From: an uncultured Planctomycetia bacterium
Lineage (GTDB): Bacteria > Omnitrophota > Gorgyraeia > JAFGHF01
DNA length: 47,452 nt
Direction of reading: 5' to 3'
Assembly (NCBI GenBank): GCA_964586605.1
Contig: CAZPGX010000003.1
Location: 1 to 47,452 of the forward strand
Both the position numbers and the translations under genes were made by a program. This document shows, piece after piece, positions 1 to 47,452 of this stretch. A model generated the notes under the pieces. That model saw nothing but the letters and a program-made list of their open reading frames with translations. It was not told the origin of the DNA and did no database searches. How positions within the stretch are numbered: the stretch's first letter is position 1; every line of letters begins with the position of its first letter.

Positions 1-76
1 TGGTGGAGCAGAGGAGGATTGAACTCCCGACCTCCAGAGTGCGATTCTGGCGCTCTCCCAGCTGAGCTACTGCCCC
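1..76 (-). tRNA. tRNA-Ala (anticodon CGC), 3' CCA encoded
   Basis: The reverse complement folds as a 76-nt cloverleaf. Acceptor stem is GGGGCAG/CTGCTCC with the G3:U70 alanine identity pair. D arm is GCTC-AGCTGGGA-GAGC. Anticodon stem is CCAGA/TCTGG with loop ATCGCAC (anticodon CGC). T arm is GGGAG-TTCAATC-CTCCT, followed by ACCA. Confidence 0.9.
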
Positions 77-92
77 GTGAGATTCGCTCCGT

Positions 93-743
93 TTATCTTG
101 TTGACATCGCCTTTAAGATAATACTCGAGGTCAGGGTGGTTTGTGGATTATTCAGGCCCGGGTCTTTGCCCGGCTCCCGCAAAACCTGAATTTCTACATC
201 AACGCGATTAGGAATAGCTAGTTCCGGATCAACATTATGAACAAAACTAAATATAGCCTTCTCCACTATACCATCGGCAAGGGACTCATAGTTGGCTCGA
301 TCAGTCACATCAGGATAAAAACGGATACTATTATTTACCTCTTGATATTCAACAATCTGATCAATGCCGCTATCAAACTTGCCGTTAGCATTTGTGTCTA
401 TTTTTACCCAAAGACGTGAGCCGCTATCCGTTAGAAGCCCTGGATTATCAAAATCTGTATATACACCCGATAATATGTAAAATCCTCTGCTGGATTGCAC
501 ATCACTGTCATTCGGATTATCGTCCATGGCCCCTGGACGGCCCATATTTCCCACGCCGCGCTGAACACGAGAGGTTATATGCTGCATAGCTATCTTTGCC
601 TCATCCTGGATCCAGACCTCATCCTTGGAGGTGCCGAAAAAGCGGCGGCTGGTGATGTCCACGCTGGCTACTGCCAGAATAATCAGGCCCATCAAAGTGA
701 TAGCAATGAGGATCTCTGCTAAACTAAAGCCTCTGGAAAACAT
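93..743 (-). CDS. Type IV pilin-like / pseudopilin (large minor-pilin candidate, 216 aa)
   Basis: N-terminus MFSRG|FSLAEILIAITLMGLII shows a prepilin leader ending in Gly, Phe at +1, Glu at +5 and a hydrophobic helix. It is the last gene of a run of four prepilin genes. Confidence 0.75.
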   Translation of the reverse strand: MFSRGFSLAEILIAITLMGLIILAVASVDITSRRFFGTSKDEVWIQDEAKIAMQHITSRVQRGVGNMGRPGAMDDNPNDSDVQSSRGFYILSGVYTDFDNPGLLTDSGSRLWVKIDTNANGKFDSGIDQIVEYQEVNNSIRFYPDVTDRANYESLADGIVEKAIFSFVHNVDPELAIPNRVDVEIQVLREPGKDPGLNNPQTTLTSSIILKAMSTR

Positions 744-771
744 TTTTCTTGCTCCTTAGTAGTCGGTCGCT

Positions 772-791
772 AAAAGGGGCCAGGCCCCTTT
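772..791 (-). terminator. Short GC hairpin plus T4 directly after a pilin stop codon (attenuator/terminator candidate)
   Basis: The minus strand reads TAA-AAA-GGGGCC-T-GGCCCC-TTTT, followed by the AAGGAG RBS of the next pilin gene. The same module recurs at 1191..1210. Confidence 0.4.
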
Positions 792-1178
792 TTACTGGGT
801 TTCTGCAGGCTCTTCCCAGCTAACGGTTACGGTTGCCATTTTATAATCCACGGGATCACCCGTGCCGTCTGCGTCTATATCTTCAACTTCGTAAGTCCTG
901 CCTCCGAAAAATTTATCTTTGAAAGCACCGGAATCAAGAGCATCCGTAATACCCACACCAACTGCCAGTCTTCCTCCTGCAGGCCAGGTATCCGCGCCGA
1001 CTTCGTTCTTTAATTCCTCCAGAGTTTGGCGGCCAAAGTCCATTGCCTGGACCTGGCGGCCGGTACGGGCTACCACCCCCTTCTCCGTGGAGAAGATATA
1101 GAGCATCCCGCCTACGGTTATCGCCAAAATCAGGGCGGAAATTATCACTTCCATCAAGCTTAAGCCCTGCTTGTTCAC
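792..1178 (-). CDS. Type IV pilin-like / pseudopilin (128 aa, GTG start)
   Basis: N-terminus MNKQG|LSLMEVIISALILAITVGG has a Gly-ending leader, Glu at +5 and a hydrophobic helix. A GGAGGTGA RBS lies upstream of the GTG start. Confidence 0.75.
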   Translation of the reverse strand: MNKQGLSLMEVIISALILAITVGGMLYIFSTEKGVVARTGRQVQAMDFGRQTLEELKNEVGADTWPAGGRLAVGVGITDALDSGAFKDKFFGGRTYEVEDIDADGTGDPVDYKMATVTVSWEEPAETQ

Positions 1179-1190
1179 TCACTCACCTCC

Positions 1191-1210
1191 AAAAGGGGCC
1201 TGGCCCCTTT
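1191..1210 (-). terminator. Short GC hairpin plus T4 directly after a pilin stop codon (attenuator/terminator candidate)
   Basis: The minus strand reads TAA-AAA-GGGGCC-A-GGCCCC-TTTT, followed by GGAGGTGA and then GTG. It is a near-identical copy of the module at 772..791. Confidence 0.4.
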
Positions 1211-1642
1211 TTATTCTGCGGGTAAAGGCAAAGGCCAACTCCCGCTCAATTCTCCGGCCTCATCGATTTTAATTGTCTCACTGGCGTAATCTCCGCCTAA
1301 CCTTGTAGCAGTGGCTACAAAAGTACTCCCCTCTGTTCCGACAAAGGTCACATCGTAGTCCCAGTTGCGCTGATCGCGCACATCTAAATATGTCCTTATT
1401 GTTTCGTTAATCTCTTTTGTTTCCGTCAGGCCGCCATCGCCTGAAGAATAAAAATAGGTATTCTCCTCCACGCGGTAGATTCTCTCACCCGTCCTGATCT
1501 GCTGCAAGCTCGCCACGGCCTCCTTAGCCCTGGTGGCTTCCATTGCCCGGGGAAAGAGCGGCATCGCTATCGCCGCCAAAATCCCGACGATAATCAGGAC
1601 AACCATCAATTCAATCAGGGTAATACCGCTGTCTCTGTTCAT
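1211..1642 (-). CDS. Type IV pilin / GspG-family prepilin (143 aa)
   Basis: N-terminus MNRDSG|ITLIELMVVLIIVGILAAIAMP is a canonical N-terminal cleavage/methylation motif with Glu at +5. Confidence 0.8.
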   Translation of the reverse strand: MNRDSGITLIELMVVLIIVGILAAIAMPLFPRAMEATRAKEAVASLQQIRTGERIYRVEENTYFYSSGDGGLTETKEINETIRTYLDVRDQRNWDYDVTFVGTEGSTFVATATRLGGDYASETIKIDEAGELSGSWPLPLPAE

Positions 1643-1682
1643 CTTATGCTAAATAGTCGCTGTCCCTATTTTTTAAAATATA

Positions 1683-2042
1683 CTATTGTTCACTAATGGT
1701 GCCGTCATAGGTAATTTGATAACTTTTCAACGTCGAGCCGGTCAATTTCGTTGCCTTCCCTACCACGTCACCTGTACCATCTACAGCCGTATAAGTATAA
1801 TACTTTGTGGGCGTTGGAATCTCAACGTCTAAATTACCTATCACACTAGTGTATTCACTATGTTCTAGGTTGTATCTTAACTGCGAGGAGCGAATAGCAC
1901 CCAGCATATTCTGGCCCTCGGCCTCTCTGGCCTTGTTGGCGGCGGCAATAAACCTAGGCATCGCCAGCGATGCCAAGATACCTACGATAATTACCACAAT
2001 CATCAATTCCAATAACGTAAAACCTTTTTTTCTGTTAAACAT
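1683..2042 (-). CDS. Type IV pilin / GspG-like prepilin (119 aa); major-subunit candidate (first pilin gene, strong RBS)
   Basis: N-terminus MFNRKKG|FTLLELMIVVIIVGILASLAMPRF matches the prepilin motif. A GGAGGG RBS sits 4 nt before the ATG. Confidence 0.8.
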   Translation of the reverse strand: MFNRKKGFTLLELMIVVIIVGILASLAMPRFIAAANKAREAEGQNMLGAIRSSQLRYNLEHSEYTSVIGNLDVEIPTPTKYYTYTAVDGTGDVVGKATKLTGSTLKSYQITYDGTISEQ

Positions 2043-2132
2043 CTTTCCCTCCTATTCTAAGTTTTTAATTCTTTTCTTTTACCTATCACCTACGTCCTAT
2101 GCCCTAACTTATTCCCCCCTTTCTTCTACAAA

Positions 2133-3353
2133 TTATCCCTTGGAAATCATGGCCAGCTGGAATATGGGCATAAACATAGAAACTACCAGAACCCCTATCA
2201 CTCCACCCATAATTACCAATACCGCCGGCTCAATTAAGGTAGTAATCCGGGTTAGGGTAGTGGCAATGCGCTCTCTGTAAAACTCGGAAATCTTCTTGAG
2301 CATCTTGCCTAATTCGCCGATTTCCTCCCCCACGCTAACCATCTGCACTACCATAGGAGTAAACACGCCGCTTTGCTCCAGAGGCGCGCTCATCCCTTTT
2401 CCCTGGCGCACGCTCTCCCTTACCTCGCCAATCGCCTTCTCCACGACCTTATTCTCCACAGCCTTGGCAATAATATCCAGGCCGTAAAGAATAGGCACCC
2501 CGCTTTCAATCAAGGTGCTTAAACCGCTGGCAAACCTCTCAATGGCAATCCGCTGAAAAAGAGAAGAGAGAATAGGAATCTTGAACTTCAACCGGTCAAG
2601 CTGCCATTTTCCTCTTTCGCTGCGGATATGTCTGGAAAACGCATACCCAAAGGCGCCAAGCCCAGCGAGCAGGAGCAAAAAGTACCTGCGTATAGTCTTA
2701 CTGAAGATTATCACCAGGTTGGTAAGGGTAGGCAGTTCCATATCAAAGCTGTCAAAAACGCGGGAAAATATAGGAATAATCCAGACGGTAAAAACAGTCA
2801 AGGCTACTATGGCTATGAGAATGAGCACACAGGGGTAAACCAGGGCCGAAGTTACTTTGCTGCGCATCGCTGCTGCGGATTCCAGATAATCGGCCAGTTG
2901 CGTTAAGGCAACCGGAAGTGCTCCGGAGGCCTCTCCTGTCTCTACTACATGCACCCAAAAATCGGAAAATATCTTAGGATGTTTGGCCATGGCGTCACGA
3001 AAAGTGCTTCCTCCGGCGATATCGTGCTTCATCTGTTTCACTGCCTTCAAAAGCGTATCGCTTTCTAACTGCCGGCTTAAGACATCCAGGCTCTTTAATA
3101 AGGTAACGCCAGCCCCGAGCATTGTGGCCAGCTGGCGGGAGAAAACAATTAAGTCATCTAAGGTTACGCGGACATGAAAACCTGTTGCTATAAGGGCCTT
3201 TTTTCTTGCCACCGGCCCTGAGGCAGTTACGGAAATTACCACCAGGCCTTCCGATTGCAGCCGGCTAATCAATTCCTCTTCGCTTTGGGCCTCTCGGCTA
3301 TCCTGTACCTCGCGGCCCTGGCTATCTCTTACTTTATAATTAAAACTGGGCAT
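2133..3353 (-). CDS. pilC: Type IV pilus / T2SS inner-membrane platform protein (GspF/PilC family)
   Basis: 406 aa with the duplicated T2SSF-type architecture. Three hydrophobic segments are present, plus motifs such as GEEIGELGKML and IEPAVLVIMGGVIG that are typical of PilC/GspF. Confidence 0.9.
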   Translation of the reverse strand: MPSFNYKVRDSQGREVQDSREAQSEEELISRLQSEGLVVISVTASGPVARKKALIATGFHVRVTLDDLIVFSRQLATMLGAGVTLLKSLDVLSRQLESDTLLKAVKQMKHDIAGGSTFRDAMAKHPKIFSDFWVHVVETGEASGALPVALTQLADYLESAAAMRSKVTSALVYPCVLILIAIVALTVFTVWIIPIFSRVFDSFDMELPTLTNLVIIFSKTIRRYFLLLLAGLGAFGYAFSRHIRSERGKWQLDRLKFKIPILSSLFQRIAIERFASGLSTLIESGVPILYGLDIIAKAVENKVVEKAIGEVRESVRQGKGMSAPLEQSGVFTPMVVQMVSVGEEIGELGKMLKKISEFYRERIATTLTRITTLIEPAVLVIMGGVIGVLVVSMFMPIFQLAMISKG

Positions 3354-3396
3354 CGTAATTAAAAGATATCATACAAGAAGTCCTTTGTCAAGCAAT

Positions 3397-5121
3397 CTAT
3401 TCCCCTGCTCCCGTCACTGTAACGCTTAAGGCCTCCTCCAGGCTGGTGATGCCCTGCTCTACCTTTTTCAGACCGTTTTCCTGCAGCGTCTTCATTCCTG
3501 TTTCCCTAGCTGCCTGCTTTAATTGCTGATAGGTCCCTCCCCGGGCAATGGTTTCTCTCAGGCGCTCATTCATCAACATAATCTCATAGATGGAACTTCT
3601 TCCCCGGTAGCCGGTTTGATTGCAGTAGTCGCATCCGCGGGGCCGGTAGATTAGCTCTGCATCCAATTTAACCTTGCCTAAAATCTCCGGGGTGGGTTCA
3701 TAGGCCTCTTTGCATTCGGGGCAAAGTTTGCGCACCAGCCTCTGGGCGCCTACCAAAAGCAGAGAAGGCGTAATTAAATAATGGGCTACACCAATATCAA
3801 CTAACCTTCCCACGGTTGTGGGGGCATCGTTGGTATGCAGAGTGCTTAAGACCAGGTGCCCGGTAAGCGCTGCGCGAATACAAATCTGGGCAGTTTCCAA
3901 GTCCCTTACCTCCCCTACCATGATAATATTGGGGTCCTGCCTTAAGAATGAGCGCAGGCCGGTAGCAAAGGTAAGCCCAATCTCCGGTTTTGCCTGAACC
4001 TGATTGATGCCATCCATACGGTATTCTACGGGGTCTTCGATGGTGAGCAGGTTTTTCTCGGCGCTCTTAATCTCATTCAAGGTAGCGTATAAAGTTGTGG
4101 ACTTGCCGCAACCAGTCGGGCCGGTAAGAAAAATCAGGCCCCAGGGGTTCTTGATGGCCTTGCGGTAATTCTCTAAATCCTTGGGCTCAAAACCAAGCTG
4201 CCCAAGGTCCAAGGGAACCTGGCTTTTATCTAAGATTCTTAACACCGCCTTTTCGCCGTAAACGGTAGGCACGGTGGAGACACGTAGGTCAATGATTTTA
4301 TTTCCCATTTTCACCACAAAGGCCCCGTCCTGGGGCAGACGTTTCTCGGCAATGTCCAACTTAGCCAATATTTTAATCCGGGAGACAATGGCCAAAAGCA
4401 AATGCCGCGCAGGCGGAGGAATCTCATAAAGCGTCCCGTCAATACGGTAGCGGACGCCGATTCTTTCTTTAAAAGGCTCGATGTGGATATCGCTGGCCCT
4501 GTCTTTGATCGCCTGTCTTAATATCAAGTCTACCAGCTTAACTACCGGCGCCTCTTCCGCTTTAGCGATTAAGCTGTCTAAGCTCAGACTCTCCTCTTTA
4601 GAGGCCTCTTCTATCTCTAGCCCCGTATCCCCTTCGTATGATTCGGAAATGGCCTCTTTAAGCAGGTTTTTTTCGCCGTAGAACTTATCCAGCGCCTGGA
4701 TAATATCGCTTTCTGAGGCTACGATAGGATTAACCTCGCAGCCGGTCATCTTCTTCAGGTTGTCCATCATAATCACATCAAGGGGATCGGCAAAAGCTAC
4801 GGTAAGAGAATTCAAGTTTCGGGATAAGGGAATCAACCTGTATTGGCGGGCAAAATTCTGCGGTATTAATTTATCTAAATCTTGATTGGGATCGGGCTCA
4901 AGCAGGCCCTTGGCCAAAGAGGCGTAAGGAATGTTCAGCTGCTTGCCCAGGGTTACCACGATATCTTTTTCCGTAACCAGCCCCAGCCTTACCAGGGTCT
5001 CGCCGATTCTCTTGCCTTCCTGTTTCTGGACAGAAATAGCCTTCTGCAGCTGTTCCTCGCTGATTAACCCCTCTTTGACTAAAAGCTCGCCTAGCTTTAG
5101 ATGAGATTTGCGCAATACCAT
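3397..5121 (-). CDS. pilB: Type IV pilus / T2SS assembly ATPase (GspE/PilB family) with N-terminal MshEN-type domain
   Basis: 574 aa. It has Walker A GPTGCGKST, Asp/His boxes and the tetracysteine motif CPECK...CDYCNQTGYRGR. The N-terminal GspE_N/MshEN repeats are also present. Confidence 0.92.
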   Translation of the reverse strand: MVLRKSHLKLGELLVKEGLISEEQLQKAISVQKQEGKRIGETLVRLGLVTEKDIVVTLGKQLNIPYASLAKGLLEPDPNQDLDKLIPQNFARQYRLIPLSRNLNSLTVAFADPLDVIMMDNLKKMTGCEVNPIVASESDIIQALDKFYGEKNLLKEAISESYEGDTGLEIEEASKEESLSLDSLIAKAEEAPVVKLVDLILRQAIKDRASDIHIEPFKERIGVRYRIDGTLYEIPPPARHLLLAIVSRIKILAKLDIAEKRLPQDGAFVVKMGNKIIDLRVSTVPTVYGEKAVLRILDKSQVPLDLGQLGFEPKDLENYRKAIKNPWGLIFLTGPTGCGKSTTLYATLNEIKSAEKNLLTIEDPVEYRMDGINQVQAKPEIGLTFATGLRSFLRQDPNIIMVGEVRDLETAQICIRAALTGHLVLSTLHTNDAPTTVGRLVDIGVAHYLITPSLLLVGAQRLVRKLCPECKEAYEPTPEILGKVKLDAELIYRPRGCDYCNQTGYRGRSSIYEIMLMNERLRETIARGGTYQQLKQAARETGMKTLQENGLKKVEQGITSLEEALSVTVTGAGE

Positions 5122-5130
5122 CTTTATCCA

Positions 5131-6609
5131 TTATTCCTCAAACCCATCAAGGATCCTTTCCATTGCTTCCTCTTTCAACCGCAGATTGCCATATTCGTAA
5201 GGCATCTGCTTCTCTAAGGCCAATGCCCCTGTCTTTGTTCCTTCATCAAGCAAGTGCGGAGTGATGAAGATGATTAATTCTTTATCTGTGCTGGTGTCGT
5301 CCTTTTTGCGGAAGATATTGCCTAAGAAAGGGATATCTCCGAAAAAAGGCATCTTTCTTGAGATGTTGGTTTCTTCTACATTAATCAATCCCCCGATTAT
5401 CACGGTTGCTCCGTCATTAACCGTAACCGTCGTCTTGGCGCTTCTGGTCTGGGGGTCATAATAATCACCAGTCAAAACTGACGATTTTACATTAGTTACT
5501 GAAGGCTCAATGGACATGGTAATCTCACCTGCCTTATTGATCTGGGGAGTAACCTTAAGCGAGACCCCTGTCTCATACCTTTCTACGCTTGTGCTTGAGG
5601 TACTCACGCCTCCTTCGGCGGCGATTTCGACCGCCCCGGAGGAAACTGCCGTATCGGCAGTAATGTTTATTTCCGCAGTCTGATTGTTTAAGGTGAGGAT
5701 TTTGGGCCGGGCTAAAATCCTGCTATCGGTATCTTTTTTCAGCATAGCCAGTGTTGCAGTTAAGTTTGTCGCAGAGATGGAGCCTGTAGTATAAGTGACG
5801 GCATCCGAAGAGGTAAATTTCGTAAAGGGAAAACTGTCCGTGCGACTTGCTCCAGTGACAGAGAAAAGGTTTCCCTCAGTAGAACTACCCCAGCTTATGC
5901 CCAGCTTATCAATGGTTTGCAGGCTTGTCTCAATCACCTCGGCCTCAATCATCACCTGCGGAAGTTTTATATCCAGCTCTTTTATCGCCTTTTCAATCTT
6001 CGGGAATTGGCTGGGCAGATCGGTAACAATAAGGCTGTTGGTGCGGGCATCCTCAACTACTTGGCCATGCTCGGTAAGCAGTTTCTCTATAACTTCGTTT
6101 ATACCCAGCCCTCCACCAGAAGACCCTTTCTCTTCTCCTGCTACAGCGAGTTCGTATCCCTTGACACGGGCGTATTGGAGAGGAAAGATCATGGTAATTG
6201 TCTCTACCTCCGGCCTGCCCCACTCCTTGACCACAAATATTTTGCTTTCCGGCTCCTGTTCGTAAGTCAAATTATTCGCGGTCATTATTGTAGTTAGGGC
6301 ATCCTGCACAGAAACCTTATCCAGATAAAGGGTAATCTTGCGGTCCTTGATATTTTCACTGGCAATAAAGTTTAAGTCCGCCTGTTGAGAAAATACCTTC
6401 AATATATCCTTTAAGTCGGCGTCCTGAAAATCCATAGAGATTAGCGGCGAAAGCAATTCTGTTTCGCTAAGGTCGGCAGAGGCCAGCTCAAACCCTTCTA
6501 AATGCTCGCCTTCTGACTGCGCCTGGCTTAAATTAAAACTAAAGCCCAGCAGTAAAAGCAAAGCTATAGATGCCAACAGCACTACCCTTTCCTTTATTAT
6601 ATTGTGCAT
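5131..6609 (-). CDS. pilQ: Secretin (PilQ/GspD family outer-membrane channel)
   Basis: 492 aa with a signal peptide and N0/STN-like module (DFQDADLKDILKVFSQQADLNFIAS). The C-terminal secretin signature is present (VIIGGLI...IPFLGDIPFLGNIFR...ELIIFITPHLL). Confidence 0.88.
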   Translation of the reverse strand: MHNIIKERVVLLASIALLLLLGFSFNLSQAQSEGEHLEGFELASADLSETELLSPLISMDFQDADLKDILKVFSQQADLNFIASENIKDRKITLYLDKVSVQDALTTIMTANNLTYEQEPESKIFVVKEWGRPEVETITMIFPLQYARVKGYELAVAGEEKGSSGGGLGINEVIEKLLTEHGQVVEDARTNSLIVTDLPSQFPKIEKAIKELDIKLPQVMIEAEVIETSLQTIDKLGISWGSSTEGNLFSVTGASRTDSFPFTKFTSSDAVTYTTGSISATNLTATLAMLKKDTDSRILARPKILTLNNQTAEINITADTAVSSGAVEIAAEGGVSTSSTSVERYETGVSLKVTPQINKAGEITMSIEPSVTNVKSSVLTGDYYDPQTRSAKTTVTVNDGATVIIGGLINVEETNISRKMPFFGDIPFLGNIFRKKDDTSTDKELIIFITPHLLDEGTKTGALALEKQMPYEYGNLRLKEEAMERILDGFEE

Positions 6610-6636
6610 TTTCTTCCCCTTTCTATATACTATATA

Positions 6637-7032
6637 TTATTTTATTGTTGGCCTGAGAATATATTGGCTTCCTTCATGTAATACGTAAACGCCTTCTTTG
6701 CGGATAGATAAAATCTCTGCGCCCTGGATAACTTCGCCTACCCTGAGCACCGTGCCGTTAATGATAACCTGGGGCATACTCGTTCCCCAGACCATTCCCT
6801 GAACCTTAAGACCAGGCAAGCCGTAGCTAATTGTAGACTCCTCTTCTGCTTCTTCCCCGGCAAGAGGGACTGCCATCATTTCAAAAGGGCTTTTAAAGGG
6901 GTCACGTAGAGCCCGGGCTGTATATTTTAAGTCCCTCCACTGCCCCGTCTTTGCCTGGGGCTCGGCAAAGACAAAAGAAACAGCCCAGATTAAAACCAGG
7001 AAAACCAAGAAAACCAAAAGGTATTTTTTCAT
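6637..7032 (-). CDS. Secreted small protein, PilP / GspC-HR-like secretin-coupling candidate
   Basis: 131 aa with a signal peptide (MKKYLLVFLVFLVLIWAVSFVFA). The C-terminal beta-rich segment LKVQGMVWG...VIINGTVLRVGEVIQGAEILSIRKEGVYV resembles PilP/GspC homology regions. Its position between the PilO-like gene and the secretin supports the call. Confidence 0.45.
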   Translation of the reverse strand: MKKYLLVFLVFLVLIWAVSFVFAEPQAKTGQWRDLKYTARALRDPFKSPFEMMAVPLAGEEAEEESTISYGLPGLKVQGMVWGTSMPQVIINGTVLRVGEVIQGAEILSIRKEGVYVLHEGSQYILRPTIK

Positions 7033-7544
7033 TTCTTTAAATAAAACCCGCTGATTGCCAAATCTACCTTGGGGGTGTTATCCTCTCTGGGGTCGGTAAC
7101 GGTAGACTTTTGCATATTAATCCCCTTAACCCAAATAAATTCCTGGCTTGCTTCCAACAAGGCCAGGAATCTGCCCAGCTGGTGATACTCGCATCTTAAG
7201 GGAAGTTTCAAGGGCGTTTCAATATATCGCTGCGTATCCACGGCCAGCAGAGGATCAAAGGTCTCTATCTCTATGCCGCTGGCCAGAGCCAGCTCTGAGA
7301 CCTTGTCTAAGAAATAAGTAATCTCTGTCGTAGAAAAAGACCTCTCCTGAACCGCCTTCAGCCTTTTGTCCAGAACAGCGATAGCCCCTAAAATATCGTT
7401 TTTCCTGTCTTCCTCTTTTGTCTCTGACTTTATTAAGGTTATCTTATTTAAAGCACTTTGATATATTGCGTTGCGGCCGATAAGGAAAGCCATGGTAACA
7501 ACCAGGGCGAAAACAATCAGGTCCTTTTTTTGGTCTGTATCCAT
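7029..7544 (-). CDS. PilO / GspM-like bitopic alignment-complex protein
   Basis: 171 aa with an N-terminal TM (LIVFALVVTMAFLIG), a coiled-coil region and a C-terminal ferredoxin-like part (PLKLPLRCEYHQLGRFLALLE). It shows 4-nt overlaps with its neighbours. Confidence 0.6.
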   Translation of the reverse strand: MDTDQKKDLIVFALVVTMAFLIGRNAIYQSALNKITLIKSETKEEDRKNDILGAIAVLDKRLKAVQERSFSTTEITYFLDKVSELALASGIEIETFDPLLAVDTQRYIETPLKLPLRCEYHQLGRFLALLEASQEFIWVKGINMQKSTVTDPREDNTPKVDLAISGFYLKK

Positions 7545-7562
7545 CTTGCACTCCCGTTAATT

Positions 7563-9107
7563 TTATCGCGTAAAACAAGAAATGGTAAAATCCTTTACCG
7601 GCATCCCTTTCAATTCCCCGGAACTCATTGAATCCAGTTTTATTTCTTTAAACCCCTGGGAAAAAGCCTTACTCTCTTTTAGGTTGGAGACAAATTTACT
7701 AACTATTCCTATCTCGCGCACGGCGCTTTCGTGATAGGCTGTGCCTTTCAAAACTAAAGAACGGTTAACCTTATTCCCTTTTGAAAGCTTATCGTTAAAG
7801 TTGAGGTTCGTTAACCATACTCCGGGCGGAATCAGCTTAGGCAACTCATTAAATTCATCGGTCAAAAAAACCTTTTTGTTTATCATCTGGTCTAAAACAG
7901 AAAGTTTGGCTTCAAGTCCTTTTTTTGTCTTTTCCAGCTCTTCGTAAGAAAAAGAAGCTATGGACAAACTAATTTGAGGCCTCACAGAAAGCACTTTTTC
8001 CAATTCTTTCTTTTCTCTGCGGACAGGAAAACCCATTGCCAGGTGCAAAATCAAAAGGCCCATACCGGCAAAGGTCAGGGCGCGAAATAGCGCCAGCTTG
8101 ACCCTGGGGGTAAACTGGAGAGGCTCCTTTGTTGCCACGGCCTTCGGCTGGACCTCGCGAACCTGGCAGAGATTTACCTCTGTGCCGGCTAAAATCCTCT
8201 GGCGTAAGGCCAGGCCAATGGCTATGGCCATATCAAGGGAAGGCAGGGCCTTCTGGGGTTTTACTGCCTTGGCAGGATCGGCTTTCTCCACGGAGAGCTT
8301 TAACTCTTGCGCTAATTTTTTATCCCAGTCCTTAAGTTCTACTTCGCCGCAAAGCAGTATTTTGTCAATCGTCTCGGAAGGAAAAAGTTTTTCATAGTAA
8401 TCCAGGGACATCCGGATTTCATTAAGCAAACTATCAAAGAGTAGTTCTTCTTCTAAAGGAAGCGAAACATCCCGCGTAAGATAACAAATTTTATCTTTTA
8501 CTATATTAATATCCGCCATTCCATAGTCAACATCTACAATAGCGGTGTGTTTCTCCTTCTCCAGCTGATTGCTCAAGGCAAGAAGCCTGACCAGGCTAAA
8601 AGAAGCCGGCTCTAAGGCCGAAACTGTAAGCTGGGCCTGTTCAAAGAGAGAAAGATACCTCTGGGCTATGCCTCTTTTTACGGCTACAAAAGTCACATCC
8701 ATCTTATTGGTATCTTTACTCTTGGGCAAGACCACATGAAAACCCCAAACCAGCTCTTCTATCTTAAAAGGAATGTATTTTTTGGCCTCAAATTTTATCG
8801 CGGTCTCCCACTCCGATTTCGGTATCAAAGGCATCTGGAAATATCTAACCAGGACATCCTTGCCGGCAATGGCGGCAACTACCTCCTTGGCGCTGATTCT
8901 ATTTTCCTGCAGGGCCCTGGTAATGGCCTGCACCGTGGCCTGCCTTCGGGATGCATCATCTGAGTGCGAAGCAGCCTGAATCTCTACCCTGGCAAATTTA
9001 AGCAACTGTGCCCCAAAAAGCACTCCTTTTACCTGGGCAACATAAACATTCTTTGCCCCCACATAGATGCCTGTGGTAGTCTGTAAATTCAAGTTGAGCT
9101 TAGTCAC
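7563..9107 (-). CDS. PilM-PilN fusion (GspL-like): actin-like ATPase-fold domain + TM + periplasmic PilN-like domain
   Basis: 514 aa with a GTG start. The first ~310 aa resemble PilM/FtsA-like proteins (IAGKDVLVRYFQMP, AKKYIPFKIEE, ALEPASFSL). This is followed by a TM (LTFAGMGLLILHLAMGF) and a PilN-like tail. Confidence 0.75.
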   Translation of the reverse strand: MTKLNLNLQTTTGIYVGAKNVYVAQVKGVLFGAQLLKFARVEIQAASHSDDASRRQATVQAITRALQENRISAKEVVAAIAGKDVLVRYFQMPLIPKSEWETAIKFEAKKYIPFKIEELVWGFHVVLPKSKDTNKMDVTFVAVKRGIAQRYLSLFEQAQLTVSALEPASFSLVRLLALSNQLEKEKHTAIVDVDYGMADINIVKDKICYLTRDVSLPLEEELLFDSLLNEIRMSLDYYEKLFPSETIDKILLCGEVELKDWDKKLAQELKLSVEKADPAKAVKPQKALPSLDMAIAIGLALRQRILAGTEVNLCQVREVQPKAVATKEPLQFTPRVKLALFRALTFAGMGLLILHLAMGFPVRREKKELEKVLSVRPQISLSIASFSYEELEKTKKGLEAKLSVLDQMINKKVFLTDEFNELPKLIPPGVWLTNLNFNDKLSKGNKVNRSLVLKGTAYHESAVREIGIVSKFVSNLKESKAFSQGFKEIKLDSMSSGELKGMPVKDFTISCFTR

Positions 9108-9331
9108 TTCTTATTTTCCTTTGCTTTATTGCTCTTTTTCTCTTCACTAGGCGGCTCGGCTTCCCTGATTTGCGAACGCAGCCAAGCGTCAACAGCCCTT
9201 TTATCAAACCTCCAGACATGCCCCACCTTAATGCCGGAAATCTTCTTGGCATGCAACCAGTTATAAATGGTCTGCTTCTGAAGTTTAAGATAAGCGGCTA
9301 GTTCGTCTACATCCATAAGCCTACTCATCAA
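9104..9331 (-). CDS. Excisionase-type helix-turn-helix (HTH_17-like) DNA-binding protein with Lys/Glu-rich tail
   Basis: 75 aa. DVDELAAYLKLQKQTIYNWLHAKKISGIKVGHVWRFDKRAVDAWL matches the MerR/excisionase-family HTH pattern. Its stop codon overlaps the GTG of the PilM-N gene (GTGA). Confidence 0.7.
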   Translation of the reverse strand: MMSRLMDVDELAAYLKLQKQTIYNWLHAKKISGIKVGHVWRFDKRAVDAWLRSQIREAEPPSEEKKSNKAKENKK

Positions 9332-9372
9332 GGCCTCCCCCTTATCAACTTACTTATAGTTATGTATAATTA

Positions 9373-9401
9373 CATATACCATAAAAAATTTACCTTGTCA
9401 A
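9373..9401 (-). promoter_or_regulatory. Sigma70-like promoter of the pilus operon
   Basis: The minus strand reads TTGACA-17 bp-TATATG with a TG at the extended -10 position (TGgTATATG). It lies about 40 nt upstream of the HTH gene start. Confidence 0.6.
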
Positions 9402-9421
9402 GTGTTTTTTTTACTTTTAAC

Positions 9422-9457
9422 AAAAAAAGCCCCACACCACCTTCTAGCAGTGTAGGG
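9422..9457 (-). terminator. Rho-independent terminator after the PilX-like gene
   Basis: The minus strand reads CCCTACAC-(12 nt loop)-GTGTGGGG followed by CTTTTTTTG. Confidence 0.65.
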
Positions 9458-9495
9458 TCTTATATATAGGAAGATATAGGGCTATTTAGCGAATT

Positions 9496-9822
9496 TTAGT
9501 AATCTACCTCAACATCTATAGGGTAAACTCCATCAATTATGTCGCCGGCAATTACCCTAATATCGTCCTTTGTGAGGCCATTAATATCGAAATCTGCAGG
9601 CAGGGTTATTGTGCCGGGGGCAGTAGCATTTCCTGTACGCAGGGCCCAAAAAGCATGGGTCATTGCCGCTTCCGCGGCATAAGAGGCCTTGGTCCGCGCA
9701 AGCTGACGATGAGAGGTGCTAAAATGGCCGGTGGAAATCATCATCACCGTACCACCTAAAATAAGCAGCATCAGAATAAGACTAATCACCACCAACATTG
9801 CCATCCCTTTATTATTGCTCAT
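9496..9822 (-). CDS. PilX / GspK-like minor pseudopilin lacking Glu+5 (108 aa from the RBS-supported start)
   Basis: MSNNKG|MAMLVVISLILMLLILGGTVMMIS, followed by ASYAAEAAM, resembles PilX N-terminal regions. GGAGAGG lies 5 nt before this ATG. The longer ORF to 9876 would swallow its own promoter. Confidence 0.55.
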   Translation of the reverse strand: MSNNKGMAMLVVISLILMLLILGGTVMMISTGHFSTSHRQLARTKASYAAEAAMTHAFWALRTGNATAPGTITLPADFDINGLTKDDIRVIAGDIIDGVYPIDVEVDY

Positions 9823-9847
9823 TTTTACCTCTCCTTCAGTTAGATTC

Positions 9848-9876
9848 ATTTTAATCGCACTTTGACAAAATGTCAA
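9848..9876 (-). promoter_or_regulatory. Sigma70-like promoter of the PilX-like gene
   Basis: The minus strand reads TTGACA-17 bp-TAAAAT. The -35 is one arm of the perfect palindrome TTGACA-TTT-TGTCAA. Confidence 0.55.
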
Positions 9877-9883
9877 GAAAAAT

Positions 9884-11440
9884 TTATCTGTTTGTAGAGA
9901 CGCCCCATTGGGGCGTCTCTACCAATTGCCGTTTCAGCAGCTTGCCCGTAGGAGTCTTGGGCAGCTCTTTCCTAAACTCAATTAAACGGGGAATCTTGTA
10001 ACTGGCGAGCTTATCCCTACAAAACTGTAGAATCTCTTTTTCGCAAAGACAGCTGCCATTTTCTAAAACTATAAAGGCAGCAGGTGCCTCTCCCCTGATT
10101 TTATCTTTTTTTCCCACAACCGCCGCTTCTTTTATCTCGGGGTGGGCTTTTAAGACGTTCTCTATCTCTGTTGGATAGACGTTCATCCCGCGGCTTAAAA
10201 TCATCTCTTTCTTGCGCCCTGCTATATAGATATAGCCATCGTTGTCTATCTTGGCCATATCTCCGGTAAAAAGCCACCCCCCCCTGATTGCCTTTTTGGT
10301 CTCTTCAGGGCGATGAAAATAGCCTAGCATTACATTGGGGCCTTTAACAATCAATTCGCCGATTTCTCCGCAAGGCGCCTCGCTTTCGTCTTCCCTAACC
10401 ACCTTAACCTCCACCCCGGGAAGCGGCAACCCTATAGAGCCGGGTTTGCGGAGCCCCTGCAAAGGGTTAAGAGAAACTACAGGAGAGGCCTCGGTCAGGC
10501 CATAACCTTCCAAAAGGACAACCTTTGAAAACCTTTGCTCAAAGGTTTTCAAAGTCTCTGTGCTTAAAGGGGCTGCTCCCGAGATGCAGACCTTAACGCG
10601 CAAAAAGACCCTTAAGAATGGCGGAAGGGTTAAGTTCTTCAAGATATCAAATAGATGCGGTATGCCTACAATAATGGTTATACGGTTGAAGAGAATACTG
10701 CGTAAAACCTTTTGAAAGGGTTTAAGCGACTTAATAATCACAGACCTGGCGCCAGCGTAAATAGGGACAAATATACAAACCATCAAGGTAAAAGAATGGA
10801 ACATCGGCAAGATAAGCAAAAACCGCTCAGAAGGACTGATCTCCAGGGCCGAAACAGAGGAAATGACATTGGATGAGAGGTTGGCGTGGGAAAGCATTAC
10901 CCCTTTGGGGGAACCGGCGGTCCCTGAAGTATAAATCAGCAAAGCAATGTCCTCAGGGTTTATCTCGGGAAGGTATTCATCGCCAGCGGAAAAGGCAATC
11001 TCTGGGGCATAAAGAAAACCATCCGCCTTTTTATCCGTCAGAATGATTTGTTTTAGATCCAGTAGCTCCTTTGCCCCTTTTTGCCCCTCAACGAGCATCT
11101 GCTCTAAAACTTGTAAAAAATCAGAAGAACTTATCAATACCCTCGCGCCGCAATCGCCGAGGATATAGCGCAGTTCACTCAGGGTCAAGAAGACATTTAG
11201 GGGAACGCAGACTGCTCCGGCTTTTAAGATAGCAAAAAGGGCAATCACGAACTCCGGGCAGTTGTTCATCAGGATTGCCACTTTCTTGCCCTTTTTTACT
11301 CCCAGTTGCTGCAGCTTGAAAGCCAGTTGCTCTGCCCGGGTATTGAGCGTGCGAAAGCTTAAAGCCCCGCCTGCGTAGATTAGAGACTTACGCCAGGAAA
11401 ACTTCTTTGCGCTTTCCTCTAATAACCGCACCAGGTTCAT
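9884..11440 (-). CDS. AMP-dependent acyl-CoA synthetase / long-chain fatty-acid--CoA ligase
   Basis: Shows the AMP-binding motif YTSGTAGSPKGV, plus GYGLTE, TGDMAKIDNDGYIYIAGRKKE and PKTPTGKLLKR. The start is set at MNLVRLL, which makes an ATGA overlap with the upstream gene. Confidence 0.88.
   Translation of the reverse strand: MNLVRLLEESAKKFSWRKSLIYAGGALSFRTLNTRAEQLAFKLQQLGVKKGKKVAILMNNCPEFVIALFAILKAGAVCVPLNVFLTLSELRYILGDCGARVLISSSDFLQVLEQMLVEGQKGAKELLDLKQIILTDKKADGFLYAPEIAFSAGDEYLPEINPEDIALLIYTSGTAGSPKGVMLSHANLSSNVISSVSALEISPSERFLLILPMFHSFTLMVCIFVPIYAGARSVIIKSLKPFQKVLRSILFNRITIIVGIPHLFDILKNLTLPPFLRVFLRVKVCISGAAPLSTETLKTFEQRFSKVVLLEGYGLTEASPVVSLNPLQGLRKPGSIGLPLPGVEVKVVREDESEAPCGEIGELIVKGPNVMLGYFHRPEETKKAIRGGWLFTGDMAKIDNDGYIYIAGRKKEMILSRGMNVYPTEIENVLKAHPEIKEAAVVGKKDKIRGEAPAAFIVLENGSCLCEKEILQFCRDKLASYKIPRLIEFRKELPKTPTGKLLKRQLVETPQWGVSTNR
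9894..9922 (-). other. Perfect 13-bp stem / 3-nt loop hairpin inside the last 10 codons of the acyl-CoA ligase
   Basis: GTAGAGACGCCCC-ATT-GGGGCGTCTCTAC is read directly from the sequence. The stop codon lies 8 nt beyond the hairpin. Confidence 0.8.
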
Positions 11441-11700
11441 TTTTGCATCTGGGGCAATAATTCTTGCACCGCCGAAACTACCTGTTCCCACTTCTCCGGG
11501 TCATGAATAGTAAACTTCTGCTTTCTCTTCCAACCTTCCTTCTTTTTCTGCCAGAGATACAAACAGACCTGCTTGCGCCCCCAGGATTCAACTAACACGG
11601 CGGCTGCCCACCAGCCAAAACCTTTGCTTAAAGTACGGTAAGCGACTGCCCGTAAAGGGGGCTCTATGGGAATCCGTTCTTCTCTTCTTTCACCTTCCAT
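11437..11700 (-). CDS. Hypothetical Trp/Lys-rich small protein (87 aa)
   Basis: The ORF shows ATGA coupling to the downstream ligase. I recognise no family. Distinctive segment: GFGWWAAAVLVESWGRKQVCLYLWQKKKEGWKRKQKF. Confidence 0.5.
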   Translation of the reverse strand: MEGERREERIPIEPPLRAVAYRTLSKGFGWWAAAVLVESWGRKQVCLYLWQKKKEGWKRKQKFTIHDPEKWEQVVSAVQELLPQMQK

Positions 11701-11713
11701 AACTACACCTCGT

Positions 11714-11914
11714 TTATTTCCTTAACCCTATCGTGTAATCTCCGTCTTGTTGTTTTAGCCTCACATGCCCTTCCCTGGCAAGCCACCCTAAGCTCATCAA
11801 AATAATATCCCGCGGCTTATCCAGGCCGGAAACTAAAGCGGAAAACGTGCTTTGGCCGTGCTCGTCCAAAAAGTGCCAAATCTCTCCGGCTACTATTCCT
11901 AATTCTGTAATCAT
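11714..11914 (-). CDS. Small winged-helix protein (DUF2582-like)
   Basis: 66 aa. GEIWHFLDEHGQSTFSALVSGL...LMSLGWLAREGHV matches my recollection of the DUF2582 wHTH pattern (..GWLaRE..). Confidence 0.55.
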   Translation of the reverse strand: MITELGIVAGEIWHFLDEHGQSTFSALVSGLDKPRDIILMSLGWLAREGHVRLKQQDGDYTIGLRK

Positions 11915-12147
11915 GACGGTTCGCTCCTTTCATTATAACTCTTACACCTTGGGCAAACAGAAAGCCCTTTATGCTTGCTATCTACGTAAATATAGGTGCA
12001 GATGGAACATTGCCAGACTGATTTAAGGTCTATGGTATCTTTTGAAGGAAGCTTTATTTTTGAAAATGCAAACCAGGCAACAAAAATGCCGAAAATAGAA
12101 ATCAATAAATACAAGAATATCGCTGTTTCAAACTGCAGTTTTATCAT
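11911..12147 (-). CDS. Membrane-anchored zinc-ribbon protein (78 aa from the ATGA-coupled start)
   Basis: Has an N-terminal TM (AIFLYLLISIFGIFVAWFAF) and a C-terminal CxxC...CxxC ribbon (CSICTYIYVD...CPRCKSYNE). Confidence 0.55.
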   Translation of the reverse strand: MIKLQFETAIFLYLLISIFGIFVAWFAFSKIKLPSKDTIDLKSVWQCSICTYIYVDSKHKGLSVCPRCKSYNERSEPS

Positions 12148-12767
12148 TTGACATCCAGGGTTAATTTTATTCTCTGCCACTGCTCTTTTTGCTCAGAGCT
12201 CGGTGCAAAGCGCCATTTTCTTAAGTATCTTGCCAGAACCGCATCTATTTCGGGGTTGCCGCAGGTCTTTACGTTTATTACCTGCCCTGCCAAACCATCA
12301 CCCAGGACACATACCTCAAACACGGCATAATTGCCTTTGAGCTGATAGTGCTGCCACTCCGGGTATTCAGGAAAAGGCGGCCGAAAAAGTATCTGCCGCT
12401 TTGGGCCCTGCTCTTGCGTTAAAACGGGGCTTCGGCCAAAAAAAGGCATCTTTTTTTCCGGGGCATCTACGTCAATAAAGGTATCGGCAGCTAAGGCCTT
12501 TTTCTTAAACTGCAATAATGTATACGGCCTTCCCCTAAAATAACTCTTTGCCTGGATATCGGCTTCTGCGGGAAGTTCTACAACCCCCTTTCGGGGGTCT
12601 GTCAGCGAAACCCTGTCGTTCAATATTGAACCTAAAAAAATAACCGAGGAATACTGCCTTGGCTTTAGGCCGGTCCTTAGATTGACGATTGAAACCGAAG
12701 AGAGCCAAAAAAGGTGCCAAAAGAAAGAGATTAACAGCGCTAGGCCCAACTGGCGGCTAATAACCAT
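12144..12767 (-). CDS. TonB/TolA-like energy-transducer candidate (N-terminal TM + TonB-C-like domain)
   Basis: 207 aa with a TM (LGLALLISFFWHLFWLSSV). The C-terminus PPFPEYPEW...GNYAVFEVCVLGDGLAGQVINVKTCGNPEIDAVLARYLRKWRFAP fits the TonB_C pattern. It sits directly downstream of exbB-exbD. Confidence 0.6.
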   Translation of the reverse strand: MVISRQLGLALLISFFWHLFWLSSVSIVNLRTGLKPRQYSSVIFLGSILNDRVSLTDPRKGVVELPAEADIQAKSYFRGRPYTLLQFKKKALAADTFIDVDAPEKKMPFFGRSPVLTQEQGPKRQILFRPPFPEYPEWQHYQLKGNYAVFEVCVLGDGLAGQVINVKTCGNPEIDAVLARYLRKWRFAPSSEQKEQWQRIKLTLDVK

Positions 12768-12771
12768 ATGT

Positions 12772-13173
12772 TTATTGTTCGGGTTGATTGGTAGCTATGT
12801 TAATCTGGGTTAGGCCCGCCTCACGGGACATATCCCAAATCTGGACCACCTTACCTAAAGAGGCCTTACGGTCGGCTTTAATCAAAAGGGGACGCTCTTG
12901 CCTCGCCGCTTTCTCCAGATAAACTTTCAGTTCTTTTAAAGTAAGCAGGCGGCTGTTCAGATAAACCAGGCCCTCGGCGCTAATGACAATGACCAGGTTT
13001 TTCTCCTGAATCACCTCGCTGGTCAGGGCCTTAGGCAGATTTATTTTAATCCCCGGCTGAAAGATATAGCTGGAAGTGAGCATAAAAAATATCAAAAGAA
13101 GAAACACCACATCGATCAACGGCGCAATATCTAACTGGCCTCTTTCGAATTCTACATGCCTTCTAAATCTCAT
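12772..13173 (-). CDS. exbD: ExbD/TolR family biopolymer transport protein
   Basis: 133 aa. DIAPLIDVVFLLLIFFM is followed by a periplasmic domain, typical of ExbD/TolR. Confidence 0.85.
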   Translation of the reverse strand: MRFRRHVEFERGQLDIAPLIDVVFLLLIFFMLTSSYIFQPGIKINLPKALTSEVIQEKNLVIVISAEGLVYLNSRLLTLKELKVYLEKAARQERPLLIKADRKASLGKVVQIWDMSREAGLTQINIATNQPEQ

Positions 13174-13175
13174 CT

Positions 13176-13802
13176 TTAGTATTGCTCCCCTCTTTGAGAA
13201 AGGACATTGATTAATTCGGCGGCGCTTCTGTCCATTTCTACAATAAAGTTTTTCACCCGGCTGACCAGATAATTATAGGCAACAAAAGTAGGTATGGCTA
13301 CCATCAATCCTGCTGCTGTAGTGATTAAGGCCTCCCAGATACCTCCGGCTAAATTGGCGGGGCTTACCGAATGCATAGCGGTAGCCTTCTCTTGAATAAT
13401 CTGAAACGCCCTGACCATGCCCGTAACTGTGCCCAACAGACCCAAAAGCGGCGAGATATGCGCAATGGTCGCCAAGGCGCCCAGGTTTTTTTCCAGGCGC
13501 GGCACCTCATAAATTCCCGCATCCTCTATTGCCTCTTTTATCTCTTGCCGCGAACCATCGTGCTTCAAGATACCCGCCTTGACAATATGGGCAACGGGGC
13601 CGGGAGTCTTCTGGCATAAATCAACGGCTTCCTTAATCCGGTTACTCTTCAAAGCAGAGTAGATACTCTCCATAAATTTATCAATATTGATTCTTGCCCG
13701 ATGTAAATGGTAAAGCCTCTCAATAACTACTGCCAGGGCCACAATTGAGCAAAGAATAATCAAGTACATCAGCGGCCCGCCTTTTTGAATTATATTCCAC
13801 AT
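13176..13802 (-). CDS. exbB: MotA/TolQ/ExbB proton-channel family protein
   Basis: 208 aa with three TMs. The conserved segment is LATIAHISPLLGLLGTVTGMVRAF...GGIWEALITTAAGL. Confidence 0.88.
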   Translation of the reverse strand: MWNIIQKGGPLMYLIILCSIVALAVVIERLYHLHRARINIDKFMESIYSALKSNRIKEAVDLCQKTPGPVAHIVKAGILKHDGSRQEIKEAIEDAGIYEVPRLEKNLGALATIAHISPLLGLLGTVTGMVRAFQIIQEKATAMHSVSPANLAGGIWEALITTAAGLMVAIPTFVAYNYLVSRVKNFIVEMDRSAAELINVLSQRGEQY

Positions 13803-13816
13803 AGTATTCCCCTCCG

Positions 13817-14134
13817 TTAACAGAAAAATATAAAGACCAACAAGACTATAATTATAATTACGGAAATAATATAAAAATCGTTAAAATACAGAAAGTCTCT
13901 TAATCTTTCCGCCCAGCTGTATCTGCCGCCGGCTAGGGGCTCTTCCTTGGACCTGGCAAGTTCAGGAATCCCTTGGGCTTTTATTTGCTCAATCTGGTCC
14001 TTTCTAAACCTCAGGATTGCCCCTCCCAGCCGATAGGCGGGAATCCTGCCGCTATCTACTAATCTCCTCAAATCCCCCGTTGAGATACCAAGATATTTCG
14101 AGACCTCTCTGACACTGAGTAATTTCTCGGACAT
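13817..14134 (-). CDS. Tail-anchored excisionase-type HTH (HTH_17-like) protein
   Basis: 105 aa. The N-terminal LSVREVSKYLGISTGDLRRLVDSGRIPAYRLGGAILRFRKDQIE is HTH_17-like. A single C-terminal TM is present (FYIISVIIIIVLLVFIFFC). Confidence 0.65.
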   Translation of the reverse strand: MSEKLLSVREVSKYLGISTGDLRRLVDSGRIPAYRLGGAILRFRKDQIEQIKAQGIPELARSKEEPLAGGRYSWAERLRDFLYFNDFYIISVIIIIVLLVFIFFC

Positions 14135-14149
14135 TACCTTCCTTTTTGC

Positions 14150-14713
14150 TTACTTTATTTTTTCGCTGGCGATCCAGGCATCTACTTTAGCGCGTTCGAA
14201 CTTCCAGCCATTGCCGGCCTTCTCCGCCGGGATTCTCCCCTTCTGGGCCCAGTCTAATACCGAAGCGGCATCCACCTCTAGATACTTCGCCAGGTCCTCT
14301 ACGTTCATCAGCATCTCATTGATTGTAGAGCGTTTAAATCCTGTCTCCCTGGCATCCATCTGGCATTTTCCCCTAAAGATTGCCCCTTCGGCTATGCTTA
14401 AGCTGGGCGTACGTATATCTCCCACTAAATGCGCGGTCCCGCTAAGGCTAAGCCGGTTGGAAGCGGCCACGTTACCGGAAACCCTGCCTGAGATAATGAT
14501 GTCTTCGCCCATAATATCAGCCTCGACCCGGGCATTCTGGCTTACCGTCAGGCTTCCTTTGGTATCCAGCTTTCCCTCAAAGTTGCCATTGATGCGCAAA
14601 TTCACCGGGTCCTTGAAGGCAAGCGTCCCCTGCATACTGGCATTCACATCCAACACCTTCTCCTGCTCCACCTTTACCTCCGGCTGCAGCTTTTTCTTGC
14701 TCCTAAAAGCCAT
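14150..14713 (-). CDS. Bactofilin (DUF583 beta-helix) fused to a C-terminal excisionase-type HTH domain
   Basis: 187 aa. The core GTLAFKDPVNLRINGNFEGKLDTKGSLTVSQNARVEADIMGEDIIISGRVSGNVAASNRLSLSGTAHLVGDIRTPSLSIAEGAIFRGKCQM is a classical bactofilin repeat. The C-terminus MNVEDLAKYLEVDAASVLDWAQKGRIPAEKAGNGWKFERAKVDAWI is HTH_17-like. Confidence 0.75.
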   Translation of the reverse strand: MAFRSKKKLQPEVKVEQEKVLDVNASMQGTLAFKDPVNLRINGNFEGKLDTKGSLTVSQNARVEADIMGEDIIISGRVSGNVAASNRLSLSGTAHLVGDIRTPSLSIAEGAIFRGKCQMDARETGFKRSTINEMLMNVEDLAKYLEVDAASVLDWAQKGRIPAEKAGNGWKFERAKVDAWIASEKIK

Positions 14714-15755
14714 CCTTCACCTCCCCTGTTTTATACTTCTTGTCCTTTTTCACTAGAACTCTCTCCACTTTTAGGTTCGGTTCTACCTCCAGATTCAGGT
14801 CCGAAACTACGCCCCTTTTATACAGTTGATATCCCAGGCCCGCCACCATTGCCGCGTTATCCTGGCAAAGGGTCTGTTCGGGAAAATAGACCTTAATTGC
14901 CTGTTCCTCTAGATTCGCAGTCAACGCTTCTCGTAAACGTTGATTTGCGATTACTCCCCCGCCGACAACAAACTGCTTAACTTTCATCAGGCTACAGGCA
15001 GTGAGCGACTTATCAACTAAAACATCTACTACTGCCTCTTGGAAACCTGCGGCAACATCCCCAAGCGTAGCGTTTGGGTGTTTATCTTTTGCATAATATA
15101 ACACTGCTGTTTTTAAACCACTGAAGCTAAAGTCTAGGCTGCCTCTTTCCAAATAGGAGCGCGGGAATTTTATCTTACCCTTATCGCCTCTTTTAGCCTT
15201 CTTCTCAATAACTGGCCCGCCGGGATAGCCTAGATTTAAAATCTTGGCTACCTTATCAAAGGCCTCGCCTGCGGCATCATCGCGCGTCCTGCCCAAAACC
15301 TGCCAGTGCAAGTAATCCTTTACATAAAAAAGGTTTGTATGGCCTCCGGAAACTACCAGGCCCACAAAAGGAAATTGTGGTTTCTTTTTCCCTAAGAGAG
15401 GCGCGTATAAATGGGCCTGGATATGGTTTATTCCCACCAGGGGCACGGGCAAAGCTAAACTTAAACTCTTAGCCAGGGAAAGGCCGATTAAAAGCGCCCC
15501 AACCAACCCCGGGCCATAGACAGCCGCTACTAAATCGATATCGCTTAAACTTACCCTGGCCTCATCCAACGCCTGCTCTAAAACATAATTAATCAGCTCA
15601 ACATGGTAGCGGGTGGCTATCTCAGGGACTACCCCGCCATATCTTTTATGCAAATGCAGGCTGGAAGAAACAACATTAGAAAAAACATTGCGCCCGTTTT
15701 CTACTACCGAAACTGCTGTCTCATCACAGGAGGTCTCAATACCTAATACTATCAT
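14703..15755 (-). CDS. tsaD: tRNA N6-adenosine threonylcarbamoyltransferase (Kae1/TsaD)
   Basis: 350 aa. MIVLGIETSCDETAVSVV, HVELINYV, SGGHTNL and DNAAMVA are hallmark TsaD motifs. Confidence 0.92.
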   Translation of the reverse strand: MIVLGIETSCDETAVSVVENGRNVFSNVVSSSLHLHKRYGGVVPEIATRYHVELINYVLEQALDEARVSLSDIDLVAAVYGPGLVGALLIGLSLAKSLSLALPVPLVGINHIQAHLYAPLLGKKKPQFPFVGLVVSGGHTNLFYVKDYLHWQVLGRTRDDAAGEAFDKVAKILNLGYPGGPVIEKKAKRGDKGKIKFPRSYLERGSLDFSFSGLKTAVLYYAKDKHPNATLGDVAAGFQEAVVDVLVDKSLTACSLMKVKQFVVGGGVIANQRLREALTANLEEQAIKVYFPEQTLCQDNAAMVAGLGYQLYKRGVVSDLNLEVEPNLKVERVLVKKDKKYKTGEVKDGF

Positions 15756-15763
15756 ATTTTAAG

Positions 15764-16537
15764 CTATTTTATCAACTCCGAAATAAAAACGAATTCAATG
15801 CCCTCGCGGCCCATTATGGCAGCTTCTTCTTTGAGCACCTCAAGCGTCTTAGACTTGGCGTGGCCGATGCCCACGGCCTGGCCTGCGGTTTTAGCAAATT
15901 CGCTCAGTTCTCTCACCTGCCCCCGGATATATTCTTTATCGTCTAAATTATCCAGAAAAACATCTCTTGAAGCAAATTTAAGTTTTAGCTCTTGGGCTAA
16001 CTGCTGGCAGACAGATTTATCCATTACTAAATTATCCAAGAAAAAAAGGCCTTTTTCTTTCAATTCAGCAAAGATTAACGACATAATTCGCTTATCTTTC
16101 GTAGCCCGCGAACCCATGTGGTTGGAAACCCCCTTGGCATAAGGCACAGAATCCAAAGCGCGTCTGGTAATCTTGGAAATTTCCTCGTCCGACATCCGGG
16201 AAGTAATCGTATCTTTCTCCAGGCCTATCTTTCTTCCCCTTTTCTCGGGCTCAAGGGGCAGATGCAGGATGACCTCCTGATTCAACCCATTGGCTATCCG
16301 GGCAATTTTCCTTGAGTATCTCAAATTAGGCAAGATAGAGATAGTTAGCGGAATATCCATCTCTTTTAACAGCTTTACGCAATACAAATTATATCCCCAG
16401 TCATCAAGCACTATTGCCACTTTCGCCTTGGGGACCTCTTTAAGCCCCAGACACCCCTTGCGCAGACAAAAGACCAGCAAGGTGACTGCCGCTAAAACAA
16501 CTACAGATAAAATTAAAATATTTTTCTTAATTTTCAC
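15764..16537 (-). CDS. Divergent polysaccharide deacetylase (YibQ-like)
   Basis: 257 aa with an N-terminal TM, then KVAIVLDDWGYN...ISILP...GVSNHMGS, typical of the divergent polysaccharide deacetylase family. Adjacency to ctp is common for this family. Confidence 0.75.
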   Translation of the reverse strand: MKIKKNILILSVVVLAAVTLLVFCLRKGCLGLKEVPKAKVAIVLDDWGYNLYCVKLLKEMDIPLTISILPNLRYSRKIARIANGLNQEVILHLPLEPEKRGRKIGLEKDTITSRMSDEEISKITRRALDSVPYAKGVSNHMGSRATKDKRIMSLIFAELKEKGLFFLDNLVMDKSVCQQLAQELKLKFASRDVFLDNLDDKEYIRGQVRELSEFAKTAGQAVGIGHAKSKTLEVLKEEAAIMGREGIEFVFISELIK

Positions 16538-17849
16538 CTCTGTAAACCTTAATCCCTTTTAATAAGTCCACAGCGTGCACCAGCTGGTTGTCGTAAAAAC
16601 CCTGTTCTTCCATAAATCCTTTCAGCGTGGTCCGGACTTGCCCTGTCTGGGGTTTGGTTTTCTCTTCTTTTGCTTTTTTCTCTTGCTGCTCTTCCTCAAC
16701 CTTTTCAAATATTTTCCCTGCTTCTTCTTCCTCTACCTTAAGCGCCTCTTCCAGGCTCTCTTCTTTAAACTTAACTTCTACGTCGGGTTCGATGCCTTTC
16801 TCGTGAATACATATTCCGCTGGGAGTGTAATACTTACTGGTGGTCAGCCGCAGCGCCGAGCCGTCCATTAGAGGCACGACTGTCTGCACAGAGCCCTTGC
16901 CAAAGGTCTTTGTGCCTAAAAGCACACCTCTTTTGTGGTCCTTGATTGCCCCGGCGACAATCTCCGAGCCTGAAGCCGAACCGCCGCTAATCATCACCAC
17001 CAAAGGATACTCGCGGTGAGCGCCCCTGCCCCCTGAGCGGAATTCAAAATCCTGTCCTCCTGCCCGTCCGCGGGTGGATACTATCACCTCACCGGCCGGG
17101 ATAAATTTCTCACTCACCTTCACTGCCGAATCCAGCAGCCCTCCGGGATTATTGCGCAAATCTAAAATCAAGCTGTCCAGCCCTGCTGCCTCCAACTCGC
17201 GCAGTGCCTTTTCTAAATCCTGGGGGCTTCGTTCCTGAAATTCCGAAAGCCTGACATAGCCGATGTTATCCTCAAACAATTTTGCCTTGCGGATACTCTT
17301 GACCTTGATGATATCCCTGGTAATCGTAAAGTCCAGGAGTTTCTCTGCTCCCTCGCGCATTACGGTTATGGTCACCTCTGTTCCCGGCTCACCGCGAAGC
17401 TTCTTTACCGCCTCCATCAGGGTGATATCTTTGGTGACCTCATCCTCTATCTTGACTATCTTGTCATTGGCCTTTAAGCCGATATGATAGGCCGGGGTAT
17501 CGTCTATCGGGGCAATGATTGTGAGCAGCCCATCTTTAATGGCGATCTGAATCCCTAAACCGCCGAATTCCCCTTCTGTCTCCACCTTGACTTCATTGTA
17601 TGCCTCGGGGGTCAGGAACTGGCTGTAATCGTCCAGTGAACGCAGCATCCCTTTTAAGGCGCCGTAGATTAAGTCCTTATATTTGGCCTCTTCCACATAA
17701 TCCGAGCGAATCATTACCAGGGCGTCGGTAAACAACTCTATCTCCTGATAAAAATCATCTTCCTTTTGCTCCTCGCCGATTACCCCTTGGGCATGAAGAA
17801 TGAAGATTGCACTAATTACCACTAACGACGCAACCAAGACTTTACGCAT
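16527..17849 (-). CDS. ctp: S41 carboxy-terminal processing peptidase
   Basis: 440 aa with a signal peptide and a PDZ region (GLKANDKIVKIED). The S41 catalytic region is present (NPGGLLDSAV...SASGSEIVAGA...GTKTFGKGSVQ). Confidence 0.9.
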   Translation of the reverse strand: MRKVLVASLVVISAIFILHAQGVIGEEQKEDDFYQEIELFTDALVMIRSDYVEEAKYKDLIYGALKGMLRSLDDYSQFLTPEAYNEVKVETEGEFGGLGIQIAIKDGLLTIIAPIDDTPAYHIGLKANDKIVKIEDEVTKDITLMEAVKKLRGEPGTEVTITVMREGAEKLLDFTITRDIIKVKSIRKAKLFEDNIGYVRLSEFQERSPQDLEKALRELEAAGLDSLILDLRNNPGGLLDSAVKVSEKFIPAGEVIVSTRGRAGGQDFEFRSGGRGAHREYPLVVMISGGSASGSEIVAGAIKDHKRGVLLGTKTFGKGSVQTVVPLMDGSALRLTTSKYYTPSGICIHEKGIEPDVEVKFKEESLEEALKVEEEEAGKIFEKVEEEQQEKKAKEEKTKPQTGQVRTTLKGFMEEQGFYDNQLVHAVDLLKGIKVYRGEN

Positions 17850-19275
17850 CCTTTCCCTCCTCTAATTTTTTCTTTAATAACTTATTGGCCAGCTCTGGAT
17901 TGGCCTGGCCGCGGCTGGCGCGCATAATCTGGCCGACCAAAAAACCAAAGGCATTGGCCTTTCCCCCGCGATAATCCTCAACCGGCTTGGGGTTGTCCTT
18001 AACTACTTGTTCAATAATCCTATCAAGCTTACCCGAGTCGCTAATCTGTGAAAGGCCTCTATCCCTGACAATATCACCGGGCTCTTTTTTACCGTCTAAG
18101 ACTTCGGGTAAAATCTCTTTGGCAATCTTGCCGCTAATCTCACCGGTCTCAATCATCTTTAAAAGAGTCACAAAGGTTTTGGGTTTAAGTTTAAGATGAC
18201 GCACTTCTATATTGCGGGCATTTAGCTGGGCAAGGAGTTCACTCATAATCCAGTTGCTGATTACTTTAGGGCTATTATAGATTTTAACACAATTTTCAAA
18301 ATATTGGCTTAAATATTTATCGGCGGTCAAAACATTGGCATCATATTCGGGGATCTTATATTCGCGCACAAAGCGACTGGCCTTGGCTTGAGATAATTCC
18401 GGCAGGGACTTCTCAATCTCCTTGATATAGGCCTCACTTAAAATAAAGGGCACTAAGTCGGGTTCGGGAAAATAACGGTAATCATGGGCCTCTTCTTTGC
18501 TGCGCATAACTTCAGTCTTGTTCTCTTCGCTATTCCAAAGGCGGGTCTCCTGGACTATTCTTTTTTTCTGGTCTAGGAGCTTACCCTGGCGCTTGATTTC
18601 ATACTCCAGGGCCTGTTTTACGCCTTTGAAGGAATTCATATTTTTAAGTTCTACTTTCTCACCCAATTCTTTTGAGCCTTCTTGGCTTAGTGAGATATTG
18701 GCATCGCATCTTAGGGAACCTTCTTCCATATTGCAGTCGGAAACCTCTAAATATTTTAAGATTCTCTTTAGACGCACCAGATACTCATTGGCCTCATCGG
18801 CTGACGCAATCTCCGGTTCGCTGACAACCTCTAAAAGAGGCATCCCGCAACGATTGAAGTCTACCAGGCTCTGGCCTTTTTCGTGAATCAGTTTTCCGGC
18901 ATCCTCCTCAAGGTGCGCGCGGCGGATGCGGATTCGCCTGGGGCCGGTCCCTGTATCTATAGAAAGAGAGCCGCCGCTGGCAACAGGCAAATCGTATTGA
19001 GAAATCTGAAAATTCTTGGGCAGGTCCGGATAAAAGTAATTCTTGCGGTCAAACTTAATCAATTTGGAAATCTTACAATCCAGGGCTAGGGCTGCCTTAA
19101 TAGCAAGCTTTAAGGCCTCTTCGTTTAGAACGGGCAGGCTTCCCGGAAGGCCTAAACACACAGGACAACTCTGTGAATTGGGCCGCTGGCCGAATTCGGT
19201 GGAGCAGCCGCAGAAACACTTACTTCTGGTAGCTAAATGCGCATGCACCTCTAAACCGATAACAACTCTATACAT
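17842..19275 (-). CDS. gatB: Asp/Glu-tRNA(Asn/Gln) amidotransferase subunit B
   Basis: The start is set at [14 protein letters not shown], the canonical GatB N-terminus, giving an 8-nt overlap with gatA. A C-terminal YqeY/GatB domain is present. Confidence 0.93.
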
Positions 19276-20716
19276 TTGGCCTTTTTTTGTGGTGTTCTGT
19301 GTTTTGTTCAAAAGCAAAGGCTGTGCGCAACATGGTCTGTTCATCAAAGGCGCGGGCAATAACTTGCAGGCCTACAGGCAGGCCTTCGCTGTTTAGTCCG
19401 CAAGGCAGGGATATTGCCGGCAGCCCCGCTAAATTAACTGATATAGTATAGATGTCCGATAAATACATTGCCAAGGGATCATCCGTGCGTTCACCAATCT
19501 TAAAGGCAGCTGTAGGTGATGTCGGCGTAATCAGACAATCTACCTTTTTGAAGGCCGCATCAAAGTCTTCTTTGATCAGCCGGCGCACCTTCAAGGCCCG
19601 CAGATAATAGGCATCATAATAGCCGCTTGATAAGGCATAGGTGCCTAAAATAATCCGCCGCTTAGCCTCCTCGCCAAGGCCCTCACCTCTTGTCTTAAAA
19701 TACATCTCGATTAAATCCGAAGGTTTGGCTCTCCTGTGCCCATACTGCACGCCGTCAAAGCGGGCCAGGTTTGAGCTGGCCTCGGCTGTGGCCAGGATAT
19801 AATAATCCGCTACCGCATATTCTGTATGCGGAAGTGAAATCTCTTTTACCTTAGCGCCCAGGCCTGTTAAGACATCCAGGGCCGCGGCAACCTGCGTTTT
19901 TACCTCATTATCTAATCCTTTGGCAAAATATTCCTTTGGGATGCCTATTTTCAAACCCTTGACGTCAGGCTTTAAATTCTTGGTGTAATCAGGCACTTTC
20001 TCCTCTGCACAGGTAGAATCCATCAGATCATGCCCGGAAATCACATTTAAAAGCAGTGCGGCATCCTCTACATCTTTGGCAAACGGGCCGATCTGGTCTA
20101 GAGACGAGGCAAAGGCAATCAGACCATAACGGGAAACCCGCCCATAAGTCGGCTTCAAGCCCACCACCCCGCAAAGAGCAGCCGGTTGGCGGATAGAGCC
20201 GCCGGTATCCGAACCCAGGGCCAGAATAGTCTCATCCGCGGCCACTGATGCAGCCGAGCCGCCGCTTGAGCCGCCGGGAATGCGCTTTAGGTCCCAGGGA
20301 TTATGCGTGGGCCCGTAGCAAGAGGTCTCACAGGATGAGCCAAAGGCAAATTCATCCATATTGGCCCGGGCTAAGATTAGCGCGCCCTCTTGTTTCAATC
20401 GACTGACAACCGTGGCATCATAGGGCGGTTTGAACCCTTTCAATATCCTTGATGAGCAGGTGGTATCCTGGCCTGCTACGCAGATATTATCCTTGATTAC
20501 AACCGGGACGCCAAAGAGTTTACCCTTGCGGGGACCTTTCTCCAGTTGCTCGCATTGGGCTAAGACATCCTGTTTATCCACAAGGCAGAGCGCCTTAACC
20601 TTTTTTTCCGTCCGCTCAATTCTCTTTAACAGGTCTTCGGCAACCTCTTTGACCGAGGTCTTTTTCTTGGCGATTAGATTGGTAAGTTCGTGGGCGGTGA
20701 GTTTATGCAGTTCCAT
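19268..20716 (-). CDS. gatA: Glutamyl-tRNA(Gln) amidotransferase subunit A
   Basis: 482 aa with the amidase signature [13 protein letters not shown]...[13 protein letters not shown]. Confidence 0.93.
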
Positions 20717-20988
20717 TATTCGATTACTTTCGGCACGCTAAAACTGCTGTCCTTCTTTGCCGGGGCATTCTTCAGCACTTTCTCTACGGGTAAAGATGGC
20801 TTGACCTTATCTTCGCGAAAGACATTCTTCAATGGCAAGACATGGCTCATCGGCTCAACTTTGTCCACCTTGAGCTCCTTGAGCTTCTCAATGTAGCCTA
20901 ATATATCGCTTAATTGTTTGGTGAGTTTTTTCTTCTGGGAGACGTTTAGGTCAATCCTGGCAAGCTTCGCTACATACTCTATATCCAT
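20716..20988 (-). CDS. gatC: Asp/Glu-tRNA amidotransferase subunit C
   Basis: 90 aa. VAKLARIDL...L..IL.Y...L is typical of GatC. A TAATG junction links it to gatA. Confidence 0.85.
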
Positions 20989-21088
20989 ATCACATCCCCT
21001 GCTATAGCGTATTATAATAAGTATATTAATGTAATACTATTAGCCTATAATAATCAGCCCTATAGTAAGCATTAATTCAAGTGCTATT

Positions 21089-21117
21089 ACCTTATCACAC
21101 CCCCCTCCAAAAGTCAA
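21089..21117 (-). promoter_or_regulatory. Possible sigma70-like promoter of gatCAB (weak -10)
   Basis: The minus strand reads TTGACT-17 bp-TAAGGT, about 100 nt upstream of the gatC ATG. The -10 is poor, so confidence is low. Confidence 0.3.
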
Positions 21118-21120
21118 TAT

Positions 21121-21181
21121 GCAAAAAGGGGCCAGTCAAAAGGGGCCTGACGCTTTTTGCTGTTTTAGCCCGGCCTAAACA
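21121..21181 (-). terminator. Terminator-like region after the GH5 gene
   Basis: The minus strand has TGTTTAG-GCCGGG-CTAAAACA. It is followed by GCAAAAAG-(24 nt containing two direct GGCCCCTTTT copies)-CTTTTTGC. Confidence 0.35.
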
Positions 21182-21199
21182 GGCAATGCCTCTTATTGG

Positions 21200-22390
21200 T
21201 TAGAAATACTTACCCAGCAGGTTGCTGAGGTGCTTGTTTTTGCTGAATTTCGCGGTTTTCCAGGAGGCGCTGATTTGTTTCTTCAGCGGTTTCCAGAGTT
21301 TATAGAAGTTTTCCCAGCCAAGGATTGGCCCTTCCCTTTTTATCCAGGGCTGATCAGGCAGATACTGCCAGATGCCGTCGGGATAGAAGACATTGGCCAC
21401 GGCCTTATATGACCAATAAGTCCAGTGGAAACCAAACTGCTTAAAACACTCCAAGACGTCCTTTAAGTAACGCAGTTCCCCGGAATATTTGGGTGAGCGG
21501 TAATTGACCCCGAACTCACCGACAAGAATAGGTACCTGCCATTTCTCGGCCAGGGCCTGATAAGGGGCGATGTACTTACGGAGTTGGGCCTTATCCCAAC
21601 GCTTACCGTCAATCATTCCGGGATACCTCAGGTGGGGCTGAAAGTTAAAGGTAAAGTTAAGCGGCTGATAGACATGGATGCTGTAGGCGGTATTTTTATC
21701 TTTTGGCCTGCCTAAAACTTTCAACCGTTGCCCATAATGATCCGCTTCCAGAAATAAAATATGCTTTTGATCTATTTTTCTAATCGCGCGAATAGTTCTC
21801 TGGTATAATTGGGGCAAAAGTTTAGGATTTTTAGGCACCGGCTCATTAATTACATCATAACCTGCAATAGCGGCCTCATTTTTATAGCGGAAGGCAATCT
21901 TACGCCATAAAGCGAAATACTGCCTCTGAAATTTTCTATCCTTCCAGAACAGGGCCCGCCCGTCGGAATCACTGTGCCAGTCTATATTTTGTGCGCCAGG
22001 AGCAGCATGCATATCTAAAATACAGTAGAGGCCCTCTTTTCTGCACCATTTAATGGCCTGATCCAGATAATTCCAAGCTTTATCTTTGGTAATCAAGCGA
22101 TAATTAAAAGGCAAACGAACACAATTTGCGCCCAGTTTCTTGATTCTTTTGATATCTTGACTGGTAATAAAGTTTTTGCGATAGGCCCGGGTAAAATTCT
22201 GCAATTCTTTTTGGCCGTTATGGCGGGCGAACTCACGTTTGAAGATATGCTCGCCAAAATTACGCCCGTTGAGGAAATACCCCTCCATCAAGAGCCAGGC
22301 GCCTAAATTCACCCCGCGCAGATAAACCTTTTTACCGCTCTCGTTAACAATATCTTTGCCTTTTACCCTAAGTAAGGATAATTTACTCAA
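21200..22390 (-). CDS. Glycoside hydrolase family 5 (cellulase-like), no signal peptide
   Basis: 396 aa. NCVRLPF, GYDVINEP (acid/base Glu) and ILVGEFG (nucleophile Glu) are typical GH5 blocks. Confidence 0.8.
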   Translation of the reverse strand: MSKLSLLRVKGKDIVNESGKKVYLRGVNLGAWLLMEGYFLNGRNFGEHIFKREFARHNGQKELQNFTRAYRKNFITSQDIKRIKKLGANCVRLPFNYRLITKDKAWNYLDQAIKWCRKEGLYCILDMHAAPGAQNIDWHSDSDGRALFWKDRKFQRQYFALWRKIAFRYKNEAAIAGYDVINEPVPKNPKLLPQLYQRTIRAIRKIDQKHILFLEADHYGQRLKVLGRPKDKNTAYSIHVYQPLNFTFNFQPHLRYPGMIDGKRWDKAQLRKYIAPYQALAEKWQVPILVGEFGVNYRSPKYSGELRYLKDVLECFKQFGFHWTYWSYKAVANVFYPDGIWQYLPDQPWIKREGPILGWENFYKLWKPLKKQISASWKTAKFSKNKHLSNLLGKYF

Positions 22391-23238
22391 AACCTAATCC
22401 CCCGTTTGCAAAATACATCCTCTATCCTGGCAAAATCACTTAAAGAAAGATTCTCCGCCCTCAGGCGCCCCTTGAGGCCCTGACTTTTTAAGGCCTGTTC
22501 AATCTTTTTCTTCTCTTCTTTGCCCAATTTGGCGCTTAGAGAATTAACAATAGTCTTGCGGCGCTGGCTGAATGAGCGGTGGACAATCTTAAAAAACTGC
22601 TCCTCATCTCTGACCGAGACAGCCGGTTTTGACAAAAGCCGCAGATGCATAAATACAGAATCTACCCTGGGCTGGGGGTAAAAGGCCTTTTTGGGAATGG
22701 TAAACAGCATTATGGGGTGAGTAAAATATTGGATAAACACGCTTAAGGAGGAGTAATTCTTATGGTTTTGCTTAGATACCAGGCGCTTGGCTACCTCATG
22801 CTGGACGGTAATAAAGACATCGCTAAAGCGCTTAAAACCCGCCTTCAGAAGCAAGCCGATAATCGGTGTGGTAATATAAAATGGAAGGTTACCGACAACC
22901 TTGGCCTGCCTTTTAAACAGGCCGGATACGTCAACCTTCAGGATATCCCGATTGATAATTTTAAGATTATTGTATTTTGACAGCGCCTGCCCCAACACCC
23001 TGGCCATGCCCTTATCCTTCTCCAGGGCAATAACCTTAGCTGCCCGCATGGCTAAGTCTTCGGTTAAGGCGCCCAGGCCGGAGCCAATCTCTATAATCTC
23101 ATCGGTAGAATTTATGTTTAGGGCCTGAATAATCTTTTTTTGCAAATGGGCATCAACCAAAAAGTTTTGCCCGCGGTATTTGCTGATTGAGAGCCGCTCT
23201 TCTTTTAAGAGTTTCTTAATCCCGGCAATAGTCAGCAT
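22387..23238 (-). CDS. rsmA: 16S rRNA (adenine1518/1519-N6)-dimethyltransferase
   Basis: 283 aa with GQNFLVD, the SAM-binding EIGSGLGALT, and NLPFYITTP. Confidence 0.92.
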   Translation of the reverse strand: MLTIAGIKKLLKEERLSISKYRGQNFLVDAHLQKKIIQALNINSTDEIIEIGSGLGALTEDLAMRAAKVIALEKDKGMARVLGQALSKYNNLKIINRDILKVDVSGLFKRQAKVVGNLPFYITTPIIGLLLKAGFKRFSDVFITVQHEVAKRLVSKQNHKNYSSLSVFIQYFTHPIMLFTIPKKAFYPQPRVDSVFMHLRLLSKPAVSVRDEEQFFKIVHRSFSQRRKTIVNSLSAKLGKEEKKKIEQALKSQGLKGRLRAENLSLSDFARIEDVFCKRGIRF

Positions 23239-24071
23239 TAGCGTATTTTAGCTACGTCTCCTGCTAAAATGTGCTGTTTAAAACCATTGTCCAGACGCAC
23301 AATCAAGGCGCCCTGGGCATCTATCCCCTGAGACTGGCCCTCAATAGTCTTCTCAGCAAGCTTAACCTTAAGGCGCTTGCCGCAGAAGGCGGATAGGTTT
23401 CTCCATTGGGTAATGATTTTTGCACTGCCCTTATCCTTAAAAAAAGAATATTCCTGGTCAAGCCGGCGCAGAAGTCCACGGGCCAGCTCTACCCGGGAAA
23501 ACTCCCTTCCTGCCTCTTCTTTTAAAGAACTTGCCTGTGAGGGCAATTTACCTGTCGGCGTATTTACGTTAATGCCGATGCCTAAGATGATGTACTCAAG
23601 GTGGCTGTTTTCTGTCTGCATTTCGGTAAGAATACCACAGAGCTTCTTGTTATTCACCAAGATATCATTGGGCCAGCGGATTAAGGCCTGCTGGCCTGAT
23701 ATTTTCCTGATTGCCTCAGCACAAGCCACTGCGGCCAAAAGCGTAACCAGCGAGGCCTTTTTAAGGCTAATCTTCGGCCGCAGGATTAAAGAAAGATAAA
23801 TCCCCTTATTTTTAGGCGAAACCCAACCCCTGCCCAGACGCCCGCGCCCCTTTCTCTGGCCCTCGGCAAAAACGGCTGCTCCCTCCCCCAGGCCGGCCTT
23901 AGCTAAAGAAAAGGCTATGCTATTTGTAGAGTCAACGACATTATAAGAAAAAATCTTTTTCCCGATAACCTTAGTATTCAGCCGCCGGCTCAATTCCTCG
24001 GGGATTAGCCTATCGGCAGGAACAGACTCATCCTGATGCGCACGCAGTATTTTTAATATCCGCTCATCCAT
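23238..24071 (-). CDS. birA: Biotin--[acetyl-CoA-carboxylase] ligase
   Basis: 277 aa with GRGRLGRGW (biotin protein ligase signature) and KWPNDIL-like RWPNDILV. Confidence 0.88.
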   Translation of the reverse strand: MDERILKILRAHQDESVPADRLIPEELSRRLNTKVIGKKIFSYNVVDSTNSIAFSLAKAGLGEGAAVFAEGQRKGRGRLGRGWVSPKNKGIYLSLILRPKISLKKASLVTLLAAVACAEAIRKISGQQALIRWPNDILVNNKKLCGILTEMQTENSHLEYIILGIGINVNTPTGKLPSQASSLKEEAGREFSRVELARGLLRRLDQEYSFFKDKGSAKIITQWRNLSAFCGKRLKVKLAEKTIEGQSQGIDAQGALIVRLDNGFKQHILAGDVAKIR

Positions 24072-24094
24072 TCAAATGCCTAACTAATCTAAAT

Positions 24095-24931
24095 TTATTC
24101 ACAGTCCAGCGCTATGTCCAGCGCACCAGCCGAATGGGTTAGCTCTCCTATGGAGATTCTCTCTACGCCTGTGGCGGCAATCCTGCGCACGTTGCTCAAG
24201 TTTACGCCGCCGGAGACTTCAAGTTTCACTGAAGCGCTTTTTATTTTTACTGCCTTTTTGATATTAGCCACGCTAAAGTTATCCAACATTATAATATCCG
24301 GCCTGGCTTTAAGAACTTCTCTAAATTCTCTTATATTCTTTACTTCTATTTCAATCTTTCTACCTTGGGCATTTTTTCTTATTTTATCAATTATATCTTT
24401 TAGCTTTAAACTTTTAACTTTAAACTTTAAACTACTTAGATGATTATCTTTTATCAACACCTGATCCGAGAGGTTTAAGCGATGATTCACTCCCCCGCCG
24501 CAGCGCACCGCGTATTTCTCCAAGCTCCGCAAACCCGGAGTGGTCTTACGCGTATCCATAATTTTAACTTTATAGGGCCTTACTTTTTGCACATAGCGAT
24601 TAGTCAAAGTAGCAACCCCCGAGAGGTGGCTCAAAAAATTCAAGGCTACGCGCTCGCCTCCTAAAATACTTACGGCCTTACCTTGCAAGCGCGCCAAGAC
24701 CTGGCCTTTTTTAACCTGTTTTCCGTCGCTGGTGGCGGGTTTAAAATGAATATTTTTATCTACCGTCTTAAACACAAGCCTGGCCACAGCCAACCCGCAG
24801 ACAATGCCTTTTTCTTTAGCTATTATCCTGGCCTTAATCTTCTGCTTGGCCGAAATAATAAGTTTGGTGGTAATATCGCCAGAGCCAATATCTTCTCTTA
24901 AGGCCAACTTTACTATCTCTAAATTTTTCAT
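24095..24931 (-). CDS. nadC: Nicotinate-nucleotide pyrophosphorylase (quinolinate phosphoribosyltransferase)
   Basis: 278 aa. EDIGSGDITT, ERVALNFL..LSG.AT, DTRKTTPGLR and IMLDN are typical NadC blocks. Confidence 0.9.
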   Translation of the reverse strand: MKNLEIVKLALREDIGSGDITTKLIISAKQKIKARIIAKEKGIVCGLAVARLVFKTVDKNIHFKPATSDGKQVKKGQVLARLQGKAVSILGGERVALNFLSHLSGVATLTNRYVQKVRPYKVKIMDTRKTTPGLRSLEKYAVRCGGGVNHRLNLSDQVLIKDNHLSSLKFKVKSLKLKDIIDKIRKNAQGRKIEIEVKNIREFREVLKARPDIIMLDNFSVANIKKAVKIKSASVKLEVSGGVNLSNVRRIAATGVERISIGELTHSAGALDIALDCE

Positions 24932-24934
24932 CTC

Positions 24935-27649
24935 TTATTTAAAACCTTTTAGGTTGGCCTTTAGTTTCTTGACAGCGTCTTTTAGTTGGGCCTGTTTTTG
25001 TTTTGTCTGGACGACGACCTCTTTGGGGGCACGGCTGAGAAATTGTTTATTCTTGAGTTTTTTATCATTACTATGCAAAATATGTTCTAATTCTTTTATT
25101 TTTTGTGTAAGCCTCTTGGCCTCTTTCTTAACATCAATGATTCCTTCTAAGGGAACAAATATTTCACTATCCCCCACTACTGCCACAGCCGAGTGCTTGG
25201 GTTTTTTGAGCTTCTGACCGATTTCTAAAGAATCTACTTTGGCCAATTCTTTAATATAAGGGCTGTGCGCATTAAGCAGGTTTTCCAGAGGTTTTTTGTG
25301 CGCGCAAATTTTAACCGCAAGCCTCTTGGCCGGCTCAATCTGCCAGACCGAGCGGATATTTCTGATAGCCGTAATAGAGGAGATAATCATCTCCATTCGG
25401 CTCTCTGCCTTTTTATTAATAAATTGTTTTTGCATCTGCGGCCAGGAAGAGACCATAATCGAATTTCCCTCGTGAGGCAGGCCTTGCCAAAGCTCTTCAG
25501 TTACAAAAGGCATGATCGGGTGCATTACCCTTAAGGTCTTCTCCAAAACTTTATAGAGCACAACTTGCGTCGCTTCCTCTTTAATATTCTTTTTGGATAA
25601 CTCTATATACCAGTCGCAGAACTGATGCCAAAAAAACTCATACAGGGTTTTTGCGGCATCATTAAAGCGGAAATTATCCAGCGCCCCGGTAACCTCCTCC
25701 AGGGTTTGATAAAACCGGCTTAATATCCATTTATCTTTCAGTTCGTTAATGCCTTTGGCCGCAGCGCGCAAATCAACGCCTACCTTTTCTTTATCCAGGT
25801 TGAGCTGGATAAAGCGCGCGGCATTCCAGATCTTGTTGGCGAAGTTGCGCCCGGACTCAAACCTCTCGCGGGACAAAAATACGTCCTGACCTGTGGCCAC
25901 AAGCGAGATAATGCTGAAGCGCAGGGCATCGCAGCCGTATTCATTGATTATCTCCAGCGGGTCAATAACATTGCCCAGCGATTTGGACATCTTGGTGCCG
26001 CTTAGGTCTCTGACCGTGCCGTGGATATAGACATCGCGAAAAGGAATCTCTTTTCTAAAGTGCAGGCCGGCCATAATCATCCTGGCCACCCAGAAAAAGA
26101 TAATCTCCTGGGCGGTAACCAGGGTTGAAGTAGGATAGAAAAACCTCAGTTCCTGCTCTTCTCTCTTGCCCAGCGTCGGCCACCCGAAGGTGGCAAAGGG
26201 CCACAGCCATGAGGAAAACCAGGTATCCAGGACATCCTCATCCCGGCGAAGGTCTGTGCCGCCGCATTTGGGACAAAAGTGGGGATTCTCCAGAGAAACT
26301 ATAATCCCCGCCTCGGTAAGCTCGACTTTCTGCTTGGGTGAGACCTTTTTGCCCTTGTGCAAGAGCTCATAGGCCCTTTTGCAGTCGGCGCAGTACCAGG
26401 CCGGAATACGGTGGCCCCACCAGATCTGCCGGCTGATGCACCAGCCGCGTAAGGCGCCCATCCAGTTTAAATAAACCTTCTTCCAACGGCTGGGGTAAAA
26501 CTTAACTTTACCCTTTTTAACTACCTCGGCTGCCTGTTTGCCTAATTTTGGCATATCCACAAACCACTGCTGGGAAAGATAGGGCTCAACCATTGTATGA
26601 CAGCGGTAGCAGTGGCCTACGGAATGCAGATGCTCCTCTGTTTTCTCCAGGAGGTCCCGCTCTTCTAAATCATCGACAACGGCCTCGCGGGCCTCCAGGC
26701 GGTCCATGCCCTGATAGTTTAAGGGGACATTTTGATTCATCGTAGCATCGGCGTTCATCACCACTTTACTGAACAGCGCATGCCTCTGGGCAATCTCAAA
26801 GTCGTTGGGGTCATGCGCAGGAGTAATCTTGACGATTCCTGTGCCGAATTCAGGGTCAACTGCGCTATCGGCAATCACGGGGATTTCTTCATTGACCAAA
26901 GGCAGAATTACGCTCTTGCCGATTAGCTGCTTATACCTTTTATCTTTGGGGTTAACCGCAACAGCCGTATCCCCGAGCATAGTCTCAGGACGCGTAGTAG
27001 CCACAGTAATGAATTTTCTGGTGTCCTCTTTTAAGGGATAGCGAATGTAATAAAGGCTGCCCTTGGCTTCTTTGTGCTGGGACTCCTCATCGGAAAGGGC
27101 GGTCTGGCAACGCGGGCACCAGTTGATAATATAGTTTGCCTTATAGATCAGGTTCTCTTTTGCCAGCTGGATAAAGACTTCACTCACCGCATCAGAGTAT
27201 TGTTCATCCATAGTAAAACGCATCCTGGGCCAGTCGCAGGAGCAGCCCAGCTTCTTTAGCTGGGTAATAATGGTAGAGCCATATTTCTGGCGCCATTTCC
27301 AAACCCGCTCTAAAAACTTTTCTCTTCCTAAGTCCTGCCGGGTTAAGCCGCTTTCGGCAATCTCTTTTTCCACTACATTCTGGGTGGCAATACCGGCATG
27401 GTCTGTACCGGGCATCCAGAGCGCGGCGTATCCCTGCATACGGCGGAAACGGATCAGGATATCCTGGATGGTATTATTCAGGGCATGGCCCATGTGCAGG
27501 ATGCCGGTAATATTCGGCGGGGGGATAACTATAGAGTAGGGTTTTTTGCGGGATGAGACCTCAGCGTGAAAGAGATTATTCTCTTCCCAGAACTGGTACC
27601 ATTTTTCCTCGCATTCTTTGGGATTATATTTTGGTGAGATATTGACCAT
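24935..27649 (-). CDS. valS: Valine--tRNA ligase
   Basis: 904 aa with PPPNITGILHMGHALN (HIGH), KMSKSLGN and a C-terminal coiled coil. Confidence 0.95.
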   Translation of the reverse strand: MVNISPKYNPKECEEKWYQFWEENNLFHAEVSSRKKPYSIVIPPPNITGILHMGHALNNTIQDILIRFRRMQGYAALWMPGTDHAGIATQNVVEKEIAESGLTRQDLGREKFLERVWKWRQKYGSTIITQLKKLGCSCDWPRMRFTMDEQYSDAVSEVFIQLAKENLIYKANYIINWCPRCQTALSDEESQHKEAKGSLYYIRYPLKEDTRKFITVATTRPETMLGDTAVAVNPKDKRYKQLIGKSVILPLVNEEIPVIADSAVDPEFGTGIVKITPAHDPNDFEIAQRHALFSKVVMNADATMNQNVPLNYQGMDRLEAREAVVDDLEERDLLEKTEEHLHSVGHCYRCHTMVEPYLSQQWFVDMPKLGKQAAEVVKKGKVKFYPSRWKKVYLNWMGALRGWCISRQIWWGHRIPAWYCADCKRAYELLHKGKKVSPKQKVELTEAGIIVSLENPHFCPKCGGTDLRRDEDVLDTWFSSWLWPFATFGWPTLGKREEQELRFFYPTSTLVTAQEIIFFWVARMIMAGLHFRKEIPFRDVYIHGTVRDLSGTKMSKSLGNVIDPLEIINEYGCDALRFSIISLVATGQDVFLSRERFESGRNFANKIWNAARFIQLNLDKEKVGVDLRAAAKGINELKDKWILSRFYQTLEEVTGALDNFRFNDAAKTLYEFFWHQFCDWYIELSKKNIKEEATQVVLYKVLEKTLRVMHPIMPFVTEELWQGLPHEGNSIMVSSWPQMQKQFINKKAESRMEMIISSITAIRNIRSVWQIEPAKRLAVKICAHKKPLENLLNAHSPYIKELAKVDSLEIGQKLKKPKHSAVAVVGDSEIFVPLEGIIDVKKEAKRLTQKIKELEHILHSNDKKLKNKQFLSRAPKEVVVQTKQKQAQLKDAVKKLKANLKGFK

Positions 27650-27657
27650 TAAACCCT

Positions 27658-27713
27658 AAATTCGAATATCGAAATTCGAAAGTTTCGGATTTCGTGCTTC
27701 GGATTTCGAATTT
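27658..27713 (-). repeat. Palindromic/direct TTCGAA-TTCGGA repeat cluster in the cimA-valS spacer
   Basis: Outer inverted repeat is AAATTCGAA (27658-27666) / TTCGAATTT (27705-27713). Inner near-palindrome is TCGAAATTCGAAA-g-TTTCGGATTTCGT. The 11-nt direct repeat TTCGGATTTCG occurs at 27684 and 27698. Confidence 0.8.
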
Positions 27714-27714
27714 C

Positions 27715-29283
27715 TCACTCTTTCTTATCCTTCAGTAATTTGTATTCAACAGAATCTACCAGGGCCTGCCAGGATGCCTCGATAATATTTTCATGAACCC
27801 CTACCGTACCCCAGGAATCCTGCTCATCCTGAGACTGGATTAACACACGCACCTTGGCCGCGGTCCCGGCCCGCTCATCCAGGACGCGCACCTTAAAATC
27901 GGTCAGGCGCATTTTGGCCAGGGCAGGATAAAACTCTGAGAGCGCCTTGCGCAGCGCCCTATCCAGCGCATTTACCGGGCCTTCTCCTTCGGCGGCGGTG
28001 TGCTCCTCAATTTTATTTACCTTTAGCTTGATTGCGGCTTCTGAGGTTATCTTGCCGCTTTTGGTCTTCTCAATAATTACCCGAAAACCTTCCAGGTCAA
28101 AGAACTTCTTGTGCTTTTTGAGCGCCTTTTTCATCAGCAGTTCAAAAGAACCCTCGGCGGCCTCAAACTGATAACCCCGGTGTTCTAAATCCTGGAGGAG
28201 CTTAAGAATCTTCTTTGTATGCAAGGCGTCTTTATCCAGGGCCAGCTCCAGCTCCTTGGCCTTCAAAAGGATGGAAGTCCTCCCGGAAAGCTCGGAGACT
28301 AAGAAACGACTTTTATTTCCCACAAGCTTTGGCTGGATATGTTCGTAAGTACCCGGGTATTTAACCATCGCATTAATGTGTACGCCTCCTTTATGGGCAA
28401 AGGCGCTTTCTCCCACAAAAGGCTGATTGCTCTTATGGCGCATATTACTGATTTCACTTACGTAGTGTGAAAGCTCAGTTAATTTCTGCAGCTTATTATC
28501 TGAAATACAATTAAGGCCTAACTTTAACTTAAGGTTTGCAATGCAGGCAATTAAGTCCACATTACCGCAACGCTCGCCATAACCGTTAATCGTACCCTGG
28601 ATATGAGTACAACCCTCTTCCACCGCAGCAATAGTATTGGCTACGGCCATACCACAATCATTATGCGTATGAATTCCTAAAGGAGTATTTAACCGAGGGA
28701 GTACCTTGCGAATTATCTGCACTACTGATGAGGTAATCATCCCCCCATTTGTCTCACAAAGAACAATTCTATCTGCCCCAGCTTCTTCCGCTGCCAATAA
28801 CGTCTTGAGGGCATAATCAAAATTATGCCTTGCACCGTCAAAGAAGTGTTCAGCATCGTAAATAACCATGCAACCATTCTTCTTTAGATATTTCACAGAA
28901 TTTAAAATCATCCGCAGATTCTGATCTAATGAAGTTCTTAAGACAACCTTAACATGCAAATCCCAACTTTTACCAAACAGGGTTATGACCTGCGCACCTG
29001 ACTTTAGAAGAGATTTAAGGTTAGCATCTTTTTGGGCGCTAAGATGTGGCCTGGCTGTAGAACCAAAGGCACAAATCTTAGCATACTTTAGGCGTTTTTT
29101 CCTAATCTGCTTAAAGAATTCCAAATCTTTAGGGTTGGAACCCGGCCAGCCACCCTCAATGTAATGCAGGCCAAAGAAATCTAATTTTTGCGCGATTTTT
29201 AATTTATCCGATACTGAATAAGAGATGCCTTCAGTCTGGGCGCCGTCTCTTAAGGTAGTGTCGTACAGCTCAACCTTGCGCAT
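27715..29283 (-). CDS. cimA: (R)-citramalate synthase / 2-isopropylmalate synthase family
   Basis: 522 aa. LYDTTLRDGAQTEG, HTHND and the C-terminal LeuA-dimer regulatory domain are present. The length and N-terminus fit the CimA type. Confidence 0.85.
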   Translation of the reverse strand: MRKVELYDTTLRDGAQTEGISYSVSDKLKIAQKLDFFGLHYIEGGWPGSNPKDLEFFKQIRKKRLKYAKICAFGSTARPHLSAQKDANLKSLLKSGAQVITLFGKSWDLHVKVVLRTSLDQNLRMILNSVKYLKKNGCMVIYDAEHFFDGARHNFDYALKTLLAAEEAGADRIVLCETNGGMITSSVVQIIRKVLPRLNTPLGIHTHNDCGMAVANTIAAVEEGCTHIQGTINGYGERCGNVDLIACIANLKLKLGLNCISDNKLQKLTELSHYVSEISNMRHKSNQPFVGESAFAHKGGVHINAMVKYPGTYEHIQPKLVGNKSRFLVSELSGRTSILLKAKELELALDKDALHTKKILKLLQDLEHRGYQFEAAEGSFELLMKKALKKHKKFFDLEGFRVIIEKTKSGKITSEAAIKLKVNKIEEHTAAEGEGPVNALDRALRKALSEFYPALAKMRLTDFKVRVLDERAGTAAKVRVLIQSQDEQDSWGTVGVHENIIEASWQALVDSVEYKLLKDKKE

Positions 29284-29298
29284 AATTTATCCTCCGCT

Positions 29299-30519
29299 CT
29301 ATTTCTTATCCAACTTAAATTTCCTGTGAATCGCACGCACCGCCTTCTTGGCAAGCCTCTTCCTGATTACGCAGGAAATGCTTATCTCGGAAGTGGAAAT
29401 CATCTCAATGTTAATCTTGTTCTCCGCCAGGGCCTCAAACATTCCGGCAGCAATACCCGAATGAGACTTCATTCCCACTCCGAGAATAGAAACGCGGACA
29501 ATATCCTTATCAACCGCAACAGCGCCGCCGCCAACCTGCTCGCTTGCCTTTCTGACTGTCCTGAGCGTCTTGGCCAAATTTTCTTTCACCACCGTAAAAG
29601 AAAGGTCGGTATAGCCGGTGCGCGAGATATTCTGGACAATCATATCCACATTTATCTCCTGCTCGGCAATCCTTTTAAACACCTTTGCCGCTACACCGGG
29701 TTTATCGGGAACATCGCGGATGGTAACCTTGGTCTCATTTCTATTTAAGGTTACTGCGCTGACTACAACCTTCTCCATCGCTTTTAGTGCTGGGGAAATC
29801 ATCGTTCCTCCTTCATCGCTAAAACTTGACCTGACGATAACGCGAATATTAAACCTCTTGGCCACCTGCACGCATCTTACCTGAACTACCTGTGCGCCAA
29901 GCGAGGCCATCTCCAGCATTTCGTCGTAGCTTATCCTCTCCAGTTTCCTGGCCCGGCGGACAATACGCGGGTCAGCGGTATAAATCCCCTCCACATCCGT
30001 ATAAATCTCGCAGTGCTTTGCCCGAAGGGCACGGGCTAAAGCCACGGCGGTTAAGTCGCTTCCGCCGCGGCCTAAGGTAGTTATCTCCCGGGATAGGTCT
30101 ACGCCCTGGAAACCGGCAACAATAACAATCTTCTTCTTGGCCAGTTCCTTTCTGATCCTGCCGGTATTAATCTTGATGATTCTGGCCCTGGTATGCCTGG
30201 AATCGGTAATAATCCCCACCTGGGCTCCGGTAAAAGATATGGCCTCGTATCCCAGCTTATGGATGGCCATTGCCAAAAGCGCCGTAGAGATCTGCTCCCC
30301 CGTAGAGATAAGCATATCCATTTCTCTTTCCGAGGGAGAACGGTTAACCTTATGAGCCAGCTTTAGTAAATCGTCCGTGGTATCGCCTAAAGCCGAAACC
30401 ACTACTACTATATCGCAGCCTTTTTGTCTATACTTAACTATGCGCCTGGCAACGCGAGAGATCCTTTTAGGGTCGGCAACTGATGAGCCGCCGTATTTTT
30501 GGACAATAATATTAGACAT
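29299..30519 (-). CDS. lysC: Aspartate kinase
   Basis: 406 aa with [19 protein letters not shown] and two C-terminal ACT domains. Confidence 0.92.
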
Positions 30520-32176
30520 ACCCCTGCACTACCCTCTCTTTCTTTCTACGCTTGAAGGCCCGGAATAAGATTAAATCTACTTCCAGCAACATATAAAAAG
30601 CCAGGCCTAATAAGGCAAAGGCAATGAACATCAAAAGCCACTCTTGGCTTTTAAAGAAACGGATGATTTGATAAATCAGCGCCGCCACAGTCGTGGCCAG
30701 CATAATCAAAGCAGGCAAAAGAGTAAACTTTATGCTTTTGCGATGAGACAAAAGCCAGGAAGTAACTACGATCAAGGCCAGGGCCGCCACCAGTTGGTTG
30801 GCTGTGCCGAACATCGGCCAGATATTGCTCCATTTTCCGCTGAGGGCCAAAAATCCGCCGAAAGCAATTACAATAACGGTAGAGATGTATCTATTTTTTA
30901 TGCCTAATAATTCCTGGGTCAGATATCTTCCGATACGCGTAGCCGTATCCAAGGTTGTCAGGATAAAGGCATTCAAGATGGTTATCGCTATCAATCCGCC
31001 CCATTTTCCTAAAAGCGGCCGGGTTACCGAGGTAAAACCTTTAGCAAAGGCCGTCACCGGCCCGCCGCCTGTGTCTAATATCTGGCGCAGGTCGGCTATA
31101 TTAGCAATTGCCGCAGCAACTATTAAAAGCGCCAACAGTGCCACTATGCCTTCGACAACCATCGCCCCGTAGCCGATCTTACGCGCATGCCGTTCATTGT
31201 CCAGCTGCTTGGAGGTTGTACCCGAGGCAACCAAAGAATGAAATCCGGATATTGCCCCGCAGGCTATAGTAACAAAAAGCATCGGCCAGAGATAGCCGGT
31301 TTCGGCCTTCCAGGTTATAAAGGCGGGAAGCTGTATTGCCGGATGGGAAACAACCAATCCCGCAAAGCCTAAAACAATTCCGGCAACCAGCAAAAAGGCG
31401 CAGAGATAATCGCGCGGCTGAAGCAAAATATGCACCGGCGTAATAGAGGCGAAAAAGGCGTAAACTAAAAGCAGGATACTCCAGAGCTCCATCGACTTAA
31501 TGTTCAATGTATATTCCTGCACCTTAAAACTCAGCTTAACTAATCCCAGCGGGATGTTATTGCCCAACATTATTAAGCCGCCCAACACGGCCAGACCTAA
31601 AATCGTCGTGCTAATCTGGTTAAACTTGACGTCGTAAAGCATAAATCCGATTAACATGGCCAGCGGAATCAACCCTGCCGTAGGGATAACTATTTTCGGC
31701 TCGGCAATAAATGTCTCGGCGCAAAAATGGACAAAGACAGCAATAACTAAAATTAAGGTAAGCCAGATAAAAATAGAAAAAACTACCTTTGCCCTGTGAG
31801 AGATGGTTGCGCTGGCTACATCAGCAATGGAGCGGCCTTTTGAGCGCAGGGAAACCATCAGCGAACTAAAGTCGTGGATACCGCCGAAAAGGACTGTGCC
31901 CAGGACAATCCAGATTAGCGCAGGCGCCCAGCCCCAGAGACTCAAAGCGATAATCGGGCCGATTACCGGAGCCGCCCCGGCAATCGAGGCAAAATGATGC
32001 CCGAAGAGAATCGTCCAGTGTTTGGCGGGGACATAATCCACTCCGTCGTAATTAGCTATAGCCGGGGTTTTGCGCGAGGCATCAATATCCCAGATCTTAG
32101 CAAACCAGCGGCTATAAAACTGATAGCCCAGCCAGAAAAGCACTATCGCCCCTGCCGCTAAAATTAAGGAATTCAC
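30512..32176 (-). CDS. cstA: Carbon starvation protein A (peptide/pyruvate transporter family), GTG start
   Basis: 554 aa, polytopic. [18 protein letters not shown] and [20 protein letters not shown] are CstA hallmarks. Confidence 0.9.
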
Positions 32177-32253
32177 AGCTTAAGCCCCCAGACCCGTTAT
32201 TCAATGCTCACTATTATAGGCCTAAATATATTATATTGATAGCAATCAAAAGG

Positions 32254-32282
32254 ATTATACAACGTTAGCGGGATTTTGTAAA
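32254..32282 (-). promoter_or_regulatory. Sigma70-like promoter upstream of cstA
   Basis: The minus strand reads TTTACA-17 bp-TATAAT, about 75 nt upstream of the GTG start. Confidence 0.5.
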
Positions 32283-32290
32283 GGGAAAAT

Positions 32291-33577
32291 TTAGACTTTA
32301 GATAAATTAACTAAAAGCGGCAAGAGTTCGGGGCCGGATAATATTCCCAAAGCGCCGCCCTGGCAGGTCTTTTCGGAAAAATCTCCTGTCGCATCAGGTT
32401 TTATAGCGCCGCCGGCAACTAAAACCGGAACCGGGTCGGCAGAATGCGCTTTTAAGATACAGGGCGTGGAGTGGTCTGCGCTAACGCAGACTATTGAGCA
32501 GCTCATATCCAGGTGAGGAAGTAGATTAGCGAAAAAATATTTATCGATTGCTTCAATGGATTCCTTCTTTTTGGCATAATCTCCGTCATGCGCCGGCTCA
32601 TCCGGGCCTTTAATATGGATATACAGGCCGTCAAATTCCTTAACAACCCCAAGAACCTTTTCTGCGCGTAGTTTATAATCTTTTTCTAAGTCGCCTGAAG
32701 GCAAAGGAATCTCAATTATCTGCATTCCGGTTAAAAGGGCAATCCCCCGCTCTACCGGCATCTCCACAAAGCAACCGAACCTTAGATTAAATTTTTCTTT
32801 GATACTGGGAAATTTTGGAAGCCTGTTTCCGGCATCGCGGGTCAAAATTAGATTCGCCTTTAGTTTTCCTTGCGCTTCTCTTTTTTTGTTAGTCTCTGAG
32901 CCTTCTAAGACAAGCCGGCTTTTGGCTACAAATTCGTTGGTCAGTTTTGCGGCATTAAGGGCTTCCTGCGAATTCGCTTTTCCCTTAACGGGCCTGCATT
33001 CCTGCAATACATCCTCAAACTTCTGTTTGGCTACGCCGAATGGACCTCGTTTTTCATAGGCGGGATCGGTATTGGTAACCTCGGCTGAAAGTTCACCTCT
33101 GCGCGGATGAATAACCAAAACACCTCTGTGGCCGATTGTATTCTTAAACTTAAAACCTGCCGCAACGCTGGTGAGCTCTACCTTTTCGTTTATCTCTTTG
33201 GCTAATTGAGTGGCCTCTTCCGTAGTTAAGTTGCGGCCTACGCGGCGGTCAATAATGTTTTTACCTTCACCGGCAGTGGCAAAGTTAACCCGGTAAGCTA
33301 AGTCCCCGTCTTTAACCTCCAGGCCTTCGGCGTAGGACTCTAAAGGCCCGCGGCCGGTATAGTATTTTTCCGCATCGTAGCCTAAGATACTGATTACGGC
33401 GATGTCCGACTCCGGGGCAATGTCTTTGCCTACGGTATGCATCAGCCCGGTCTGGCCGCTTTTGGCTAACTCATCCAACAAAGGCGACTGCGCTGCCTGC
33501 AAGGGAGTCTTTCCGCCTAAACCCGGATGCGGCAAGTCCCCTAAACCATCCAATATAACATAAATAATCTTTTTCAT
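32291..33577 (-). CDS. apgM: Cofactor-independent phosphoglycerate mutase, archaeal ApgM type
   Basis: 428 aa. IIYVILDGLGD, the alkaline-phosphatase-superfamily core and ADHSTP are present. Confidence 0.85.
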   Translation of the reverse strand: MKKIIYVILDGLGDLPHPGLGGKTPLQAAQSPLLDELAKSGQTGLMHTVGKDIAPESDIAVISILGYDAEKYYTGRGPLESYAEGLEVKDGDLAYRVNFATAGEGKNIIDRRVGRNLTTEEATQLAKEINEKVELTSVAAGFKFKNTIGHRGVLVIHPRRGELSAEVTNTDPAYEKRGPFGVAKQKFEDVLQECRPVKGKANSQEALNAAKLTNEFVAKSRLVLEGSETNKKREAQGKLKANLILTRDAGNRLPKFPSIKEKFNLRFGCFVEMPVERGIALLTGMQIIEIPLPSGDLEKDYKLRAEKVLGVVKEFDGLYIHIKGPDEPAHDGDYAKKKESIEAIDKYFFANLLPHLDMSCSIVCVSADHSTPCILKAHSADPVPVLVAGGAIKPDATGDFSEKTCQGGALGILSGPELLPLLVNLSKV

Positions 33578-33578
33578 A

Positions 33579-34133
33579 TTACATCTTTGATATAGTTATG
33601 TCTTTCTGACCCTGATACTTACCTTTTTTATCCCGGTAAGAAACCTCACATTTCTGGTCTGACTCAAAGAACAGGACCTGGGCTATTCCCTCGCGCGCAT
33701 AAATTTTCACCGGACGAGGCGTGGTATTGCTGATTGATATGGTCAAGAAACCCTCCCAACCCGGCTCTAAAGGGGTAACGTTGACCACAACCCCGCAACG
33801 CGCATAGGTACTTTTGCCCGCAACTACCCCTAATATATTATCGGGCATTTTGAAATATTCTAAGGATTTAGCCAGGATAAAAGAATTGGCGGCAATTGTG
33901 CAGACATCCGTCTTTATACGGCGATAAGCGCTTTCCTTCATCTTTTTGGGGTCAATGATTAAATTTTGCGGCGGGCTGAAGAGCTTAAACTCATCGCTCA
34001 AACGGATATCGTATCCAAAACTGGAAGGGCCAAAAGAGATATTTCCGTCTTTAACCTGCTTTTTGACAAAGGGCGCAATCATCTTTTTTTCTTGCGCCAT
34101 GCGTATAATCCACTGGTCGGGTTTAATAGACAT
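33579..34133 (-). CDS. dcd: dCTP deaminase (possibly bifunctional dCTP deaminase/dUTPase)
   Basis: 184 aa. [19 protein letters not shown] and [10 protein letters not shown] are typical Dcd blocks. Confidence 0.88.
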
Positions 34134-34134
34134 A

Positions 34135-36405
34135 TCAACAGCGGCTGTAGCCGCAGCCAGGGCTGGCGCAAACTACACAGCCTTCTTCGTGGCGCAGGGC
34201 GCCGCCGCAATCCGGGCAGACGCCGACAATGGTTTTTATCTTAACTTGGGTATTGCCCTGATCTATCTTTTGCTGCAGAGGTTGCTCTGGACCTTCTCCT
34301 ATCTGCTTTGGTTTTTCGCTCTTGCCCAGGCGTCTTTCGATTACCCTGGCGATAGCATCGGCACAGGAGAATATCCTCCCCTCTTTACTCCATGAAGGAG
34401 AGGGACAGCGGATACCGCGCAATTGGTCAATTATAGATTTTAAATCTATGCCTGAACGCAAGGCCAGAGAAACCAGCCGGCCAATAGCCTCCAGTTGAGA
34501 AGCGGCGCAACCGCCGGCCTTGCCTATCTGCATAAACACCTCAAAAGGACGACCCTCTTCATCTTCGTTGATAGTAATATAGAGATTGCCGCAACCGGTA
34601 GTAACCTTCGTAGTTGTCCCGGTAACCACCTGCGGCCGCGGGCGGGGCGAAATAGAAACACTTAGCTGCGCGCCTTCAGCTTGTCCGGCCTCTGTGCCCA
34701 GATTAAGCACCTGTTCTTCGCGGCTTTTGTCGCGATAAATAGTTACCCCTTTACATCCCAGCTCATCCGCCATCCGATAAACCTGCTCTACGTCCTCTGC
34801 AGTAGCGTCATGAGGAAAATTTACGGTCTTGCTCACGGCATTGTCGGTGAACTCCTGGAATACCGCCTGCATGCGGATATGCCATTCGGGGGTAATATCG
34901 TGGGAAGTAACAAATACGTTGCGTACATCCTCGGGAATCTCAGGAATATCCTGAATGGATTGGCCTTGAGAAATTAACTTGATCAATTCCGCACTATAAA
35001 AGCCTCTTTCCTTGGCTATTTCTTCAAAAATCGGATGAAGCTCAGGGAGGCTTTGTTTGTCCAAGACCTTGCGCAAGTAGGAAAGGGCAAAGATAGGCTC
35101 TATTCCGCTTGAGCAATTGGCAATGATGCTCAAAGTCCCCGTAGGGGCAATGGTGGTCAAGGTTGCATTGCGCAGGCGTAGGCCACCCTCAATGTCATAG
35201 ATGCTCCCCTTGAAATTAGGAAAGATGCCTCTTTCTTTGGCCAGGGCACAAGATGCAGCAGCCGCCTTCTCCAGAATAAAACTCATAATTTTGTGGGCAA
35301 GGGAGATTGCCTCTTCAGAATTATAGGCAATCTTTAACTGAATCAGCATGTCGGCAAAGCCCATTATGCCCAAGCCGATTTTTCTATTGCCCTTGGTCAT
35401 CTTCTCTATCTCAGGCAAAGGATATTTATTCATATCAATAACATTATCCAGAAAGTGCACGGCAGCCTCGGTAGTGTGGGTAATTTTATCCCAATCAATG
35501 CAACCATTCGTAACCATCTTAGAAAGATTAATGCTGCCAAGGTTGCAGCTCTCATAAGGCAAAAGAATTTGTTCGCCGCAAGGGTTTGTTGATTCATACT
35601 CTCCCAGGGCCGGCGTAGGGTTGTATTTATTCATCCGGTCAAGAAATATTATTCCCGGCTCGCCGTTTTTCCAGGCCATCTGGATTATTTTATCAAAGAC
35701 CTCTTTAGCGTTAAGCCTGCCGGTAACTTCTCTGCCGTGCGGCTCGATTAAATCGTAGTCCTGATTATTCTTCACCCGCTGCATAAAATCCTCGCTAACC
35801 GCCACGGAGATATTAAAATTGGTAATGTCTTTATCATTTTCTTTGCAGGAAATAAACTCCAAAATATCCGGGTGGTCCACGCGCAGGATACCCATGTTGG
35901 CCCCGCGGCGGGTACCGCCCTGTTTTACCGCCTGGGTTGCGGCATCAAAAACCTTCAAAAATGAAACCGGCCCGCTGGCAATCCCACTTGTTGATTTAAC
36001 CCTTGATCCCTTTGGCCTCAACCGGGAAAAGGAAAACCCTGTCCCACCGCCTGACTTGTGGATCATGCTCGTGTCTTTTACGGTCTCGAATATCGACTCC
36101 ATAGAATCGGCAATCGGCAAAACAAAACAGGCGCTCAATTGCTGCAGGTCGCGCCCGGCATTCATTAAAGTAGGGCTATTAGGCAAAAATTCCAGATTGG
36201 CCATAAGAGAATAAAACCCCCGGGCTATCTTTTCTGTGTCGGCGTCTTTGTTGTAGAGTTTCTCGGCTTGAGCAATATTTGCGGCTACACGCTGGAACAT
36301 ATCGTCGGCAGACTCAATAACTTTGCCCTGTTGGTCTTTCTTTAAATATCTCTTTTCTAATACCTTTTTAGCGTTTTCGGAAAGTTTGCAAGCCAACTTT
36401 TCCAT
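34135..36405 (-). CDS. nrdJ: Adenosylcobalamin-dependent (class II) ribonucleotide reductase
   Basis: 756 aa. [24 protein letters not shown] and TIAPTG are present, plus a C-terminal Cys-rich zinc ribbon (CPDCGG...[14 protein letters not shown]). Confidence 0.92.
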
Positions 36406-36518
36406 AATTTTTCTCCATCTTAATTACGGTTAAAGATCACTTTTCCTGCTAGCCATTACCTCTCACCTAGTGCGAAGCCTCCCCGAAAGGGGACCGCCTA
36501 AATTCCCTCTTCCACTAG
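36406..36518 (-). promoter_or_regulatory. Structured 5' leader of nrdJ (52-nt 5'-proximal stem-loop)
   Basis: On the minus strand CUAGUGGAAG pairs with CUUC-G-CACUAG (plus coordinates 36467-36518). This encloses CCCC-UUUC-GGGG (36481-36492) and an asymmetric internal loop AGGGAAUUUAGGCGGU. Confidence 0.45.
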
Positions 36519-36521
36519 CGA

Positions 36522-36550
36522 AGTATAGCACAGCAGAATTGGGCTGTCAA
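36522..36550 (-). promoter_or_regulatory. Near-consensus sigma70 promoter of nrdJ
   Basis: The minus strand reads TTGACA-17 bp-TATACT. Confidence 0.7.
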
Positions 36551-36626
36551 GGAAAAAATCGAAAAAAACATACTATATATTGGGCTCTGCCAAATTTAAA
36601 AGCCCAATAAATTGTATATATTGGGC
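36538..36626 (-). promoter_or_regulatory. Phased operator-like array (GCCCAAT / GCCCAATATATA boxes; NrdR-box-like)
   Basis: The heptamer ATTGGGC (plus strand) occurs at 36538, 36579 and 36620, exactly 41 bp apart. An inverted copy lies at 36602. Two copies extend to the identical 12-mer TATATATTGGGC. The proximal copy abuts the -35. Confidence 0.5.
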
Positions 36627-36677
36627 AAATAAATTACTCTAACTCTTTTAGCTTCATACTGTTATGCAAAATTTAGC

Positions 36678-37589
36678 CTATTTTATGCGAAAAAACCTCT
36701 TTAGGTTGTATGTTCTTCTTTTTCTGGCCAGAGCAATTTTAAGTTTAGCTAAGGTCTCTTCTGCTGCCTTTTCTCCTTCCTGGATACATCTTAAACCTTG
36801 AGAAAAGGCCGCCCAACTAATATCGCCGACCTGCGGCTGAATCGTAAAGTCGGCCAGTCGCAGCTTGAGGCGATTCAATTCGTGTGAACGGATTTCATCC
36901 GCCTGAAAAAGGATATCCATTCCATGTCTGAACTTATCGTAAAAGATCTTCTGCTCCACATTAACCACGATAATAAAATCTGCGCCGAGCGAGTGCGCTG
37001 CTTCTGTGGGTACCTCGCTGGTTATGCTTCCGTCGACTAAAAGCCTCTCCCCTAATTTTACCGGCGGAAACACCCCCGCCACCGAGCTTGAGGCCATTAC
37101 GGCATTGACCATTTTCCCTTTATTTAAAATAACCTCATCGCCTGTCTTTAAATCACAGGCAATGCAGGCAAAAGGTATCTTAGTCTCTGAGAAGCGCATC
37201 TTCTCTACCAGCTCTTCAATGAGTTGCTTAATCTCTGCGCCGTTACCCATTGAACGTTTGATGCCTTTAAGATTCCAAAGGAGCAGGTCTTTTACAAAAC
37301 TCACCAGGCCCTCAACAATCATCCGTTTTTCTTCGGGGCGGGATTCTCCGGCCAAGGCCTCAAGCTTAGCAATCGGTTTCTGCTTAAGAAGTTCTATGAT
37401 TCTCCGTTCTAAGTAAAAACTATCTTTGCAGAGGGCGTAAGCGCCGCCGATAACCGCGCCCATACTCGTGCCCACAATAAGGTCTATCGGGACCCTCTCG
37501 CGCTCAAGTATCTTTAAAACGCCGATGTGGGCCAGGCCGCGCACCCCTCCCCCACCCAACGCTAAACCAACTTTGAATTTTTTTCTCAT
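36678..37589 (-). CDS. Patatin-like phospholipase
   Basis: 303 aa with GLALGGGGVRG (oxyanion hole), GTSMGA (nucleophile elbow GxSxG) and DGS (catalytic Asp). Confidence 0.88.
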   Translation of the reverse strand: MRKKFKVGLALGGGGVRGLAHIGVLKILERERVPIDLIVGTSMGAVIGGAYALCKDSFYLERRIIELLKQKPIAKLEALAGESRPEEKRMIVEGLVSFVKDLLLWNLKGIKRSMGNGAEIKQLIEELVEKMRFSETKIPFACIACDLKTGDEVILNKGKMVNAVMASSSVAGVFPPVKLGERLLVDGSITSEVPTEAAHSLGADFIIVVNVEQKIFYDKFRHGMDILFQADEIRSHELNRLKLRLADFTIQPQVGDISWAAFSQGLRCIQEGEKAAEETLAKLKIALARKRRTYNLKRFFRIK

Positions 37590-37945
37590 TTTACGCTTGC
37601 CGCCACTAAAACTACGCCTAAAAAGATAAAGGCCAAACCGCCCATCTTGAGTAAAGAGATACTCTCTTTAAAAACTAAAAGAGACAAAAGAGGTACTACT
37701 ACATAAGTCAGGCTCCAGACCGGATAGGCATAACTCAACTCGGCCTTGGAAAGCGCTAGCACATAGGCCGCCCAGCCCAAAACGGCAAAGGTTATCCCTA
37801 AGATTACTTGAGGATTTGTAAAGATCTGAAAAAATTTAGAACCCACGCCCTCAATCGGCCCAACGATAAGCAGGCCTTTTTTTAAGATAAGCTGGCCTAT
37901 GCTGGTAAGCAAAACACTAACTAAAAGTACGGCTAATGGCCTCAT
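37586..37945 (-). CDS. Small four-TM DMT/EamA-like membrane protein (ArnE/SMR-like)
   Basis: 119 aa with four hydrophobic segments. The N-terminus LLTSIGQLILKKG is typical of EamA half-transporters. Confidence 0.55.
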   Translation of the reverse strand: MRPLAVLLVSVLLTSIGQLILKKGLLIVGPIEGVGSKFFQIFTNPQVILGITFAVLGWAAYVLALSKAELSYAYPVWSLTYVVVPLLSLLVFKESISLLKMGGLAFIFLGVVLVAASVK

Positions 37946-38607
37946 CCGCTGGCTCCTTTCATCAGGTTTGCCTTAATGGGTATAAAGATTACGTAAATTA
38001 AGGATAAGATAAAGATGGTTAATTCGGGGATAATGAATATCAGCGGCAATATTAGAACAAAGCCAACCAGATATTTACGTTGGAATAAAGGTACATTCTT
38101 AAAGGTGGGGTATCGGATTCCGGAGACCATCATCATTGCCAGAATACCCACCACCAGCGAAATGGCCTGAGAGTCAAGCTGTAAATTATAGTGATGATAA
38201 ACAAGCACAAAAGATGCAGCGCTCGCTGCAAAGGCCGGAGAAGGCAGGCCTTTAAAGAAAATGCCTTCTTTTTCTCCGTTCTCTGTATTGAACCTGGCCA
38301 AGCGAAAAACGCCGCAGAAGACTGCCGCTAAACACACCAACAGCCGCCAGAGAAGAAATTCCGGCCGGCTTAGAGTAAAGATTAGAATTGAAGGAGCAAT
38401 TATAAAAGAAACCAAATCCGCCAGTGAATCGAACTGCCTGCCGAATTCCGAAGGTTCATCGCCCATGCGGGCAATCTTCCCATCGGCAATATCAAAGATA
38501 ATGGAAAAGAAAATAATCCAGGCCGCCTGGACATATCTGCCCATCACCGAAAGCAGTATTGACATCGTCCCGAAAAGAAGGTTTGCCGCGGTAACTACGT
38601 TAGCCAT
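37942..38607 (-). CDS. pssA: CDP-diacylglycerol--serine O-phosphatidyltransferase (CDP-alcohol phosphatidyltransferase family)
   Basis: 221 aa. The motif DGx2ARx8Gx3Dx3D is present as DIADGKIARMGDEPSEFGRQFDSLAD. Confidence 0.8.
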   Translation of the reverse strand: MANVVTAANLLFGTMSILLSVMGRYVQAAWIIFFSIIFDIADGKIARMGDEPSEFGRQFDSLADLVSFIIAPSILIFTLSRPEFLLWRLLVCLAAVFCGVFRLARFNTENGEKEGIFFKGLPSPAFAASAASFVLVYHHYNLQLDSQAISLVVGILAMMMVSGIRYPTFKNVPLFQRKYLVGFVLILPLIFIIPELTIFILSLIYVIFIPIKANLMKGASG

Positions 38608-38637
38608 GTATCTTGTGCTTTCCAGCCCTCGCCCCCC

Positions 38638-41600
38638 CTAGTTTACAGTTACTTCTTTTCTCTCAAATATAGAATAAAGGGTAGGAATCAGAACCAGCGT
38701 AATCAATGTGGACACAACTAATCCTCCTATTACCACAGTAGCTAAGGCGTGCCATTCTTCCGCGCCTTCTCCCTGAAATAGCGCTAAAGGCAAAAGCCCT
38801 ACCATTGTGGTAATGGCGGTCATTAAAACCGGGCGAAGCCTGACCACTCCCCCCTCTTTTATCGCCTCCATAAGAGGCAGTCCCTTTTTTCTTAACGTAT
38901 TGATATAATCAATAAGAACAATAGCGTTATTGACCACAATACCTGTAAGCAAGATTATACCAATAAATGAATCTACATTCAACCTCTGATTAGTCAAAAG
39001 CAAAGACCAGATTACGCCAATCATCGCAAAAGGAATAGAAAACAGAATAACAAAGGGATGTTTAAAGGACTCAAATAAGGAGGCCATCACCATATACACA
39101 AGCAATATCCCCAAAATAAGGGCAAAGAAAAGCCATTGGAAGGCCTCTACCTGTTCCTCCCGAGCCCCGCTAAAGGCATAGGAAAAACCGGCTGGTCGAG
39201 GAATCTGCGAAATCTTGCGGTTCGCCTCTTTAACCGCAGTGCCTAAGTCTTTTCCGTAGATATTGGCGCTGACATAGACAATCCTTTCCTGGCCCTTACG
39301 CTCAATCTTAATCGGCCCTTTCTTCTGCATAATTTGAACTATATTAGACAGTCGAATCTGTTGTCCTGCTTGAGAAGTAACAAATAAATTATCCAGGTCT
39401 AAAAGCCTGCTTCTGTCTTCCGGCCTCAACCTAACAAAGATATCGTATTCATCTCCGTCTTCTCGATACTGTGTGGCGGCCTTGCCGTCAATAAATGTGC
39501 GCACTGTATTGGCCAGGCCTGTTACATTTACACCCAGGCGTGATGCTTTATCGCGGTCAGTCACAATTTGCAACTCGGGCTTTCCTTCTTTGCGGCTTAT
39601 TTCCACATCACTTACGCCTTTGATTTCTTCCAAGGCCTTAGCAATCTGTGCACAATATTTACGCGCCTGGACCAAATCATATCCCCGCACTTCAATTACT
39701 AAAGGTTTATTAGTTGAACCAAAAATTATTCCCTCCAGCGGATCCTCAGTACTAAATCTTACTTTGGTCCCGGCATACGAAGAAACTAAAGGCTTAAGCG
39801 CTGCTGCGATTTCTTTATTACTCCTTTTACGATATTTTTTCTGTACCAATTTATTCATCATCCAACCTGTATTGGAACTCTCCTCTCCGCCAATTATACT
39901 TACCATACCGCCTGTCTCTCCGTATCCCCAATCAAGTAAAGAGGCTTGCAGTTCCGGCACCTCTTTATAGAGAATATTTTCTATATCCAGCATCACCTTT
40001 CCAGTTTCACTGACCCTGGTGCCAATTGGACGCTCTACATCTATGCGAATAACTCCGGAGTCAACCTCGGGAAAAAATTCTGTTCCTACTAAGGGAATTA
40101 AACTGAAACTAAAAAGTAAAATCGAAATCCCTAATACTATAGTCCTTCTTCGATGACCAAGGGCCCAGGATAAAATCTTGCGATATCTCTCCTCTATTTT
40201 TCTAAACCAGCCTTCGCTAAGCTGGTATAAACGCCGGAGAAGCTGCGGCCTATTTTCTGTCTTTTGCCTTAAAGCCATAATCTTTGCAGAAAGCATCGGT
40301 ATCAGAGTTAAGGAAGTAAATAAAGAGGCAAGTAAAGCTAAACAAATTACCGCGGCCATCTGCCTGAAAAGGATACCGCTTATTCCCTTGACAAAAATAA
40401 TCGGCAGAAAGATTGCCATGGTAGTTAAGGTAGAAGCAACAACTGCCTTTTCTACTTCACTGGCGCCAAAAATGGCAGCATCCTTTGCTGAGTGATTTAA
40501 TTTGTCCCGGTGGCGATGGATATTCTCAGAAACAACAATGGATGCATCCACAACCATCCCTAAAGCAATAGCCAAACTACTTAAAGAAATCATATTTAAG
40601 GTATAATCAGCTACATACATTAAAACGAAAGTAATAATTAAAGAGCAAGGAATAGCTGAAACAACAATCAGAGAAGTCAAGATACGTCTTAGGAAAAATA
40701 ATATTACCAAAACTACCAAAATCCCACCCCAGAAGAGGGAATTCTTTAATGTATCTATCGATAATCTAATAAATTCGGACATATCCCGGTTAACCTTAAC
40801 TTGCACATCGGAAGGTAAATCTTCTTTTAATTTGGGCAATTGTTTTAAGACACGGTCGGCTGCACTTACAGTATTAGCCCCTGATTGCTTTTGGATAATC
40901 AGAATTAAGCCTTCTCTTTTATTAATCCGGGCATATTTGGTTTGATCAGCAAAGCTATCGGAAACACGCGCTACATCCTTAAGATATATCGGCACACCCT
41001 TAGGCATAGCAATTATTGTATTTTCAATCTCTTCTACGCTCTTAAATTCTTCAGGAACTCTCACTAAATAATCGGTAAGACCGGTTTTTAAATGTCCGCC
41101 GGGTGTAGTGAGATTTTGTAACTGCAAACTCTGAACAACTTGGTTTACAGATAAATGCAAAACTTCCAGGCGGCTTTTGTCGACTTCTACCAGAATCTGT
41201 CTTTCTAAACCTCCGCGAACCAAAGCAGCAGCTACCCCGGGAATTCTTTTGATTGCGTCGACAATTTTATCTTCGACAATCTTTTTCAAGCGCGGATAAC
41301 TTTCGTCAGCCGTTACTCCCATAATCATGATCGGCATCATAGAGAAATCAAATTTAAAGATGATTGGTTCATCAGCATCATCAGGAAGTTCCTTCTTAGC
41401 TAGACCGACATAGTCTCGAACATCATTGGAGGCCTCATCCATATTGGAACCCCAATTAAAAGCCAGATTTATAATAGAACTTCCTTCGCGGGAAATAGAT
41501 GTTATCTTATCTAAATTAGGCACAGTAGCCAAACGTTCTTCTAATTTCTCAGTAATGCGTTTCTCTACCTCTTCGGGGCCCGCTCCAGAATAATTAGTAA

Positions 41601-41742
41601 ATACACCAATGACGGGCATCTCAAGCTCCGGCATCATATCTAAGCCTAAACGGGATAAAGAGACTGCGCCCAGGATGATAATGCCGATAAAAATCATGGT
41701 TACGGTAACAGGCCGTTTAACCCCAAATTGCGGAAGATTCAT
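38638..41742 (-). CDS. RND efflux transporter permease (AcrB/HAE family)
   Basis: 1034 aa with 12-TM RND topology and two large periplasmic loops. The N-terminus is typical (RPVTVTMIFIGIIILG...). Confidence 0.92.
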   Translation of the reverse strand: MNLPQFGVKRPVTVTMIFIGIIILGAVSLSRLGLDMMPELEMPVIGVFTNYSGAGPEEVEKRITEKLEERLATVPNLDKITSISREGSSIINLAFNWGSNMDEASNDVRDYVGLAKKELPDDADEPIIFKFDFSMMPIMIMGVTADESYPRLKKIVEDKIVDAIKRIPGVAAALVRGGLERQILVEVDKSRLEVLHLSVNQVVQSLQLQNLTTPGGHLKTGLTDYLVRVPEEFKSVEEIENTIIAMPKGVPIYLKDVARVSDSFADQTKYARINKREGLILIIQKQSGANTVSAADRVLKQLPKLKEDLPSDVQVKVNRDMSEFIRLSIDTLKNSLFWGGILVVLVILFFLRRILTSLIVVSAIPCSLIITFVLMYVADYTLNMISLSSLAIALGMVVDASIVVSENIHRHRDKLNHSAKDAAIFGASEVEKAVVASTLTTMAIFLPIIFVKGISGILFRQMAAVICLALLASLFTSLTLIPMLSAKIMALRQKTENRPQLLRRLYQLSEGWFRKIEERYRKILSWALGHRRRTIVLGISILLFSFSLIPLVGTEFFPEVDSGVIRIDVERPIGTRVSETGKVMLDIENILYKEVPELQASLLDWGYGETGGMVSIIGGEESSNTGWMMNKLVQKKYRKRSNKEIAAALKPLVSSYAGTKVRFSTEDPLEGIIFGSTNKPLVIEVRGYDLVQARKYCAQIAKALEEIKGVSDVEISRKEGKPELQIVTDRDKASRLGVNVTGLANTVRTFIDGKAATQYREDGDEYDIFVRLRPEDRSRLLDLDNLFVTSQAGQQIRLSNIVQIMQKKGPIKIERKGQERIVYVSANIYGKDLGTAVKEANRKISQIPRPAGFSYAFSGAREEQVEAFQWLFFALILGILLVYMVMASLFESFKHPFVILFSIPFAMIGVIWSLLLTNQRLNVDSFIGIILLTGIVVNNAIVLIDYINTLRKKGLPLMEAIKEGGVVRLRPVLMTAITTMVGLLPLALFQGEGAEEWHALATVVIGGLVVSTLITLVLIPTLYSIFERKEVTVN

Positions 41743-41751
41743 AAATACCTC

Positions 41752-42630
41752 TTATTTTTCCTCTTCTACTATCCTGACTAAATCCCCATCTTTCAAGTCT
41801 GAGGGGCCCATAACTATTACCTTATCTCCCGATTTCAAGCCTTCTAAAACCTCAAATTTCCCATCAGATGCTAACCCTATCTTAACCTCTTTTTTATATG
41901 CGCGGTTATCTTCTACCATAAATATATATCTCTGGCTATCCTCTTCAATAACCGCCTCGCGCAAAATTAGCAGAACATCTTTATGCTCTCCCACCATAAG
42001 TTTAATGCGGGCAAACATCCCGGGTTTCAATTTATGTTTGGGGTTGGCAATATTTATCCAAACCGGGGCTGTACGTGTATCTAAATCCACTACCGGGCTT
42101 ACTTTTTCTACATAGCCTTTGAAGACTTCACCTGCATAGGCATCGATATTAACCTGCGCCGATAGATCCTTTTCCATTCTCGGTAAGTCTTTCTCGGTAA
42201 CATTAATCTTAACGCGTACTTCATCCATATTTACCACTAAGGCAATGGGCGTGATTAAGTTTACACTTGCGCCCCTATCCATGTACGCCCTGCCTACTAT
42301 GCCGGTAATTGGAGAAGTTACAGGTGCAAGTTCAAATTCATAACCAATTTCATCGCGGTCAACCAGCGCTAAGGTTTGGCCTTTTTCCACAAAATCGGCC
42401 TCCTGAACTTTATTCTCTACCAGTTTTCCCGTAACCTTGGAAAAAACCGTGGCCTGGTCTTTCGCTTCGATATCACCCGAATAAAAGAGAAATTCTTTCA
42501 GGTTCTGCCTGCTCACCAGAGTTACACTTACAGGATGAGTCGTTTGTTTATAAATTTCTTCTGTCTCTCTTTTCGCACATCCGGTTAAAAAATGCAAAAT
42601 GCAAAATGCAAAAATCAAAATTACTCTCAT
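41752..42630 (-). CDS. RND efflux periplasmic adaptor (membrane fusion protein), lipoprotein
   Basis: 292 aa with lipobox LTGC. It has a biotinyl-lipoyl/beta-barrel MFP pattern (GQTLALVD, ITSPITGIVG). Confidence 0.85.
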   Translation of the reverse strand: MRVILIFAFCILHFLTGCAKRETEEIYKQTTHPVSVTLVSRQNLKEFLFYSGDIEAKDQATVFSKVTGKLVENKVQEADFVEKGQTLALVDRDEIGYEFELAPVTSPITGIVGRAYMDRGASVNLITPIALVVNMDEVRVKINVTEKDLPRMEKDLSAQVNIDAYAGEVFKGYVEKVSPVVDLDTRTAPVWINIANPKHKLKPGMFARIKLMVGEHKDVLLILREAVIEEDSQRYIFMVEDNRAYKKEVKIGLASDGKFEVLEGLKSGDKVIVMGPSDLKDGDLVRIVEEEK

Positions 42631-44157
42631 TTATTCCTCCAATGTTATATTGTTCTTAACTAAAGTTACGCCTATTGCCTTTTCCAATTCAATCCACGAT
42701 TGCGCATAATCTATCAGTGATTGGATATAGCTGGTCTCAGCGCCGGATAAATCCTCCTGGTATTCCAGCATATCGTGAGCACTGACCAGCCCTTCACGGA
42801 AACGTTGCTCAATTGCTGCATAGCGCGCAGTTTCGGTCTCCAGCCTCTTCTTGGCAGTAGTAATCTTCTCCCGGGCTGTATCTACGGCCCTTAGCGCATC
42901 CCTCACCTCCAGGATAATCCTCTGCTGCAAGCGCTCAAAGGAAATAAGCAGCTGTTTTCTGGTTAAATAGGCCTTTTCATAATCTGCCTTTGCCCCTTTG
43001 CTGCCCCAGGGCCAGCTCACTTTAAGGCCGGTGCTCCATTCTTTATAATCCGCCTTTAAAGCTCCATCGTAGTCTTTATCCAACCCATTTAAACCAAAAC
43101 TTCCCACTAAATCTACAGCCGGAAGCGCGCTGTTTTCTTTAATCAGGATGCGGATATCCTGATTCTTCAGTTCAATCTTGGCAGCTTCGTAATCCGGCCG
43201 GTATTCAAAAGCCTGTTTTAGGCTATCAATCAGGTCAACGGAAAGCTCTTTAACCTCCGGCCTATCCAGGGGCTCAATTTGCGCATGCCAGAGTTCGGGA
43301 TCATCAATAAGATTAGTTATATATTTAACCTTGTCTTCGGCGTCTTTTGTAGCCCTTTCAGCAGCAAGGAGTAAATCTTGCCTTTCGGCGACCCCGGTTT
43401 TGGCTTCTAACAAATCTATAAAGCTGGCTAACCCCTTCGCCTGTCTTTTCTGGACAATTTCAAGTAAATCCTTGGCCCTCTGCAAAGAAACTTCAGTAGT
43501 TTTATATTTCTCTATGTACAATACGTAACTATAATAGGCCTCTTTTACCTGGCTGATTAAATCAATTAAATCTTTCTTTAAATTCTGATCTAATTTTTCC
43601 AGATTATTGTTGGCGATAATGATATCCGCGCGATTTACGAAAACTCCAAAATCCTTAAAAAGAGGCTGGGTAACACTAACGGCAAATTCAGACTCATGAT
43701 AAGGATTTATGCTTAAGTATGCCGAATTGCTTTTGTATTTTTTATTCAAGAAATCTATATCGTATTCGGTGCCGGTAGGAAGCTTTCCGTCAATAGCAAA
43801 ATTAAATTTGCCTGTTCTTGTATGCGAACCGGCAAGCGCTGAGGCAGATTCAGTTTTGTCATCTTCTAATGAACTATCAAAAGTTAAGGTTGGGTTAAAC
43901 TCTGCCTTGGCTATCTCGATATCCTGCTCAGAAATTAATGGTTCTATTTTCCTTATCATGATTTCAGAATTATTCTTCAGGGCATAAGTAATGCAGTCAA
44001 CCAGGCCAATTTTTAATATCTTGGGCTGGGCAACGGAAGCAACAAAAAGGGCCTCTTTTACCGCCCGCTCTCTTTCTTCAACCTCTAAAGCCCGGACTGA
44101 ATAAGTAAACAGGCTAAGCAAAACTAGGCTTATAATAGAATAAAGGGCCTTCTTCAC
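42631..44157 (-). CDS. TolC-family outer-membrane efflux protein
   Basis: 508 aa with a signal peptide and two OEP repeats. It is contiguous with the MFP gene. Confidence 0.85.
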   Translation of the reverse strand: MKKALYSIISLVLLSLFTYSVRALEVEERERAVKEALFVASVAQPKILKIGLVDCITYALKNNSEIMIRKIEPLISEQDIEIAKAEFNPTLTFDSSLEDDKTESASALAGSHTRTGKFNFAIDGKLPTGTEYDIDFLNKKYKSNSAYLSINPYHESEFAVSVTQPLFKDFGVFVNRADIIIANNNLEKLDQNLKKDLIDLISQVKEAYYSYVLYIEKYKTTEVSLQRAKDLLEIVQKRQAKGLASFIDLLEAKTGVAERQDLLLAAERATKDAEDKVKYITNLIDDPELWHAQIEPLDRPEVKELSVDLIDSLKQAFEYRPDYEAAKIELKNQDIRILIKENSALPAVDLVGSFGLNGLDKDYDGALKADYKEWSTGLKVSWPWGSKGAKADYEKAYLTRKQLLISFERLQQRIILEVRDALRAVDTAREKITTAKKRLETETARYAAIEQRFREGLVSAHDMLEYQEDLSGAETSYIQSLIDYAQSWIELEKAIGVTLVKNNITLEE

Positions 44158-44786
44158 TATTTAGCACCCATCCCGTTTAAAAACACCTCTAAAACAAAAG
44201 GATATTGATTTGTTATATCTTCTTTGTGCTTTGTTGAATTCATCAACCGGGGCATAACAATTGAATGGATTATGGCCGATAAGACAGCGGCTACTTTTCT
44301 GGCCTGATGCTTCTTTGTAATAATGCCTCTAGATTGGGCCTGCGCAATTAAGTCAGCTATATAATCTAAGAATTCCAGCTGCAAATCTACCGTAGAAGCG
44401 GAAACCCTGTCTTTAACCTTCCAGCGCAAGCCTTCTCTTTGCGAAAAAAAGATTCTAAAGAAATCCTCATTGCTAATAAAAAATTTAAGCTGTGTCTGGA
44501 TTAATATTTTAATTCTCTCAAGAGGGTCTTTTCCCTTCTCAACATTCTCCTTAACTAGGCCTATTAACTGCCTCGTCTTTTTCTCTAACAAATTTACATA
44601 AAGGCTCTGCTTATCCTTAAAATAAAGATAGAGCGTGCCCACCCCGTACTGGGCCTCCTCGGCAATATCGGCCATCGTGGCCTGGTGATAGCCCCTTACG
44701 GCAAAGGCGCGCTCAGCTGCCCTCAGGATATCCGACCTTCTGAGTATCAGGTCTCTTTTCTTTCTATCTAATTGCGAAGTCGGCAA
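44157..44786 (-). CDS. TetR/AcrR-family transcriptional regulator (TTG start)
   Basis: 209 aa with the N-terminal HTH ILRAAERAFAVRGYHQATMADIAEEAQYGVGTLYLYF. GGAGG lies 7 nt upstream of the TTG. Confidence 0.88.
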   Translation of the reverse strand: MPTSQLDRKKRDLILRRSDILRAAERAFAVRGYHQATMADIAEEAQYGVGTLYLYFKDKQSLYVNLLEKKTRQLIGLVKENVEKGKDPLERIKILIQTQLKFFISNEDFFRIFFSQREGLRWKVKDRVSASTVDLQLEFLDYIADLIAQAQSRGIITKKHQARKVAAVLSAIIHSIVMPRLMNSTKHKEDITNQYPFVLEVFLNGMGAK

Positions 44787-44828
44787 GAATTACCTCCAAA
44801 ATTGAATTTTTGAACTGCTAATCATTTA

Positions 44829-44844
44829 GTGAATAAATATTCAC
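44829..44844 (-). promoter_or_regulatory. Candidate TetR operator (inverted repeat GTGAAT-N4-ATTCAC)
   Basis: GTGAATAAATATTCAC lies between the -10 and the RBS of the tetR-efflux operon. Confidence 0.5.
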
Positions 44845-44850
44845 AATATG

Positions 44851-44879
44851 AATATAGCATCATTATTTGAGTTTGTCAA
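44851..44879 (-). promoter_or_regulatory. Sigma70-like promoter of the tetR-tolC-MFP-RND operon
   Basis: The minus strand reads TTGACA-17 bp-TATATT. Confidence 0.65.
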
Positions 44880-44911
44880 GGAAAAATCTAGGGCTGGCTT
44901 AGTTGGCAGGT

Positions 44912-45556
44912 TTATTTATTTTCTAACTTCTTTATTCTCTCTTCAAGCTCGTGCTGTTTCTTGACCAGGATGTTTACGGCTTCGGCTACGGGGTCGGGAA
45001 GCCTGCCGTGCTCAAGGTCAATTAAGGGCTTGACCTTGGGCGCCTTGGTCTCGACAATCCTTCCGGGCACGCCTACTACTGTTGCCCCGGGAGGAACAGG
45101 CTTGACTACTACCGAGCCCGAACCTACTCTTGCCCCCTCGCCAATCTCGATGGCTCCCAGCACAACAGCATCTGCGCCGATAATCACCTTGCTGCCGATA
45201 GTGGGGTGGCGCTTTTTCTTCTGGCGAGATGTCCCGCCTAAGACCGCGCCCTGATAAAGCAGCACATCATCGCCGATCTCTGATGTCTCGCCGATAACCA
45301 CGCCCATCCCGTGGTCAATAAAGAACCTGCGCCCGATCTTTGCCCCGGGGTGAATCTCAACGCCGGTTAAGAAACGCGAGATATGCGAAATCAGCCGGGC
45401 TAAAAGCCCTAATCTATAGCGCCAGAGCAAATGGGCAATCCGGTGCATCCAGATAGCATGCAGGCCCGGATAGCACAGAAGCACCTCGATTATATTCCTG
45501 GCTGCCGGGTCCTCCCGGAATACCGTGCGAATATCTTCGGCGATTCTCTTAAACAT
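44912..45556 (-). CDS. cysE: Serine O-acetyltransferase
   Basis: The start is set at [21 protein letters not shown], with GGGAGAGG upstream. Hexapeptide-repeat body: [34 protein letters not shown]. Confidence 0.9.
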
Positions 45557-45569
45557 TGTCCTCTCCCTT

Positions 45570-46322
45570 TTAAGTCTTAACCAATTTAAGATTTCCCCAA
45601 ACTCCGATTTTTTCACCAAGAATAAGCACAACGCCTTTAATCTTGGGTTTGTCTTTGACAAATTCCAGGGTTCTTTCTATATCATTCGCCGTCTTAATCA
45701 TATTTCCTAACCGCGTGGCCCAGGCATCGGCCAGGATGGCTGAATTACAAACAACTACTGCCGCATCGGCCTGGCCAAAACTTAACGAAGGCCCCACTGT
45801 GCCGCTTGAGGTACACACCCCCCAGGTCCCGGCCGGAATCTCCAAAGCCAACTTCTCGGTATAAGGAGAGTTTCCGGCAAAGATGCCGATTTTTTTTATT
45901 CGCTTAGTTGCTATAAAGATATCCCCCCCGTTTTCCACGATTAGCTCGGGAGAAAACTTGAGTAAATCCTTGCCTACATATTCAGCCACAGCCCCGGCTA
46001 CTGCAGCCATCGGCCCGACTCCAGCCGAAAAAGAGGCCGCACTCATCCCGCGGATAATCTCGGGGGCATCTTCGCAGACACTATAAGGCTCAAGAGAACC
46101 GGCAAATCCAGGATCCTTTTTGAGATATCCCTCGATAAGCTGCCTGTGCGTCCTGAGTGACTTTTGGGCCGGTTGATTAAAAGGCTTCTCGGCGCGAATA
46201 AACAGGTCGCTTTCGCCTATTTTTACTGAAAAGCTCACCAGGGTCTTATCTTCTACCCAATTGCGATATCTGCGTATCTGGTAGGGCATAGGAGAGCGCT
46301 TGAAGGTCTCTTTCACAATCAA
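45570..46322 (-). CDS. UPF0280 / COG2122 ApbE-like protein (TTG start)
   Basis: 250 aa. [39 protein letters not shown] and ILADAWAT are typical UPF0280 blocks. Confidence 0.75.
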
Positions 46323-46726
46323 AACAATATCTCAATGGCCTTGTAAGGGCAGACAGGCAGGCAAAGCCCGCACATAATACACTTTTTATTGTCAAAAGAG
46401 ACAGTCATTGTCTTGCGGTCTAAAGACAAGGCGCCGGTAGGACAAATAGATATGCAGGCGGTGCAATGGTCGCACCTTTCCTTATGCCACTTTACGTCCT
46501 GGGCTAACGGCTGAATCTTAACCCCAAGGCCGGAAAGGTATTTTATCCCTTTATCTATTGCCGACCTCTCGCCGCTTATCTCCATAACCAGTCTTCCCTC
46601 TTCATCCGCGGTAATATTGGCCCTTAAGATATTCACCATTAAGTCGTAATCCTTAATCAGATGATAGGTAATCGGCTGTTCCACCATTTCCTGAGGGAAG
46701 GTCAGGACTAATCTTTTCTTGGTCAT
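46319..46726 (-). CDS. NIL domain + 2x[4Fe-4S] ferredoxin protein
   Basis: 135 aa. The N-terminal NIL-like domain is PITYHLIKDYDLMVNILRANI. Two CxxCxxCxxxCP motifs are present (CDHCTACISICP, CIMCGLCLPVCP). Confidence 0.8.
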   Translation of the reverse strand: MTKKRLVLTFPQEMVEQPITYHLIKDYDLMVNILRANITADEEGRLVMEISGERSAIDKGIKYLSGLGVKIQPLAQDVKWHKERCDHCTACISICPTGALSLDRKTMTVSFDNKKCIMCGLCLPVCPYKAIEILF

Positions 46727-46745
46727 CGTTTGTATCCTCCCCAGG

Positions 46746-46774
46746 ATTATAGCAAACCTTTCCTAGATTTGCAA
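46746..46774 (-). promoter_or_regulatory. Sigma70-like promoter of the NIL-ferredoxin/COG2122/cysE unit
   Basis: The minus strand reads TTGCAA-17 bp-TATAAT, followed by a GGAGG RBS. Confidence 0.6.
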
Positions 46775-46790
46775 ACAAAATTTTGCAAAT

Positions 46791-46871
46791 AAAAAAGGCG
46801 CATGAGGCCTGAGTTTGCAAGGAGGGGGAACCTCTAGGGATACAAACTCAACCTGCTATTGCGCCTTTTTT
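46791..46871 (-). terminator. Compound long hairpin flanked by A6 and T6 (bidirectional-terminator-like)
   Basis: AAAAAAGGCGCA (46791-46802) pairs with TGCGCCTTTTTT (46860-46871). The inner 8-bp stem is TGAGTTTG/CAAACTCA. It begins 2 nt after the stop of the 46873 gene. Confidence 0.5.
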
Positions 46872-46872
46872 A

Positions 46873-47262
46873 CTATTGGTTTTCTTCCTCTTTAAGGGCT
46901 TCGCCCTTGCGGTCTATCTTAAAAAGCTGAGTAAAGTCAATGTTAAATATGTCCTGCTCGCGCAGGATATAGAGATTGCCGATTATCTTGACCTCGAATT
47001 TTTCCTCTCCGGTCTTGCTATCATGGCTTTTTAAAACCGAAAGGTCCTTTAAGCGCGGGCTGGAGTTGGTATATCTTTTCAGCCAGGCCTCTAATTCCTG
47101 GGCACTTTTTAAGACAGTGTGGTCGCGAACAGAATAGACAAAATGCTTTTGGGTTTTTGTTGTAACCCCATTTTTTATGGAGGCTTCAGATAAAAGAATA
47201 TCCCTTCTATAGCGATCCAGGGAAGTTAAGTTTTTAAACAAGATATCGCGCATTTTATCCAT
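46873..47262 (-). CDS. Hypothetical protein (about 126-129 aa; start at MDKM or MRDIL)
   Basis: The ORF has a GGAG upstream. I recognise no family. It is charged with no TM or signal peptide. Confidence 0.55.
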   Translation of the reverse strand: MDKMRDILFKNLTSLDRYRRDILLSEASIKNGVTTKTQKHFVYSVRDHTVLKSAQELEAWLKRYTNSSPRLKDLSVLKSHDSKTGEEKFEVKIIGNLYILREQDIFNIDFTQLFKIDRKGEALKEEENQ

Positions 47263-47287
47263 AACTCCAATTTCTATAAGTAGTTGC

Positions 47288-47330
47288 AAAACAAGCCGGG
47301 TTGTCTAATTTACCTTTAGCAACCCGGCTT
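47288..47330 (-). terminator. Intrinsic terminator in the 5' leader of the hypothetical gene
   Basis: The minus strand reads AAGCCGGGTTG-(16 nt)-CAACCCGGCTT-GTTTTG, an 11-bp perfect stem. It sits about 25 nt upstream of the start codon. Confidence 0.65.
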
Positions 47331-47403
47331 CCCGAATAAGGCCCGTGGCTTTACAGCCTTGCGTCATCTCCTCTTATTATCTTAGGAATTTGCCTTTTCG
47401 GGT
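47322..47403 (-). promoter_or_regulatory. Candidate riboswitch aptamer, GEMM-I (c-di-GMP-I)-like sequence blocks
   Basis: The minus strand reads ACCCG-AAAAGGCAAA-[UUCCU..AGGAG hairpin]-AUGACGCAAGGC-[GGCU-GUAA-AGCC ...]-GAAGC-CGGGU. The closing helix ACCCG/CGGGU shares its 3' strand with the left arm of the terminator. Confidence 0.4.
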
Positions 47404-47452
47404 AAATTAAGACTTTTTAAAAGTATTTAGTTATTACCCAAAAAATATATTG

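Follow-up and report, generated by a model that had tools for sequence, protein, structure and literature searches.

Several described systems resemble parts of the locus analyzed here. In RacA-DivIVA, a MerR-like HTH protein is attached to a membrane-associated scaffold, a logic shared by the bactofilin gene pair of this locus (unit A). Membrane recruitment of an HTH regulator by bactofilins has also been described (PMC13649987). Specifically, the Bacillus subtilis bactofilins BacE and BacF draw BacR to the membrane and lower its binding to DNA, constituting a membrane/nucleoid switch (PMC13649987). A membrane-targeting consensus of bactofilins, MFSKKKK, has been described (PMC12448750). For a second part of the locus (unit B), the reference systems are Tol-Pal (TolQ-TolR-TolA with CpoB/YbgF) and TonB-ExbB-ExbD.

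We examined a 47,452-nt stretch of an Omnitrophota genome (contig CAZPGX010000003.1), hereafter the window. A preliminary description had treated nine of its genes as one undescribed module, in which a bactofilin positions a DNA-coupled motor driven by proton-motive force (PMF). Our results indicate that these genes very probably represent three independently conserved units that meet inside a long, tightly packed, single-strand array of housekeeping genes. The claim of an undescribed module thus holds for parts of the block, namely a conserved cassette of six genes (ExbB, ExbD, TonB-like, ZnR-TM, wHTH and an 87-aa protein) and a conserved pair (bacHTH and HTH-TM), and not for all nine genes as one; we found no published description of either the pair or the cassette. 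The features are listed below from upstream to downstream.

14703..20988, minus strand: gatC, gatA, gatB, ctpA (S41 protease), a yibQ-type deacetylase gene and tsaD (Pfam), the upstream context
14150..14713, minus strand: unit A gene 1, bactofilin with a C-terminal HTH_17 domain (BacHTH; Pfam Bactofilin 89.8 bits, HTH_17 41.5 bits)
13817..14134, minus strand: unit A gene 2, tail-anchored HTH_17 protein (HTH-TM; Pfam HTH_17 47.1 bits, TIGR01764 45.5 bits)
13176..13802, minus strand: unit B gene 1, ExbB/TolQ-type proton channel (Pfam MotA_ExbB 115 bits)
12772..13173, minus strand: unit B gene 2, ExbD/TolR with transmembrane (TM) aspartate D21 (Pfam ExbD 95.4 bits)
12144..12767, minus strand: unit B gene 3, predicted divergent TonB/TolA-type transducer, 207 aa (TonB family tests)
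11911..12147, minus strand: unit B gene 4, ZnR-TM, 78 aa, N-terminal TM helix and CxxC...CxxC zinc ribbon (from sequence)
11714..11914, minus strand: unit B gene 5 (facultative), DUF2582 winged-helix protein (wHTH), 66 aa (Pfam DUF2582 46.9 bits)
11437..11700, minus strand: unit B gene 6, p87, 87 aa, W/K/R-rich, four beta-strands and a helix
9884..11440, minus strand: unit C, long-chain fatty-acid-CoA ligase (FadD-like; Pfam AMP-binding 312.9 bits)
9848..9876, minus strand: promoter-like site TTGACA-17-TAAAAT, 11/12 matches, the best in an 11-kb scan
9430..9457, minus strand: intrinsic terminator past a pseudopilin gene, 12-bp stem and T-run, the first convincing one downstream

The nine ORFs lie on the minus strand at the positions reported earlier, as read from the sequence and the ORF list, and the sequence bears out their separation by spacers of at most 15 nt or by overlaps. 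From bacHTH to the ligase, the eight junctions are 15, 14, 2 and 4 nt, two ATGA overlaps, 13 nt and a third ATGA overlap. The interval 11437-14713 that had been assigned to all nine covers eight only, as the ninth runs to 9884. The sequence scan also agreed with the preliminary description in detecting no promoter-like or terminator-like site in the spacers among the nine genes; the first strong promoter-like site (9876-9848) lies directly past the ligase stop and likely marks the downstream boundary of the unit. However, the block is not a distinct unit by its packing, given that 33 of the 50 junctions in the window are equally tight (≤15 nt; median 5.5 nt). Of 51 rough ORF calls, 48 fall on the same strand. 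Upstream, tsaD and the start of the bactofilin gene share 11 nt, the four junctions of the tsaD, yibQ, ctpA and gatB run measure 8, -11, -8 and -11 nt, and gatA and gatC also abut or overlap their neighbors in the ORF list (the rough gene call had skipped gatA). This run leads without a break into the bactofilin gene. Equal packing continues through tsaD, yibQ, ctpA and gatBAC and leaves the nine genes undistinguished from their neighbors; the block is probably co-transcribed with gatCAB-ctpA-yibQ-tsaD.

The gene identities proposed earlier were recovered by Pfam (Bactofilin with HTH_17, HTH_17, MotA_ExbB, ExbD, DUF2582 and AMP-binding) and, for the TonB-family and ZnR-TM proteins, by family comparison, except that the ZnR-TM start was moved to the ATG at 12147. 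The alternative start, GTG 12180, was rejected on the basis of the sequence and its family.

Unit A is conserved across Omnitrophota. More than 1100 BacHTH homologues were identified, 478 species-level genomes of the phylum encode the protein, and the HTH-TM gene lies 3' of the BacHTH gene in 78 loci, with a C-terminal hydrophobic segment in all 78 products. The AlphaFold2 model of BacHTH (mean pLDDT 81) comprises a beta-helix (residues 20-119), a disordered linker and a winged HTH (133-186), and Foldseek matched it to BacA (2n3d), Thermus bactofilin (6rib), BldC (6ama/6amk) and RacA (5i44). Its HTH_17 domain is an excisionase/BldC/RacA-like winged HTH that superposes on BldC (TM 0.73-0.79, rmsd 1.6 Å) as well as on the DNA-binding domain of RacA. 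At the sequence level, matches to BldC and RacA were not significant (E 0.3-0.8), and the NCBIfam BldC model gave 15.7 bits against a cut-off of 77 bits. The N-terminus, MAFRSKKK, is similar to the bactofilin membrane-targeting motif, and BacHTH probably binds the membrane. HTH-TM combines an N-terminal HTH with a C-terminal TM segment bearing a DFxYFNDFY motif, which is at least 90% conserved. Each BacHTH subunit carries, through a flexible linker, a winged HTH of the BldC/RacA/excisionase type, and HTH-TM would be a small bitopic partner whose cytoplasmic HTH_17 is anchored through its TM segment; together, polymer and partner may hold DNA at the membrane, or they may keep a DNA-binding domain sequestered there. 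Judging from fold or family, the HTH_17 domains, DUF2582 and p87 are putative DNA binders, with weak Foldseek E-values for these small domains (0.05-0.3).

Unit B, exbB-exbD-tonB-like-ZnR-TM-(DUF2582)-p87, is a conserved cassette standing on its own. Of the 30 p87-anchored metagenome loci whose upstream DNA was long enough, 28 carry ExbB, ExbD, the TonB-like protein and ZnR-TM, and start/stop overlaps of 4-8 nt recur across distant loci. The best NCBIfam model for ExbB is TolQ (119.9 bits, under the equivalog cut-off), and ExbD scores 69.3 bits with TolR and 66.2 bits with ExbD_2. The 207-aa protein has an N-terminal TM segment with an invariant S-x3-H (S14, H18) and a C-terminal TonB_C-like domain. 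The window copy alone falls below the Pfam and NCBIfam cut-offs, but Pfam TonB_C matches all 13 family members at E≤1 (window copy 0.17; best 7e-8), and the seven best PDB matches of the family profile are all TonB. These profile comparisons identify it as a divergent TonB-family member. The ExbB/ExbD stator would turn proton flow into work on this TM-anchored transducer, which would reach into the periplasm.

The remaining unit B proteins are small. ZnR-TM has 73 family members with a conserved WQCxxC..YVDS..CPRCGSYN pattern, its start codon overlaps the TonB-like stop (ATGA), and of 60 informative p87 loci, 56 have its gene 3' of the TonB-like one. The DUF2582 gene, linked to ZnR-TM by another ATGA overlap, is present in 21 of 28 complete cassettes, and its PDB matches (2l02/2l01) are both uncharacterized proteins. 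In p87, 38 of 87 columns are invariant; its AlphaFold2 model (pLDDT 93.4) best matches PC4 homologues and Pur-alpha in Foldseek (TM 0.5-0.64), and a PC4-like fold is tentatively assigned. Relatives of p87 are encoded in 206 metagenome stretches. The three genes, which are translationally coupled, may encode cytoplasm-facing accessory or regulatory subunits, with the membrane zinc ribbon docking the winged-helix protein and a nucleic-acid binder of possibly PC4-like fold. Unit B is a Tol/TonB-type motor equipped with three small, putatively cytoplasm-facing proteins.

Alternatively, unit B could be a classical TonB uptake energizer, with ZnR-TM, DUF2582 and p87 as an unrelated small regulatory or selfish cassette traveling beside it. 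We consider this rather unlikely. The transducer does match TonB_C and solved TonB structures, DUF2582 is missing from 7 of 28 cassettes, and p87 belongs to a wider domain family that is also met in unrelated settings and in fusions (Shedu nuclease, STAND NTPase, M29 peptidase, archaea); the domain is therefore no inherent component of TonB systems. TolB, Pal and TonB-dependent receptors were all unseen in the window and the flanks; the first two absences suit the uptake reading and the third counts against it, and the choice between Tol-like and TonB-uptake roles needs whole genomes. Nevertheless, ExbB and ExbD score best against TolQ and TolR, and ZnR-TM and p87 retain their order and overlapping start/stop codons relative to the TonB-like gene in lineages where TonB-like identity is only 27%. 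Furthermore, a gene for an exported TPR_6/YfiO-like protein of ~815 aa, missing from the window, lies directly upstream of exbB in 27 loci; this putative ancestral neighbor favors a Tol-like envelope role.

Comparative synteny separates the units. Loci were ranked by how similar they were to the query and annotated with longest-ORF calls and HMMs of our own, and the counts represent a biased sample of the phylum. Among 68 informative loci, defined by at least 1.5 kb past the HTH-TM gene, ExbB follows unit A in nine, all close relatives, and the co-occurrence of bactofilin-HTH with exbBD that the preliminary description had proposed as a check fails in the other 59, where neither ExbB nor ExbD was detected within 10 kb (profile HMMs, E≤1). 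Across all 84 related bacHTH loci, ExbB occurs in 10 and ExbD in nine at the same threshold, and the order gatA-gatB-ctpA-(yibQ)-tsaD-bacHTH-HTHTM is kept in essentially all; mgtC lies 5' of the pair in 61/75 and larB 3' in 48/71. ExbB orthologues of ~70% identity reside elsewhere, after uvrA and the TPR gene, followed by ExbD, TonB-like, ZnR-TM and p87 and without bactofilin. The cassette occupies another chromosomal site, with no bactofilin, in L085-L087 and nearly all of 80 metagenome loci. Unit C is an ordinary FadD-like ligase (NF004837, 502.5 bits; cut-off 476 bits) whose ATG overlaps the p87 stop, and only the clade of the window has it next to the cassette.

Had the adjacency been incidental, the preliminary description expected synteny in no related genome; the nine genes are syntenic in the close relatives L001 (with a deacetylase gene between cassette and ligase), L005-L012, L092 and L093, while the units lie apart elsewhere. 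The adjacency is thus inherited within one clade rather than unique to this genome. It arose by rearrangement and is by itself no sign of shared function. Units A and B remain stably adjacent in this clade, across which BacHTH identity is 58-100%, with 14 nt between HTH-TM and exbB; co-transcription or a clade-specific functional link is possible.

A new coupling in this clade, in which the cassette lost its TPR neighbor and was recruited behind bacHTH/HTH-TM so that the bactofilin scaffold came to position the motor, at the division site for instance, appears distinctly improbable. The short spacer, the missing TPR gene and the persistence of the adjacency as identity falls to 58% for BacHTH and 76% for ExbB would fit; however, a single rearrangement that was then simply inherited would be retained in one clade in just this way, the sequences showed no gained domain, fusion or other mark of co-adaptation, and mgtC and the deacetylase gene vary in the same clade, indicating continued shuffling. 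The original proposal of one PMF-energized envelope complex serving chromosome anchoring, DNA translocation or division-site remodeling retains hardly any credibility and is already largely refuted by synteny, since its tight, signal-free spacing, conservation in L005-L012, L092 and L093 and several putative nucleic-acid-binding domains beside a PMF motor are outweighed by the 59 bacHTH loci lacking ExbBD, the lack of a bactofilin beside the cassette in L085-L087 and in every p87 locus from outside the clade, the ligase's absence beside the cassette elsewhere and equally tight spacing reaching tsaD, ctpA and gatCAB, clearly of unrelated functions.

Viewed as three units, the locus can be compared with known systems part by part. 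Unit B resembles Tol-Pal in its MotA/TolQ/ExbB channel, ExbD/TolR TM aspartate, Q-R-A gene order, NCBIfam ranking and TM-anchored transducer with S-x3-H motif and TonB/TolA-type C-terminal domain, and the exported TPR_6-rich protein in relatives recalls CpoB. It differs in lacking a neighboring TolB or Pal, in not reaching equivalog cut-offs, in the size (~815 aa), upstream position and absence from the window of the TPR protein, and in the conserved ZnR-TM, DUF2582 and p87, which have no Tol-Pal counterpart. With TonB-ExbB-ExbD, it shares the three families, a TonB_C-like C-terminus and an expected PMF-driven mechanism, but it has no nearby TonB-dependent receptor or clear proline-rich spacer, and the window copy scores below TonB_C cut-offs. 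To our knowledge, such an accessory trio is part of no known TonB system; TtpC, an accessory of Vibrio TonB2, is a different kind of protein. For unit A, Myxococcus xanthus BacNOP-PadC-ParABS likewise ties a bactofilin scaffold to DNA organization (PMC5703909), whereas this locus has no ParA, ParB or PadC and its DNA link would be direct, through the fused HTH. As in Caulobacter BacA-PbpC (PMC12448750), BacHTH has an N-terminal basic/hydrophobic peptide resembling MFSKKKK, and the unit encodes a candidate client, a bitopic membrane protein whose N-terminal part is cytoplasmic, although this client is a 105-aa HTH protein without a periplasmic enzyme domain. In B. subtilis, an HTH DNA-binding protein, BacR (YhbD), is similarly encoded beside the bactofilin genes (PMC13649987), but unit A, from another phylum, has one HTH fused to bactofilin and a second that is itself membrane-anchored, both HTH_17 rather than DUF4004. 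By analogy, BacR-BacEF and RacA-DivIVA, the latter with DivIVA in place of bactofilin and a separate rather than fused HTH, appear to be the closest counterparts of unit A.

On the evidence of conserved gene order, two real and conserved units lie on the minus strand of the window. The first is a two-gene bactofilin unit, consisting of a bactofilin-HTH_17 fusion (BacHTH, gene bacHTH) and a tail-anchored HTH_17 protein (HTH-TM), and the second is a six-gene motor and small-protein cassette encoding ExbB, ExbD, a TonB-like protein, a transmembrane zinc-ribbon protein (ZnR-TM), a DUF2582 protein and an 87-aa protein (p87). The ligase encoded after them scores over the NCBIfam cut-off of NF004837 and is, as far as its sequence indicates, an ordinary long-chain acyl-CoA ligase. 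The genes and sites of the region are as follows.

20988-14703, minus strand: gatC, gatA, gatB, ctpA, a yibQ-type deacetylase gene and tsaD; the overlap of tsaD with the bactofilin start is 11 nt
14713-14150, minus strand: bactofilin-HTH_17 fusion (BacHTH); 15 nt to the next gene
14134-13817, minus strand: HTH-TM, HTH_17 with a C-terminal TM segment; 14 nt to the next gene
13802-13176, minus strand: ExbB; 2 nt to the next gene
13173-12772, minus strand: ExbD; 4 nt to the next gene
12767-12144, minus strand: TonB-like protein, 207 aa; ATGA overlap with the next gene
12147-11911, minus strand: ZnR-TM, whose real start is the ATG at 12147; ATGA overlap with the next gene
11914-11714, minus strand: DUF2582 winged-helix protein; 13 nt to the next gene
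11700-11437, minus strand: p87; ATGA overlap with the next gene
11440-9884, minus strand: FadD-like acyl-CoA ligase; a promoter-like site directly 3'
9876-9848, minus strand: promoter-like site, the region's best (11/12 matches), directly past the ligase stop
9457-9430, minus strand: strong terminator, past a pseudopilin gene that comes after the promoter-like site

The preliminary description had listed the nine genes from BacHTH to the ligase and their spacings correctly, as the ORF list, the sequence and the Pfam/NCBIfam matches confirm, and it had rightly reported no promoter or terminator between them; the spacers hold no promoter-like or terminator-like site and are too short for one. 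The boundaries that it drew are arbitrary, because tight packing runs on upstream through tsaD to gatC. The gatB-ctpA, ctpA-yibQ and yibQ-tsaD junctions measure -8, -11 and 8 nt in rough gene calls; gatA, which those calls missed, and gatC likewise abut or overlap in the ORF list, and the first real gap (211 nt) lies upstream of gatC. The median junction in the window is 5.5 nt, and 33 of the 50 are no longer than 15 nt. Given this packing upstream and throughout the window, spacing does not delimit a nine-gene unit and, if it defines anything, marks a 15-gene run of obviously mixed function. Close spacing in a compact, single-strand genome is thus no evidence for a functional module.

Over the window's 47 kb the minus strand carries every convincing gene, including every real-looking ORF of at least 110 aa, and 48 of 51 rough ORF calls; GC skew is negative throughout. 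The content is that of housekeeping: ValRS, NadC, BirA, KsgA, GH5, LeuA-like, aspartate kinase, CstA, iPGM, Dcd, RNR, patatin and AcrB-HlyD-TolC-TetR, with a tRNA-Ala at 1-76 as the sole result of the Rfam and tRNA scans. Just past the terminator at 9457-9430, and ahead of a type IV pilus cluster (pilO, pilQ, pilB, pilC, pilins), an excisionase-type HTH_17 protein of 75 aa (HTH75; 9104-9331, minus strand; TIGR01764 52.3 bits, cut-off 28.8) is encoded, its gene overlapping the start of a fused pilM-pilN (7563-9107) by 4 nt. The same order of HTH75 and then pilMN occurs in three other loci (L001, L010, L011), and HTH75 may be a dedicated regulator or a member of the pilus operon. The window belongs to an Omnitrophota genome, and homologues of its proteins carry the names Candidatus Omnitrophica or Omnitrophota. 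Many metagenome-assembled genomes titled 'uncultured Planctomycetia bacterium' (L005, L022, L024, L028 and others) carry an Omnitrophota-type gatCAB-ctpA-tsaD-bacHTH-HTH-TM locus, so that these labels are probably wrong or very coarse.

The bactofilin-HTH_17 fusion has more than 1100 relatives, with both Pfam domains in 120 of the 120 matches listed, and is encoded in 478 species-representative genomes. Eighty-four BacHTH loci (L001-L084, ±10 kb) were annotated from our own ORF calls, using phmmer and HMM profiles derived from the proteins of the window. All locus sets were ordered by how closely they match the query, so that they do not form an unbiased sample. The order gatA-gatB-ctpA-(yibQ)-tsaD-bacHTH-HTH-TM is kept in practically all 84 loci, and HTH-TM directly follows bacHTH in 78, with one clear exception (L057). 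In the related loci, mgtC stands between tsaD and bacHTH in 61 of 75 and larB follows HTH-TM in 48 of 71. The window has neither, tsaD overlapping bacHTH directly (14703-14713), which points to a recent local rearrangement. The co-occurrence of the fusion with exbBD, proposed earlier as a check, is confined to few loci: ExbB was found in 10 and ExbD in 9 of the 84 by profile HMMs, even at E ≤ 1, and among loci with at least 1.5 kb past HTH-TM, ExbB comes next in 9 and does not in 59. These nine are the window's closest relatives (BacHTH identity at least 58%). Divergent ExbB or ExbD genes overlooked in the remaining loci are an improbable explanation, since the profile HMMs found none there at E ≤ 1.

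Anchoring on the other genes gave the complementary pattern. A word-index search with the TonB-like protein returned 14 relatives, all within the window's clade, and ExbB and p87 were therefore taken as anchors. In three loci with ExbB orthologues about 70% identical (L085-L087), placed after uvrA and a protein of ~815-820 aa, ExbB is followed by ExbD, the TonB-like protein and ZnR-TM, with p87 in two of the three; bactofilin, HTH-TM and the ligase are absent from all three. A metagenome scan with the p87 alignment yielded 206 stretches and 80 loci (L088-L167). Where at least 2.7 kb upstream was available, ExbB, ExbD, the TonB-like protein and ZnR-TM occur in order in 28 of 30 p87 loci, 21 of these 28 also containing DUF2582. 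BacHTH and HTH-TM precede the cassette in only two p87 loci (L092, L093), and the ligase follows p87 in only four (L088, L091, L093, L096); these five loci show the highest p87 identity to the window (at least 71%). Start/stop overlaps of 4-8 nt among the TonB-like, ZnR-TM, DUF2582 and p87 genes recur in distant loci. This motor- and p87-anchored synteny identifies the six genes as a genuine conserved cassette, independent of the bactofilin pair and the ligase. The preliminary description had united all nine genes in one PMF machine, with bactofilin positioning a motor coupled to DNA, and had itself offered synteny in other genomes as the measure; by that measure, in both sets of loci, the single machine is refuted. 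Its association of the motor with the small proteins survives for the six genes and fails for the bactofilin pair and the ligase.

Several neighbours of the cassette vary. A gene for an exported TPR_6/YfiO-like repeat protein of ~815 aa lies directly upstream of exbB in 27 of the 80 metagenome loci and, with L085-L087, is a conserved exbB neighbour outside the window's clade; the 47-kb window encodes no homologue. In 14 loci (L118 8311-9243 and 13 others), the gene after p87 belongs to the histone-deacetylase family; the window has no such gene, and a short 149-aa version lies between p87 and the ligase at L001 11672-12121. In one subgroup of cassette loci (L100, L102, L104, L106, L107, L110, L111, L121), a ~63-aa ORF about 550 nt past p87 matches the BacHTH profile; if, as we assume, it is the HTH_17 part that matches, a further small HTH_17 gene would lie beside the cassette.

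Gene content, domain identities and these two separate conservation patterns are established here, and all functions discussed below are inferred. BacHTH matches Pfam Bactofilin (PF04519, 89.8 bits, cut-off 27.9) and, in a PDB profile search, the bactofilin structures 2n3d and 6ria. In its AF2 model (mean pLDDT 81), a disordered linker joins a beta-helix at 20-119 to a winged HTH at 133-186; in Foldseek the beta-helix aligns with BacA and the Thermus bactofilin filament at TM 0.82-0.90. The second domain, a putative DNA-binding domain, scores 41.5 bits for HTH_17 (PF12728) and 37.3 for TIGR01764 (cut-offs 27 and 28.8), and its Foldseek matches are BldC (TM 0.73-0.79, rmsd 1.6 A), the RacA DNA-binding domain, several excisionases and MerR-family regulators. 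Membership of the BldC regulator family (NF033787) was rejected at 15.7 bits against a 77-bit cut-off; BacHTH has no significant sequence-level match to BldC or RacA, and the likeness is in fold only. Its N-terminus in the window, MAFRSKKK, resembles the MFSKKKK consensus for membrane targeting of bactofilins (PMC12448750), and other clades have MLKRDK. HTH-TM likewise carries a putative DNA-binding HTH_17 (PF12728 47.1 bits, TIGR01764 45.5, both over the same cut-offs), and its C-terminal segment is hydrophobic in every one of the 78 loci. The tail anchor is no generic hydrophobic helix: in 80 sequences from L001-L084, the motif DFxYFNDFY that opens this segment shows at least 90% conservation. 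This conservation suggests a specific membrane partner, one candidate being MgtC, whose gene adjoins the pair in most genomes. A bactofilin polymer on the membrane would display one BldC/RacA-type HTH per subunit, with HTH-TM as its bitopic client or partner, and the two proteins would serve either to anchor DNA at the membrane or to keep a DNA-binding domain off the nucleoid.

The motor proteins belong to the MotA/TolQ/ExbB (PF01618, 115.2 bits, cut-off 22.9) and ExbD/TolR (PF02472, 95.4 bits, cut-off 25.4) families, and ExbD has the conserved TM aspartate, D21, within the segment APLIDVVFLLLIFF. Among NCBIfam models they score highest with TolQ and TolR, in both cases under the equivalog cut-offs; ExbB scores 119.9 bits for TolQ (TIGR02796, cut-off 221) and 79.8 for ExbB (TIGR02797, cut-off 206.2). 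The window's TonB-like protein falls under both TonB_C cut-offs (Pfam 12.8 bits against 24.6; TIGR01352 16.3 against 27.1). Within its family, 13 of 13 aligned members match TonB_C at E ≤ 1, the best at 7e-8; TonB makes up the top seven PDB profile matches, and the TM helix has an S14-x3-H18 that is invariant in 13 sequences. An S-x3-H motif in the N-terminal TM anchor defines TonB and TolA. The ExbB/ExbD stator would use the proton gradient to energise a TonB/TolA-like transducer. No TonB-dependent outer-membrane receptor is encoded in the window or flanks, and tolB and pal were found neither in the window nor in L085-L087. A Tol-like function in division or in the integrity of the envelope seems likelier to us than receptor-mediated uptake, given that an exported TPR protein is a conserved neighbour and that the scores lean towards TolQ and TolR.

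The three small proteins most probably face the cytoplasm as accessory or regulatory components, and could plausibly bind a nucleic acid. ZnR-TM (78 aa) has a conserved WQCxxC...CPRCGSYN ribbon past a single TM helix, and the basic residues after this helix suggest that the ribbon is cytoplasmic. The DUF2582 protein matches PF10771 (46.9 bits, cut-off 24.2) and PDB 2l02 (E 4.6e-4), its structural matches being uncharacterised NMR structures only. The p87 alignment keeps 38 of its 87 columns invariant across lineages that share only 27% identity in the TonB-like protein, and Pfam, NCBIfam and PADLOC gave no match for p87. Its AF2 model (pLDDT 93.4), built on an alignment of representatives-search proteins, shows a sheet of four antiparallel strands and a C-terminal helix (beta4-alpha). 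PC4 homologues and Pur-alpha (5a4n, 4bg7, 3nm7) are the best Foldseek matches, with low scores (TM 0.5-0.64, E 0.05-0.3) that NTF2-like folds nearly equal. The wider family forms 139 clusters at 50% identity, stands alone in Bathyarchaeia and is fused elsewhere to Shedu (SduA_C) nucleases, a STAND/AAA NTPase and an M29 peptidase (fusion and stand-alone examples are P0266, P0313, P0379, P0392 and P0416); the gene contexts of distant relatives (L168-L170) are unrelated to ExbBD. The fusions, archaeal copies and unrelated contexts mark p87 as a general small domain with a single subfamily tied to ExbBD. It is an unnamed, widespread domain whose fold may be like that of the PC4/Whirly ssDNA-binding proteins.

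Membership of known defence systems was also considered. MAD1 of the MADS system (NF047737, PADLOC mad1) was rejected at 50.1, 29.5 and 65.8 bits against a cut-off of 80, through HTH_17 domains only, and beyond these PADLOC returned nothing among ten proteins (the nine and HTH75). An anti-phage role combining a Zorya-like PMF motor with DNA effectors was likewise discarded, as neither ExbB, ExbD nor the others matched PADLOC.

Almost nothing is known of the cell biology of the Omnitrophota, which are uncultivated and often very small. The constituent parts are known families (bactofilin, HTH_17, MotA/ExbB, ExbD and TonB), and our literature search returned no paper treating bactofilin and Omnitrophota together. 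Provisionally, two features appear undescribed: the fusion of bactofilin to HTH_17 across the phylum, together with the tail-anchored HTH protein that accompanies it, and the conserved ZnR-TM/DUF2582/p87 trio on a Tol/TonB-type cassette. The most far-reaching reading, which we consider unlikely, is that the cassette is an undescribed type of Tol/TonB proton machine, its stator tied through the membrane zinc ribbon to nucleic-acid-binding DUF2582 and PC4-like p87, and that BacHTH and HTH-TM separately form a phylum-wide nucleoid-membrane bactofilin tether. If this is true, the cassette would connect the energising of the envelope with DNA or RNA, in trans-envelope signalling to gene expression or in nucleic-acid handling. 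Three small, strongly conserved, cytoplasm-facing companions of a Tol/TonB motor suggest subunits or regulators missing from model organisms. A putative DNA-binding domain on each bactofilin subunit, with a membrane HTH partner, in hundreds of species would newly connect a cytoskeletal scaffold to DNA or gene regulation.

Among described systems, ParABS-bactofilin (BacNOP-PadC), Agl-Glt and Zorya differ in that their marker genes are absent from this locus and window, where ParA, ParB, PadC, Glt proteins and ZorAB-type genes gave no Pfam or PADLOC match. The bactofilin-HTH finding extends a recent observation in Bacillus: keeping a DNA-binding domain from the nucleoid, the second option for BacHTH and HTH-TM, is what was shown in B. 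subtilis, where the bactofilins BacE and BacF keep the HTH regulator BacR away from the nucleoid (PMC13649987).

Follow-up and report, generated by a model that had tools for sequence, protein, structure and literature searches.

We found that Omnitrophota encode a bactofilin fused to a winged helix-turn-helix (HTH) domain, here called BacHTH, together with a tail-anchored protein carrying the same type of HTH, here called HTH_TM, as a two-gene module that seems to be common to the whole phylum. Within the 47,452-nucleotide stretch of DNA that was analysed (the window), BacHTH is a minus-strand ORF of 187 aa at 14150..14713 with Pfam Bactofilin and HTH_17 domains, and HTH_TM is a minus-strand ORF of 105 aa at 13817..14134. 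The true unit is this phylum-wide gene pair, which extends beyond the window's lineage with its Tol-like genes. By analogy with the membrane-attached proteins RacA, RocS and RicO and with the BacNOP-PadC system, we tentatively favour reading the pair as a two-protein nucleoid-to-membrane tether.

An earlier note, made from the letters of the window alone, had proposed that BacHTH joins a complete bactofilin core to a C-terminal HTH_17-like domain. Profile searches bear out both domains above the Pfam cut-offs (27.9 bits for PF04519 and 27 bits for PF12728): PF04519 matches aa 20-118 over profile positions 2-98 of 98 (E 1.4e-25, 89.8 bits), and PF12728 matches aa 135-183 (E 1.7e-10, 41.5 bits), a region that includes the HTH peptide cited in that note, residues 135-180. 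The architecture proposed for the next gene is likewise upheld, with HTH_17 at aa 5-53 of HTH_TM (E 2.9e-12) and a C-terminal transmembrane (TM) helix at aa 87-105 (13820..13876, minus strand), the last 19 residues, whose mean Kyte-Doolittle hydropathy is 3.33; since no residues follow this hydrophobic segment, the protein is tail-anchored. Both proteins also score above the cut-off of TIGR01764 ('excise'). The two HTHs, which had been called paralogous, are 27% identical over 48 aa; as far as sequence goes they are members of one domain family, and the term holds in a loose sense only.

The two genes lie in the same reading frame, separated by a spacer of exactly 15 nt (14135..14149, minus strand) that contains a ribosome-binding site, AAAGGAAGG, while GGAGGTGA precedes the BacHTH ORF, which starts with MAFRSKKK. 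No terminator-like site was seen between BacHTH and HTH_TM on the minus strand, and a promoter and terminator scan of 11300..20900 returned nothing convincing between the two genes, a result that is consistent with co-transcription but does not count as evidence for it.

Surveying the architecture across databases, as the earlier note had recommended, we obtained 1,136 homologous protein clusters and found relatives in 469 species-level genomes. Both Pfam domains are present in all of the best 120 of these 1,136 homologues, and the best 80 loci all come from Omnitrophota. Among those 80, HTH_TM lies immediately downstream of BacHTH in every locus that has downstream sequence (77/77), and the pairing recurs in the divergent loci L081 and L084 and survives in L062, L074 and L084 despite a different upstream synteny. 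The two genes are thus co-oriented, tightly spaced and kept together even where their neighbours change. The survey also disposes of the idea that the fusion is a frameshift or an assembly artefact joining two genes, for which we see next to no chance: because the single-ORF fusion is conserved in the best 120 homologues and in 80 loci, this explanation is excluded. The same ORF of ~167-200 aa occurs in independent NCBI, JGI, ENA and Logan assemblies, in single-cell genomes and in the closed chromosome CP070837.1.

The bactofilin core of BacHTH (aa 20-118; 14360..14656, minus strand) is modelled by AF2 as a beta-helix with pLDDT >90, and Foldseek aligns it with Caulobacter BacA (2n3d, TM 0.83) and with the Thermus bactofilin (6ria, TM 0.89), both of which are also matched by phmmer. 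Residue F113 aligns with BacA F130, a residue of the polymerisation interface, and this position is occupied by F, L or I in 22/22 sequences of alignment A1; in BacA, the F130R mutation disrupts polymers (PMC12448750). Between the core and the HTH lies a flexible linker some 15 residues long (aa 119-134; 14312..14359, minus strand; pLDDT <50 at aa 123-133), whose length and sequence vary across the family and which is gapped and unconserved in alignment A1.

The core is preceded by a disordered basic tail (aa 1-18; 14660..14713, minus strand; pLDDT <50), which begins with MAFRSKKK and is a candidate membrane-targeting sequence (MTS). The resemblance to bactofilin membrane-targeting peptides that had been pointed out for this tail stands for the window's own sequence, which is a good match to the global consensus MFSKKKK, defined by a hydrophobic residue at position 2-3 followed by lysines (PMC12448750). 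It does not extend to the family at large: the form MAFR[SN][KR][KR]K is confined to the window's clade, and an N-terminus both aromatic and basic to this clade and a few others. Position 2-3 is aromatic in ~14/80 loci, and most other N-termini follow M-[LAGS]-[RK]-[RK]-D-[KR]-N-E, which is basic and has no aromatic. Because this aromatic is missing, most clades may need HTH_TM for membrane attachment. There is a parallel in Caulobacter, where the bitopic client PbpC is able to replace the MTS of BacA (PMC12448750).

The C-terminal domain of BacHTH (aa 135-187; 14153..14311, minus strand) is a winged HTH of the HTH_17 or MerR-excisionase type whose recognition helix is acidic and whose wing is basic. 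Its AF2 model has a helix-helix-hairpin-helix topology (pLDDT ~85), and Foldseek matches it to BldC, RdfS, RacA, Pukovnik Xis, pSK1 Par and CbpM. The nearest relatives with solved structures mostly bind DNA as oligomers, and two of them, RacA (5i44) and pSK1 Par (8csh), are chromosome or plasmid tethers; CbpM (3ucs) is a protein binder with a MerR fold. Across 81 family members, the column of the turn glycine is Glu in 80 and that of the helix N-cap is Asp or Glu in 80, the position of RacA K15 holds Ser, Asn, Gly or Ala, and the position of RacA R19 is Asp or Glu in 63, with a mean net charge of the domain of about -1.6. The wing follows another pattern, with Lys or Arg at the RacA R30 position in 80/81 members and at two further columns in 76/81 and 80/81. 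In RacA, mutation of K15 or R19 weakens or abolishes DNA binding (PMC4914108). Judged by these residues, the fused HTH is devoid of the major-groove contacts of RacA, BldC and Xis and keeps the basic wing only. A membrane-bound polymer displaying winged-helix modules is a well-founded prediction, whereas DNA binding is not.

HTH_TM is modelled as a winged HTH, a disordered linker and a TM helix (AF2), and all 78 partners examined have a terminal hydrophobic segment with a hydropathy of at least 1.56 and 0-5 residues past the TM helix. Its winged HTH (aa 5-54; 13973..14122, minus strand) is nearer to the canonical type, and among PDB sequences it matches the excisionase Pukovnik Xis best (4j2n, E 1e-5). 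In the 78 sequences the turn residue is Gly and the N-cap is Ser or Thr, the equivalents of positions 18 or 19 carry Lys or Arg in about half, a wing Arg is invariant (78/78), and the RacA R30 position is Lys or Arg in 68/78. The RacA R19 position is mixed (Arg in 20, Lys in 18, Asp in 15 and Glu in 10), and the recognition helix is often acidic here too, for instance S-E-E-E. On this residue pattern, the HTH of HTH_TM looks like a DNA binder, being more canonical and MerR-like. Next to the membrane, a juxtamembrane motif, D-F-x-Y-F-N-D-F-Y (aa 80-88; 13871..13897, minus strand), spans the kink where a short helix meets the TM helix; the AF2 model places the two at aa 74-84 and 86-104 with a break at N85. 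Alignment A2 shows no variation at D80, F81, Y83, F84, F87 and Y88, and a regex scan of a 930 kb six-frame translation found the motif exactly once per locus, in the partner gene only.

The surroundings of the pair combine a fixed upstream block with variable downstream genes. The end of tsaD (14703..15755, minus strand; Pfam TsaD E 3.4e-90) overlaps the start of BacHTH by 11 nt, so that BacHTH has no promoter region of its own in the window, and the order gatB, S41 peptidase, (YibQ-type deacetylase), tsaD is conserved in most of the 80 loci. Directly downstream, at 12144..13802 on the minus strand, Pfam and NCBIfam matches identify TolQ/ExbB-like, TolR/ExbD-like and weak TonB_C-like genes, of which the TolQ/TolR-like genes score below the tolQ, tolR, exbB and exbD equivalog cut-offs. 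Of the 80 loci, only the 8 closest have such Tol-like genes after the pair, and on account of this limited linkage we rejected a functional unit with them. Other clades have LarB/LarC-like genes, a gene encoding TPR and two PDZ domains, or SNase downstream, and because these genes vary between clades there is no conserved local regulon. Envelope-related neighbours nevertheless recur, namely the CtpA-type S41 peptidase, the YibQ-type deacetylase, TPR-PDZ, SPOR and TolQR. No ParA or ParB gene is linked to the pair, and no integrase, recombinase, methyltransferase, phage or other defence gene was found by Pfam among 39 of the window's ORFs of at least 120 aa and four shorter ones. With clade-dependent downstream genes and housekeeping genes flanking it, the pair is not a local regulator, which we count in favour of the tether.

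As such a tether, BacHTH and HTH_TM would form a scaffold on the inner face of the cytoplasmic membrane throughout the Omnitrophota. The beta-helix of BacHTH would polymerise end to end into non-polar filaments lying on the membrane, as established bactofilins do, and these would be attached through the basic tail (MFSKKKK-like in the window's clade), through HTH_TM, or through both, so that each filament would display a dense array of HTHs. Together with clustered HTH_TM, this array may hold the nucleoid or a chromosomal region at the membrane by many weak contacts of low specificity, probably made by the more canonical HTH of HTH_TM and by the basic wings of both domains, while the fused HTH, given its acidic recognition helix, would more probably dock beside or onto the HTH of HTH_TM than read bases. 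That the bactofilin filaments themselves, each subunit with its own winged helix, are the DNA-binding array, with HTH_TM, of a housekeeping nucleoid-membrane tether across the Omnitrophota is possible, and we entertain it with some doubt. The parts of such a device have precedents, in that replication origins are tethered by a combination of MerR-type winged HTH, self-association and membrane anchor (RicO, preprint 10.64898/2026.03.06.710092; RacA, PMC4914108), and that bactofilins are linked to ParABS by a DNA-binding adaptor whose gene lies just downstream of theirs (PMC5703909). A DNA-binding filament array of this kind would correspond to anchoring of the RacA-DivIVA or PopZ-ParB type, but it would be nucleotide-independent, encoded in one operon and made of unrelated parts.

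Several observations weigh against this reading. The suggestion of a membrane-associated DNA tether or scaffold, already made in the earlier note, is plausible by analogy, but the fused HTH does not support it: its groove-contact positions are acidic or small, so that it lacks the major-groove contacts of its DNA-bound relatives. The recognition helix of HTH_TM, too, is often acidic. The aromatic residue of the canonical MTS is missing from most clades, and the envelope-related neighbours are explained no less well by the cell-wall functions that bactofilins usually have than by a role on DNA. MerR-like folds, moreover, can be pure protein binders, and CbpM is among the structural matches.

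Several of these points feed the main rival to the tether, in which the pair is a protein-protein adaptor for envelope functions and DNA is not involved. The fused 'pseudo-HTH' would dock onto the HTH of HTH_TM or onto its juxtamembrane motif, HTH_TM would be the membrane anchor or a client of the polymer, and the scaffold would organise cell-wall remodelling, division or Tol-like machinery; we regard this as somewhat less likely than the tether. Against it, DNA is bound by nearly all characterised HTH_17 or MerR-type domains, and both proteins retain the basic residues of the wing. In its favour are the conserved acidic residues on the surface by which RacA, BldC and Xis bind DNA; in both HTHs, moreover, helix 2 is acidic and the wing basic, and the resulting dipole could favour docking of wing to helix. 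If the two HTHs were electrostatically complementary in this way, their charges might covary, yet no compensatory covariation in net or regional charge was found across 77 pairs; the correlations are weakly positive, which probably reflects clade composition and makes the comparison uninformative rather than negative. The adaptor also gains from the strict pairing of the two genes, the invariance of DFxYFNDFY beside the membrane, the absence of the aromatic MTS residue from most clades, the envelope-related neighbours, and the example of CbpM, a protein binder with a MerR fold. For a membrane client that anchors a bactofilin, PbpC with BacA is a precedent (PMC12448750).

An improbable alternative is a membrane-sequestered transcription switch, in which one or both HTHs would be transcription factors that the membrane-bound polymer keeps from binding DNA and sets free under, for example, envelope stress. 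Its model is BacR of Bacillus subtilis, an HTH protein whose gene adjoins bactofilin genes and which is bound and held at the membrane by the bactofilins with loss of DNA binding (PMC13649987), and HTH_17 is indeed found in small regulators such as BldC. Here, attachment is predicted to be permanent for both HTHs, since one is fused covalently to the polymer and the other sits on a TM helix, so that release would need proteolysis, and neither protein matches DUF4004 (PF13171), the family of BacR, at E up to 0.01; the switch also sits poorly with the missing upstream promoter region of BacHTH in the window and with the missing local regulon. More remote still is the view that the two proteins are mobile-element excisionases (recombination directionality factors) or a component (MAD1) of the MADS defence system that happens to lie beside a bactofilin, to which we give hardly any credence. 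Both proteins pass TIGR01764 and show some likeness to MAD1, but this likeness is confined to the HTH region and stays below threshold, at 50.1 and 29.5 bits against a cut-off of 80 (NF047737 / PADLOC mad1). With no integrase, recombinase, methyltransferase or phage gene in the scanned ORFs, a fixed housekeeping block as synteny across 80 genomes, and HTH and bactofilin fused in frame in the best 120 homologues, we rejected this candidate, which the context effectively refutes.

Bactofilins are known as passive scaffolds, with short tails or the core serving to recruit clients, and we know of no bactofilin with a built-in folded domain of the nucleic-acid-binding type. That no bactofilin-HTH fusion had been characterised agrees with our full-text searches, in which none turned up; no paper found by full-text search joins bactofilins with Omnitrophota, and the titles and abstracts of the literature on bactofilins with helix-turn-helix or magnetosome reveal no such fusion. 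Omnitrophota are almost uncultured, very small and possibly host-dependent bacteria, and this architecture with its obligate tail-anchored partner is apparently a core feature of the whole phylum. Should the pair tether DNA, it would represent a new way, evolved independently, of anchoring the chromosome to the membrane, and the first case of a polymer and a DNA-binding module in a single polypeptide; should the HTH instead serve to dock proteins, it would neatly illustrate how HTH_17 can be repurposed as a cytoskeletal adaptor. Either outcome would open a first way into the cell biology of Omnitrophota.

Compared with the canonical bactofilins Caulobacter BacA and Thermus TtBac, BacHTH shares the full beta-helix, the hydrophobic interface residue and the disordered basic N-terminal tail, and as BacA has PbpC as a membrane client, so BacHTH has a membrane protein encoded alongside it. 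The difference lies at the C-terminus, which is a flexible linker and a folded winged HTH rather than a short disordered peptide. Bacillus subtilis BacR (YhbD, DUF4004) with BacE/BacF is another case of an HTH protein genetically linked to bactofilins and physically recruited to the membrane by them; BacR, however, is a protein in its own right, soluble and dimeric and of the DUF4004 family, which alternates between DNA and bactofilin, whereas here both HTHs are fixed to polymer or membrane. BldC, Pukovnik Xis, RdfS and Tn916 Xis have winged-helix domains of similar fold and size, a kinship borne out by Pfam and TIGRFAM membership, and on DNA they multimerise head to tail or as filaments, an arrangement that an array displayed on a polymer could imitate. 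These proteins stand alone, measure 50-90 aa and have basic recognition helices, and most belong to mobile elements or regulate development, in contrast to BacHTH with its acidic recognition helix and its context free of mobile elements.

The Firmicutes origin anchors RacA (with DivIVA), RocS and RicO are assembled from the same parts, a MerR-type winged HTH on a flexible linker, self-association and membrane attachment, and the DNA-binding domain of RacA resembles the fused HTH in fold (Foldseek TM ~0.6) with a weak sequence match (hmmsearch E 0.024). Their self-association depends on a central coiled coil, of which the AF2 models of BacHTH and HTH_TM contain none, whereas BacHTH would self-associate by its beta-helix. 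Its HTH stands at the C-terminal instead of the N-terminal end, which reverses the order of domains, small and acidic residues take the place of K15 and R19 of RacA (R18 in RicO), which touch bases and phosphates of the DNA, and the C-terminal amphipathic helix or DivIVA binding of those proteins has no counterpart in the pair; instead, the membrane link is split over BacHTH and HTH_TM, and the families are not homologous. In its layout the pair resembles the BacNOP-PadC-ParABS system of Myxococcus xanthus, where a bactofilin scaffold is connected with the organisation of the chromosome through a DNA-binding-type protein encoded immediately downstream and the C-terminal extension of a bactofilin serves as the interaction platform. 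PadC is soluble and ParB-like and binds the disordered tail of BacP, whereas in Omnitrophota the DNA-binding-type domain is fused to the bactofilin itself and the downstream protein is anchored in the membrane by its tail.

BacHTH, a 187-aa bactofilin-HTH_17 fusion (14150..14713, minus strand; N-terminus MAFRSKKK), is followed by the 105-aa partner HTH_TM (13817..14134, minus strand), which is encoded in the same reading frame. A ribosome-binding site, GGAGGTGA, lies just upstream of the BacHTH start, which shares 11 nt with the 3′ end of tsaD (14703..15755, minus strand), and the 15-nt spacer between BacHTH and HTH_TM contains AAAGGAAGG. Pfam searches support both domains of the fusion, with a full bactofilin domain at residues 20–118 (profile 2–98 of 98, E 1.4e-25) and HTH_17 at residues 135–183 (E 1.7e-10), and place HTH_17 at residues 5–53 of HTH_TM (E 2.9e-12); both proteins also pass the TIGR01764 'excise' cut-off. 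Since the final 19 residues of HTH_TM are hydrophobic (mean hydropathy 3.33) and the protein stops there, HTH_TM is tail-anchored. The earlier note had described a complete bactofilin core joined to an HTH, followed after 15 nt by a gene with the same HTH type and a C-terminal anchor, and this observation is correct in every element: BacHTH is a bona fide bactofilin with a bona fide HTH_17 domain.

A database survey of this architecture revealed a conserved family. BacHTH homologues form 1,136 clusters (E up to 1e-3), and all of the best 120 carry both Pfam domains, which effectively excludes an artefactual fusion. Public databases hold such sequences under generic names only ('polymer-forming cytoskeletal protein' or 'excisionase family DNA binding protein'), and the organism names attached are exclusively Omnitrophota/Omnitrophica. 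Scanning one genome per species yielded 469 relatives, and the best 80 loci are all from Omnitrophota (MAGs, single-cell genomes or a closed chromosome); some of these records bear the title 'uncultured Planctomycetia'. When 1.84 billion representatives were searched exhaustively with a profile, 28,604 bactofilin-like proteins were retrieved. Only 47 of them have E values no higher than 1e-30, and at 50% identity there are about 20 full-length clusters whose alignments run through the HTH, so the architecture is a compact lineage within the bactofilins.

To compare gene order, we searched the 80 loci with the window proteins using tblastn. The conserved order is gatB, S41 peptidase, (YibQ-type deacetylase), tsaD, [MgtC], BacHTH, HTH_TM, and HTH_TM directly follows BacHTH in 77 loci, the remaining three stopping at a contig edge. 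The two genes stay together where upstream synteny has changed (L062, L074) and in the divergent loci L081 and L084, the latter with genes for SPOR and TPR-PDZ proteins upstream; the pair is a real unit. An MgtC-family membrane protein separates tsaD from the fusion in L001, L010, L029, L046 and L056 (at about 5200–5970), and a corresponding gap is present at this place in most other loci. The window has no MgtC gene; its tsaD is instead extended by about 20 aa at the C-terminal end, and this extension covers the start codon of the fusion with an 11-nt overlap (14703–14713).

Downstream, TolQ/TolR/TonB_C-like genes are found in the eight closest genomes only, and elsewhere the pair is followed by LarB/LarC-like genes, a TPR and two-PDZ protein, or SNase. 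As these genes differ by clade, the window's Tol link is lineage-specific and a dedicated local regulon is unlikely. In the window, the clade-specific block directly downstream (11714–13802, minus strand), kept in L001–L008 only, encodes TolQ/ExbB-like and TolR/ExbD-like proteins, a 207-aa protein that matches TonB_C weakly, an 89-aa TM protein whose CxxC...CxxC is zinc-ribbon-like, and a DUF2582 winged helix of 66 aa; neither TolB nor Pal was found among the window ORFs scanned. Beyond it, an 87-aa ORF without a Pfam family (11437–11700, minus strand) shares 55 nt with the annotated GTG start of an acyl-CoA synthetase ORF, and is better conserved than most neighbours (75–86% identity across L002–L008); it is a small conserved protein. 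The TPR and two-PDZ membrane or periplasmic protein adjoins the pair repeatedly (L038:6877-7830, L056:6880-7854, L046:7757-9892, L084:3975-4946), lying downstream in several clades, fused to LarC in L046, and upstream beside SPOR in L084. It is possibly a functional associate of the pair, pointing to the cell envelope.

The most divergent subfamily (P0171/P0281, 187–188 aa) has a neighbourhood completely unlike the others. In L087 (JGI contig Ga0105164_10002154, 1-6850), the fusion (6001–6567) follows a MamF_MmsF magnetosome-membrane-family protein, an HTH_3 regulator, an actin-like 'Volactin', a ParA/CbiA-type ATPase with AMPK1_CBM and three proteins without a Pfam match, and it lacks an HTH_TM partner after it. 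The same fusion may here be part of a cluster that positions an organelle or cargo.

An AlphaFold2 model built on the 22-sequence BacHTH alignment predicts a disordered tail (residues 1–18), a β-helix (20–119, pLDDT above 90), a disordered linker (123–133) and a helix-turn-helix with β-hairpin wing and final helix (135–186, pLDDT about 85). Foldseek searches of the PDB matched the core to Caulobacter BacA (2n3d, TM 0.83) and a Thermus bactofilin (6ria, TM 0.89), and the fused HTH to BldC, RdfS, RacA, Pukovnik Xis, pSK1 Par and the protein-binding CbpM. F113 aligns with BacA F130, where F130R breaks polymerisation (PMC12448750), and is F, L or I in 22/22 sequences. The N-terminus had been likened to bactofilin membrane-targeting peptides, and MAFRSKKK of the window, like the N-termini of its clade, fits well the global bactofilin membrane-targeting consensus MFSKKKK, in which F2 and K4/K7 are critical in BacA (PMC12448750); most other clades, however, have the basic M-[LAGS]-[RK]-[RK]-D-[KR]-N-E, without an aromatic residue. 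Across the whole family, tail-anchored HTH_TM is thus a serious candidate for providing membrane attachment. When overproduced, PbpC, a membrane client of BacA, can stand in for the targeting sequence (PMC12448750).

To assess DNA binding, we aligned the HTHs of 81 fusions and 78 partners to RacA, BldC and Pukovnik Xis, and confirmed the register by HMMER against PDB sequences. RacA contacts DNA through K15 and R19 of helix 2 and R30 of the wing; K15A and R30A weaken binding and R19A abolishes it (PMC4914108; RicO preprint). BldC and Xis likewise carry Lys where RacA has K15, with an Arg at position 18 or 19. In the fused HTH, the turn glycine (RacA G11) is Glu in 80/81 sequences, the helix N-cap (S13) is Asp/Glu in 80/81, the K15 position is Ser/Asn/Gly/Ala and never basic, and R19 is replaced by Asp/Glu in 63/81. 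The partner HTH keeps Gly (52/78) and Ser/Thr (56/78) at the first two positions, is mixed at K15 (E22, K13, D12), and has K/R at R19 in 38/78 and at position 18 in 35/78; its helix 2 opens S-E-x-E in most sequences. The wings are basic in both: R30 is K/R in 80/81 fused and 68/78 partner HTHs, with two further K/R columns in the former (76 and 80 of 81) and an invariant Arg in the latter (78/78). Regional mean charges point the same way (helix 2, −2.6 fused and −1.7 partner; wing, +1.1 and +2.3). We looked for compensatory charge covariation between the two HTHs and found none. The fused HTH is thus unlikely to read the major groove in a sequence-specific way; low-specificity binding through the wing is possible and would be strengthened by polymer avidity, and HTH_TM is the better candidate DNA binder of the two.

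The predicted HTH_TM model has a winged HTH (residues 5–54), a disordered stretch (60–72), a short helix (74–84) and, after a break at N85, a second helix (86–104). Across the family (174 clusters, with only Omnitrophota names attached), two parts are equally invariant in the alignment: the HTH core and a juxtamembrane motif, D80-F81-x-Y83-F84-N-D-F87-Y88 (window 13871–13897, minus strand). In six-frame translations of 930 kb, each locus has exactly one copy of the motif, which straddles the predicted helix kink right before the TM helix and may serve for protein docking, as a lipid interface or as a signal for insertion.

The best-supported picture is of a membrane-bound bactofilin filament whose subunits would each present one winged helix via a flexible linker, acting with the clustered, tail-anchored winged-helix partner. 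The membrane DNA tether proposed earlier is still, tentatively, the most likely function (nucleoid or chromosome), since members of this fold family overwhelmingly bind DNA, basic wings are conserved here and the set of parts copies that of known origin anchors; the sequence of the fused HTH itself nevertheless argues against this role in its simplest form, and the key functional claim is a predicted one. In the main rival, possible if rather doubtful, the HTHs have turned into modules for docking proteins, on a scaffold that would serve the envelope; the acidic DNA-facing surface, the invariance of the juxtamembrane motif and the envelope-related genes nearby speak for it. A sequestration switch, for which BacR is a precedent (PMC13649987), is improbable because both HTHs are permanently tethered, and an excisionase or defence role is effectively excluded.

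Elsewhere in the window, all 39 Pfam-scanned ORFs of at least 120 aa taken as genes, with plus-strand ORFs of that size left out, are on the minus strand (36 with a match), an unusually long 47-kb co-directional run. It includes a complete-looking type IV pilus/T2SS-like cluster (93–9107, minus strand) with a PilM-PilN fusion, PilO, secretin, MshEN-type ATPase, PilC/T2SSF and several prepilin-like proteins, one weakly similar to the DNA-uptake pilin ComP.

In full-text literature searches, we found nothing on bactofilins in Omnitrophota, which otherwise retain the canonical dcw/FtsZ division gene set (PMC12283558), and no title or abstract describing a bactofilin-HTH fusion, in keeping with the earlier note, which was not aware of a characterised one. 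Defining features of each of the RacA/RocS/RicO, DUF4004/BacR, MADS and excisionase functional families were looked for and found absent, and membership of BacHTH in them was rejected. The pair should be notable for specialists in the cytoskeleton and in chromosome organisation, and is directly testable with two small proteins. Its parts list resembles that of RacA, RocS and RicO, which combine a MerR-type winged HTH, self-association and a membrane anchor (PMC4914108; RicO preprint), and the pair can be likened to the Myxococcus arrangement in which the DNA-binding PadC, encoded directly downstream of bacNOP, binds BacP at its C-terminal extension (PMC5703909).

Follow-up and report, generated by a model that had tools for sequence, protein, structure and literature searches.

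A conserved leader RNA of Omnitrophota related to the GEMM-I riboswitches, with a covarying fold that competes with the aptamer-type pairing

Background

To our knowledge, few second-messenger receptors are known from the Omnitrophota. The leader of a conserved gene in a 47,452-nt stretch of DNA from an uncultured member of this phylum (contig CAZPGX010000003.1; the whole stretch is here referred to as the window) raises the question whether such a receptor is encoded there. The leader had been predicted to form a c-di-GMP-I (GEMM-I)-like riboswitch with a terminator. We therefore asked how far the leader is related to GEMM-I, into which structures it can fold and how these might control the gene.

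Results and discussion

Location of the element and its gene

All strings named in the original prediction were found in the given order on the minus strand between 47403 and 47288 (first eight lines of Table 1). The 128-nt region folded with -46.4 kcal/mol, corresponding to z = -4.8 in comparison with shuffled sequence. A covariance model of the family found one copy only within the window. No ORF was kept on either strand of the homologous leaders described below, and a 20-codon ORF starting from the AUG in GAUGACG was restricted to the window; the reading as a leader peptide was dropped for lack of a conserved ORF.

Table 1 Coordinates of the leader RNA features and of the downstream gene
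Feature	Positions	Strand	Remark
ACCCG (original prediction)	47403..47399	minus	present in sequence
AAAAGGCAAA	47398..47389	minus	present in sequence
UUCCU / 11-nt loop / AGGAG hairpin	47388..47368	minus	present
AUGACGCAAGGC	47367..47356	minus	present
GGCU-GUAA-AGCC	47358..47347	minus	present
ACGG...AAGC	47346..47327	minus	present
CGGGU	47326..47322	minus	present
11-bp hairpin AAGCCGGGUUG/CAACCCGGCUU	47330..47320 with 47303..47293	minus	then GUUUUG
H1 5' strand, CCCG-AAAA-GGC	47392..47402	minus	pairs with 47342..47331 in the minimum-energy fold
H2 hairpin, UCCU / 11-nt A-rich loop AAGAUAAUAAG / AGGA	47369..47387	minus	GEMM-I P1a position
Variable linker GAUGACGCAA with the predicted GACGCAA	47359..47368	minus	1-12 nt across leaders
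H3 mini-hairpin, GGC(U)-GUAA-(A)GCC	47347..47358	minus	GGC:GCC pairable in 16/16 leaders
ACGG, invariant	47343..47346	minus	inside the invariant block GCCACGGGC
H1 3' strand, GCC-UUAUU-CGGG	47331..47342	minus	complementary to 47402..47392 in 16/16 leaders
Alternative P2 helix, AGCC-A-CGG (47350..47343) with CCG-GGUU (47327..47321)	47321..47350	minus	96% pairable
H4 terminator-like hairpin, AAGCCGGGUUG-CUAA / loop AGGUAAA / UUAG-A-CAACCCGGCUU	47293..47330	minus	minimum-energy fold
U-rich tail UUGUUUUG	47287..47294	minus	3' of H4; first two U also pair with AA 47330..47329
Downstream gene, conserved basic 126-aa hypothetical protein	46873..47253	minus	GGAG at 47268..47265

An alternative ATG of the downstream gene at 47262 was not common to the homologues. 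The 126-aa protein has 54 homologues with 59-82% identity, and those with a named source belong to the Omnitrophota. Its pI lies between 9.1 and 9.7. No match was found in Pfam, NCBIfam, PADLOC or the PDB sequence profile. The AF2 model (pLDDT 85) consists mostly of beta-strands, and Foldseek gave no significant fold match for it in the PDB (best E 0.035).

The gene lies in a conserved syntenic order of lepA, (yacP), lepB, a CDP-alcohol phosphatidyltransferase gene, plsY, the intergenic region and the 126-aa gene. On contig L001, which extends the window, a strong promoter (TTGACA-17-TATACT with a TG upstream of the -10 box) is located about 80 nt 5' of the element, and the stop codon of plsY falls inside its -35 box. 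At other loci PilZ proteins are encoded downstream of the gene (L028 and L031; weak in L156), and in L025 and L026 a REC-HD_5 (HD-GYP-type) protein is found there. These neighbours provide a modest contextual tie to c-di-GMP.

Relationship to the GEMM-I riboswitches

At Rfam gathering thresholds the whole window yielded only a tRNA at 4..76. A permissive Rfam scan of its last 553 nt gave one meaningful match, which was to c-di-GMP-I-GGC (RF03167, clan CL00126) at 47314..47403 on the minus strand with 28.9 bits and an E-value of 8.8e-5. The gathering scores are 35 bits for RF01051 and 59 bits for RF03167, and the window copy scores below that of every family in the c-di-GMP-I clan. The covariance model thus confirmed a significant similarity to the clan, but at a bit score that does not reach membership.

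Homologous loci with the same gene context in other Omnitrophota extend this picture. All 13 loci scanned matched CL00126 with 26-43 bits. Two of them, L013 (37.0 bits) and L018 (36.0 bits), passed the RF01051 cut-off of 35; L034 reached 31.6 bits on the same model, and the GGC model gave 43.2 bits for L025 (E 7e-7 when 62 kb were searched). Since all 13 loci match the clan and two lie above the RF01051 cut-off, we consider the relationship with GEMM-I to be real. By its sequence, the leader RNA can be regarded as a conserved, diverged relative of GEMM-I in the Omnitrophota. The kinship put forward in the original prediction is therefore upheld by the covariance-model scores, even though the copy on which it was based stays below all gathering scores.

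The similarity spans both halves of the GEMM-I aptamer. The element shares with RF01051 the 5' junction AAAAGGCAA(A), in order and sequence, as well as a hairpin in P1a position and the segments AAAGCC-A-CGG and AGCCGGG-U-GCCGAA, which correspond to the P2 strands with the bulged A, C92 and the consensus of the 3' tail. The 5' junction AAAGGCAAA with its unpaired G is present, and the AAAAGGCAAA of the window was aligned to this consensus. The bases of the H1 5' strand represent the 5' junction 'AAAAGGC' of the GEMM-I alignment and align to 'aaAAAGGCAAA' of both RF03167 and RF01051, with G47394 in the position of the junction G, which we take to be G20 of Vc2. This G occurs in 16/16 leaders and GGC in 14/16, while the AAA that follows varies.

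Further 3', the AAAGCC that ends H3 matches 'AAAgCc' of GEMM-I, i.e. the A47/A48 region and the start of P2. The candidate A47/A48 equivalents are the AA before AGCC in the window, and AA precedes A/GCC in 13/16 leaders. The candidate C92 equivalent is the C after GGGUUG, which is C in 14/16 leaders and U in L007 and L009. The register of both assignments varies with the alignment. The alternative P2 helix itself matches the RF01051/RF03167 consensus 'AgCcAcgG...AGCcggGcUgCC'.

Other hallmarks of the class are missing. The GACGC of the window (47364..47360) lies out of register in a 27-nt insert that the RF03167 alignment leaves unaligned. The GACGCAA originally proposed as the conserved junction belongs to a linker that varies in length and sequence and lacks this string in the other leaders, and this part of the prediction had to be abandoned. 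The GC:GC pair flanking P1a, given in upper case in the RF01051 consensus, is paired in 62% of cells in the RF01051 register; an alternative register that uses an invariant GGC is pairable but invariant. In type 1 riboswitches, as reportedly described by Sudarsan in 2008, a GNRA tetraloop closes P1a and makes contact with a receptor in P2. Both are absent here, as the loop AAGAUAAUAAG comprises 11 nt and P2, shortened to about 7+2 bp, is too short for a receptor. The invariant stem with its A-rich loop takes the place of the tetraloop/receptor pair. An additional difference from RF01051 is the invariant GGC located 4-8 nt before GCC, which may form a mini-hairpin or, in an alternative register, expand the J2/3 AA to NNAA.

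RF03167 is the best-scoring model for the window and for most orthologues, and has a short P2 and the 5' 'cgaaAAAGGCAAA' in common with the element. All scores are nevertheless far below 59 bits (43.2 for the best orthologue), and the base after GACGC is G in the model ('GACGCGAA') and A in 13/16 leaders. This variant was defined by that altered binding-site base and is not known to have an established ligand. The window copy is thus a member of neither RF01051 nor RF03167, because its gathering score, the GACGC with the GC:GC pair and the tetraloop with its receptor were all tested and found wanting.

These results also bear on the canonical c-di-GMP-I riboswitch as it had been drawn, with a closing helix ACCCG:CGGGU, a GACGCAA junction and an inserted GNRA hairpin. 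Its strings are present and can pair, and the E-value of the covariance-model match is significant. We nevertheless rate this structure as very improbable: GACGCAA is specific to the window and unaligned by the model, the match does not reach a gathering score, and CCCG covaries with another partner, CGGG at 47334..47331. The proposed closing helix is pairable in every leader but is not the pairing that covariation supports.

Conservation of the element in homologous leaders

A total of 16 distinct leaders was recovered through the gene (window, L007, L009/L013, L016-L022, L025, L028, L032, L034, L155 and L156), which means that the whole element is kept upstream of the orthologous gene in 15 leaders besides the window. 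Given this conservation, the z-score of the fold and the E-value of the clan match, the element is more than a chance structure. The invariant parts are the UCCU/AGGA stem with its A-rich 11-nt loop, the GGC 4-8 nt before GCC, GCCACGGGC, CGG(G) and CCGG-UU. At five further loci (L011, L012, L014, L015 and L031) the module is wholly absent, with the promoter and the upstream motifs being kept. The conserved module is accordingly present or absent as one unit.

Searches beyond these loci were negative. For the core CCACGGGCC-N-CGGG-N-CCGG a metagenome scan gave no family member among the 120 matches listed, which were chance matches in G+C-rich DNA. A more specific pattern had zero matches in a scan of viral contigs, and in the searchable part of the literature we found no report of the element.

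At two distant loci, L023 and L024, the encoded protein shows only 30-33% identity, and both arms of H4 as well as an AGCCA motif are kept. The two loci are predicted to fold into a closed domain followed by H4, and neither GGCAAA, H2, a GEMM-like domain nor an Rfam match was found in them. As the sequence of H4 is kept there without a GEMM-like domain, the conservation of H4 alone does not need P2. One could therefore think of a protein-binding and possibly autoregulatory element centred on H4, bound by the basic gene product or another factor, with the GEMM-like part as an accessory or a relic. The conserved H4 arms next to a different 5' domain, the basic nature of a protein that always adjoins the leader and the missing clean U-run in most H4 copies would fit such an element. 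On the other hand, no RNA-binding fold or family could be recognised for the protein, it is encoded without any H4 at five loci, and the conserved GEMM-like 5' half would be left unexplained, so that we hold this explanation to be quite unlikely.

Two mutually exclusive folds

Comparison of the leaders led to two competing structures. In model A, H1 (47402..47392 with 47342..47331, 11 bp) is the closing helix of a three-way junction whose other arms are H2 and H3, and H4 follows. In model B, which is of the GEMM-I type, AGCC-A-CGG pairs with CCG-GGUU to form P2 (the CGG of the invariant ACGG pairing with CCG 47327..47325), supplemented by CC:GG and a weak P1. Here the H1 3' strand would provide the top and the loop of P2, and the ACGG, unpaired in model A, the bulged A and CGG. 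The strands that P2 needs are otherwise engaged in H3 (its 3' strand), in H1 (part of its 3' strand) and in H4 (its 5' arm), and for this reason the two models exclude each other. From the geometry, a linker of 2-3 nt would not span a pseudoknot in which H1 is fully retained. The three-way-junction fold had been missed in the original prediction. Its statement that a terminator takes up the 3' strand of the closing helix in its 5' arm, which makes the two exclusive, was borne out for the GEMM-I-type P2 strand and H4; the overlap of the 3' aptamer strand with the 5' arm of this terminator-like hairpin is a further likeness to RF01051. Conversely, the element differs from that family in having a covarying 11-bp helix between the 5' junction and the P2 loop region, in competition with the aptamer fold.

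The alignment comprised n = 16 sequences and its statistical power is accordingly low. In a structure-aware alignment 96.3% of the model A cells were paired, and six pairs were changed on both sides (two in H1 and four in H4). None of 500 shuffles reached six compensated pairs, and slid controls were paired to 27-56%. For model B, 95.7% of cells were paired with zero compensatory changes, identical to the shuffles. Pair counts parsed by hand concurred with the figures for both models. RNAalifold, applied to an unfitted MAFFT alignment, independently gave H1, H2 and H4 with six compensated pairs. H1 and H4 exist and covary; no compensatory change was seen in any helix specific to GEMM-I.

The outer pair of H1 is C-G in 14 leaders, U-G in L007 and U-A in L155 (...CGGAU). 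In L018 one C-G pair is formed between AAACAA and UGAUU (pair types A-U/C-G in H1), and in L156 GCUUUUUCGGG is still complementary to CCCGAAAAGGC. The H2 stem is invariant in 16/16 leaders, so that covariation neither supports nor contradicts it, and its loop is highly conserved. Only two changes, both one-sided from C to U, were found in the GGC:GCC of H3. The few changes seen in P2 (four cells) break the pairing, with C-A in L021 and, at the top pair, U-U or C-U. In L021 a G-to-A change that would break P2 has a compensating partner in H4. Fewer cells deviate from the consensus in the 5' arm of H4 than in its 3' arm (12 versus 22), as would be expected if the 5' arm serves two pairings.

Invariance also extends to positions without a partner in model A, namely ACGG, the H2 loop and the AAA in front of GCC, and a GEMM-I-type fold explains why such single-stranded bases do not vary. 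Model A is backed by covariation, and model B by homology and by the constancy of those bases that are free in model A. A contact between the AAUAAG of the H2 loop and the CUUAUU of the P2 loop was considered as a substitute for the tetraloop and its receptor, since L007 seemed to covary. It was rejected as no better than composition (4.56 observed versus 4.49 +/- 0.22 from composition).

The distribution of covariation raises the question whether the H1/H2/H3 junction together with H4 is the functional structure itself, either as a new aptamer class or as a tertiary-folded regulatory domain. The GEMM-I sequence would then be vestigial, a P2-type pairing at most a transient competitor, and the ligand need not be a cyclic dinucleotide. 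This structure holds all covariation, would be the first to form during transcription, and in each of the 16 leaders either has the lowest energy or lies within 1.4 kcal/mol of the fold that has. The closed domain directly before H4 in L023 and L024, where GEMM-like sequence is lacking, and the loss of the canonical pocket elements (GACGC and the GC:GC pair) point in the same direction. However, its junction segments J12 (2-4 nt) and J23 (1-12 nt) differ between leaders in both length and sequence, and a binding pocket would not usually be so variable. A fold that is already the most stable and has no competitor of H4 offers no obvious switch, and about 45 ordered matches to the GEMM-I consensus as well as the two orthologues that pass RF01051 would remain without explanation. 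On balance we regard it as unlikely that the junction alone is functional.

Even less probable, and in our opinion hardly credible, is an element without any sensor, that is a constitutive structured 5' UTR or attenuator whose likeness to GEMM-I is fortuitous. The sub-threshold score of the window copy and the lack of covariation in GEMM-specific helices would agree with it. It is opposed by E-values down to 7e-7 and clan matches at every one of the 13 loci scanned, by strong purifying selection on unpaired bases and by the gain or loss of the module as a unit.

Energetics and the putative switch

Model A was the minimum-energy fold or at most 1.4 kcal/mol above it in 16/16 leaders, whether or not the 3' arm of H4 was included. 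Forcing P2 gave best folds that were 2.3-16.4 kcal/mol less stable than model A (mean 6.9). Because model A is favoured without ligand, the unliganded default should be H1/H3/H4. As this default contains H4, an effect of the ligand must favour the P2 fold and destroy H4, i.e. act as an ON switch. It is less plausible that model A is the aptamer of an OFF switch, since model A already wins unaided. The binding energy of c-di-GMP and Vc2 is reportedly about 13-15 kcal/mol, and energy on this scale could pay for the gap of 6.9 kcal/mol. The ON switch of the original prediction is therefore still the reading that best fits the energetics, but for structural reasons that differ from those given at the time.

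With respect to termination, the H4 stem of the window comprises 11+4 bp and is followed by UUGUUUUG, in which six of 8 nt are U, four of them in a row. A simple terminator scanner made no call, probably due to the bulge in H4. Across the family the tail contains on average 4.4 U per 8 nt, compared with 1.75 expected from the composition of the element. A U-run of at least 4 after H4 was found in only 3/16 leaders (window, L028 and L032), and in L023 a Shine-Dalgarno sequence lies directly 3' of H4. From its sequence, intrinsic termination at H4 is plausible in the window; the predicted terminator, an 11-bp hairpin followed by GUUUUG, is there, but a clean U-run is confined to the three leaders mentioned. 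A second hairpin 3' of H4 with a conserved UAUAAC was not consistently predicted.

Based on these data we propose, with a probability of about 0.5, that the element is a lineage-specific, diverged descendant of GEMM-I in a gene leader of the Omnitrophota, which acts as an ON switch with two exclusive conserved conformations. In the default state H1 would tie the 5' junction of the aptamer to the top of the would-be P2 and close the three-way junction with H2 and H3. This would free GCCGGGUUGC for the strong H4, which in the window is followed by UUGUUUUG, and transcription would terminate with the gene OFF. In the alternative state, suggested by homology and conservation, AGCC-A-CGG would pair with CCG-GGUU like P2 of GEMM-I and rebuild a GEMM-I-like junction with the equivalents of G20, A47/A48 and C92. 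A bound cyclic dinucleotide may stabilise the P2 fold, which would take away the 5' arm of H4 and lead to read-through with the gene ON. The default state is most likely a selected 'anti-aptamer plus terminator' fold of a GEMM-I-derived ON switch. We infer the formation of the P2-type fold, its binding of a ligand, the identity of this ligand and intrinsic termination at H4; c-di-GMP is the default guess for the ligand because the G20 equivalent is G.

Several points speak against this proposal. By the time the 3' strand of P2 is transcribed, H1 has already formed, an order of events that is awkward for an aptamer in kinetic terms. Judged from the leader sequences, the uncompensated P2, the loss of GACGC and the GC:GC pair, the varying AAA after GGC and the missing GNRA tetraloop and receptor are further objections. 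The same applies to the U in place of C92 in L007 and L009, the scarcity of U-runs of at least 4 and the presence of H4 without a GEMM-like domain in L023 and L024.

Precedent for GEMM-I descendants with a kept scaffold and a changed ligand specificity comes from the GEMM-Ib riboswitches for 3'3'-cGAMP, which were reportedly described from Geobacter by Kellenberger and by Nelson in 2015. GEMM-Ib cGAMP riboswitches carry an A at the G20 position and keep the canonical GACGC and the tetraloop-receptor scaffold. In contrast, the G20 equivalent of the element described here is G in 16/16 leaders. More tentatively, and with distinctly less confidence than in the proposal above, the element might be a re-engineered GEMM-I descendant that senses a ligand other than c-di-GMP, or the three-way junction might itself be a new aptamer. 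The pocket would have been remodelled by the loss of GACGC, by the addition of the invariant GGC or an expansion of J2/3, and by the replacement of the tetraloop and its receptor with the 11-nt A-rich loop. The unliganded state would be a selected, covarying 'anti-aptamer' three-way junction, and either form would control a conserved basic protein without a recognised fold.

Conclusions

To return to the initial question, sequence comparison indicates that the leader harbours a genuine cis-regulatory RNA which is conserved and akin to GEMM-I. Its mode of action is most likely that of a GEMM-I ON switch, with the peculiarity that the fold of its OFF state covaries and is unusually elaborate. 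If this is true, the element would represent a phylum-specific branch of GEMM-I that standard annotation mostly misses, given that two of the 13 scanned loci pass the Rfam cut-off and the window copy fails it. It would be a natural case of a riboswitch whose state without ligand has been selected as an elaborate alternative fold. Additionally, it would tie a conserved protein of the Omnitrophota without family or fold match to cyclic-dinucleotide signalling, and would thereby be among the few direct handles on the signalling of these uncultured bacteria.

Presence of the module and its upstream region

Comparison of the loci revealed that the entire riboswitch-like module of about 150 nt, comprising the aptamer-like domain and the terminator-like hairpin H4, was absent from the orthologous loci L011, L012, L014, L015 and L031. 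The promoter, a 5' hairpin and a palindrome were retained in these five loci. Gains and losses involve the module as a whole.

The promoter, TTGACA-17-TATACT with a TG upstream of the -10 element, was close to consensus and overlapped the stop codon of the upstream gene plsY. It was followed, a few bases at most from where transcription is expected to start, by a hairpin and a run of U6-7 (AAAUUGCUUCGGGCAAUUUAUUUUUU in L009, for instance). This arrangement looks like a canonical intrinsic terminator inside the 5' UTR. The hairpin was conserved and covarying (GCCC/GGGC in L011), and this extended to loci without the module. Additionally, the perfect palindrome ACUUUUAAAAAGU was kept in nearly all loci, including the module-less ones, and could serve as an operator for a DNA-binding protein.

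Features in the window and in compared loci (L-numbers; L001 extends the window past its edge)
Feature	Location	Strand	Remark
Near-consensus promoter and 5' hairpin region	window 47430..47452 and past its edge; L001 3735..3835	- (window)	TTGACA-17-TATACT
Palindrome	window 47412..47424	-	between 5' hairpin and element
20-codon ORF	window 47305..47367	-	starts at AUG within GAUGACG
Conserved motif 3' of H4	window 47282..47294; equivalent positions in other leaders	- (window)	
Promoter-like site with TG	window 46746..46775	-	TTGCAA-17-TATAAT
tRNA gene	window 4..76	-	Rfam, 60.8 bits
Leaders of distant homologues	L023 2373..2500; L024 2380..2476		protein identity 30-33%
Genes just downstream of regulated gene	L025 3324..4307; L028 3107..4433; L031 3698..5375; L156 1881..4055; L009 3660..5765		

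H4 and distant homologues

The leaders of the distant homologues L023 and L024 shared both H4 arms (GCCGGGUUGCC...GGUAACCCGGC), an AGCCA motif and a closing helix of CCCC:GGGG; neither contained a GEMM-like 5' half or gave an Rfam match. Within the window, only the tRNA gene matched Rfam at gathering score.

The motif (A)UUAUAAC(U) was conserved 3' of H4 and reads GCAACU in the window; prediction of a hairpin with this motif after H4 was inconsistent. The short ORF MTQGCKATGLIREAGLLKVN was specific to the window and conserved in no other leader.

Genes downstream of the regulated gene

In other genomes, a REC-HD_5 (HD-GYP-type) protein, PilZ-domain proteins and HTH_17 proteins were encoded just 3' of the regulated gene, which specifies a basic hypothetical protein. 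In L009 and L156 the HTH_17 gene was followed by a HisKA_7TM/GAF kinase. This c-di-GMP-flavoured neighbourhood recurred in other genomes and was absent from the window.

Here, a 146-nt spacer separates the regulated gene from a NIL/4Fe-4S ferredoxin gene. Since this spacer contains the promoter-like site, the sulfur-metabolism-like genes downstream of it (NIL-Fer4, ApbE-like and hexapeptide acetyltransferase) may be transcribed separately.
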